Assembly: GCA_964035545.1 (NCBI GenBank)
Contig: OZ037771.1
Location: 5,241,190 to 5,305,189, forward strand
Source: Bugula neritina
Lineage: Eukaryota > Animalia > Bryozoa
Reading direction: 5' to 3'
DNA: 64,000 nt
Shown here: positions 1 through 64,000 of the stretch, one piece after another
How positions within the stretch are numbered: position 1 is the first letter of the stretch
Layout of the letters: each line of letters opens with the position of its first letter
Notes under the pieces: model-generated
What the model saw: the letters and a program-made list of their open reading frames with translations, nothing else
What the model was told of the DNA's origin: nothing
The model's database searches: none
Translations under genes and position numbers: made by a program

Positions 1-21
1 AAATGTGCGCCAAATGATTAC

Positions 22-10521
<10,500 letters not shown>

Positions 10522-11941
10522 TTCTAAATAAAGCTACCAAAGATTAGAATGTAACATTTCATAATGCTCTCTGCATCTGAACACTTTTTGTCCTCAAGTT
10601 AATTTACAATTTTCTGTATTGGTTATCCCAGCTACCAGAACCAGACGTAAATAGTATCAAAGAGAACTTATTTGAAATCTAGCCAGAATTAGAGAAATCA
10701 ACTTGAGCTCATGTGGATTGTAAATATACTTTTGCTAAAATTTGAAACTACATAGAATAGTGCATACCATTCTCAGATATAACTGTTTTAATTTACAGTA
10801 ATAATAAGCAAACATGGTGTTTAACAAACTTTGAGATTAATTTCAGGAATGGTAAATACTATTTTAGTATTGAACACTGTATATTTGGTCTTCACTAATA
10901 TTTGAATTAGTATTTTCTCTCAAAATCGGTATACAGGGGTTTTTCACTCATGGTGAAAAGCAAAATACAATAATTTGAGATTTTTAGATTTCATTGACAA
11001 ATAAAATAATTAAAAATCTTCCTCATTTCTATAGTTATTTATACACATGTGCAAGTTTATTATTGACCAACTAATTAAAAATAAGGGGCAGAACTTATTC
11101 AAACTACAGCTGCAAAACAATACAATATTTGCTTATATAGTAACAAACCCAGGGTCAGCAAAAGCTCTTTATATATGATAAAAGGCATAGTTTGATTTTA
11201 TTATTTATTAAAGGTTCTGTAATATGAATATATAAATTAAAATATGCAGTGTTTCTTCCAAGTAATAATTGACAGCAGTATTTTGATTGCTAACAGCACT
11301 TTGCCTACAGAATAAACTTAGCGGGCAATGAGCATGGCTTTTAAAATGATGGCTATTTTTAGAATAATCATCAAAAACATTTCTGTGATTAGTTACTGGT
11401 ATGTACGTGTTGCCCCTCATTCTGAACAGATAGGAATAATAGTTATAACCACTTGTTAATATGCAGCAGCTATACTAACTAACAGCACAGTATATTTTAA
11501 GTATGCTCACTCTTAGTTGGTTGAGAAAACTTTTTTCTCTTCTTTGTCAGAATTGTTTCTAATCAGTTACCTATGGGTATAGGCTGTGGTAATCCACCTA
11601 AACTCATTATCTATAAAACATGAACACAAATTATACTGCACACAGCAATACAAATTTATGTTTTTCCTACGTAGATATTGCTTCTTCTTTTAATTTTCGA
11701 CAGAAATGCTAAATTTTCATAGCTATCAAAACCTGTAAATAATACTTAGTAATTCAGCTATAAATAGCATAAAACTTTGTATAAAAGAATTGGTTAGCAG
11801 TTTATAGACTGCTTCTATAACTGTTTTTTTTTTAGAATAAAATCTGCTTCAACATATAAACATTTACGACGAAAACTTGTATTCCAAGTACAAGAGAACG
11901 ATTTTTTGTAGACCGTCTATCATGTATTGAGAGTAAACATG

Positions 11942-12495
11942 TGTAGTAGTTTGTGGATTATAGAATGAAATCAGGCAGAGAACATAACTCCTTGTTATAG
12001 AAGAGACAAGAGAGAGAGTAGAATCCGTGCGTGTGCAGTACTTTATTGTAGCATAGATACGTCCAGTGTGAGCTCCAGTCCTAAAGTGACTGAAACTCGA
12101 AAATGCAGGTTCTTTCATACTAGTAGAACAAAGGACTTATAGAACTTTCCACCGACAGGGGGCCCGACAATCGGCAGGAAAAAGCGACATCCGTCATGTC
12201 GGTAACCGACACTGACCATGTCGGTAACCGACAGACCCAATGTTGGCATCCACCTACTGAACTCGGTCCAACTGTCGGTTTACATGAATCAACAAAAATG
12301 AACCCAACCAAGTGTATGCGTATTGTAACTTGTAATTGGGGGAAAGAGGATTAACTATTTACTATGCTAAAAGCTTAACAATAGCCATAGTATTTAAGGT
12401 ATTAGAAAGTTATACAGACTTAGCTATAACTACAGTATTTAGAAAATTAGCCACAAGTAATGTGTCAAGGGGGATAACTCTTAATATTTACCACA
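11942..12495 (-). mobile_element. solo LTR (family S), 554 bp
   Basis: TG...CA termini (tgtagta / taccaca), 4-bp TSD CATG at 11938-11941 and 12496-12499, end-to-end similarity to 36547-37102, minus-strand AATAAA at 12047-12042. Confidence 0.88.
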
Positions 12496-14177
12496 CATGT
12501 ATACATCATAAACACAAAAATTATGAAAAGCTTTAAACTCCAGATTTTTACCCGAAATTTTTTTTCATGTGCTGGAGTTACTCTACCCTGCTATGTGGTG
12601 TCAACATTGAAACCCTATTATTAGAGGTAAAGTTTGAATCACATTTGACCTACATTACAATCATACCAATTGTGTAGAAACTGAATAAAACATTAAATTC
12701 AAGTCTTCAAAACACACCAAATCTGTTAACAGCAAATACAGACAATGTACATCTGAAAATGAGTGTTAACGTTTACGTACTTCTTCAATGCAAATTATTT
12801 ATTTGTGATAATTTTTAACTATCTTTTATTGTTATACAATATACAACACTCCATTATCAGCAACGTTTTCAAGTCTTATCTGAATTTTAAACTTACCTTT
12901 TTTTGTCAAAAATCTCAGTTTCCTATTGCTTGATAAGTATAGGATATCAGTGCAACTATTTCAATGTTCTTGAAAGGTTGCACAAGATTAAATTATGGTA
13001 GTCTTAAATCTGCAGCATGCAACTGTCTATACTGTATTCTCTACCTGCGCAGCTGGTGGAGCTTACAGAGATAGACTACCTGTACCCAAACTGCAGTCTA
13101 GGTGATGTTGAAGAGAAGCAGTACAATATAACTGAACTAGAAGTTACAGTCTATGTCTTACCTGCACCTATCATACACATTTATGCTGGCTGTATATTAT
13201 TCATCCCTGTGTGTGATAAGAATTGGTTATAAATCTTGATTGTTATTCCGATTGTATGCACCCATTAGTTACCTTATGGTGGTGCTACTTTAATATCATG
13301 TACACAGCTATCATTCATACACAGAATTGTTGTTACAAAAAACAAAAAATTGTCACATAAAAGAAACTATTTCTCACATAAATATAGAATAAACCAAACA
13401 GTGGCTTTCCATAGCACATTCTACACAAATTATAACTTCTACTGGTGAAAAGAAGATTGCAATTTTACTGAAAAAATTCAGACAATATTTCTATGAAATT
13501 ATTTCTAGTAGTGTTTTGCTGTAAAGATACCTTATAATTTGTTATATTGTAAAATGTTTTCTGAATAAGAAGTTACCATGTGCAGCAAAATATACCAAAT
13601 GTATATTGCATACATTGTATGTTATATGTGAAAAGTATAAAGCCCGATACTGCACAGCACCTGCTGTATAGTTTGTTTCATCATAGTTTATAATATATAT
13701 ACATATATTAAATTACAGCATGCTTACTATAGAAAATTAAAAATTGTTATGATAAGTTTATATGCCCAAAATGCAGGCCTTACACACCCCATTACACAAT
13801 TATCTACCATCAGTGCTCAACAATTACACCTCCAACTGCAAATTAAAGTTATAGATGTCAAATGTATTACTTATAAATAATTTAATTAGTATAAGTATAT
13901 AAATTGTCCTTGATCATTGAGTTCAATTGGGCCCTAAATTATAAACTCTAGTTAGAATGTTGATGAATATTATCGTTAGCAAAATAAAAACTAACAAACT
14001 ATGATATAATAAATCATGATTTTGGTTCATGTCCTATTATTATGAGACTCCATTTTACATTTTACATTCATGAGCAATAGTTGTGCAGTTCTATTGAATG
14101 CAAAAATATTGACATTTATTTATTAACAATTATAAACATAATCAATAGGACAACATAAATAATATAAGCAACTATAC

Positions 14178-14516
14178 CAAGGCTGCCCAACAGGCGGTCC
14201 CAGGGCCAAATGTGGCCGCCAGCCTACATTTATGTGGCCCTTAAAGACATAACGCATAAATTTATTTTTCACACTGTATATAAATTACAATGGAAAACCA
14301 CCTTTTAAATGTCCTATTTATACACATGTTACAAAACATGCAGCCCGTAGTAACTATTTGAACTCTGTTGTGTAATTATTCCTAATAATTTAGAATCAAG
14401 TAATTTGAAAATACAGATGCCGTGGCCCCAGCCCCATCTAAAGCTTATAATGTGGCCCTTACCACCAGAATGTTTCCTTTTAGTGACCCTCACTCTGAAA
14501 AGGTTGAACACCCTTG
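14178..14516. mobile_element. hAT-type non-autonomous element (family H1), decayed copy
   Basis: TIRs caaggctgcccaac / gttgaacacccttg; colinear with 18671-19034; TSD not cleanly recognisable. Confidence 0.8.
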
Positions 14517-15183
14517 ATTACTAGACAAATACAATGATTAGAGCCTATATAGCATGCAGGTATAATGTTTGAAATGTTCAGTAAAATATCTTTGCTGTTA
14601 AAACAAGTTTGCTTTTTCTTCATGGCTACTTTTAGAGAGAAAGAAACAAAAAAAATGAAACCTCTATATATGTATTTCGATTCCTTAATTTTCCATGACC
14701 AAAGCTGCTACCAGCATGTTGTCTGTATAGGTTGTGCAAAAACTCTGACATTCCAACTCATAATACTCATTGCATGAAAGTCTCTTAAAGTTGTTGCATT
14801 AAATATAAGGGCCGGGGAAATCATGTAGTCACTGGCTATCAGGACATAACCCAGCAACTAGAAGCTGCTATACAGCTATAGGCTCCCAAATACTGACCAG
14901 TTACTAATTTTACTGCAAGTTTTACTTAATTGCATATTGAGATATCATATATTATGGCTCCTTTCAGTACTGAAAACTATACTTTTTGAAAGTTATAAGT
15001 AAGAGGCTGACCTATTAGGCTGGTATTACAATAAGAATTGCCGCTTCAGTTTCAAAATCATAACTGCTTTGCAATGTAATAAATACAAAGTGTTATGCCG
15101 CACAGTTTCAGAGTCAACTTGAACAATATAAACATGGAGTGAGTTTACAAAACTCTGGACAAATACATGGGTAAACTAATGTA

Positions 15184-15400
15184 GGCCTGACTAGGGAATA
15201 GTAGCCTGACTGGTAACAATATGGCCTGGCCAGTAGCACAGTGGCCTGAGTAATGACATAGTAGTTTTACTTAGGGTATAGTGGTCTGACTGGTGTTTTA
15301 GTAGTCTAACTAATAGTGTAGTGGCCTCACTAGTGGCATAGTGGCCTGAGTAATGGCATAGTGGTCTTACTGAAGGTTTAGTGGCATGGCTGATAGTACA
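15184..15400. repeat. degenerate ~20-bp minisatellite
   Basis: gtggcctgactagtggcata-like units, about 10 copies. Confidence 0.75.
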
Positions 15401-17262
15401 GCAGTTTGGCTTAAAAATGCACAAGCAGAATTCTTTTTAAAATTTTTATAAAGTAATGCAAAACTTTGGATTTTTTTATTTTAGCTGTTCAAATAGTCAA
15501 CATTGTTTACAAAACCCAGTTGCTATTACCATGAATATTGATCATATTGGTAAAAAAAATAAAATAGAAATAAACTATAAAACAGGGCTTTGTTTGAAAA
15601 TGCTATTCATTGTGAATTTGCCCATTGCATAGCATAATTAGTCAAGTACTTATGTTTTAAAAATGTTTTACAAATCAAATACGTAGAAGTACGATAATTA
15701 CGTAGTAAAAATGAGCTAAAGAAAGTTATTCAACAATGCTGAATTAAATAAACAAACTTGAGAACTAAATATTAAGATGATCTGCTAACTTTTGTTTCGA
15801 ATTGTAACATTCTAAAGTGAAGTATTCATGAATAGAAGTAAACTACATTACAAGTATTGAAGTGAGAACAACTCCCCAATTCTAACAAAAATTCCACATA
15901 ATTTATAACAAAGGCAATGCATTCTCCATATTCAATTTGCATAATGTATGACATAATTTTTAAAAAATAACAGCATAGTTTTTGGCAACATAAATTTTGC
16001 ACACTGCAGTTTTATATGAAGTTTCACTTGGAGGAAAGTTTTATCCTTTTATGTTGGTGAAATGATTGTTTTGAAATAGAAGTCTGGATAAAGTGTCCGG
16101 TAATTCAATGAACACCAAACTCATTCTGTTTAAAATGTTTTATCACTTTTAAAATATATTGTGAAATTTATTACAGAGTGCACACAAAAAATTCCAACAC
16201 ATTTTCACTAAAATTTTGGCTCAAAAAATGCTGAAAAGGATGGTGTAGCATTGGATTGCCATATCTAATTTGCATTTATCTTGCACTAACGAAAAAATTC
16301 AACAGTCCAAATTTTTGTACGTTTGAAGCACTGATTGAAATTTTTATGAAAATGTGACTAATTTGCTATGTTTCTCATTTAAAACACATGATTTTCTCAA
16401 TTTATCCATTACTGAACCAAACCTGTTTATAATTTATGATATAGCAGTTCAAGCGTTATATTTATTGGCTTACAAACTGCTGAATAAACATTCAACTGTT
16501 TTACATAATTTAAGAAACAACATTTGATAAGTATTAATGGGATCACACAAGAGCTTCTTGTGAAAACTGAAGTTTGAATTTCCAAGCAAAAATTTAGCAG
16601 CGCAACGCGTACACTATTGAAAGGCACTTGCAACTTGAACATTTTATGTATTGCATACTGTTATATCTTACTTGAATAATGATAGTTATATTATCATTGT
16701 ATGAAAAGAAAACGTCAGTCTAATTTTTAGCTTTTAATATTTTGCTGTTAACTTTAGACATTCGAGCTGTGATGTTTGAAACTTTATAAAGAAAACAGAA
16801 ATTATGAGATAAAACTTGAAAGACGTACTTACCTAATTATACATATGAAAGGCGTTCATTTTGTCAAGCACATCGGTAGACCATCAACTGAACTGCTAAC
16901 TGATTACTTCTAACAGCTCCACTGCTTATAGAGCTGACCCTCCGAGGAATAAAGAAAACTGAATGACTGGCCAGAACCATTAATGCCATTATCTGCAACC
17001 ACTATACCTACCAGAACTGATATCTGCAACCACCACCTACCAGAACTGATAGAGAGTTCTCGTAGATTAGATGAGTTTATAATTACTAAACAACTTGTTT
17101 CTCTCACTGCACGTTATGTAAGCGTTTGACTCAATCAATTTGGATTTAGACTGTAGCTTGTGCATAAGTTTTTGTTGCAATTGAAAAAAAACATTTTTAG
17201 CTACCATTCTGTATGATGACTTTATTCCCTTAAACATATTATTAGGTACAAATATTCTGAGA

Positions 17263-17570
<308 letters not shown>

Positions 17571-18224
17571 ATATATTAACATACTATTGATAGCAGTGAA
17601 TAATACTTGTTTACAATTTCAAATAAAAATAAACAACTTATCATTGTGCCACACAAGCAAACAAACCAGTGTTATGTAAGACATTTAATTGATGAACTAT
17701 AGAATAATGTTTTGCTAGACATTACAGTGATAATGATTTGGTTATGAAGAGTACATTCAGTTTATAGCTGGCCTGGCTCATCTCAGAAACCAAAAGAGAT
17801 TTTCTGGCCTATCTAATTGCAGCAAGTATACTTGACATTGAGGCTAAGATTCTGGCAGTAGCCTGTAATTTCCTCTACGATGACATACAGAGCAAGCTGA
17901 CTCTCTTTTCATCAACTATCAAAGAAAAATAACATATTTTAAACATACTAGTCCATAGTTACTAGGAAAAAACAAGTGCATGAAAAGTGTGTGAGTGTAT
18001 ATAAAGAAGATTCAAGAATAAAAGTCTTTGTTTAAAATTAGTATTAGCAATAGTAAAGTTGTTCTTTTTCTAATTCTTAATTAGTAAAGTTCAATGTCCA
18101 CATCTTGATTTTATCATACTCATTATTTACTTTTAAAATTGAGTTTAAAAAATAGAGAAAACAAGTGGTGAATAGTGATACACATGTAGAGGGAGCAGAA
18201 GAGTTTTATAAAGTACTGAGTGGG

Positions 18225-18325
18225 ATGCAGTGTTCGGTCTACTCAGTGGCCCCTGTGGTGTAATGATTAGCGTCCCTGCTTGCAACCCCAGGTCTCGGTT
18301 CGAATGCCAGTGGAGGCAAGAGTTT
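18225..18325 (+). mobile_element. tRNA-derived repeat (family T1)
   Basis: gcccctgtggtgtaatgattagcgtccctgcttgcaa...ggttcgaatgccagtggaggca. Confidence 0.7.
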
Positions 18326-18420
18326 TATAACAGATTGAAAGCATTATTGTAGAAAGCCTAACAATTTTAATCAAATTGGCTTCAACTTTTTTTGCTAATT
18401 TATGTGTCAAGCACCTATAT

Positions 18421-18654
18421 CAGGAGTGGGCAACTTTTTTTGCATGAGGGCCAATTTTAGAAGTCAGCTAAAATGAAGGGCAACATGATTGTACACATAT
18501 TAAACATTATTGTAATAAGGTAATTTGTCACCAAACCTATGCTGTGCTAATCAGAATACATATAACCGCTTTTACTTATCTTAAGCATTATAAGGGTCTC
18601 TAAAATGTGCGACAGGCCAAAGGTGGCCCTGGTGCCCCCAGTTGCTCACCCCTG
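18421..18654. mobile_element. hAT-type MITE (family H2)
   Basis: TIRs caggagtgggcaac / gttgctcacccctg; 8-bp TSD acctatat / acctatag (7 of 8 match). Confidence 0.8.
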
Positions 18655-18670
18655 ACCTATAGTCCTATAC

Positions 18671-19034
18671 CAGGGCTGTCCAACAGGCGGCCCCAGAGGT
18701 GGATGTGGTCCCCAGCCTGCGTTTATGTGGTCCCCAAAAACATGACACATAAAGATTTTTTCACTGCAAATGAATTAAAGTGGCTAATCACCTTTTAAAT
18801 GCCTCATTTATACACATGCTACAAAACAAGCAGCCTGTAGTATCTATTTCAATTTGGACTATAAGTATTATGTAACACTTCATAAGAATTTGGAATAAAG
18901 TAATTCGAAAAATGCTGATGCTGTGGCCGCCAGCACAAGCTAAAGTTCACAATGTGGCTCTCGCCATGGAATATTCCCTTTCAGTGCCCCCCCCCCCCAC
19001 CTCCCCACTGCTCTGAAAAGGTTGGACACCCCTG
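18671..19034. mobile_element. hAT-type MITE (family H1)
   Basis: TIRs cagggctgtccaac / gttggacacccctg; perfect 8-bp TSD TCCTATAC at 18663-18670 and 19035-19042. Confidence 0.88.
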
Positions 19035-20312
19035 TCCTATACGGCTATACCGGGAAACTTCAAGTAATGTATTTAGCGGCCTCCTAGCAACTGCCGCCAC
19101 TGAGCTCTGAAGTCAATATTCACGACTAACGCTAATAGATATCGCTAGAAGCAGCACCGAATTGGAATTTACCAAGTGCAGTTTTGGTACCCGTGTTGTT
19201 GCCTGACGTTCCAACTCGTGAAACGTGCACGTCATCACCTCCAACTTGGCACTGCTTTAGCTAACTGTGCAGCTTTCAAAAGCGAGTCCATTTTACCATT
19301 TTCCTTCATTGGCATATGAATTTTTATAATAGTTACAAATCAAATTTATAGTATTTTTATAGATTAAATTGAATTTAATGCTTATAATAACCCATGTTAT
19401 TTTTAAAATAAAGTAATTGCTATTGATTGTGAATAATATAGGATTGTTCTTTATATAAAAGTGATTTCAATCAATATTTCATCAAGTTTATTATAATTTA
19501 ATAATAAAATAAATTAAAATTAAATATAGTTATAATAAAGTTATATACTCATTCACTTTCAGTTTCACTAATGTCTAATCTTTCCAACACAACATTAATA
19601 ATAATATTAATACTAATTTTTTATTAATAAAAAATGTAATATTTATACTATTATTATAAATTAAATTTATAGTAAAATTGAATAACTATTATTTTTAATG
19701 GTAATATATATATCATTATGATTATGACATTTGAAATTGATGTTATTTATTGCATTTTTCTTTTATGGAGGTACGAGTCATTAGTAGTTAGTGTTACTAG
19801 TTAGTGTTAGAGTTGTAGTTAAGCTCAATGTTATACTTAATATTTATGCCAATGGCCTCAGTAATATGAGTCTCCCTCTCATTAGATTAGTCACAGTGAT
19901 TAGTCTAATACTTATAGTTATACTAGTAGTAGCAGTAGCAGTAGTAGTAGTAAAAGTATCAGTCGTGCTGCCATAAACTTAAAGCTAAAGTGCAAACTGC
20001 AATGTGCATGTTTATTATTAAAACAATGTTGTTTTATTTATAGCATATGTAAATAACTAGAATTATAAATTACAATGTTTATAGGTATGATTATGATATA
20101 CTTACACAGTTACAGGAAGTTGTTGATTACACAAGTGTAGCTTGACTGATTATTAGAACATTTTCTTACTGTTCTTGCTATTAAAATAAACTTAAAGAGT
20201 GTTATAACTTATACAGTGTCAACTAGGAAACATTTTCAGATATTGGACAGAATCTAAATTCCTTTGCCCTGAAATAGCAACGAGTCTGAAATCTGGGGAT
20301 CTACAAAACAAG

Positions 20313-21415
20313 ATGGAATGTTGCGTCTGCCATGCCACCCCTCCACAAATTAAGCGCTGTTCTGGGTGCCACATTTCATTGTATTGGTGTGTACAGTTTA
20401 AACAATTTGTTGACAGCCATCCAACTAATTTGGCATTAAGTTTGGTGTAAACTTTCATTTTTATAGCATTAGTATATTTTCTGTGCGACTAGTTTTCACC
20501 TGTAAATTAAGACAGTTGTACCAAACTACAAAATAAAGTTCCAAGCTAAAGTAAAATTTGCAGCTCAGCACGTGGAAGAAATAGGGCTAGATTGTCCAGA
20601 ACGAGAAAATTTACAAGTGTTTTTAATGAAAATTACAATAGCTAATACTAGAACTAGATAGTGAGAGTATATAAAATAGTTATAAATTGAACAATAAAAA
20701 AATTGAACCAAGTATTCCTATATTAAAAGCTTAAGTTAATAATTAACATGATTATTAGTCCGGTTGGTCTGTAGCTTTCTAAACTAATATATTCAGATAA
20801 AATTGCAAGAGAATTCACTTTTTTGCATAGTTGGGTTGATGCTTACTCTATTAGAGAGAATTTTAATGGAAGCTATCGTTGTGTGTTTGCAGTTCTACAT
20901 TATGTCAAAGAAGAGATTGGGCAACACATAGACACTCATGCATTGATGCGATATCAAATACCACAGACATTAGCAAGCTAACTTCCAAACATAAGATCAA
21001 ATATTATGACCAGGACGGAACAGTGAGGGAAGAGCCTTCAGATACAAACATTGAGGACGGAGATACAAACGTCAATCTCAGTTACAGAGGCAAACGAGCT
21101 GTTATGAAGATCAGCAAAAAGTGGGAGGGCCAAGTGATAATGAAAGTCATCTCCTGGAATGCTAAAGTGGCCATAACTGATATGAAAGTTATTATAAAAG
21201 GGAAAGTAATGACTGCAGACACCATTGCTGGTTATATATATCCAAAGACTGTCATAATGGTAATTGGAGAGGAAGCATTATTTTCTGAAGGGATAGAGGA
21301 GAGAGATATTGTTTGCTTGATGAATCAAATGGACATTAGTCGTAGGCAAGCTATACAGAGTTTGAAAAACTCAACATCTTTAATTGACACAATACTAGAA
21401 ATTGGAAACAGCTGA
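20313..21415 (+). CDS. MYND zinc finger + ubiquitin-like + C-terminal UBA-like protein, two coding exons (20313-20386, 20893-21415), ~198 aa
   Basis: Splicing gt 20387..ag 20892 (phase 2) restores MECCVCHATPPQIKRCSGCHISLYC|STLCQRRDWATHRHSC, a complete MYND pattern. Then VNLSYRGKR...MKVIIKGKVM (UBL-like) and IEERDIVCLMNQMDISRRQAIQSLK...LIDTILE (NAC-alpha/HYPK-type UBA-like). The frame is open back to an acceptor at 20239, so the true start could be upstream. Confidence 0.8.
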
Positions 21416-21677
21416 TGCCTACTTTAACATTAGCAAGCAAGAAATTTTCAAAGTTGTACAGCACCACTATATTTTAAACATTCATTAAAAGTACCAGATT
21501 CTAAGTCATATGCATAATTTGTACATGGCAAAACTAAATGAAATTAGTGGTACAGAGAAATAATGTACAGACAAGCAGATACATACTACATAATATAGTG
21601 TATGGGTGAAATGTCAGAACTTGTGAACATGAAAGCTATGGCTATAGGATAATGCTTATCCTTTAAGTTAGTGTAGC

Positions 21678-24600
21678 TTATTTGATATTTTGCCCCTTTT
21701 TCTTTTTCAATTCTACTAAAAAGTTCTCCATTTCTTTTAGCTTTTGATCTTGCTCTATTCTCTTTTTAGCAGTGTTCTCGGTCGACTTTTTATCAAAATC
21801 TTTCTCTGACATATTAGCTGAGGTATTCTTTTTCTCATGTCTTTGCTCTAGCTTCTTTTTGACATTTTGCAATTCTTCCTACAGAATAAAGTTTTTTAAA
21901 ACATAGAACGAATTTAATATTCTTGATAATGAACAAGACACTATTTGAAAATAATAAGTACAACGCAAAATAATAAGCATTTTAACTTTCGTGAATACAT
22001 AGACACTTTTCCCACAAACTAAAAGGTCTAACTCTGAATACGCCCAACAAACCTGCCGTTTTTCTTCATCTTTGGTTCCTCTTTTTATGTGACTCACTGC
22101 GATACTCAATGAAGTTTGGAAGACCTTCTTCGTTTCTGAATAACAGAAATTTATAGCAAAATAACAAACTCAACATGAACACAAAACCAATGATTATGAA
22201 TGTACACAGTAAAAAGGTTTCATTTCAGAACAGCGAAATTTATTAGTGCATTTACTAGAATTTTCATCAAACTCAAGTTGTCAGTTACACACTAAACAGG
22301 TATTATATGATAGGCCGTAAAACATTAACTAGCAGAAAGTTCTCGCACCTAAATCTCTTCTGTTGCCAAACTCATTATTAAACCACTAAAATATTTATCA
22401 ACAAATTCACGATGGCAGAATACAACATTAATTTGATACCAGTTTTTACAGCAAAATTCTGGGACTGCTTGCAGTACTCTTTTGTTCAAAGATTTATCTT
22501 CCCGATGCATATAAAATATTCAATCTCTTGCTTTGAATCGACTAAAGAAAATTTATAGTGCGTGATCTACTTTTAATTTACTATATTATATCCAAAAGCC
22601 ATAAAACTTTAATAATGAGTCCCAACACTTGGATTAAAAAATATATATTCTGACATGAGCTTGCTACTCTCATAAGTTGTGTGGCATATACTAGAGCAAC
22701 TGGACAACTATGGTTACATGCAATAGAAATTTAGGTAATCAATTCAAAACCTAATGAGTTACAAGCTGTTTTAGCAATTGATATTTTTTCCTTCTACCAA
22801 AATAACCAAATATGCAGACTTTGATCAAATCATTAATTTAACTTTATGAAAACATATGTAAAAAAAATCTTTTTGCATCCTGAAAATAGTTTTGGAACCT
22901 CAACTGGCGGAGGAACACAAGTGGAAATGCATCAACATGGAACAATTGTACAGAACTAAATTGCATGCAACAACAAAAAAATTGCATGCAACAACAAAAA
23001 AACTGCATCAACTTCCTATTTGTGTTGAAACATACTTGGCTTCTTAGAACACAGCTTTGGTCCTATCTGTTTTTTCTTTATACCTAATTAAATCATAACG
23101 GAGTATGTAAATTCTTTAGTCTTAAAGAGACAATTTCTAGCCAAGAAATCATACCCAACAATATTTTATTTTGGATTATCCTTTCTTAATTCAGATTAAT
23201 TGTTCATTAGTCAGAGCTAGTTTATAGCTCAAAGGCTTAGTAAAACTTAATGTATTTTTACACGCCATACATTTCTTTTGTTTAAAAAACAATGCTAGCA
23301 ACTTAGTTTAAGAACTTCAAAGCAGGGGAGACATGACTTTGACTGACTGGCCTTCCTAACATCACAGATGACCCTTAGGAGACGTAAACCATCGGCATGT
23401 TTTGAGTTTATATAAAACTACCGAATTGTCAATCAAGTAGGAATCTGAGACAGTTTTAAATAATGCCTATGTTCAGCAGGAAAAACCAAATAGGGTTGGC
23501 ATAGTTAATCACAGTTGATGCACCACGAAACTCAAAACTTCGTTGTACTAACGAAATCAAAAACTCAGCTTCAAATTAGTTTAGAGCTTATTAGACTTGA
23601 AATTTTGGATATAGCATCAGTTATTAAGCATATTAAGCCAATAATCTTGTACAATATAATATAGAATTGTGTGCAATGCATCGTATCTGTAATGACTTGG
23701 TCATGTAAAATTTCACAATTGAACATTTGATAAATAAGCTATATACTATTTCAGCTACATAATCTGCCAGAAAGAAAATAATATCTGGATATTGAGGTTT
23801 GAACCCTTGTAGCATCAACCCCCTACTTGACCACGCCAACCCCTCCCTCAACTACCAAAAAAATGAAAGTTCACTCTACACTGCATAATAATTACCTGTA
23901 GAAGTGGTAGGGTCAATTTGTTTATTTTGTGCATTTTTTGCCTCATCGACTTTAGCTGGGGTAGTTTTCAACATTGAGGAGCTATTCTAAAAACGATCGC
24001 AAACATTTCGTTTAAAATTTAGTTATTGCTAAGCAAATGCTGCAATGCAATAATCAAATTGATAACAATCATTATACTATAAAATTAAACTGTAAACATT
24101 TAACATACTAACCTTTGTCTTTGATTTGTTTTTCGACTTGGCATGCTTCTTCCGCTTTTTAGAGCTACGTTTATGTTTAGAACTGGATTTAGAACTGCTT
24201 TTGCTAGAACTGTTACCAGTAGTTTTAGATTTCGAAGAGTAATTGTCTAGCTTTGAGCTCGAATTTTGTGACTTAGAACGCCTTGAGTTGGATAGAGAGT
24301 TATCACTGTTGGCAGAGCTTGACCTAGATCTGAAACGACTTGACCTAGATCTAGAATATTTTGACTTAGATCTAGAATCTCTGGACCTGGACCTAGAATA
24401 CCTTGACCTAGATCTGGAATCCCTCAATTTTCGCCCACGAGAATGTTTAGACTGACTTGACAGTGATCTACGAGATCTCGATGTAAAAGAATTTGAACTC
24501 AACGAGCGTGATCGAGAGGGCTTCAATACTGTTCTATACCGAGGAGATTTCTTTTCTGAACTTGAAGGACTCCGAGAACGTTGCTCTGGCTTACAGATTA

Positions 24601-27600
24601 CTCTTGGTTGTTTTTCCGGAACATTCCTTATATGCTGTGATAGAAAACCAGAACTCCCTGTTTTCTGAAATATATTAGAGAACGGTGTTTCTAATACTAT
24701 CCTTAACCGCACTTTCGCTTTAAAAGTTACTATAAATTAAATATATTAGCCATGGTGAGCATTCATAGACCATCTTTAATCATATTGAATAGACATTTAA
24801 ATTACTATAAATTAAAGATCTTAGTCATCCTGAGCCTTCACGAACTATCTAAAATTATAATTAATATACATGTTGCAATAACATCATGACGGGGCTAGTT
24901 ACAAATTCATTTGAAAAAGTTCATATACGGCTAGTTGCTTACCAAACCAAAGAATCCAAAAACAGTTAATAAAAATAAGTACAAGTCCCATTATTACGAT
25001 TGTGAACACAATATTTGATGAATCAAGTGATACATATTACCTTATTAGGCTTCTTCAATATAGCAGGATCAGTAGAAAGGCAGTAAGGCAGGAATATTGT
25101 GGATGACTTTTTCTTCACCTGCATCTTAGGTGAGTCACCAGTAAGGCTGCTGAAGATATCAATTTGAGAGTTGTCCCTCTTTGCTAATCCGTACACATCT
25201 CGTTCTTCTTTTGCCTCTAAGTAAAACATGTTGCCAATCTGTGTTAACTATTACTACTAGTCAATACTTGAAAACTCAATAAATGTTTGAAAACTGCTAT
25301 AAAATTCAAAGATTCAAAAACTCTAGAGTTACTAGTGTGTGCTAAACTAACTTTAAATACTACAATAGAATATAGTTTAATTGCTTTTCCAGGAGAGCAT
25401 AGCATATAATGTGTGCTTGCAAGTAAACAAAAGTTCATTGTGTGTGCATGTGCGTATATGCATTATATATACATATATACACATAGTAATGACATACCAT
25501 TTAACCATACTTTAGATTTTAGAACAATAACGTTAATTTATAATATATACACTTACTTTTATCACTGACATTCTCTGCGCCAATTCTACAAAACATAGTA
25601 CAAAACTATAATGGCAAGTCAACTGCTAGCAAAACATCTATTAATCCCATTACTTGTAAAACAATGTCCTAATCCAACTAGTTTAAAGCAAATACAAATA
25701 ATAAAAACATATAGGAAGAGTGTATCACAGTCCCATACCAGGACAACATAACATGGTCTTGCAACATTACCTTTCTTCACTTTTGTGATGATCATTGTAC
25801 ACTGAACCAACATCTTTCTTCCTTCTTTTGGGACTTTTACTAGAGCTAGAATTTCTGGCTTCCTTTGGTAGCCTGGTATATGAACTGCTGGCACTTGTGG
25901 AGGATATCACTGGTTTCTTTTGTGAACTTCTTCTGCTGCGGTCAGAGGCAGATTGACTACTGCTATCCGTGGAATACCTCGGCCTGTGAGACTTGGGACT
26001 TTGCCCGCTTTTTCTACCACCTCTGCTGCTACTATCTAGAGAAGTTGAAGAATCAGAGTTGCTAGATTCACGTCTTCTTTCTACAACAAAGCATGTGCAC
26101 CTTGAAAATGGTTTCATTAAATAACTTAGTTTATATACATATTACACGACTATATAACTGTTACATACAGTATATTTACCATTCTATACAACAAGAGCTA
26201 ACACCACCGATCAAATGATTACAAAACATATTTTTAGGAGCATTTACAGAGCCACAAAACCCATGAGTGGTATGCACATGCATGTAATTACAACCAATGA
26301 ATACTTTTCTAATGTTTCTTTTGGCGCGACTATACTTTGAAATAACTTTTTTTCGGTATTGAGCAAGAGCCTGCACAAAAAACTATGGAATTTACTATTA
26401 GTTTCTTCCTTTACAAGATATATATTTTGACAACAGTTTGAAGTTAACTATATAATTAAATTTTCACATATAGCCTACTTTTAAAAATAACTTAACTAAG
26501 AGCTTATTTTTAGTGATTATATGTCAGTTTTAGTTGCTAGATTAAGTAGCACGCAACAGTTCTCCCTGGTCCCTTTTATTTGACACAATATCATTGTAAA
26601 CAATATCAAAACATGCAATACTTGACCATGCTATAATGTGACAGCTAGTTAGCTGCCTACATTAAATAAAATGCTGCAATATTGAACACCTATGTTCTAG
26701 ACTCAAATTTCCAGGAATAGCTCAAACCAGTTCTCGTTGACTTATTTTTAATGTCTGCTAAAATTTTCAGGTTTATGGAATTTTGGAGGCAAACTACATT
26801 GTCAGCACAAAGCTCTTACAGATATTTATTAAATGTAGAAACTGTTTTAATGGTCCATAATAAGAAAACCTTATGATCTGTCTATCCAATGAATAGTAAA
26901 GCTATTGTTGGAGAATATTTAATTTTAAATACAACATGATCTCTTATTTTACATAATATGATTGTCAAAGTTCAATAGTTTACAAGTCGACTGAAAAAGT
27001 CTAAATATATGGGTAGGTAACATTAGCTATAATAAACATGCACTTATTAGTATTTTATTTGACAAATGAAAGAGGTTTTTCTTCTATTGCAAAAAACTTC
27101 TCAATTTTTTCTGTGGCATTTGCAGTTGCTAATTTTTTGTAAATGCTTCTTTGAATTTCACCTGTTTACCTGCTGCTACCAAAGTAAAGACCTGGCCCAG
27201 ACCTTAGTGAAAACTTCACACCAACAGCAAAATAGGACTGTTTTGCTTGGATTTCATAAAATTCAACATGCTAAACAAATACTAAAAAAAGTAACTGGGT
27301 AGTATTTCGCAATTTCACTTTTTATGTTTTAGTTTAACATTCTTGTTCTACCAAATACACTTTTATTCTTTTATTGAGAATGGAGAATGAAATTTGAAAA
27401 CGAATTAATTTTGCAATGTTTGTCATTAAATTTAAGAGTAAATACCATTGGCAACTTAGATTAAGCTTCAGCTAGCAACATAATGTGCATGCCAAGAAAC
27501 TTGCAGCAAGTTTCTATCAAATATGGCTACGCACACGGAATTCCACTCTATGTGACAATATTTTAATATAATTTGGCAAAACATCGAAAAAAATCTATTA

Positions 27601-30600
27601 AGGTATTAAGGTATTAAGTTACTATGAATGATATCGTATCTAGCTACTTAAAAAAAATATTTTCACATGTTATGCAATAGTTTATCAAAAATCAGCCAAA
27701 GCCATCATTTTTTTGCATTATTGCATTCAAGTGCATTATATTGAAATGGTTTTCAAAACAAGATATAGTGGCTTCTATATGCTTATTACTTAAAAGTATA
27801 AGAGCTTGCACTTAGTAATATTGCTAAGGACTTTAGTTTTTTCTGCTAAAACCCTAACTCAATAGTTAAGAACAAAACTTCAACAGTCTTCAGAATCTGG
27901 TTGAAACTAGAAATATACTTTATTATAAGAGTACAACATGTTCGCAGCATAAAATACATCAGTAAGTCCAATAATAACAGTATTTACAACTCGATTTAAA
28001 GAGACTTTTTGTGAGAAGGTCTAAGATTGGGGGTAGAAGTGACAATTTATCCAAATCAGTGAATAACTGCAAAGCCTTTTTCAACCTTGCAACTTTATAT
28101 AATGACCACGCAGCCTTGTACAGAAAATAGCTTCAGCTTGAATTCGCTTCCAGTTCAAGAAGGTAATCCTGCCATATTATCGTGATTTTTGGCTCAAACT
28201 GAAATTAAAAATTTTAAAAATTGATATGTACTTGAACATAAAAAAAACTGCACAAACTAGTAATAAATTAGGATTTCAATAAATAAATATAAAACATTAG
28301 TTTTCTTACCCAGCTATACAAAAGTAAGATGATGAGAAGGTTCTCCAAGATTTTGTCTTTTTCAATCCACAGGCTAGAGTGCAGATGGAATTTACATGAC
28401 ATGCTACGCTATTGTTTTAACTAAACGATCTTTTATAATAAGAAAATCCTTTTCCAGTTTTGTATGATATTAGAGAACCAGTTGCCATATTGTGTCCACA
28501 AATTAGTAAAAGCTGCACAGTGTCAATATAGGAAACTGGTGGCCGTTGATTGATATCATCCCCCTGATCAATCCTTTGACTGAGCTTAACTGTATCAATA
28601 GTTGGAGTTACAAGAGTATGAAGAATTTTGTAGTCCAGTTTTTGAGGCGCACTTTGTTCTACAGTTTTCCAGTATTTGATGATTATAAAAAACTTGATAA
28701 TCAGGCTTGTACCTCCTCTTTCAGAAAAATCTTTAAATGCTTCAACTCCCCATGTTTTAAACTTCTTTATAGCTATTACATCCTTTTCCATCAAATTGCA
28801 GTTATCAGTTTAAATGGCATCCAACTTGAAAACTTGGATGCTATGTGCAAATGCAACCCTTTGTGCAGCCTATTACATTACTTACTTTGATATTATACAC
28901 AATACCAGTATGACATAACAATAATAATTAGCCTGAGCAACCACCTGTAATACTTGATGGGCTTTTTACTAGGTTAATTAGGCCGCTAAAAATGTCAACC
29001 GCAAACAAGCTTGCAAAATTCTGCAGTAAGTTACACAGTTACACAATTTGTTCAACTACTAAACTGAGTGTTAACATTATTTCCATTTTATAGAGAGAGA
29101 CACTAATGATAAAAACGATAGGCTTCATGGAAATCTTATATTTTGTTTTGCAAATTTTATGTACTGGCTTTTTTCAATAAGGTTTATCTTGTACCCACCA
29201 ACAGAAAGCAACTTGGCTACATTGGAAAAAGAATCTGTGGTCAACCCAACACTCACAAAGCAGTGCTCTGCCTTATTAGTGGTTGACAAGGATCTAAGTA
29301 ATTAGTCTCTGCAAATACTTACTTCTATTAACAGACTTATGACTGCTTCTGCTAGAAACACTTGAGGCCCGACTATATCTTCTTTTTTCATCCCATGATT
29401 TTTCTATAAATATTATATAGGTTGGGAAACAACTTACACACATGCACACATATATAACTCAACATTTCATGGTGCTTAAAAGTAAAGAAGCAATAGAAAT
29501 TGTATCATAATGAGCTTCCACACTCAGTTGTTGATCCTTACCTCTGCTTTGAGAGTGATGGCTTTCAGATCTACTCACATCAGGTCTACAGAGTTAAAAG
29601 ACAGCATGTCATAAACACTCTAAAGCTAGATAATTAGTGCAGAGAAGTACGAATGTAGCCAATTGCAAAATTTCTAAACAAACCTGGTGGAGGTTACTAA
29701 AGATTCTTGGTTGGCTTCAGTAGTGTTTAGAGCTTCCAGTTTCTCCTTTGCAATTGAATGAGATGAATCATACATCAGTATCTCTTCATAACATTCTTGA
29801 GCGGAACTCTTCTTATCTGTGTCTTCTAGACTACAAAATCAGAGCATTTTATATATAAACAATATAACACTGCTGAAACACACTATCCTACAGAAATACT
29901 ATGAATAGGATGACACTCACTCTCTGGCATATGCCAGTAAAGTCTGTATCAAATAGTCTTTCGCATTTTGGTGTTGTGAGTTGACTTTTAAGGCATGTCG
30001 AAAGTCCTCCAATGCTCTGTGGTAACTCTCATTGTTGGCATATCTGTAGATGGAAAGAAAACAGAAACTAATTAAATAGTATCATAGTAAAATATTTTCC
30101 TTCTAAAAGTTTAGTTTTCCCAACGTATATGATCCCTGATTTGTAAATAAGCTGACTGTTCAAATGCTCAAAATATTTAGCTTCTGTACCTGAAAAGACG
30201 CCTATTTTGCACTTACAAAGCACCTCTTGCCACTAGAGCCTCTACATTATCAACATCAATATCTAATGCCTTGTTGTACATAATAAGAGCTTCATTATGA
30301 CCTCCACTTTTATATAGTTTCACTCCTTCAATAACACTGTAAACAAACACTATATAAATAAGAAGCAAATATAGAAGATAAACATACAAACATTTGAACA
30401 ATTTTGTTTTTACAGTGTAATAATATAAATCATTATAATATACTGGGCATGCAAAAGCTTCTAATTTCAATTAATATATTCCATTAATGATTAGATCCAG
30501 GCCAAGCTCAAAAAGTAGAATTAAACTGGAAAAACAGCTACTACATGTAGATGCAGTTACCTTTGAATAGCATGAAGCTTGGATTGCTTTTTTCTTAAAG

Positions 30601-32360
30601 CGAGTGCAGTCTCTTCTGGTGGTATTGTCTCACTACAAGAAAACACACATTGAACAGAAAATATAATATAAAAAGCGTTTACACAGCTAATAATAATCAA
30701 CAACCAACACCAACCTAATGACGCGATGAAATAGGGAAGACATTCCGATGTCCTCACTTATACCCAGCTGTTTACAGACTCTCTGGGTAAGACCAGGGCT
30801 TTGAAATGTTAAACTAGATGTGAGAATTTGGCTATAACTGAGATCCTCTGACATGCACATCGTCTTGTAAGATGATGGCAGGTCTTCAGATCTCATTAAA
30901 CCCTAAAACAGATTAGAAGAGCACTAAGAAGGAGTGGTCAATCTAACAACCTAGCTTCAAGTAATATACTATAATTTTAGTAGTAAAACGATAATCAAAA
31001 CCTTTAAATAACACAATATTTTATAAAAAGAGTAAAATTTTGAAGCATGAACTACAGGGAGAAACATACCACAAGGCGCCCTACTAACCAATTCTAATTC
31101 CCCTTCCAGTCGAGCAGGTAAGTCTCTTTTTAAGAGAGAAATTTGAATTTTCTCATTATGAAGGCTAATGCCAATCACAACCCCTGAAACAATACACAAA
31201 TGGTATACTAGGGAATTAAATTTAGTATATACGAGAACAGAACAGTAATAAGCTCTTTCGTGTAAAGTTCAAGCTTATGAACATATTTACTACACAAAAT
31301 CATGGCCAAAATTTGTTTGGTTACAAAGTAACACCCAAGGAAACTGTTTCACACTTATGCTTACCAGATACTTTGTCCTTCACAGTAAATATATCTGAGA
31401 CTTCTCTCGTATGTCCATATAAAATTTCATGTATGTCACGGGAAGAACAGTGTGCCTAGACAATAATTCACATATTATATAGGTGTATGCACATTAAATA
31501 AACAAATCATTACAAAATATCATTATAGAAAGTCTTTATCAAAATCATACCATGATTTTAAGATGATCAATTTCTCTATTTCGCTTATAAGCAAAACAAA
31601 GCAGAACTAGATCAAGGCCAGTATCTTTGACTGCAAGAACTGAACAGCAAACAACATCGCCAATTTCTATTTCTTGAAGGAATCTGTCTCTCTGCAGTCT
31701 TGTACTCTTCAGACACATCATCGAGTCAAATGGTGGCACGAAATCATCTGAATCAACCACAAAACATACATGTATGCTGCATTGAAAAGTATCTCTGTAA
31801 AAAATGTGACCATGAAAGCAGACGTACTAACCCTTAGAAAAGATTTGAGGATGACTGGAAGTTGTTGAAAATTTTTCAAAATTGCTTGTAAGAGGACTTT
31901 TCAGGCCTTTAAATGTTTTAACCATTGCCGAAAGTTCACTAAAAATAGTATCAATCTCAATTTCAATAAACAAAATACTACTTAGTTTTATGCTACTGCT
32001 GATAATTAATATAAATGCACATATTGTTACAGCTATCAATTCTTACCTTGCTGCATCTTTTGGTAAATTAGATAAAGTGTTACTCCTATGCATAAATGAA
32101 GAAGAAAGTTGTGAGGAATCATAAGCTAAACTTGAGTTTGATGGAATAGAAAGTGGTGGTGATTGTACACTTGAACCAAAACGCTCAGCACGAGGCTGAG
32201 TCCCGTTAAAGTCTACTATATCTAATTTTCCTGAGCGAGCTGCACCGTGCCCATAATCCACAACACTAGGTTTTCCATACAGACTAATGTCAATGGCGTC
32301 CAAGTCCTCCTGGCGAACATTATCCTGCTTGCCAACACTTTCATTAATATTATATGCCAT
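21678..32360 (-). CDS. TTC14: Tetratricopeptide repeat protein 14-like (S1 domain, TPRs, Ser/Arg/Lys-rich tail), ~18 exons
   Basis: Exons approx. 32360-32047, 31977-31832, 31747-31551 (FVPPFDSMM...[15 protein letters not shown]1 region), 31456-31365, 31183-31068, 30902-30720, 30632-30561, 30337-30217 ([21 protein letters not shown]), 30043-29921 ([14 protein letters not shown]...NAKDYL), 29831-29684, 29585-29541, 29403-29322, 26080-25771, 25216-25041, 24660-24112 (RS-rich), 23986-23895, 22135-22052, 21859-21678 ([16 protein letters not shown]). Confidence 0.88.
23322..23395 (-). mobile_element. fragment of SINE family T2 core
   Basis: Reverse complement tgtgatgttaggaaggccagtcagtca matches the core of 33232-33470. 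Confidence 0.45.
28090..28794 (-). pseudogene. decayed transposon-derived gene (SAP-like + SWIM-like motifs) in a TTC14 intron
   Basis: [13 protein letters not shown] (SAP-like), [12 protein letters not shown], then ..YFCIAG|gtaag (SWIM-like C-x-AG); interrupted by frameshifts and stops. Confidence 0.4.
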
Positions 32361-33231
32361 AGGTATATTTCTAAAAAATATTGAGTAGACAATAAATTAA
32401 ATATATGACAGCTAGTTGCTGAAGTGTCCGTTTTCATAAATATCTTTGAAAATAATCTAAAGGAAAATTTGAGTATGATAATGAATAATTATAGACATTA
32501 CTAAGAATATTGAACTATAACCCTATAAAACTTAGTTTCAGTTCAGTGACTAAGAATATTGAGCAAAGTGAACAGGCCATCCTGTCTGTCCCTGTTAATA
32601 TGACTAATTGTTTAGCTGGTAAATGAAGAATAATTTTTAAAATGAAGTGCATGATTACTAATAAATAAAACTGATATAGAAAATAAAATGATAATATTAT
32701 AACAACTAAACAGTAATTCTATGATTTTCATATCATTTAATACTGTTGTTTACTGCAAAAGTTAGAAGTCACAGTTATAAGAAGTTACAAATAGCCTGAT
32801 GTATGTATGAAAATTAACTCATCACTTCAATTTAAATATGAATATCATGAACGTAATAGCATACAGAAATTAAAAACTTTTATTCTTCACTATATATTTC
32901 AAGCTTATTTCAACACTTGCCATTTTTTGAAAGTGTAAAGCAATATTACAAGAAAACATGAATTAGAAACAATATATGAAGTTTAAATTTTAAGATAACA
33001 TGAAGAGAAATTAAAATGGACTAATATCTATTTTATTTTAAGTTATAATTCTGAGGACTTTATTCCCCAAGATGAGCAAAATTAAATTTAAAAAGTACTC
33101 TTAAAAAATTAGGAATAACTCAAACACTTTATTGACTAAACTGAAAGCAGACTAGTGATAGATAAATAAGGCAGTAACTACACTCAAAGTTCAGTGAGTA
33201 GTTTTTTACTATGATTATCATTTTACATCTG

Positions 33232-33470
33232 AGGGAGCAGCCGTAGTTTTGTGGTTAGAGCACTGGCCTAGCAAACACAAGGTCAGTGGTTCAAATCACA
33301 ATAAAGGCTGTTGGTGATGTTAAGAAGGGCATTCAGTCACAGTTGCTCCTTTGCCAGAATAGAAAACAAGTCCTTAGCTTGCTTTAAAAGACCCTTTCGG
33401 TCAGGAATTCTCACAGCTGACAGTGACAGCTGTGAAACCTAGAAAGCGCAAATTAAAGGGAATTTTTTGC
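33232..33470 (+). mobile_element. tRNA-headed SINE (family T2)
   Basis: A box-like tagttttgtggttagagc, B box ggttcaaatc, core ggtgatgttaagaagggcattcagtc; colinear with the minus-strand copy at 59960-60210. Confidence 0.75.
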
Positions 33471-33619
33471 TGTAAGTTTTATGATGTGTGACAACCAAGA
33501 TACTTTGCACAAGTGTCTGAATATACAACAATATATTTTTATTAACATATAAGCCATCAGCATCGAATTTTTTGTTCAATTGTACACCTTACAAGCTCAA
33601 AGTTTTATTAAACATAAAT

Positions 33620-34030
33620 ATAACACCAGTTTGCATATTACAGTTCAGTGAGGTCAAAGTTGGAATATGGTTGTCAGGTGTGGGATCCTGTTTTAAAAAA
33701 AGTTATTAAAATTATTAAAAAAGTTCAAAATAAAGCATTGCGTTTTATTTTTTCTATAAGATCACAAGTAAGCTACAGTAATCTGCTAGAAGCCACAGGA
33801 ATTAAATCCATGAAAGACCGCCGAAAAGAATTACGGCAAAAACTATTTTTCAAGTGTATAGAAAATAATTTAATAAATCAAGGATATGTCGGTCCACAAC
33901 CTCCAATTAATACCAGACAACACAAGTTTTTCTTGACTGCAATATCTTCAAAAGTATATTTTCACTCTTTTTATCCTCGAACTACTAGAGAGTTGAGAGA
34001 TGGAATTTAGACTAGAGTGTTGGTTTTTAT
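33620..34030 (+). mobile_element. 5'-truncated LINE (CR1/L2-like) 3' fragment
   Basis: VRSKLEYGCQVWDP...IKKVQNKALRFI...SFYPRTTRE, typical C-terminal region after the RT. Confidence 0.8.
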
Positions 34031-36546
34031 ACTTTTTTACTTACATTTTACTACGAAACCCTATAACTAAAGAAAAATAAAATAAAATAAATGAACGATC
34101 TAATATAAAAAAAGAGTTTATACGTATTATATGCATATATTATGTATATGCATATATCGAGTTCCCATGCATTCACCCTCCAGGGGTTCTTAGTGGGAAA
34201 CTCCCCCAAACTGAACTGAACCTCATTAGAGTAATAAACACTTTGGCATCTACAGCGCAACACCTCTTTTAATTAATTGTAGATCCTACTTCCAAAGAAT
34301 GAAATAATCCAATTGCTTGTTAGCAGAAACAGATAGTGAAGCTATAAAAAAGCTTGTAAAGTTAGGGCATATAATATTACAACCTAGGCAAATACTGGCA
34401 AATACGCATACACTTTAGATCCTTCAGAAACAGGCTAACTATTTAAGGGTTTGCATTTCAACAAGTTTAGCTTGTCTTTTCATAAAATCTTTATAATTGT
34501 GAAACCATGAACACTTAAGCCATACAAAAAGACGTTTTGATCAGAAATATATTTGAATATATTTGTTTATTAGTTATTGTATCTAATGTTAAAAACTTGT
34601 CGGTGGGAGACTAGAAGTAGATACAAGAGTTCTTAATATTGTATCACAAATATTTGCCCACTTCATCTCTAGGGATATTTTTGTAACGTGAGGACACATA
34701 AATCATTAAAAGTATCAACTACGAGCATCACTAATAGTCAAACCCAACATTCAGTATCACTCATAATCATTATCACATAAACAGTAACACTAACATAAAC
34801 AATTACAAGTGTAACTATTATTATGAACCAACAATTACAAGCTCAACATGAACAATTAATAGTAATACTTATACTTGTAGTTATACTACTAGTGGCTCAA
34901 GCTGTAGCACTAACTGCAAGTGCAAGACAAAGAGTCAGAGTGGGTGTTGTGTAAAACTGTTACTAGTTAGTGTTACTGCTAGTGCCAAACTAATACTTGC
35001 TACTACATTAACTCGTTGATGATGACGATCATGATGATGGTGACATTCACTCGTTACTGTGGGTGTAACTGTAAGGCTAAGAGTTAGACTTAGGTCTTAA
35101 AGTAAGTCCAATGGTAAGATAGGACTGAGTGTTAGTGTAACAGTAATCCAGTAACTTACTAGCTTACAGAGTTACACTTACTCATACTGATACTCATACT
35201 GACACTCTCATTTTCATTTTGCCCCTCAGCAACGCTAAAAGTAAAAGCTAAAGCAAAAATAAGTAAGAATGTTAATGTTATCATTATCAGTGTGAGTGTA
35301 ACAGTAAGTGTAACACTAACAGCAACTTCACTGTAAAACTAACACTAACACTCTAAAGTCTAACAGTAACTCACTCACACTTAACAGCAGCACTAACACA
35401 AACAGCAGCTGTAAGTGTTAGAGTAAGGTTTAAATAAAGATGAAACTAAATTTAGGTAATTAACTTTAATATTCTTAATTTTAAATTATATTTGATTTCA
35501 TAATATTAATTATATTAATATTATAAACTTCAACTTTAAGATTCAGATTGGGCAAAGTGAAAGATTAAGATGTTAATGTTAACGTTATACTTGTACTCTT
35601 TTATGATCTGAAGTTTTAACTTTTCAATTGGAAAATTCCTTTATACGGGGTGGGAGGAAGCTTCAGTTATTTAGTTGTGTACTTCAATTTTTGTTATATA
35701 GCATAATATTTTAATCTTGGTGATCAAACTCAAAGCTTCTGGCTCGTCCACTGATTCCAAAATTACAATAAATGTAATTTTACAATAAATGTAATTTTAC
35801 GGGATGCGCGAATAAGTTAAATTCTAGCGAATCAAATGTTTGTTTGACTTCGGAAGGTTCTAATTATTTATGTTATAATATTTTACTTATAAAAAAATCA
35901 AACCGATTCAGGTAACACATGAAGTATCTATATAATTATATTAGTCATATTGACAATGATGTTATACATGTTGTATACGTATCTTGAATTGTATGGTGAT
36001 GCTCATAGTAAACTAAACTATGCGGTGCTTTTAGTAGAATAATCATTTATTGTGAGTAGACCAACTCGTTACAGGCTCGAGTTATCTTTTCTATGCAACA
36101 AACCGTCGATGTCTTGATTGCGCGGTTCCGTTACTTTCTCGTTTTGGCAATGGCCAGTGGTGTACCCAAATTAAAATTTGTTAGCTTTTAAAATAAGTCT
36201 TTCACTCTCTCTGCCCGTTAGACGAGAGTGTAGGTGCAAGTGTGAATGTTTTCTTTTGTAATAAATTACCATGTTACTTTCCTCTAAGTTTTAACCAATC
36301 ATTACCAGTACGATTGTGCGAAACCTGAAGTGTTAGTTTTTACAATTGATATTAAATTTAATTTTAATATTATTATTAATTAATATTACCATTAGTATTA
36401 CTATTGCTATATTGGTATTTAATTTTGATTTTCACATCCATATTGTGATTGTCATAGTTGATAGTCATAGTGATGCTGATGGTGATAGGGACATACCGAT
36501 GCTGATACTGATAATCATACTCATAGTGATACTGAAATTGAAATAG

Positions 36547-37102
36547 TGTAGTAGTTTTGTGGGTTATAGAATGAAATCAGGCAGAGAACATAACTCCTTG
36601 TTATAGAAGAGACAAGCGAGAGAGGTTGCCGTGTGCTTGCAGTACTTTATTGTAGTAGAGAGAAGTGTCCAGTGTGAGCTCCAGTCCGCAAGTGACTGAA
36701 GCTCTAAAATGTGTGTCCTTTTATACCAGTGGAACAAAGGACCTCTAGAACCTTCTACCGACAGTGGGCCGATGTTCGGCAGAGGATACCGACATTCGTC
36801 ATGTCGGTAACCGACACTGGAAATATCGGCAACCGACATTCGGTCTGCCTGCATCCACCTGCCGAAATCGGTCCAACTGTCGGTTTACATGAATCAGCAA
36901 AAATGAACGCAACCAAGTGTATGCGTATTGTAACTTATAATTGGGGAAGGGGGATTAAATGTTTACTATGCCAAAGGCTTAATAATAGCCATAGTATTTA
37001 AGGTATTAGAAAGTTACGCCATAGACTTAGCTGTAACTACAGTATTTAGAAAAATAGCCATAAGTAATGTGTCAAGGGGGATAATTCCTAATATTTACCA
37101 CA
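36547..37102 (-). mobile_element. solo LTR (family S), 556 bp
   Basis: TG...CA termini, 4-bp TSD ATAG at 36543-36546 and 37103-37106, minus-strand TATAAAA at 36725-36719 and AATAAA at 36651-36646; homologous to 11942-12495. Confidence 0.9.
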
Positions 37103-37654
37103 ATAGTCAGTATAATAGTCATAGAAATAGTGAGTCAAATACACCTGGTGACTTACAGTTACTCTTAATGACTCACAGTTACAGTCAGTCACTCCGTCTC
37201 TATCAGTAAAACTAAATCACAGTCACAATGATACTCATAATCACTAATCAGTGTAAGTATCAGTGTCACAAATAATAATTTCAAGCATATTGATATTCAT
37301 ATTGTTTTTAATGCCTGTGTATTAAGTTCAATACTTAATAATTATTATGAATAAATGATAATATACATATTAAATATAATTCATTAAATTTAATTGAGTT
37401 ATAGCTTTACTAATAGTAATACTAATAGCATTAGTAATACCTATTCTGTTAGTGTAAGGGTTATACTATAGTAATAGTTAATTAGTTTTTATATTGACAA
37501 TTACAATCAGAATGAACATGTGTAAGAGTTAGACTTAGACTGAGACTTGAAGTATCAGTATTATTTTGGCTGTGTTAGTATTACTATGAGTATGGGTATG
37601 AGCATCAGTCTGAATATAACTCTATGTTTGATTAGATTACCAATAGGCAGTATC

Positions 37655-38090
37655 AGTGAAAGTAAGCTACTGGCTTACACTAGTTTGTGCCATCCCATTG
37701 CCGAGTATGTAGATACTGTGTGGGATCCAACCTTAGCATTGAGTCATCTTGAAATGCTACAGCACAGGGTGGTTAGGTTTATTGCTGGATTGAAGAGACG
37801 AGAAAGTGTCACCAAGGCATGCTTTCAGCTTGACCTTCAGCCTCTCAAACAGAGACGCAGGACTCACCGACTCAATCTTCTCATGAAAATTTTGCAGGAA
37901 GAAGAACAACACTCAAGATTGGCAATAGCTGCAATGAAGTCATACGAAAACGCTAGAGTATAGCAATAACAACTAAGTCTGCTGCACGCAGTGAACTAAC
38001 ATCTAGATATTCAAACTCACAAGTATACCATGGTAGTTTTTTACCAAAAACCATTAGAGACAGCAGAAGGTCCACATAAAAAAAATCAAA
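37655..38090 (+). mobile_element. 5'-truncated, frameshifted LINE (CR1/L2-like) 3' fragment
   Basis: KLLAYTSLCHPIAEYVDTVWDP...LEMLQHRVVRFI...; SFLPKTIRD in a shifted frame; A-rich end. Confidence 0.78.
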
Positions 38091-38438
38091 AATAATTGTC
38101 ACAATTACCACCTAACCACTAATCCACACTGTAAAACAAATGAGGCACTTCTATAACCCTCAGTGTTTCCAAGTGTCCTACGAGTATGAGTATCAGTATG
38201 GGACTGAGTATCACAACCACAATAAATAAATATAATGAACTTCAACATGAAAGTAATGAACATACTCATTACTAATAGAATTAGATTTATAGTAGTGTAA
38301 ATAATGTATTTTACTATTAGTATTATTAATTCACTAATAAATATAATTTCTATTGTAGTAATTAAATTAAATAATAATATATTTTATTGACTTTGAATTA
38401 CAGATCAATCATATTCCTATTGATAGTGATAGTAATAC

Positions 38439-38742
38439 TGTGGTGGCTCGTGGAGCTACCAGCAACACAATACGCAAGGTTGCGTATTGACCCGGAACAA
38501 TGTATTAGCCAATTAACTAAGCTGTTTGATAAGTAATAGTAGCCGCTTCGCGCTACTAGCTCAGTGGAGGATAGTGCTGTAAATTAAGTAGACGTGCGTA
38601 TCATTACTGTTGTGCATTGGATTTTATTATGTATTCTTGTATTAAATATAACAATATCTACTCGACTTAACTGGTGAAGTTTCTCTAGTGTTAAATAGAC
38701 TCTCTTGGTGGCACATCAACCCTAAATCTGAAAATTATAACA
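38439..38742 (+). repeat. 5' LTR
   Basis: tgtggtggctcg...aattataaca; identical by eye to 45579-45882. Confidence 0.97.
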
Positions 38743-38743
38743 G

Positions 38744-38761
38744 TGGTGGCAGCAGTGGGAT
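38744..38761 (+). promoter_or_regulatory. primer binding site, tRNA-Leu type
   Basis: TGGTGGCAGCAGTGGGAT one base after the LTR; complementary, with about one difference, to the 3' end ATCCCACCGCTGCCA-CCA of eukaryotic tRNA-Leu. Confidence 0.85.
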
Positions 38762-38775
38762 AGTGTATATCAAAG

Positions 38776-39642
38776 ATGGAGACTGAAAACGCTGGAATGC
38801 AACCACCCCCAGTAGAAGGTGAGCGTAGAAATGCTGTTAACCCTGTAAACTATGAAGGAGAAGAAGCTTATAGACATTACTTGAAAGCTCCCACCTTTAC
38901 TGGGTCGGAAGATGTCGAACAATTCATACAAGAATTTAGAGAAGTAATGGAAGTTGCTCAATGGCCGCATAGAGTGGCCCTCATTCAGTTGCGGAGAGCA
39001 GTGACGGAGCAAGCCAAGCCGTACGGAGTGGGAACGGACGTAAACGGCATACTGGCTGCGCTGCGGGCCCGTTTTGGCACCTCCGTCATAGACGCTAGGA
39101 CCAAGCTGGAGAGATTGTGCCGCACCCCGCGGACCTCGCTGCAAGAACATGCCGCGACGGTGAAGAAGCTGGCGCAGATTGCATATAGCGACCTACCAGC
39201 ACAACACCAAGAGCGTTACACCTATGACGCCTTTGTCCAGTCCCTAAACGACCTGGGCCTAGACCATCACCTACGAGCTAAAGGGATAACCAGAATGGAG
39301 GATGCCCTGAAGGCTGGAGAAGCTTACCTGTTGGCTACCCAAATGCATCGAGCACAGCGGAACCCACCAGTAGTTGGAGTCAGCGCTGCTCGGGCTACGA
39401 CAGGCTCCGAAGCCCTCCCGCTGGAAGCCGAAGTGGACCGTATGGTAGAGATGCTGGGACAATTGGTAACCATTCTGGCTGGTGCTGGCCCCGGTCAGGC
39501 CTTGCGGATGCCCCCAACACCTGTGGGGCAAGGCTGGAGTAGCGCTGATCAGGACCAGAGACAGGAAGGACGACCCCAATACCAGGGGGCGTTAAACTGT
39601 CACGGCCCGCGGACATTCTCCCTCCCCGCGGGCCGCAACTAA
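38776..39642 (+). CDS. gag: Gag (capsid-like, 288 aa; no CCHC knuckle visible)
   Basis: First ORF after the PBS; APTFTGSEDVEQFIQEF...AALRARFG...TSLQEHA..VKKLAQIAY..FVQSL. Confidence 0.9.
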   Translation: METENAGMQPPPVEGERRNAVNPVNYEGEEAYRHYLKAPTFTGSEDVEQFIQEFREVMEVAQWPHRVALIQLRRAVTEQAKPYGVGTDVNGILAALRARFGTSVIDARTKLERLCRTPRTSLQEHAATVKKLAQIAYSDLPAQHQERYTYDAFVQSLNDLGLDHHLRAKGITRMEDALKAGEAYLLATQMHRAQRNPPVVGVSAARATTGSEALPLEAEVDRMVEMLGQLVTILAGAGPGQALRMPPTPVGQGWSSADQDQRQEGRPQYQGALNCHGPRTFSLPAGRN

Positions 39643-39651
39643 AGGAGTATG
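39591..39651 (+). promoter_or_regulatory. candidate -1 ribosomal frameshift signal (G TTA AAC, 10-bp stem, possible pseudoknot)
   Basis: Heptamer 39591-39597 in gag phase; stem 39603-39612 / 39626-39635; the -1 frame has no stop from 39549 into pol. Confidence 0.8.
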
Positions 39652-39815
39652 GTGGAACACGCCGTCGGCTGTCCGTACGGACGCGGCGGAACATTCTACC
39701 CGAGTGGCAGGTACCACGCAGGACTAGTAGGCCCGCACAACGGCCCAGTACCTTTTCCCTGCCACTCGCTAACCGGTTTCACCGGTTACCTCGGGAGGAG
39801 GAGCCCGCCACTGAA

Positions 39816-42800
39816 ATGAAGCCAGAAGGCCCAGTGGAGAGGCCCAAACCCCGCCGGCACCAACCTCGCCGCCGGAAGCCCCGTAAACCACGGGTGAAAC
39901 CCCCGCCGTCCTGTCAAACCAAGACAGCACATGCGGGGGGGGTGAAAGTACAACCACATGGAGAGAGCTATTTCCTACCCGGAAAGGTGGCCGGCAACGC
40001 CGTCACTTTCCTGCTCGACTCCGGTTGTACTACCAACCTTCTCAGCCGTAGAGTCTTTGAGGCACTGCCCCGCCGGGACAGGGATAGAGTACGACCGTAT
40101 ACTGGAGAACATGGCACCCTGGCAGACGGGTCATGTATCCCCTTTTATGGTATTATCGAGCTCCCTGGGCGTGTCCGAGATCAGGCTGTACAGGAGACCT
40201 TTATCATAGGTCAACTGGAAGAAGATGCTATCCTCGGAATGCCCTTCTTGAAGCAGCACCAGTGCCGAATAGATTTCAGTAGGTCGGTGGTGCTGATGGG
40301 CGGGCGAGAACTCGCCTGTGTGGATAAGTTTGGGCGTCCCCTGGTGGGCGGTGTTCAGGTAGTTCGAAACTGCACCGTACCCGGACGCTCCAGAGCTACT
40401 ATCCACTGCCGAGTGAACAGCAACCGGATAGCCAGGCTCGGGGTCGTTGAAAGCGCGCACGAAAAGATCCAACTCGCCAGTAGTTTAAACCGACTAACTG
40501 AGCGAGGGGAGGTCTTAGTGCAGTGCGTCAACCCCTTTACCGAGCCCATTGAGCTCCCAGCTGGGTCAATGCTGGGCCGGTTCCATTCCGTCCAGGAAGA
40601 GGACGTGGGCCCGTCGCTGGGTGACGCGACGGAGGCACCCCCTCGACACCCTATTCAGGGGCGAGGGGCAGTCCCGACACATCTCCGGGAGTTATACGAA
40701 ACAGCCAGTGGCGGCTGCGCGAGTAACAGAGAACGCCAAGCTATGGCCAAGTTACTACGCGACTACGGTGATGTGTTCAGCAGCGGGGAGAATGACGTGG
40801 GACTGACTGGAATTGTCAGACACGAAATACCGCTGACTGCAGGGACAGTCCCTGTCCGGCAGCCCACGCGCAGGCTGGGGCCGGAGAAAGAGAAGGAGGT
40901 TAGCCGACAAGTACGGGATCTTCTGGACCGGGGACTGATAGAGCCCGCCCATAGTGCGTGGAGCTCGCCAGTCGTACTGGTCCGGAAGAAAGACGGCAGT
41001 TGGCGGTTCTGTGTGGACTACCGCAAACTCAATAGCGTAACCATACAGGACGCCTACCCTCTACCTCGTATTGACGAGTCATTGGACGCCCTAGCCGGCA
41101 GCAAGTACTTCAGTACGTTAGACTTGCTAAGCGGCTATTGGCAGGTTCCTCTGAGTCCCGACGCCCAAGAGAAAGCGGCGTTTATCACACGGGACGGTTT
41201 GTGGAAGTGGAAGGTGCTGCCCTTCGGGTTAACCTCCGCCCCAGCCACCTTCCAGAGGCTGATGGAACAAGTCCTTAGCGGACTCCATTGGAAGACACTG
41301 CTGGTCTACCTCGATGATGTCATCGTAATCTCTCCAGACTTCGAGACACATGTCAGTCGTCTGCAGGAGGTTTTCGAGAGACTCCGAGGTGCCGGTCTTA
41401 AGCTCAAACCTTCCAAGTGCGCTCTGTTGCAGCCGGAGGTCAAGTACCTGGGGCACGTTGTCGGTCGAAACGGCGTGGCAACGGATCCCGAAAAGGTACG
41501 GGCAGTAGAAGACTGGGTCACCCCCCAAGACTTGACCGGACTCCGGGCTTTCTTGGGGCTGGTAGGGTATTACAGGCAATACATACCAGACTTTGCGGGC
41601 ATAGCCCAGCCGTTAAACCGGCTTACCGCAAAGGGAGTGACGTGGCAGTGGACTCCAGTCGAACAAGAAGCGTTCGACCGCCTCAAGGGCTGCCTCCTAA
41701 CGGCGCCCATCTTGGCCTACCCAGACCCCACTCTGGAGTACATCCTAGACACGGACGCCAGTGACCAGAATGTTGGCGCTGTGCTGTCACAAGTGCAGGA
41801 AGGCCGAGAAGTAGTAGTAGCCTACTACAGCAAATCTCTCTCTCCCGCTGAACGAAATTACTGCACTACCCGCAAGGAGCTGCTGGCAGTAATCAAGTCA
41901 GTGAAGCACTTCAGACCATACCTATATGGCAGGAAGTTCCGGCTGCGTACGGATCATGCCTCGCTGATCTGGTTGTGCAGGAGAGCAGAGCCTTCCAGTC
42001 AGGTCGCCCGGTGGCTCGAAATCCTAGCTGAATTCTCGTACCGGATCGAACACCGACCGGGCAAGAGACACAGCAATGCGGATGGGTTGAGTCGCCGACC
42101 TGACGGAGGTTGCAAACAGTGTCTCAACATCGAGAGGAGGGATGGAGGTCCCCCACGATGCGAGTTGGAGACGCTGGCTCATCACGGAGCACCGTTTGAC
42201 TGGGATCAAGGTCAACTCAGGCAAAGAGTTGATGAGTCCCCGGAGGATGTACAAAACCTCCGCGCCAACCCTGTACTGGCCGGTAATGTTCGAGAGCTGA
42301 AGAAGCTCCAAGAGGAGCTGCCTGGAGTCGTGGCAGACATCTACCGGGCCAAAAAGGAAGGGCGACGACCCAGCGAGGAACGCATACGACAGGGATGCGC
42401 CGAGTTCCGGCTATACTGTCAGCGTTGGGACTCGCTGCGGATCGGGCAGGATGGGTTGCTAACCATCTCTCTAGCTGCCAGCGGCAGACACCCGGAAAGG
42501 AAGAGGGTAGTCTGCCCCACAGCCATCCGCCGTGAGTTGATTTGGGATACCCACAAGCAGGCCCACGCAGGGGTCAAGCGAGTGATATCCAAATTACGAC
42601 TCCGGTGGTATTGGCCGCAGATGGAGCGTGACGTCCGGCTCAGAGTCAAACAGTGTGAGATCTGCCAGGCCAGTAAGCATAGCCGCCCCCCTGGTGAAGC
42701 AGGACGGAGGAGGCTATATGCTGGTAGGCCCTGGCAAGTAGTCGCTGTAGACCTGGTCGGACCCATGCCCCTGACCCCCAGAGGCAATAATTGGATCCTA

Positions 42801-44216
42801 GTACTAACCGACCACTTTACTAGGTGGGCGGATGCTCTGGCTATCCCAGATGCGTCAGCCCCAACAGTGGCCAGGGCACTAGACCAACATGTATTCTGTT
42901 ATTTTGGGCTTCCCGAACAGATACACTCTGATCAAGGCGCTCAATTCCAGTCTCAACTGATGAGCGACCTTTGCCACCTCTGGGGAGTAAATCAGAGCAG
43001 GACCACCCCCTACCACCCTCAAGGTAACGGGGTGGTGGAGCGCAACAACCGGATGCTAGGTGATGCGCTCCGGAGTCTCCTCCTTGGACGAGGTCAAGAG
43101 GAATGGGATACGGTGTTGCCGCAAGTCATGCGTGCATACCGTAGCACCCCACACACCAGTACTGGTGAGACCCCAAACCTCTTGATGCTCGGGAGAGAGA
43201 CTCGTGTCCCTGACCATCTCACCTATCACGTTCCAGAGCAGGATAACTCAGTCCACGAGTATGCCAGTGAACTAGTGGAACGGATGAAGGCCGCACACGA
43301 GATACTGCGTCAACAGCAGTGGAAGGTGCGGCACGAAGATTCCGATGAACCACCCCTCTATCAGAGAGGAGATAAGGTGTGGATGGTCAATTACCGTAGG
43401 CGCCGCGGACAGGCTGATAAGCTGAAGCCTAAGTTCGTAGGCCCCTACGTGGTCGTCGAGGCTATGCCCAATCATACGTACAAGATTGAGCGCTCAGGAC
43501 AGGTGTCTATCCAGAATGAGTCTCGCTTGAAACCGTATTGGGCTAGCCCTGACGGCGTGGGAGAAGCCCCCCCGTTGTTAGAGCCCAGGAGGCAGACAAC
43601 GACGCGCGGGCGACGGCGGCATGGACCTGAATACGAAGTGGTCATACCGCGGGAGGAAAACTTGGTGAGAGAGGAGCGGCAGCTTTTGTCAACAGAAGCG
43701 TGCCCGCCACCGCCAAGTCTAATTCCATCACTTCCAGAAACCGAGCCGGTTCCGGAAGTGCAAACCCCCACGGAGGGAGGGGCTCCATCCGGAGAACAAG
43801 AAGAGGTGACTACTAACGGTGAAGTAGAGACGCCATTTGAGGCCCCTACTAACGAACCGGCAAGCGTGTCACCCCCCCTAGAAAGGGGACAGCGTACGAG
43901 GAAACCCCCACCGTATTTGAAAGACTTCATATGTGACTGCATCAGAAGCGGCGCATATGAAAGTCTAGGGGAAAACCGTACGATAAAATGTTGGAGTTGT
44001 GAACCCCACGCAAATATCAACTTTTGCGAGGGCGGAATAGTGGGAGGAATTAATGCGCGTAAAGCAAATAGTTCCGACCTCGTGCCTCAGAAACGATGCT
44101 CAGCCTTTTCTTATGCTGACATCGCCAAAGGCAGACGTATCCCACAACCAGCTCCAACCTTACCAAGAACGTTGAGTATGGACATTAATACCGAGTTCCC
44201 AGGTAAGCCAGTATAA
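39816..44216 (+). CDS. pol: Pol polyprotein (aspartic protease, RT, RNase H, integrase); frame open from 39549, probably expressed as Gag-Pol
   Basis: LLDSGC; WRFCVDYRKLN, LPFGL, YLDD; DTDAS, TDHASL; H-x3-H...CEIC, DLVGP / SDQG / VERNN; GPY motif; RTRKPPPYLKDF. Confidence 0.97.
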   Translation: MKPEGPVERPKPRRHQPRRRKPRKPRVKPPPSCQTKTAHAGGVKVQPHGESYFLPGKVAGNAVTFLLDSGCTTNLLSRRVFEALPRRDRDRVRPYTGEHGTLADGSCIPFYGIIELPGRVRDQAVQETFIIGQLEEDAILGMPFLKQHQCRIDFSRSVVLMGGRELACVDKFGRPLVGGVQVVRNCTVPGRSRATIHCRVNSNRIARLGVVESAHEKIQLASSLNRLTERGEVLVQCVNPFTEPIELPAGSMLGRFHSVQEEDVGPSLGDATEAPPRHPIQGRGAVPTHLRELYETASGGCASNRERQAMAKLLRDYGDVFSSGENDVGLTGIVRHEIPLTAGTVPVRQPTRRLGPEKEKEVSRQVRDLLDRGLIEPAHSAWSSPVVLVRKKDGSWRFCVDYRKLNSVTIQDAYPLPRIDESLDALAGSKYFSTLDLLSGYWQVPLSPDAQEKAAFITRDGLWKWKVLPFGLTSAPATFQRLMEQVLSGLHWKTLLVYLDDVIVISPDFETHVSRLQEVFERLRGAGLKLKPSKCALLQPEVKYLGHVVGRNGVATDPEKVRAVEDWVTPQDLTGLRAFLGLVGYYRQYIPDFAGIAQPLNRLTAKGVTWQWTPVEQEAFDRLKGCLLTAPILAYPDPTLEYILDTDASDQNVGAVLSQVQEGREVVVAYYSKSLSPAERNYCTTRKELLAVIKSVKHFRPYLYGRKFRLRTDHASLIWLCRRAEPSSQVARWLEILAEFSYRIEHRPGKRHSNADGLSRRPDGGCKQCLNIERRDGGPPRCELETLAHHGAPFDWDQGQLRQRVDESPEDVQNLRANPVLAGNVRELKKLQEELPGVVADIYRAKKEGRRPSEERIRQGCAEFRLYCQRWDSLRIGQDGLLTISLAASGRHPERKRVVCPTAIRRELIWDTHKQAHAGVKRVISKLRLRWYWPQMERDVRLRVKQCEICQASKHSRPPGEAGRRRLYAGRPWQVVAVDLVGPMPLTPRGNNWILVLTDHFTRWADALAIPDASAPTVARALDQHVFCYFGLPEQIHSDQGAQFQSQLMSDLCHLWGVNQSRTTPYHPQGNGVVERNNRMLGDALRSLLLGRGQEEWDTVLPQVMRAYRSTPHTSTGETPNLLMLGRETRVPDHLTYHVPEQDNSVHEYASELVERMKAAHEILRQQQWKVRHEDSDEPPLYQRGDKVWMVNYRRRRGQADKLKPKFVGPYVVVEAMPNHTYKIERSGQVSIQNESRLKPYWASPDGVGEAPPLLEPRRQTTTRGRRRHGPEYEVVIPREENLVREERQLLSTEACPPPPSLIPSLPETEPVPEVQTPTEGGAPSGEQEEVTTNGEVETPFEAPTNEPASVSPPLERGQRTRKPPPYLKDFICDCIRSGAYESLGENRTIKCWSCEPHANINFCEGGIVGGINARKANSSDLVPQKRCSAFSYADIAKGRRIPQPAPTLPRTLSMDINTEFPGKPV

Positions 44217-44233
44217 GTCTTGTATTCCTATTC

Positions 44234-45307
44234 ATGGAAACGGGCTCGATGCCAGTAAATTCTGAACTAATTCAGCAGATTGAATCAGAATTACTGGGAA
44301 CCACGTTTCATGTGAATGACGATGAAGACACTGTAATGGCCGACGGTCTGTTAGACCTGGAGCTAGACACTGTTCTTGGTCAGTCCACACATGATTCATC
44401 AGTTCCTCGAGTGCATTCCAAAAGCTGTGACTCTCAGGCTAGCAACGGTCGACAGTCACTAGAATTATGTTGTAAAGATCCACCGCGATCTAACAATAAT
44501 TCTACTCTTGTAGACACACTCGCACCCGTCTCTACGGACATGCCTTCTCTAGAGATGGCATGGGACCCGGAGCCGGCCCCAACAACTCCTACCACCAGGC
44601 AACTACCACCCCAGTTGGAAGCAACCTCCAACTGGATTACCCCTGCCACAGAGAGGGAAATCAGGACCCATCAAGGAGGTGAAAGTAATCGTGAATGCAA
44701 CCTCTGCCAGCAGCGATTCACAACCCACCGCAGACTAAAGGTGCACTTGCCGCAGCACTACATCACCACTTTCTGCCCTTGCGGAGAATATAGCTATAAC
44801 CGTGATTACCTGCTGCGGCACCAACGTACTATGCAGTGCTATCAAGGACATGTCTATGAAGTAGACGAATCATCATATCCTGCCTTTCTCAACGCCATTA
44901 AACCACTCATCACTGACTCAGCTCGGCTATCTCGCCTGGAGCAAGGCTTCCCTTCCCCGCGACCTATCATCTCTGGAGCCACAGATAAACCTACACAGTC
45001 TGCTAACTCTCCACCTCACAGTCCTGTACGCATGCCGCATACCTTTCCTCGTGTCGTACTACAGAGAGTAGACACAAATGCATATACACTCCCTCCTCCT
45101 CTTCCATCCTCAGAGCGGAAACGACACAGGCAACCAACTTCCTCTCGCTCGTCCCCCTGGGCCCGTAACCTACGTGAGGTAGAAGCTAGGGCGCATGACT
45201 TGGAGCAAGAAGTCTACAGGCTGGCCCCACGAATACAAGCAGCCTCCAGTGAACTCAAATACTTACAGGAGTCGATTAAACGCATGAAGCGTGCGGCCCG
45301 CAATTAA
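44234..45307 (+). CDS. retrotransposon accessory ORF3: acidic N-terminus, C2H2 + C2HC-like zinc fingers, basic patch, C-terminal coiled coil (357 aa)
   Basis: CNLC-x12-HLPQH followed by CPC-x12-H-x5-C; ERKRHR; LREVEARAHDLEQEVYRL...LKYLQESIKRMKR; lies inside the LTRs; no signal peptide or TM segment. Confidence 0.85.
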   Translation: METGSMPVNSELIQQIESELLGTTFHVNDDEDTVMADGLLDLELDTVLGQSTHDSSVPRVHSKSCDSQASNGRQSLELCCKDPPRSNNNSTLVDTLAPVSTDMPSLEMAWDPEPAPTTPTTRQLPPQLEATSNWITPATEREIRTHQGGESNRECNLCQQRFTTHRRLKVHLPQHYITTFCPCGEYSYNRDYLLRHQRTMQCYQGHVYEVDESSYPAFLNAIKPLITDSARLSRLEQGFPSPRPIISGATDKPTQSANSPPHSPVRMPHTFPRVVLQRVDTNAYTLPPPLPSSERKRHRQPTSSRSSPWARNLREVEARAHDLEQEVYRLAPRIQAASSELKYLQESIKRMKRAARN

Positions 45308-45567
45308 CTCGAGTCTACCTACCACTCCCTACCACTCATTCCCCTACCTCTCTGTGGCATTCCCTACCGTAATGGTGGCACGTACTCTATATGTAGATAG
45401 GACCTTCTCTTGCTTATTACTTAGTGCACGATATATATACCTGTATATTTTTTACCAGTTGTTGTTTTTTTTTATATATTATATACTTTTATGTTGTTCT
45501 CTTACCCCCCAACGAAGTATACGTTTTTTTTGTGAATCTTATTTTATCAGAAAGTGGGCTTTCTGCT

Positions 45568-45578
45568 GGAGGGGGCAG
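45568..45578 (+). promoter_or_regulatory. polypurine tract
   Basis: ggagggggcag immediately before the 3' LTR. Confidence 0.8.
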
Positions 45579-45882
45579 TGTGGTGGCTCGTGGAGCTACC
45601 AGCAACACAATACGCAAGGTTGCGTATTGACCCGGAACAATGTATTAGCCAATTAACTAAGCTGTTTGATAAGTAATAGTAGCCGCTTCGCGCTACTAGC
45701 TCAGTGGAGGATAGTGCTGTAAATTAAGTAGACGTGCGTATCATTACTGTTGTGCATTGGATTTTATTATGTATTCTTGTATTAAATATAACAATATCTA
45801 CTCGACTTAACTGGTGAAGTTTCTCTAGTGTTAAATAGACTCTCTTGGTGGCACATCAACCCTAAATCTGAAAATTATAACA
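45579..45882 (+). repeat. 3' LTR
   Basis: Identical to the 5' LTR; followed by TSD ATAC. Confidence 0.97.
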
Positions 45883-46818
45883 ATACCCATAATGATAGTA
45901 ATGTTCATACTGATAGTGTCAGTGCTAGTGCTACTCATACTCATATTGATGGGGTATGGGTATTAGTATAATATTGATGGTGAAACACAAACTGAATGTG
46001 GGACAACTACAATGTGAGTGTATCATTGTCGAATGTGATTGTCAATGTAAGAATAATTGTTTACTTGTAGTTCACAGTTGTGGCTGCAATATAAACATAA
46101 TAATTTAATGTCATTTTTATTATTATAGGTATTATATTATTACTGATAAATAAAAATAAATTAAATATAAATAAATAATAAGTACATATAATAATAATAT
46201 GAATCTGAATGTAATTGTTATTGTATGAGTGTGAGACTCAGGCTGCATCAGTCTCACTCGTACTGATAGTCATAGTGATAGTGATACTCGCAGTGACCAG
46301 TGGTGATTACAATTTAATTTACTGGTAATCATGATACTGATAGTCATACTTATACTGATACTGACTGGTGATTTTAAAAGTTATAGTGATACTAATACTA
46401 ATATTTAGCACCAACAGTTAATAATAAAGGCAGTATTAATATTAGTAATGACAGTAGATGATGCATAATGTTATGCTTATTACCATATACTTATAATTAA
46501 TAATATTATTATTACTGTCATAACTATGGTTATAAGACTGTTTTATAGTCATGGTTAGAAAAGTAAAAATATTTTCCAAAGTATATATAATATATAGAAC
46601 ATTTATATATATATGAGTAAAGTATATTAACAGTTATAGTAATTCTAAATGCTTTGTAAGTGCTTCATACTCACTCTTAGACATATAACAATAGTAATAT
46701 TTAAAACTATTTTCGTGAAGTTATATAGTGTGAGTGTAACTTTTTGTAGTGGTATAAAATTTCAGTCTGAGTCAATTTATGCTTTTCATTCTTTAGACTG
46801 ATAAATGTTTAATTCTTT

Positions 46819-49800
46819 ATGATGAGTGAAATTCGAAATAACACCCTTTCCTCATCTGAAGTTCAGCAATTGTTCCAGTCTCTGCAAAGTCGAAGTATTA
46901 GAGAAGTGGCTTTGACTGTATGTACCATTAGAAGTCTAGCCTCGGAAGTCAAATGCATTCTCAGAGATCTCTTACATGATGAGGTTAGTTTTTTATTAAT
47001 CTCTTGAAAAAATTCTTCGTTGCTGCCAATGTGTCACTAACACTACAGCCTATTTGGATCAACTTTTTTTTCAGGCAAAGCATATTTTGTCCAACTGAAG
47101 CTTTAAACACACTTGATGATTATCAATGCCTGTTTAAGTTAACTTTTAATTGTAGTATTTAAAGCTATAAGCACTTGGTTAAACAAATTTCGTTACAGAC
47201 TTTTGGCTTAAACAATCTAAGAACTGTCATCAAAAGCAAGATATCCACAAAATGTCAAGAAATATGTTTCTATTATCCGCTTTATAAATGAGCTGAAATT
47301 AGCAAGCAAAATCATTAATCTGACATACTACAACATAATAAATGAGCACCACCCCATGCCCCTAAATTATTAAATTAGTTTTAGAAAAGCAAAATCAAAC
47401 TATTTAGCCATACAATCTTAGTTGTTAAGTTTAAATCAAAGAGGTATTGTGATTGAGTTAGTAGCACAATTAAAACATTACTTTTTTCAGCTATGTTGTA
47501 TTTAGAATATAAGATGAGTACAGGTAACGATAACAACCTCAATCACAAGTTATATATATTGAGTAGAAGTAAATAAATAGCAAATATGAAATCTAATGGT
47601 TGGTTATAAAAAAGCCTGCCAGCCAACAAGGTGATTAACCAAAGCATGTTATTAAAACATATTTAAAAAATATGAGATAATCTGCTATAACTTAGCCAAA
47701 TTAAAAAGATTTTATTTGTTGAATAATGAGAATTTGAAAAAAAAATTGAAATTCAACATAGCAAAAATGGCCAATTGATCTGGGAAATCAGAAAAGTTGA
47801 TACGCTAGTATTTGTTGTAGTACAAGCCAATCATTAACCAGTATATTTGATGAAACATCACAAATTCTAGTGTATATATACATTACTAGCTCACATTGTA
47901 GTTTCCATGCGTTTTATGTTACTATCTATATATTCATTAGGTGCCAGCACCCTTGCCTAGCCCAAGAATGCACGAGAATTCATCATTTGGAATGTTGGGA
48001 ATCACCCCACCTACCACATTTTCTCCCACGTCTAATATGAACACAGATTTACCAAGGCTATCTGCTCAGCCTTATTCTTCTTTACAGCGATCCTCAGGTT
48101 TGCCTTTGATATATCAGTGACATTACATTGCCTTAGCACTATACTGTCTTAGCACTGCAATGGCTTAGTGCCACGCTGCACGTATGAGCATTATGTTTGA
48201 TCTCTTCATTTGTTACTCTGTCAATGGTAATATTACTTCTTCCGAACATAAATTTAACCGAAGCATAGATCACGTTAACTGCTAAACTGTAGAATTGAAT
48301 CACTCACCACACACAAATACGCACACACTCACACATGCACACACAGTGAAGTTATTTATATTATATATCTATAATGAATCTTTACAGCTTGTTATCTATA
48401 ATATAACTCACTGTAAATAAATGGCCTACTGTATTTTATAGTTAAAGCAGTGAATGTATAATTTTTTTACTGTGTAATTTTATTTCCTTATTAGGTTTCA
48501 GTCAGCTGTTGGCGAAAAGAGGCAGACGCCGGCACAAATGTCACCACTGTCCCCGTACGTTCTCAGCGCAGGCTTCTGTATGGAGACACATCAGATCTCA
48601 TCACTCAAGTCAGTCAATATTCGGTGTTTTTATTGGCTGCCACGCATGGGTCTAGCAGCTGACAAGCTATTTTCATAATCTGTCATTTACTGTTTTGACC
48701 ACTTTTAATAACTTGGGCCATGGTTCTTTAGATATTTAAAAGCTTGCATAATTCTTCAGCAGTTTGTTTTTGCAGGTTTTTCACAATTTCAAATTACTCG
48801 GTGGTAACAATTCAAATAAATAAGTAGCTCTAATTTCCATATATTTGTTTTCTTTATGAATGTTAATTGTAGAACATGTTATTTGGATTGCCGTGAAATT
48901 ATTTCATAGTGTTTAAATTTTATCAAGTAATGTACTCGTTGGAACAGGTGGAAAGTCTGGGTGGTCCCAAACCTCACAGTTATACGTGTCATACTCTAAC
49001 ATGTTGTTATTGTAGGTAAAGCCTCTCTTCCCAACCCGCCAACTCTCACTGTGGGCACATCTGCGTCAACTTCTGAATCCACAGGAAATGCGTCAAATTC
49101 TAAGCCAATCACTGATTTGGATTCCCCGCTTTCTACTGGTACACTTTTCACCGTCAACTGCCATATTTACTTTAAGGTTTTGCTATTTTGCTCCGATTTC
49201 TATTTTAACTTTTTATTATAGAATATTGTTACTTAAAGTATTTTTTAAGTGGATGGGTTTTTTCAAAGTGTTTTATTGATATTTTTTTAGTTTTAACCAA
49301 ATAGATAACAGTGGCTTCAGGCACTCAGCTGTAAGTGTATTATCTTGTTCTGTCTCTTAGATAATGCAGGGAACATGTTCAATCTTCCCGATACATCTGT
49401 GAGCACACCAAAGGAAGTGCCATCTGCTATGGACGACTCTGTCAACCTGGTGGCAGTTGTCACCCCTGTGACATCTCCTCAGCCCGCCCCTTCACCTGAT
49501 GGGCACCTGTCACCCATGCCAACCATCGCTGATATGTTCAATGCTGAGCGGATCAAGGTTGGTTAATTTTCTTGTCTGGTATTCCACAAATGGGATTTCC
49601 CCACTAGCTTATAATAGTTAAATAACTATGTTTGTCAATTTGGTTAGAAATTGTAGTGGATAGTAGTTATGCCCTCAGTTTTGTAATAATGAATATTTTT
49701 CTACAACTTCATACGCCAAAGCAATTTGATGTGTTGCTGAAAAATCTTCAAAAAAAACATTTAAAGGGTAATTATAAAAATATAGAATACGATAAAAAAT

Positions 49801-52695
49801 ACTAAGTCATTATAAATGTTGAGGTTTAATTGAAATTAGCGAAATTTAGACAAATCAAACTATTTTATACAAGTTTGCTGGTTCTAATTTTTTCAGCCAA
49901 AAGTAAAAGAAGTAACTATTAAATATCGATATTAGATATGGTCGAATAACGTTGTTAAATATTATATCACATCACTACTAAACACTGTATCATATCACTA
50001 CTAAATATTATATTATAAATATTGATCTCTCTGCAGCCTGAACCAGATGAATCTATGAATCATACACCCCTTGAAGTGGATGCCGAGACGACACTGGAGT
50101 CCCCCTCCAAGACCTTGCAGGAGTATTCTGCGGAACTGGACGTGTCGCACTCCATGTCTTCTCTCTTCCCTCCTTCCTCCAATGCCTCTAACGATAACGA
50201 ACTGCAGATCAGGTATCCACTCCCAGTCATGATAGTCTCTGGAATAGTCGAGGCTGTATTCTACCAGCCTTATTTTCTTCACTACTGGTATTGTGATTGC
50301 CTTCAACAATTGCACTTACATTGCTCTTTTTTTAAACACCCAAATATATACTCTTTAGTATGTAAAACTCCGAAGGAATTTGCTATACCCTGCATTTCCT
50401 CATGGTGAAAGATTACAAACTTGAAAGCTGAGTGTGCTGTAGAAATGGTTTGCTGTGATAGGTTCTCTGTTCTAATCTTTCAAGTGATCAAATAGCCGAA
50501 GCATAGTGGTGGACAGTACACTCTCAACTTCATCATCTAATTGACATGCTACATTGACTGCACTTATTTACTTTTATGTTCAAAATTATTTTATTTTTAA
50601 TTTTATTATTCAACACTAATACAGTTTAGGACCTTCCATTAGTGCAGATAGCTATTACTCTTCGAGTTTTGCTGCCAAGTTACTATTGCTGCACAGATAA
50701 TGCCCAGGCTTACATTTTATAGGATTTCTTTACAATTTTCACAAGAGACACCCGTAACTTATGTACAAACCTGTGCCATAAAGTATATAAGAGAAAGTAC
50801 AAAGTGTGTCTATATAAACTAGTTAGGTTATTGTACATTATCCACCTATGTGACATTCACATTGTGTTGGTCTGAACTTACAGGGCATCTGTAGACGCTC
50901 AGCTGATGGAAATACCTGCAGACGGGATGTATCAGTGTTCAGACTGTCTATGGCGCTCTAAAAGTGCTGATACCATGAGGTAGAGTATCAGCATAATATG
51001 TGTCAGTGCGTTGTAATATGTGTCAGTGTTTTGTAACATGTGTCAGTGACTTGTAATATGTGTCAGTGACTTGTAATATGTGTCAGTGTCTTGTAATATA
51101 TGTCAGTGTCCTGTAAACATTTGAATTGGCCGTCAAGATCATGTCAGTCTTGGCAAATATGCATGATTTGCGTGTGTCAGTTTGCTTGTAGATAACTGGT
51201 CAGTTGTGAATATGAGTCATCACTGGGGCAGTCAGTTTTTTAATATTGTTTTATATGTAATATAAACGCTGATTTGATATATACTAAAGAGTGCTTTAAA
51301 TTTTAAGCTGTTTCATATTTGTTCAAAGTTTCTATACAATGTATATGTGTTGATAGATTTTATTGCTCTATGTTTGACATTGCCAGGGCACACATGTTAA
51401 GTCACAAAGGCATTCTGCCGTTCTCGTGCACCATCTGCAACTATAAGACCAACAAGAAACACGTTCTCACACGTCACTACACTGTGCACACTGGAGAGAA
51501 GCCACATAAATGTCCTATATGTTCATTTGGTTCCCTCGACCACGTGGAGCTGCTCAAACATATGACAGTAAGCACTTCTAATATAGTGTAGTACTAGTAG
51601 TAGTAGTAGTAGTAGCAGTAGTAGTAGTGGTAGCAGCAGTAGTACTAGTCGTAGTGGTGGCAGTGGTAGTAGTGCTAGTAGTAAGGGTGGTAGCAGTAAT
51701 AGTAGTATCAGTAGTAGTAGTAGCAGTAGTAGTAGTAGTAATAGTAGTAAGATTAGTGGTAGTAGGAGTAGTGGTAGTAGTAGTAGCAGCAGTAGTAGTA
51801 CTAGTACTAGTAGCAGTAGTAGTAGTAGCAGTAGTAGTAGTGGTGGTAGTAGTAGTAGTAGTAGTAGCAGTAGCAGTAGTTTGTACTGTAGGTTTTTTTG
51901 TATACAAAGCTGCAGGAGATGGTGAGTGAAAAAACTGCTATCTAAAGAATTAACTCTTTTTAGTCTCTTTCGGGTTGTGCTTCTGGTGGTTTACTATACA
52001 GTTGAATTATTGGCTGTATCAACCAAGTGTTGTGGTGACTGTTAGTGACACTACTGGGCTTCATCTTGCTTGATGTGCAACTTTTGCCCTTCGATAATGG
52101 TATCATTATTGGTTTATTCATGTCTTGAATTGTTAAGACCATCTAAGAGTTGTTCTGTGTGTATCAGGTGAACAACTACATATGCAATCACACATGGGTT
52201 GCAGATTTCCAAGCGTAACTTCTTATACTGACTCAATAATGTGACATTTAATACAAATTTGCAGTCTACATCCACTGAAACCACTACTTTGATTTGGAGT
52301 TGCCTCATCTTTATAGACTTTATACAAGTTGTTAATTACAGCTGTATTATATATAAGTATTGTCTACTCTGTAGTTTACACTCATTGTTATTGGACGTGT
52401 GCTATGTTTGTAGCTTATTCATCCATCATTTCTATTTCAGAAAACCCACCCTGGTGTCCACCCATTCACCTGCACTATTTGTGGGCATCACGCCACGACC
52501 AACACTCTACTGAAGAAACACATGAAACTCATGCATAGCATGTCCATTCGCAAGCAGCAGTCCCCCAGCTCTGAAGCGCACAATCTTAGCTCAGGTTCAA
52601 ACAAGTTCAAAGCAGTCAGGAATGTAGTGAACTCAGCCTCAGAGACTATTTACTCTAGTGACTCTAATCTAATGAGTCAACCTATTTTTCCTTGA
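46819..52695 (+). CDS. C2H2 zinc finger protein (5 fingers), 9 coding exons
   Basis: Phase-consistent GT-AG chain: 46819-46983, 47941-48097, 48495-48608 (CHHCPRTF..WRHIRSHH), 49016-49138, 49361-49557, 50037-50212, 50884-50979 (YQCSDC), 51387-51567 (CTIC..HYTVHTGEKPHKCPIC), 52441-52695 (CTIC..HMKLMH, TGA). Confidence 0.88.
50994..51115. repeat. 20-bp minisatellite, about 6 units
   Basis: tgtgtcagtgacttgtaata units. Confidence 0.9.
51584..51880. repeat. degenerate (GTA)n microsatellite, intronic
   Basis: gta/gca/gtg triplets. Confidence 0.95.
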
Positions 52696-53561
52696 AAATA
52701 ATTTTATTTGTAAAGTACAATTATGCCTATATTATACATATGTGTATGGTATTGTATTATACGTACATATATGGTATTGTATTATACATATGTGTATGGT
52801 ATTGTAATGCAATACATGGTATTTTGTGCCTGTATGGTATAGTGTTATATTTATATATACAATATTGTGTTATAATACATGATATTGTATTATGTGTGTA
52901 CTGCATAGTACTCTAATGCATAAGCCATAATGTTTTATACATGTAATACTTGTCTTTTTTAATGGATTAAGCTATTTGAAATAGTCAAAACTGTAAAAAA
53001 TAAGTTAGTTTAGACGTTTTACATGGACATTATGCAATAGTAAACCATTTAGTTATAAAGTAGTAACAATAATAATGTGTATCTTTTACACCCATGTCTT
53101 CCTTTATTACTAAGATACATTGTCCAGCTCTTCTCAATACGATCTTGTCTCTTCAATTTCTAGTAAATATTGTAATGTGTATCTTTTGATTCTGGATTCT
53201 AGTAAGAGTTGTGCTCCTAAACTAAGAATAAAGGGTTTTTATAGTCAATGCTTCTTTACAGTCAATCTATTAATTTGTATACAACTTGGGCTGCTTGATT
53301 ACCAAGTTAACTTCTGGTATATCGTCATGTTATTCTATCAACTTTAGTCTTTCAAAGTTCATTTTAAGACAGTCTGTAGAATTTTGTTGTTACTTTTGAT
53401 ACTTACTTTGCTCAGTAACAATATATTGTTTCACAAGTAATATGCCTAAAGAGTTTATAGCTAAAAGGTAACTGATTAACTGTTCCTTTGCCATCCTCAT
53501 GTGTTTGTTCTAGCTGAGCAATAATACTATAGTTAGTAAACACAGGTACACAAAGTTTTAA

Positions 53562-56500
53562 TTAAATCTGGCTCTGTGAAACACTTCCCATTGCCAACTC
53601 TGTATTTGTTTGATCTTTGTCTTCCTACAAAATAGTAGCATTATAAATCAAAAGTGGTATTTACCCCTAGATGTAATGTCACTATTTGCTAATAATCACT
53701 GTTTTTCTAAGCTTCGAGAACGGATTTTTCATTCAATGTTTGGAAACAGTTGCACAGACCACAACATAAGTTCATGCTGACCGCAACTACTAATTCATCC
53801 GAAGGAGCATCCATTCGAACAATGGAAGTAATGGAAACTCAGTGTATACCCATAGCAAAGGCCTGCAAAGTATCTAACCTGGTTAATCTTATTGGTTATT
53901 GTCTCCGAAAGAAATGGAATAGCCTACCTAGTAATTTTGGCTAAATAGAATCTTCAACTTTTATGTAAAAACCCATTTAATAAGAACTTTATATGAAATT
54001 TCATTTTCCATCAGTTGTGTCACTAACTTTGTAAAGGTATACCTCAGTAAGATCACAATCAGCGTTATTGTTGTGTACACATTTGTCCAAACAGCAAATA
54101 AATGGCCGAAGGAGGCCATATTGTTGATCAATGGCATCTTCATCTTGTTCTTCTAACACTTGCTGTGTGTCGCTATCAGTGATTCCTTCCTCTTTGAGCG
54201 TTTCATGTACGAAATGGTGCAGGAATGTCTTCTGGTATCCTCCGCCATTCTGTATAGAAAAACCACCTGAACTAACCAAGTTAACATTATTTGTACTTTG
54301 ATTTATACCTGACTTCAGCTGCATAGGATACCTGAATACCACTTTGCACTAAATTTAATATTGGACTGTAAAAAACAGATTTTGTGTTAGATGCCACACG
54401 AATAAAAAATATCTTACTGCAAGTCCAGCATTGGCTATTTCTGCTAATAAAATGAAAATCTTAGAAAATTCTAAAAATCATAAAAACTAAACAGAATGCA
54501 TTTTTTAATAAAGATTTCTAAACAACTAAATTTGTTTCTATCTGCTGTTTTATTTTATGTTTGCTGGCAAGTTGCAATACACAGTACCTTAATAGTTTCA
54601 TAGCTATCCATGATCACAGCTATGAACAAGTTGGCTATAGCAAAGACAAAGAGGATGATGTAAGAGTAGAGGTAAAGGCAGCTTATCAACCATATCTCTG
54701 TAGGATGGTCTTCATAATTTATTATAGACATGGTCGCATAAATCTCATCTCCATTAATCAGTGAAAATAAACTCTGTGCACTCTTGTGAACAGTCTCAAA
54801 CTGGAAAGAAAAATATTAAAACAGCAAATAATGACTCAAAACAACATAAAACTGATGCACACATATTTGATGCTTGGTACATTCCAATAAATTAGTTTCT
54901 TAAAATATATTGGAAACAGCAAGAAATAATTTTAGAACTCTAAATTAATATAAATTCAATTATTTTGCTACACCCAGTTTCCTTGAAATAAAATAATAAT
55001 GTTTTATCAAACAAAATACCTTCTCATTGTAGGGGCCTAACACCACCCAGCCAGCAAACAAGTAGCCAAAGAAGATGGATAGTCCACAGACTAAGAATCT
55101 AACTATTGCTGGAATGGCATTTGTGAGTGTCAGAATAAGCACCTGCAAGCATTGAGTGCAAATTGTCAAGTTTTCTCACATGTGTGCTATATGTAGGTTT
55201 TAAGGTAAATTACTAATTAGATGAAATTCACCATTTCTTTCAAAATGCATGCAGTACCATTCATATCGGGTTAAATATTTAAAAGCAATTGCAATATTGT
55301 TATATATTAATGAGATGAACTTAAAATAATATACGATCCCAATTCTTTATAAAATAAGAGATTACCGATTAGTTTAAAAACACAAATAAATAAATTTGTA
55401 GCCTACGTAATATCTCTCGAAGTAGCCTAAAAATCGAATTAACCCAATCCACTGAGACCAGTTGGCGATGGCCAGCATGATGGAGGCAGCGTTGAAAAAT
55501 TCTTCATTGTTGAATGTAGTCTGGTATGCCACAGCCTAAAGCAGAAGTATTAGCTTAAACACAGAGTTAGAGCACACAGGCAGCTCTGTTCTATATAATT
55601 GCAACAACTATAATATAATAGCTGATGGTATAGTAACTTCAGCAGTATTAACAGCAAGCATGATATCAGTGATATCAAATCTGTAAGCTTTAGCATGCAG
55701 ATAATTGTCATATATATCCCTTCCATGCATGAATTTTTTATGAGTCACTTGGTACACTGAAGTGGGGTGGGGGTAGCGGCCAGGGTTCTTCTTGGAGCTA
55801 ATGAGTGTTGTGGGTGGGTGTATGATAAATGTGCAGCCTATGTGGTAAAATAGACAACAAGCTGTTGGATAACTCCAAAAGCTACTAAGTTTTAAGTTTG
55901 TCTTAAAACTGTTTTACTCAATAAAATATAGTGTTGTAGCAGTTACGAAAAAATCTTTTATTTGCTTCACTTAAATATTTTATGTGTTTCATACTTTTTA
56001 AGAGTAATAAAAACTGAACATTAATTCATAGGCAAGTGCTACAGATAGGCCTTTACTTACTCCGTATTTTAGGTATATTTTAATACCAGTAGCTGCAATC
56101 ACTAGAAGGTCACTGATGATATACTGAATATACCAGAGTGTTATGAACTCTAATATTTCTGGTACAGTAAGACTCACTCCATAATGATCTTTAAACAGAT
56201 GTTTTGCCCTCTACAAAATGCTATAATTTGTTAGTAAACATTCTATACAATTGAGCATGAGCCTTAGTGTTAGCAGTTAGCAAATTTATGATCTATAGGC
56301 CTAAAGCACTTTAACTAATTCATTTGATTTAAGGTTATAATATGTCGTGAAAAATTCAAATTTTATACGACGGTAACTCATTTTAACTAATTTTTCATCC
56401 ATCAAATCAGCTGCATTTAGATGCAGTAATGGAAAAATTTAGATAGCCTAACTTCTTTAAATTTCTTTACAGATTTTGGTTTGGGGCGCGAATTAAAATT

Positions 56501-59500
56501 TTTAACATAACATAACATAACTTCTTTTGCTACATTTCTAATCTAGAACACAGGCTTTTCTCAATTTCTCCAGTACTGCACATACCTCATAAAGAATTTA
56601 TGGCTATAAAAGAATGATGACACTCAATGCATGATTCGCTTGAAAACAAGTGTATTGTGTGAATTAGCTATGACTTGTTTAGTTTTTTTTCTAAAAAGTA
56701 TTATTTTTAACCTGGAGAAGTTAGGTAATCCTCTCTCTACATGGAGGTGACAAGACATGCAAATTTTAACGTAGAAGTTATCTACTCTTGACATAGAAAT
56801 ACTTTTTTCTGATGTTTCTAATAGCAGTCAGTTATCATACCTTCATCTTTTTTAATCTCTGCACCAGACTACGAGCTGCTAACAGTATGGATATAAATGA
56901 TACTCCAATCACTAAGACATCGAAAATAGTTAGACCAACTTCTGCAGCCAAATTACCTACAAAATTAATCGGCATTCTATTACCAGATACTAAGCACTGG
57001 ATACTAGGTACTAGCCAGTAGTCACTAGCTATTAATGACTATACCTACTAGTTACTCGATACTAGGTACTAGCTACTAGTTACTAGCTACTAGCTACTAG
57101 ATACTAGGTACTAGCTACTAGTTACTAGCTACTAGTTACTAGATACTAGGTACTAGCTACTAGTTACTAGCTACTAGTTACTAGATACTAGCTACTAGTT
57201 ACTAGGTACTAGCTACTAGTTACTAGGTACTAGCTACTAGTTACTAGGTACTAGTTACTAGCTACTAGGTACTAGCTACTAGCTACTAGCTACTAGTTAC
57301 TAGGTACTAGTTACTAGATACTAGCTACTAGTTACTAGCTACTAGTCTAAACTACAACAGCATATAACTTGTGTCACCACAAAAATACATAAAGAGCAAA
57401 TCAAACTTTGAGAAGGCTTAAAAATGAGTTTTCCAAGGCGGCTAATTATGACAATAAATGAGAGAAACAGATATGCTTTCATTGGAAGAGTGCCAATGGT
57501 TTTTCTACGTATTATTGTATTGAAACACTAGTGTAAGCTATCCACCAGTTTTATTACAGTATAATAACAGATTTTAATAAAGTGGAACTCCCAATTGATA
57601 TAGTCTCCAAAAACACTCCTACAAAATAGCAGAACTATAAATTATCTTACGGTTTTCTATGCTTTGTTTTTGTTGGCTTTTCTTTTTTAATTCACATACT
57701 TTCATGTCTAGTTTAGTTTTGAGCTTAACAATGAATCTTCCACCATGTTTTGAGTTATCATACGTTATCTACAAACATGGAAAAAAATTATACTATACAA
57801 CTATTATTGGCTTACTTCCCAAAAACAGAAAATATATGATATCTATCCCTCGTACTCGCAGTTTTTTCTCCTCACAAGCCTTGGCCATTAATATTAACAT
57901 GCAAGCATTAAAGCCATTAATTTGGACCTCATGAGGTCTAAACCAATCACACATAGAATTTTTCATTGCCAGACAGAGTGATAAGCTTAGCAGTCATGGC
58001 TTTGCAAAGGCCTTGATGCATGGGTATACATAGCCTATGTTAACATAATTATCTTGTCTCCATTATTTACTAACTATGACCAAGATTCTGCCATGCTTGT
58101 TGTAGGCTTCCCTCTCTGAAATACCCACAAGCAATGGTCTCTGCTGCACAAGCTACAAACCATTTGACTGGAAATTATGTTAACCATAAAAAGTTGAAAA
58201 CTTATAACCAAAAGATGTAAAAAAAATAATGCTGCTGCTCACTAGAAACTTTAGGAGATGCTGTCATATCAAATTGTCATCTGGCTGTGGTCTCAAGCTT
58301 AAACTAAGTTGCTTAAAATATGTAGTGCTGAGTTTATCCAGTAGTCCTGTGGTGTAATGTGGTGTAATTTAATTAGCTGCTTGCAAGCCAGATGGCCTCG
58401 GGTTCAAATCCCAGTAGAGGCAAAATTATTTTATAGATTTATGTTGAAAAACTAGCAACAAGACATAACAACATAAAAACTCATTATCATAGAATTCCTG
58501 CTTGCTTGAACCAATGTTTCTAAAATTATATTATGATTTTAATTCTACATGCAGAAACCAAATTGGCTTATTTAGTACATACAGCATGTGACTTACAATA
58601 ACATTGAAGATGACACATTCAACATCTGCCAAGGGCTCAGCTGGTGTGTATTTTGGTATTTTCACATCTATTCCATACAGCTTCAGAGTTAAAGACATAT
58701 TAATTATTCTAAAATGAAAATGCAATATTTTTATTGATAAGCCAAACAAGAAACACAACATTATTAACATGCAACACTGAAACTAATTTTTCCATTATTT
58801 TTAGAGGCATATTAAGTTGTGATGAGTATTGGGGCTTGCATACTCACAGTACCATATGTTTGAGAAGTAGGAAGGGCTGTTTACATCATACAACCAGTCA
58901 ACTATAAATTAAGAAGGCTGGATAGTGAATTTGCTATAAGAGCTTCCTTTATAATGTAAAAGGTACCCATGTTGCAAATTACATAACTCATTCTATATTT
59001 TGGTTAATTAGTGTGTGCAATAACTGTTCATGTATTTTTTTTTTATTTTATCAGTTTTTGAGTTTATTGAAAAACATTAAATTTAGCACCACAAAACATG
59101 GATAGAATGCATGTATGTATAAGCCCTTTAAAAAGTTAGACTTTATAACAATAACAATAATTAATATTTACTTTTTTATGGTAAAAATAAATTTATTAAA
59201 TTGTCTTTTTCTTATCCAGCTTGATACTTTATTAAGCAGCTGCACTAGCATCTGCAATCTACTCACTCTCCAAAGCAAAAGCACAAAAAGTGAACAGGAA
59301 GTAAAAAATATTAACATGCCTTTGAGGTTCAATTGTCATGTTGTCAATGTTGAGGTGGTCCATGATTTCATAGCATAATTCTTCATTTGAACTCTCATTG
59401 CACCCTCCTTTCTTCACAATATCTTGAGGTAGCTCTTTTATAAACCCTTTGAAAAGTATGCAGCAAGGTGATGCAGTGATGTTAATATAATATATAGTGA

Positions 59501-62500
59501 AGTAATGTAGTTGTGTAAATATATTTTATAAAGTCATTCAGTTGTATGAATATTTTATAAATTAATGTAATACTTGAAGTAAATAACCAATAAGGTACAG
59601 TAACATAAACAACTTTTTTGAAAATAGCTACAAACTAAAGATACATGCATGAACTACATCTGTTATACAGTACACTGCAGCGGTATAAGTAATGTCCTAA
59701 AGTAACACACCATATAAATAGCAAAACTTCTGAACCACACATGCATAGCAAAATAAAATACTTATCAAAGTAGAGTAAAACAAAGCCCTAGTACTTAAGC
59801 TTAGAAACATACTCTTTGGTGTTGCATCGACGTAGTAAGACTGGTTGAGGGGATGGAGCTCTGCTTTTTCAAAGTAGCTAACTTCTAGCTTTGCAGGTTC
59901 TTTAGGGTTTGCAACAAGTGGCGTTAGCGTCACCTCATCAAATCTGTAGAACTGTGACAGAATATTCCTTTAAGACAGCTGCGGTCATACAATAGTAATA
60001 CTTTCATGCAAGTTTATAGGCACAACCCATGAGAACTCCTGATGGAAAGTGTTTTTAAAGCAGGCTAAGGACTTTTTCAAATCTGGCACAGGAGCAATTA
60101 TGACTGAATGCTCTTCCTAACATCACCAATGGCCGTTACTGGGAATCAAACTTGTGACGTCGTGTTTGCTAAGCTAAACACTCTAACCTGTAGACTATAT
60201 GGCTACTCCCTATGTAACAGTGTTACTGACCATCTCGAAGTCAACAGTAACACAAATACTATTGAGACCATGCAATAGCAATGCTCAGTTCACACACTCA
60301 TTTCATTTAGGCGCAGTAGTAGAGAAATTGAGGTAAGACAAGCTCCTTAATTTTCTTGATAAATTTTGGTTTGGGAGTCAAAATGAAATTTTCACAAGAA
60401 AATTACTTCTTTTGATACAATTTTCTCTAAAACACTGGTTGAAATCTCAATTTATCTATTACTACACCTACTCATCAAACTTATAATGCCATCTAAAGCA
60501 TTTACATTGGCATATAATAGTACTATAAGTTATAGTCTATAATGTAACACTCAGTAAATTATGATGACAGCATTTTAATACATAGTCTTCAAGAAACAAT
60601 GTGGAAGTTATCTGATTGCATAGTAAAGAACCTGACTAGTCAAATCAGCCATTACCAGTTTGAACTATTTAGATTAGTAATATTTTCTTGTTTCTAGCTC
60701 ACTTGCCAACCTATTTAAAAACTGGTTACAACAACCAAGTAATCCTGAGATATCTGATTCATTACAAATAGCAAAGCTGAAAGAATTTAGTTTGATATGA
60801 TGCAACCAGATGCTGTGATGTGTTCTCTATCTTATACCATTTACCTGATATAAAACATAATTCATATGTCTTGACATGTCACTCTGTGTATACAAAGCGT
60901 ACTCCCCATTACCTGCAATAGATTACCAGAACAGTTATCAGAATCTTTCAAAACTATTTTTGGACTTATTATCTTTTACCAATAATTGGCTCTAAAATAG
61001 TTTTTGCTTTAAAATACTAAAGAAAACCAATACTGAAATGCAATCAACTCAGCTTTTATCCACAACTCAATAATATTCAGTTTTCTTAGTAGTAATTGAA
61101 AGCCATTCCTTCCCTCGTTAAGAAGGAAGGTTGGAATACAGAAAAAGCAAGTTAGTCTAGTAAAAACATGTGTAGTTGATGGTATAAAAATAGCTACAAT
61201 GTGCACTTATGTGTCATAGACAATACACATTATATTTACTTTGTAAGTAGTTTTCTGTAATTACTTTAAAATCGAGTTAAAAACCCACAATTACTATTGA
61301 CTATTACAACTTATGTTGCACAGCTTCTGAATGATAAAACGAGTTATTATGACTTTAAGTATTTCTATTCTTATTTTATGCTTTTTTGTCAAGAAAAATA
61401 TTTGGAACTCAAGCTTTAGAAGTACAGAACAGACAACTCCTTATGCATGAAGAATTGTTCTAGTTTCAAGCAAATCAAAATAATTATAACTTGGCACAAC
61501 TTATGCAATGGTTTGGCAAATACAGGAGTGTCACTATATTTATTAAGGAGTGTAGTGCTTGTTTGTTCAAAAACTTTCTATGTTTAGAAGCCAAAGTTGT
61601 ATAGGCTGCTTTTATTATCTGTCAATATTTTACATGCCAAACTCATTACCTCATTACACACAATACTTTTATTAAAAGGAGAGTTGGTAAGTGATTCTAG
61701 TTGATAACTGGTTACATGGTACTTGGTAGTTAGGTCACTGTAACATCTGTTAATTTGGTTAACATAACACAAGGTAGGTCTAGGTAGGTTACCATAACAC
61801 CATACAGGAAGTTAAGTTAATATAGCATGTGGTAGCCAAGTTATTGTAATGTTACAGTAGCTTCACATTTTATGTAATGTCTAACTCATTTGATTACTCT
61901 ACCTTACACAATCATCCCTTTACCTGGTGGGTATGGTAGTATTTCCCTGTCTGAACTCCATCCTTTCAGAAAAACATGGTGAAACGCTATTCTGTTTGCC
62001 TGTGAGAACTTTTCAAAAGTTGCCCTTTCACTAAAGAATATTGCTAGCTAAAACAAAAATAAGGGGTTTGCCTGTATATAGTGTGTGCAATCCCTTGTCA
62101 CAATACCTTGGTATATTCACCTGCTTAAACTATATATATTTAGGTGTGGTACAGGGTACAGGTTTGCTTAGCTAGCATTTTCAATTATGGTTTTGAGTTG
62201 GGGTTTAAAATAATATTGCTTTAAATCATATATCAACAGTTTTTAATGCAACAACTATAATATAATAGACATGTATATCTATTAAAGCTCATTCCATATA
62301 CTGCATACATTGGAAACATTCTATATAATATTATACTACAATAAAACTACATTCAGTATATTTAGGACTACTATCATCTTTGTGTCTGCGACCTAAACTT
62401 GGTGCAATAATTATGCAATACATTTTATGGAATATAATACCTATATGATTATAAAGAACATTTTGATTCATGTTTTCAAAAACCAGTATTTGGCCATTTA

Positions 62501-63159
62501 GGAACAGTAGTGGAGAAATTGAGATAGCCTAAGTTCTTTAATTTTATTATTAAATTTTGGTTATTGCAAGAACATAACTCCTTATGCTACATTTCTAATC
62601 TAGAACACAGGCTTTTCTCAATTTCTCCATTACTGCACCTACCTCCTATATTTGGCACGATACTGCAAAATACGTAAATATAAATAGAGTGTGTATATTT
62701 TATAATGTCTTATCTACTACTTGTCTTTTATATCATTATTCAATAGTGTTCCCTTCGTACCTCACTATAAAATTACAGGTCCCGCAAGTAGAAAACGAGA
62801 TTTGACTTCCAGAACAGTTAAATTCGGCCATTTTATCTCATATTTACACACAAACAGAAACTACAAAACAGGTCTAAGCCCTTCTTGTGGCTTATGGAAT
62901 TTTGTGGAAACTGAAACTGTAAGCTATTGAATGAGCACTGTATTTTATGTTAATTAGTCTATCTAGAGTCTAGACTCTAGACCTAAGAATGTACTAAGAA
63001 TAGTCGGTCAGTCTCTGCTAGGAGTTATCTTACCTGCCATGTCACTATCAATACTTTTAGCAGCTGGAGAAGCAACTTGTAGGGAAATGTTCGTTTTACT
63101 CTCCACTTCTTACAGGGAGTTTCAAAGAGACGCTTCAAGGCTTCTCTCAAGTCACGAAT
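53562..63159 (-). CDS. MCOLN: Mucolipin / TRPML cation channel, multi-exon; first exon(s) not resolved
   Basis: Exons approx. 63159-63034 (LREALKRLFETPCKKWRVKRTFPYKLLLQLLKVLIVTWQ), 62047-61924 (NRIAFHHVFLKGW), 59943-59813, 58708-58582, 56956-56841, 56209-56060 (TLWYIQYIISD), 55535-55387 (WIGLIRFLGYF), 55142-55020 (PAIVRFLVC...GWVVLGPY), 54800-54588 (pore LFSLINGDE...LFIAVIMDSYETIK), 54249-54043; last exon probably 53624-53562, with an alternative in-frame stop at 54001. Confidence 0.92.
56415..56590. mobile_element. MITE-like family A, copy 4
   Basis: ttagatgcagtaatggaaaaattt...aatttctccagtactgcacatacctc. Confidence 0.75.
57000..57346. repeat. 7-bp satellite ACTAG(N)T; 40 clean units at 57061-57340
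   Basis: Units differ only at one position (G/C/T/A). Confidence 0.95.
58321..58432 (+). mobile_element. tRNA-derived repeat (family T1)
   Basis: gtcctgtggtgtaatg (duplicated A box)...gcttgcaagccag...gggttcaaatcccagtagaggcaaaattatttt. Confidence 0.7.
59960..60210 (-). mobile_element. tRNA-headed SINE (family T2)
   Basis: Reverse complement gggagtagcc...ggttagag...agcaaacac...ggtgatgttaggaagagcattcagtc...aagtccttagcctgctttaaaa; colinear with 33232-33470. Confidence 0.75.
60304..60473. mobile_element. MITE-like family A, copy 5
   Basis: taggcgcagtagtagagaaattgag...ctcaatttatctattactacaccta. Confidence 0.75.
62496..62650. mobile_element. MITE-like family A, copy 6
   Basis: taggaacagtagtggagaaattgaga...tctcaatttctccattactgcacctacctcc. 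Confidence 0.78.
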
Positions 63160-64000
63160 CTAGTAATATATTTTAAATTTGTTGTAGTCTGTAACCCATA
63201 TATAAATGAGCACACACATGCACGCATCACGCACGCATCATGCACAGACATATTTGTACGTGTGTGCGTCCGTGTATGTGTGGCTTGACGTGTTGAGTTC
63301 AATAACAAGGTAATTTTTGAAGCTGTTCCTAATAGGGCACACAACTTCTCAGCACACAAAGTAGTGGAGAAGGTGAATAATTGTGTAGGTTTTGTGAATA
63401 TATCTATTACCAATCTTTATGTGACCCAGATACTAGTAAACACAACTTATAGAATCATGATTCAACTATTAGTAGCAAATACAATTACATGTTGGTGAAA
63501 GTAATCAATTTTGTATATGTGCCATTTTTAGGTTGATTATTTTCCCATACATAATATACTACTCAGCTTACAGTGTATTTCCTGTATTACTCCGGAATAC
63601 TTAGTGCAAACTAGCAATTTGTAGCTGAATTCTATTCATTCAAAGAAATTATTGAGAAAATGCAGGTATACAACTTGAATAAATAGAATGTCAAGCAGTA
63701 CTGCTAAAACTTGAAGCTAATATTGCTTCTAACTCCTTCTTGAAAGCTGCTTGAGGCTGACTGGACAAGATTACATCACAATGTAAGTATGTACCATATT
63801 CTGCTCTCAGTGTATGATCACCACCCAGCAGTTCATAGTAAATACACACCAATATACTATACTTTTCTCTTCAATAACCACGTTATACTAATTACAATAA
63901 TATGCTAAACAGCTACACTGCTAATGAATGTTTATATATAATGGCCCACAAAATTCTTGTCATAAATGAATGGTATAATTGCATAATAGCACAGCCAAAG

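Follow-up and report, generated by a model that had tools for sequence, protein, structure and literature searches.

A double zinc-finger module, free or fused to Pol, in a gypsy retrotransposon of the bryozoan Bugula neritina

What does the third open reading frame of a gypsy retrotransposon encode when it does not look like an envelope gene? In errantivirus-type gypsy elements, the third ORF is Env, which has a signal peptide and a transmembrane anchor; for the locus examined here, that comparison is a mere contrast. We analyzed a 64,000-nucleotide stretch of Bugula neritina DNA (contig OZ037771.1), hereafter the window, in which a sequence-only reading had proposed that the ORF downstream of pol encodes a nuclear regulator with zinc fingers and a coiled coil. 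We asked whether this ORF is a genuine part of its element, what it encodes, and what it may do.

The ORF (ORF3) is harbored by a complete Ty3/gypsy retrotransposon spanning 38439-45882, in which the direct LTRs, target-site duplication, primer site, polypurine tract, and order of the pol domains are all as expected of that group. The 304-bp LTRs (5′ LTR, 38439-38742; 3′ LTR, 45579-45882; both plus strand) run from TG to CA, are the same at 304 of 304 nucleotides, and are bordered by the 4-bp duplication ATAC (38435-38438 and 45883-45886). A primer-binding site (38744-38761, plus strand), presumably of the tRNA-Leu type, follows the 5′ LTR and has a near-identical counterpart after the LTR of a distant homologous locus, L074. 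The polypurine tract occupies 45568-45578 (plus strand). gag (38776-39642, plus strand; 288 amino acids) is without a Pfam match, and an ORF and Pfam scan found no intact CCHC knuckle in it. The open frame of pol (39549-44216, plus strand; first ATG at 39816) overlaps gag in the -1 frame and, by Pfam, encodes protease, reverse transcriptase (RT), RNase H, integrase, an SH3/GPY-F region, and a tail, with no chromodomain among its matches at E ≤ 1. The gag-pol overlap contains a likely -1 frameshift signal at 39591-39635 (plus strand), predicted from a heptamer in the X_XXY_YYZ phase and a following 10-bp GC-rich stem, the fold z score of which (-1.39) is alone not significant.

The insertion site (38138-38438 and 45883-46182) is a degenerate simple repeat of period 3/6, and the right flank ranks within the highest 3% of flanking 300-base segments for lag-6 identity at this single insertion. 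One contig of sequencing run X1 leaves out approximately the entire element, which hints weakly at an allele without the insertion, and near-identical pieces of the element region are present in a seawater sequencing run. Elsewhere, the window holds a pair of dispersed repeats (11950-12526 and 36556-37133; 73-97% alike and 24.6 kb apart) and tandem arrays at 17192-17641, 51564-51938, and 57000-57405. It also contains what we take to be fragments that resemble exons of an ABC transporter and include a Walker A motif (3287-4755, minus strand), a short UBA-like piece (21104-21415), and, immediately upstream of the retrotransposon, what is probably left of a LINE (37586-37963).

ORF3 (44234-45307, plus strand) starts 17 nucleotides past the pol TAA (44214-44216). 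It is indeed intact at 357 amino acids and lies between identical LTRs, and 357 open codons would arise by chance, at the local composition, at a rate of 3e-7 per start. The predicted protein consists of an acidic disordered N terminus, a two-finger domain, a Pro/Ser linker with a basic patch, and a C-terminal coil. Several features proposed at first reading were recovered as described. Residues 1 to 50 include 12 D/E and zero K/R; the basic patch RKRHR lies at residues 295-299 (45116-45130, plus strand), with K296 invariant across 16 aligned homologues, and is a candidate nuclear localization signal; and the heptad-patterned tail is a long helix at residues 308-356 (45155-45301, plus strand), a candidate coiled coil. 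A homodimer prediction for residues 303-357, run without an alignment and weighed neither way, scored 0.05. The claim that the product is not Env also stands. Neither a membrane segment nor anything like a signal peptide is present in ORF3, where hydropathy over 19 residues peaks at 0.56; just 3 of the 179 ORF3 homologues of at least 150 amino acids reach a hydropathy of 1.6; and order in the model is confined to the finger domain of 123 residues plus a single helix, which is not the fold of an Env or fusogen.

The two proposed fingers held up in part. Finger 1, starting at 44696, has the ligands C155-x2-C158-x12-H171-x3-H175 along with F162 and L168 and fits the classical C-x2-C-x3-F-x5-L-x2-H-x3-H pattern, but it scored 15.6 and 19.3 bits against PF00096 in two scans, below the cut-off of 25.2. 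Finger 2, which runs to 44839, has the reported C181-x-C183-x12-H196-x5-C202 arrangement, but its last ligand is variable: C202 is present in 79% of 133 domains, and the column is unconserved in 24 Pol-fused domains. The AlphaFold2 model of full-length ORF3 is ordered only at residues ∼124-246 and 308-356, with a pLDDT under 50 for 163 of the 357 residues. Folded alone with a 25-sequence alignment, residues ∼124-246 gave a confident, compact domain of 123 residues (44603-44971, plus strand; pLDDT 91.1, pTM 0.82). In this model, the fingers share one folded domain and are not beads on a string; the C2H2 finger is joined by a 5-residue linker, itself forming a strand, to the C-x-C...H finger with its variable fourth ligand, and a strand and a helix frame each side. 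The TGEKP-type linker array of classical C2H2 factors was not found, and no Pfam family reached its cut-off for the finger domain of the window.

Structural comparisons returned DNA-bound tandem C2H2 pairs as the top matches, at Z scores of 3.8 or less and with about half of the domain aligned. These were Kaiso (58 residues at an rmsd of 3.0; Z 3.8), SALL4 ZFC4, and ZBTB20 (both Z 3.5). Both fingers of these pairs superimpose on the model (rmsd 2.4-3.0 over 50-58 residues at Z 3.5-3.8), but just half of the ORF3 domain takes part in the alignment, and it departs from the pairs in its short linker, its atypical finger 2, and the additional strands and helices packed against the fingers. There was no structural match with a Z score of 5 or more. 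Foldseek searches of the PDB and viral libraries gave nothing at E ≤ 0.001, a full-length ORF3 structure search against VIA gave generic coils only, and the ESM Atlas gave unnamed or generic C2H2 clusters. The lack of a strong match does not imply a new fold. Across the 133 domains, the first recognition helix is basic, with R or K at position 166 in 87%, R at 167 in 80%, and R or K at 169 in 78%.

A word-based search identified 59 ORF3 homologues of 196-625 amino acids, and an exhaustive profile search found 317 representative proteins at 50% clustering, 128 of them at E ≤ 1e-10, with 150 of the 317 matches listed. In 133 aligned domains, C155, C158, H171, H175, C181, and C183 are conserved at 96-100% and H196 at 93%; besides the ligands, W134, T139, V210, and D211 are conserved. 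Among 15 close homologues, identity is highest in the fingers (0.80), compared to 0.41-0.52 just upstream. An alignment-based search for longer ORF3 forms gave P0077 alone and is insensitive, longer homologues being already known. Pattern searches confirmed as ORF3 loci 0 of 238 matches in metagenome contigs and 0 of 131 matches in viral contigs. P0204 and P0214 have a gypsy protease fused in frame to the finger module but neither RT nor integrase, which probably reflects an internally deleted nonautonomous element that retained the module.

Sister copies of ORF3 are neither absent nor broken, as X1 contigs cover 30 of 30 bins and no indel is as frequent as 10%. Neutral evolution is likewise not what we found. 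In codons 94-357, 8 of the 12 best-supported X1 differences listed are silent (29% expected; P = 0.008). In codons 1-93, 9 of the 23 best-supported differences listed are silent (P = 0.22), and these come mostly from the more diverged X5/X6 contigs. Both counts refer to the best-supported rows listed, beside 11 further rows, and derive from different sequencing runs; runs X5 and X6 share few words with the element and were used as aligned pieces. One N-terminal difference classed as a stop is probably half of a double change in one codon. The position after pol and ahead of the 3′ LTR recurs, since diverged contigs, of 85-90% likeness, span the junction from the pol stop to the start of ORF3, and L074 agrees at the 3′ side. 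With 317 representatives carrying the module, the sequences argue against a passive one-off capture from a host and for a lineage-wide module. We are all but certain that ORF3 genuinely belongs to the element and is under selection there.

L074 was the one true homologue (E 3e-27) among 108 loci from a degenerate-motif scan. The homologous frame, 726 codons long or longer, stops immediately ahead of a polypurine tract, which is followed by a 719-bp LTR, a primer site, and the start of gag-pol. On the minus strand, L074 1-4530 carries the ORF3 homologue, LTR, primer site, gag, and pol head to tail, and this arrangement reflects either tandem elements with a common LTR or a collapsed assembly. 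The L074 gag does have a CCHC knuckle. Since L074 thus has both a knuckle and the finger module, the module is not a simple knuckle substitute.

Free forms predominate among the homologues closest to the window: of 51 that reach the N terminus, 47 start at the same Met with no extension, and three of the remaining four have a pol-tail-like peptide in frame before the ORF3 Met. P0191 showed no significant likeness to the pol tail. In a domain-profile scan of the 120 best Pol relatives, 28 carried the finger domain, every time behind integrase. These in-frame fusions indicate that the module alternates between a tail on Pol and an ORF of its own. The short motif that terminates 28 of 92 unfused Pols is still present in 24 of the 28 fused ones, with the fingers lying 57-602 residues farther on. 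Trp is absent from 11 of 24 fused linkers, so the fusion is not a TGA read through by the gene caller. An acidic stretch (net charge of -8 or lower per 40 residues) precedes the fingers in 23 of 28 fused Pols and a basic patch follows them in 24 of 28, both tallied without control stretches. By a crude test, a heptad window lies behind the fingers in 22 of 28 fused Pols versus 12 of 28 control stretches; the same test was positive in 30 of 30 hand-picked ORF3 homologues. P0226 and P0253 are Pols that end in the coil of fused sister elements with the fingers missing, and the related Pol P0327 carries a dUTPase and, in its tail, another kind of Cys/His finger-like pair, which the domain profile does not match.

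In a FastTree phylogeny of RT-RNase H with 118 rows, all 27 fused rows fell into one group of 82 rows that includes the window, where they are intermixed with unfused ones; zero fused rows were found among the 25 more basal and 11 distant rows. Unfused rows count a separate ORF3, loss, and truncation alike, and the count of 19 changes takes in truncated gene calls and overstates fission. As far as an unrooted tree built by a fast method can suggest, the module looks to have entered this subclade a single time and to have undergone fusion, splitting, or loss thereafter. Thus, the earlier view of ORF3 as an accessory protein was right in that the ORF belongs to the element, is conserved, and is under purifying selection, but its picture of a stand-alone third gene was incomplete, as the module also exists in a Pol-fused form.

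How the free protein would be made can be predicted in part. Conservation of the Met and in-frame indels in codons 1-93 support translation from ORF3's own Met. We rejected a ribosomal frameshift from pol into ORF3, as the 10-nucleotide overlap is without a slippery run. Splicing of ORF3, predicted from candidate sites scored with home-made matrices, has about even odds. A stretch at 44440-44515 (plus strand), conserved as DNA between diverged families, ends at a candidate acceptor, with a branch point at 44490-44494, a pyrimidine tract, and AG at 44512-44513. The acceptor falls in phase 1 in codon 94 and ranks eighth of 568 AG sites and second among those bearing a branch point; other acceptors outscore it. 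The best of 420 GT sites is a candidate donor at the pol end (44200-44208, plus strand; last exon base 44202, phase 1), 14 nucleotides ahead of the end of pol, and the second best lies in gag codon 15 (38816-38824, plus strand; last exon base 38818, phase 1). Both donors are in frame with the acceptor at 44513, and two donors of 10 bits or more occurred in 53 of 200 shuffles.

Among the X5/X6 pieces listed for 44440-44515, 10 of 11 cease matching at 44513-44515, and one X1 and one X5 contig cease matching at 44208, as would be expected if the signals were conserved as DNA. The predicted structure of 44440-44515 is not unusual (z score, -1.07). No joint from 38818 or 44202 to the acceptor was present in any of the sequencing-run contigs examined. 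Low-depth contigs inside ORF3, with no joints, came from the metatranscriptome run X2, in which contigs are not proof of transcription and the coverage gap at 44150-44538 carries no weight. The GT of the pol-end donor is seemingly missing in P0072 and P0125, as read from the protein. A splice-donor scan of L074 found no site above 7.4 bits, leaving the gag donor unsupported there.

The LTRs supply candidate targets. A perfect inverted repeat with 10-bp arms and a 2-bp spacer lies at 38468-38489, with a second copy at 45608-45629; a third copy of its 7-bp core lies at 38595-38601. An arm of 10 bp was reached in 2 of 1,000 dinucleotide shuffles of the window LTR and 3 of 1,000 for the L074 LTR, while the 3-fold motif of the window LTR by itself was not significant (39 of 500 shuffles). 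The L074 LTR has several inverted repeats on one CpG motif, and CpG-containing 6-mers recur in it up to 8 times (0 of 500 shuffles). The comparison involves two LTRs, and their repeats differ in sequence and spacing. A half-site common to both was a post hoc pick that was not significant (80 of 1,000 shuffles in the window) and was rejected. The inverted repeat in the LTR of the window is a putative target for a dimer.

Foamy-virus Tas/Bel1 and plant VANC are element-encoded nuclear proteins that bind short motifs of their own element and promote its expression. By analogy with these proteins, which come from other element classes, ORF3 may have a similar function. The likeness to DNA-bound finger pairs, the basic recognition helix, and the inverted repeats of the LTR together point to a dimeric activator or anti-silencing factor that binds its own LTR, a reading to which we give a little less than an even chance. 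The module, produced free from its own ATG or through a splice from the gag start onto the acceptor at 44513, would enter the nucleus, pair through its C-terminal coil, bind the inverted repeats of its own LTR, and activate the element or shield it against silencing. In fused elements, it would be freed by the protease or reached via splicing, as for the Cer1 protein CERV. The acidic-finger-basic-coil order is the same in fused and free forms, and the module sits past the natural integrase end, which favors a trans-acting factor. Against the LTR activator, C2H2 fingers bind RNA and protein too, the LTR repeats might instead form hairpins in the RNA or serve as sites for host factors, codons 1-93 are without clear selection (P = 0.22), and the Pol fusions in 28 of 120 relatives fit an integrase-linked job at least as simply.

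Such a job would be that of a targeting domain, a counterpart of the chromodomain that reads DNA or chromatin and steers insertion. Chromodomains are described at the integrase end of one Ty3/gypsy clade (PMC2774666), and the module resembles them as a possible DNA or chromatin reader at the C terminus of Pol in one clade. It differs from them in its fold, its long variable linker past the integrase end, its terminal coil, and its frequent occurrence as a separate ORF. Beside the fusions behind integrase, which are not a read-through artifact, and the placement of all 27 fused rows in the 82-row group of the window, a targeting role gains from the three homologues with an in-frame pol-tail-like peptide before the ORF3 Met, from the P0226 and P0253 Pols that retain the coil without fingers, and from an insertion, albeit a single one, into a simple-repeat tract of a kind seen in 3% of flanking segments. 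The best donor of the element, moreover, is at the pol end and in frame with 44513, so in the window the link could be made by the 44202-to-44513 splice, or else in trans through the coil. Yet 47 of 51 close homologues are free ORFs, the linkers of 57-602 residues extend past the natural integrase end, the acidic region and terminal coil are unlike a chromodomain, and the pol-end GT is seemingly missing in P0072 and P0125 at the protein level. In addition, the accessory ORF of Cer1 is in the polyprotein frame yet yields a separate spliced protein (PMC10309623). We consider the targeting role, and either form of the link here, unlikely while still a serious minority view.

Cer1 also suggests an RNA-based function. 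Its accessory protein CERV, from a Ty3/gypsy element of Caenorhabditis elegans, exports RNA; it has H, M (a C4-type loop), and G-like domains and is described from nematodes only (PMC10309623). By this account, a spliced gag-ORF3 mRNA would encode a CERV/Rev-like factor that, inside the nucleus, binds genomic RNA left unspliced and clears it for export. The strong phase-1 donor at gag codon 15 fits the acceptor, and the DNA-conserved 44440-44515 could be a response element. But ORF3 has a C2H2-type double finger and a C-terminal coil, with named carriers in bryozoans, which sets it apart from CERV as that protein is described; the H, M, and G-like domains were not found in it, its ligands being those of Cys/His fingers and its ordered parts leaving no space where a G-like domain could fit. 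DNA-bound fingers are the closest matches in fold, the response-element candidate is not unusually structured (z score, -1.07), and the gag donor is unsupported in L074. We regard RNA export as rather improbable. More improbable by far is that the module is a captured host zinc-finger gene of no benefit to the element. Host-annotated genes of Watersipora and Bugula do carry the domain, but it is kept across elements just 18-35% identical to the domain of the window, its ligands are invariant, silent differences are in excess, and the host-like genes fall at three places of a weakly resolved domain tree, which fits repeated domestication better than a single recent capture. An ancient host origin with a later function in the element is possible.

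Whether this class of ORF had been described was left open by the sequence-only reading, and the answer is divided. As a general class, non-env ORF3s in gypsy elements are known (PMC5408684 and PMC10309623). In bdelloid rotifer LTR elements, they encode a GDSL esterase, a DEDDy exonuclease, CC, or TM proteins and likewise show that the ORF behind pol can be something other than Env, but they are enzymes or membrane/coil proteins, and a look-up of “zinc” in the main text found nothing (PMC5408684). We found no zinc-finger ORF3 or Pol tail in gypsy elements in the literature, with Repbase, Dfam, GyDB, supplements, and subscription journals outside the search. The terms “zinc,” “ORF3,” and “additional ORF” have zero occurrences in the accessible text of PMC8556966 and PMC6238403, “zinc” is absent from that of PMC13524379, and both of the “zinc” passages in that of PMC12440569 concern the Gag knuckle. 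What appears to be new is an uncatalogued domain in a non-env accessory module of gypsy elements that occurs in fused and free forms.

Four of 30 ORF3-type clusters looked up have an organism name, all of them bryozoan (Watersipora subatra and Bugula neritina). These four are annotated as host proteins, two with the domain twice; the host-annotated carriers are Watersipora XP_067940963/4 and XP_067944745 and Bugula KAF6040922/3, some of them isoforms. Among our matches, P0164, P0209, P0210, and P0068/P0208 are bryozoan host-annotated proteins with one or two domain copies. Three host-annotated proteins from Watersipora and Bugula have a common N-terminal peptide not seen in the element forms, and the two Bugula genes have neighboring locus tags. 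On the poorly resolved domain tree, these genes are plausibly domesticated copies of the module, although the transfer may have run the other way. The fullest scenario, a large and hitherto undescribed gypsy clade of marine invertebrates with its own dimeric zinc-finger factor that arose as a Pol tail, serves as a particle-borne activator or protector of new insertions, split off repeatedly, has splice sites giving both forms, and was domesticated several times in bryozoans, strikes us as a long shot.

To our knowledge, animal LTR retrotransposons without an envelope are thought to be nearly wholly host dependent for transcription and targeting, CERV being among the very few tested exceptions. 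A domain of 123 residues that is predicted to fold well and candidate LTR sites make an activator, anti-silencer, or tether of the element's own directly testable. The host-annotated copies in bryozoans, in turn, mark a possible route from a transposon to a host zinc-finger gene.
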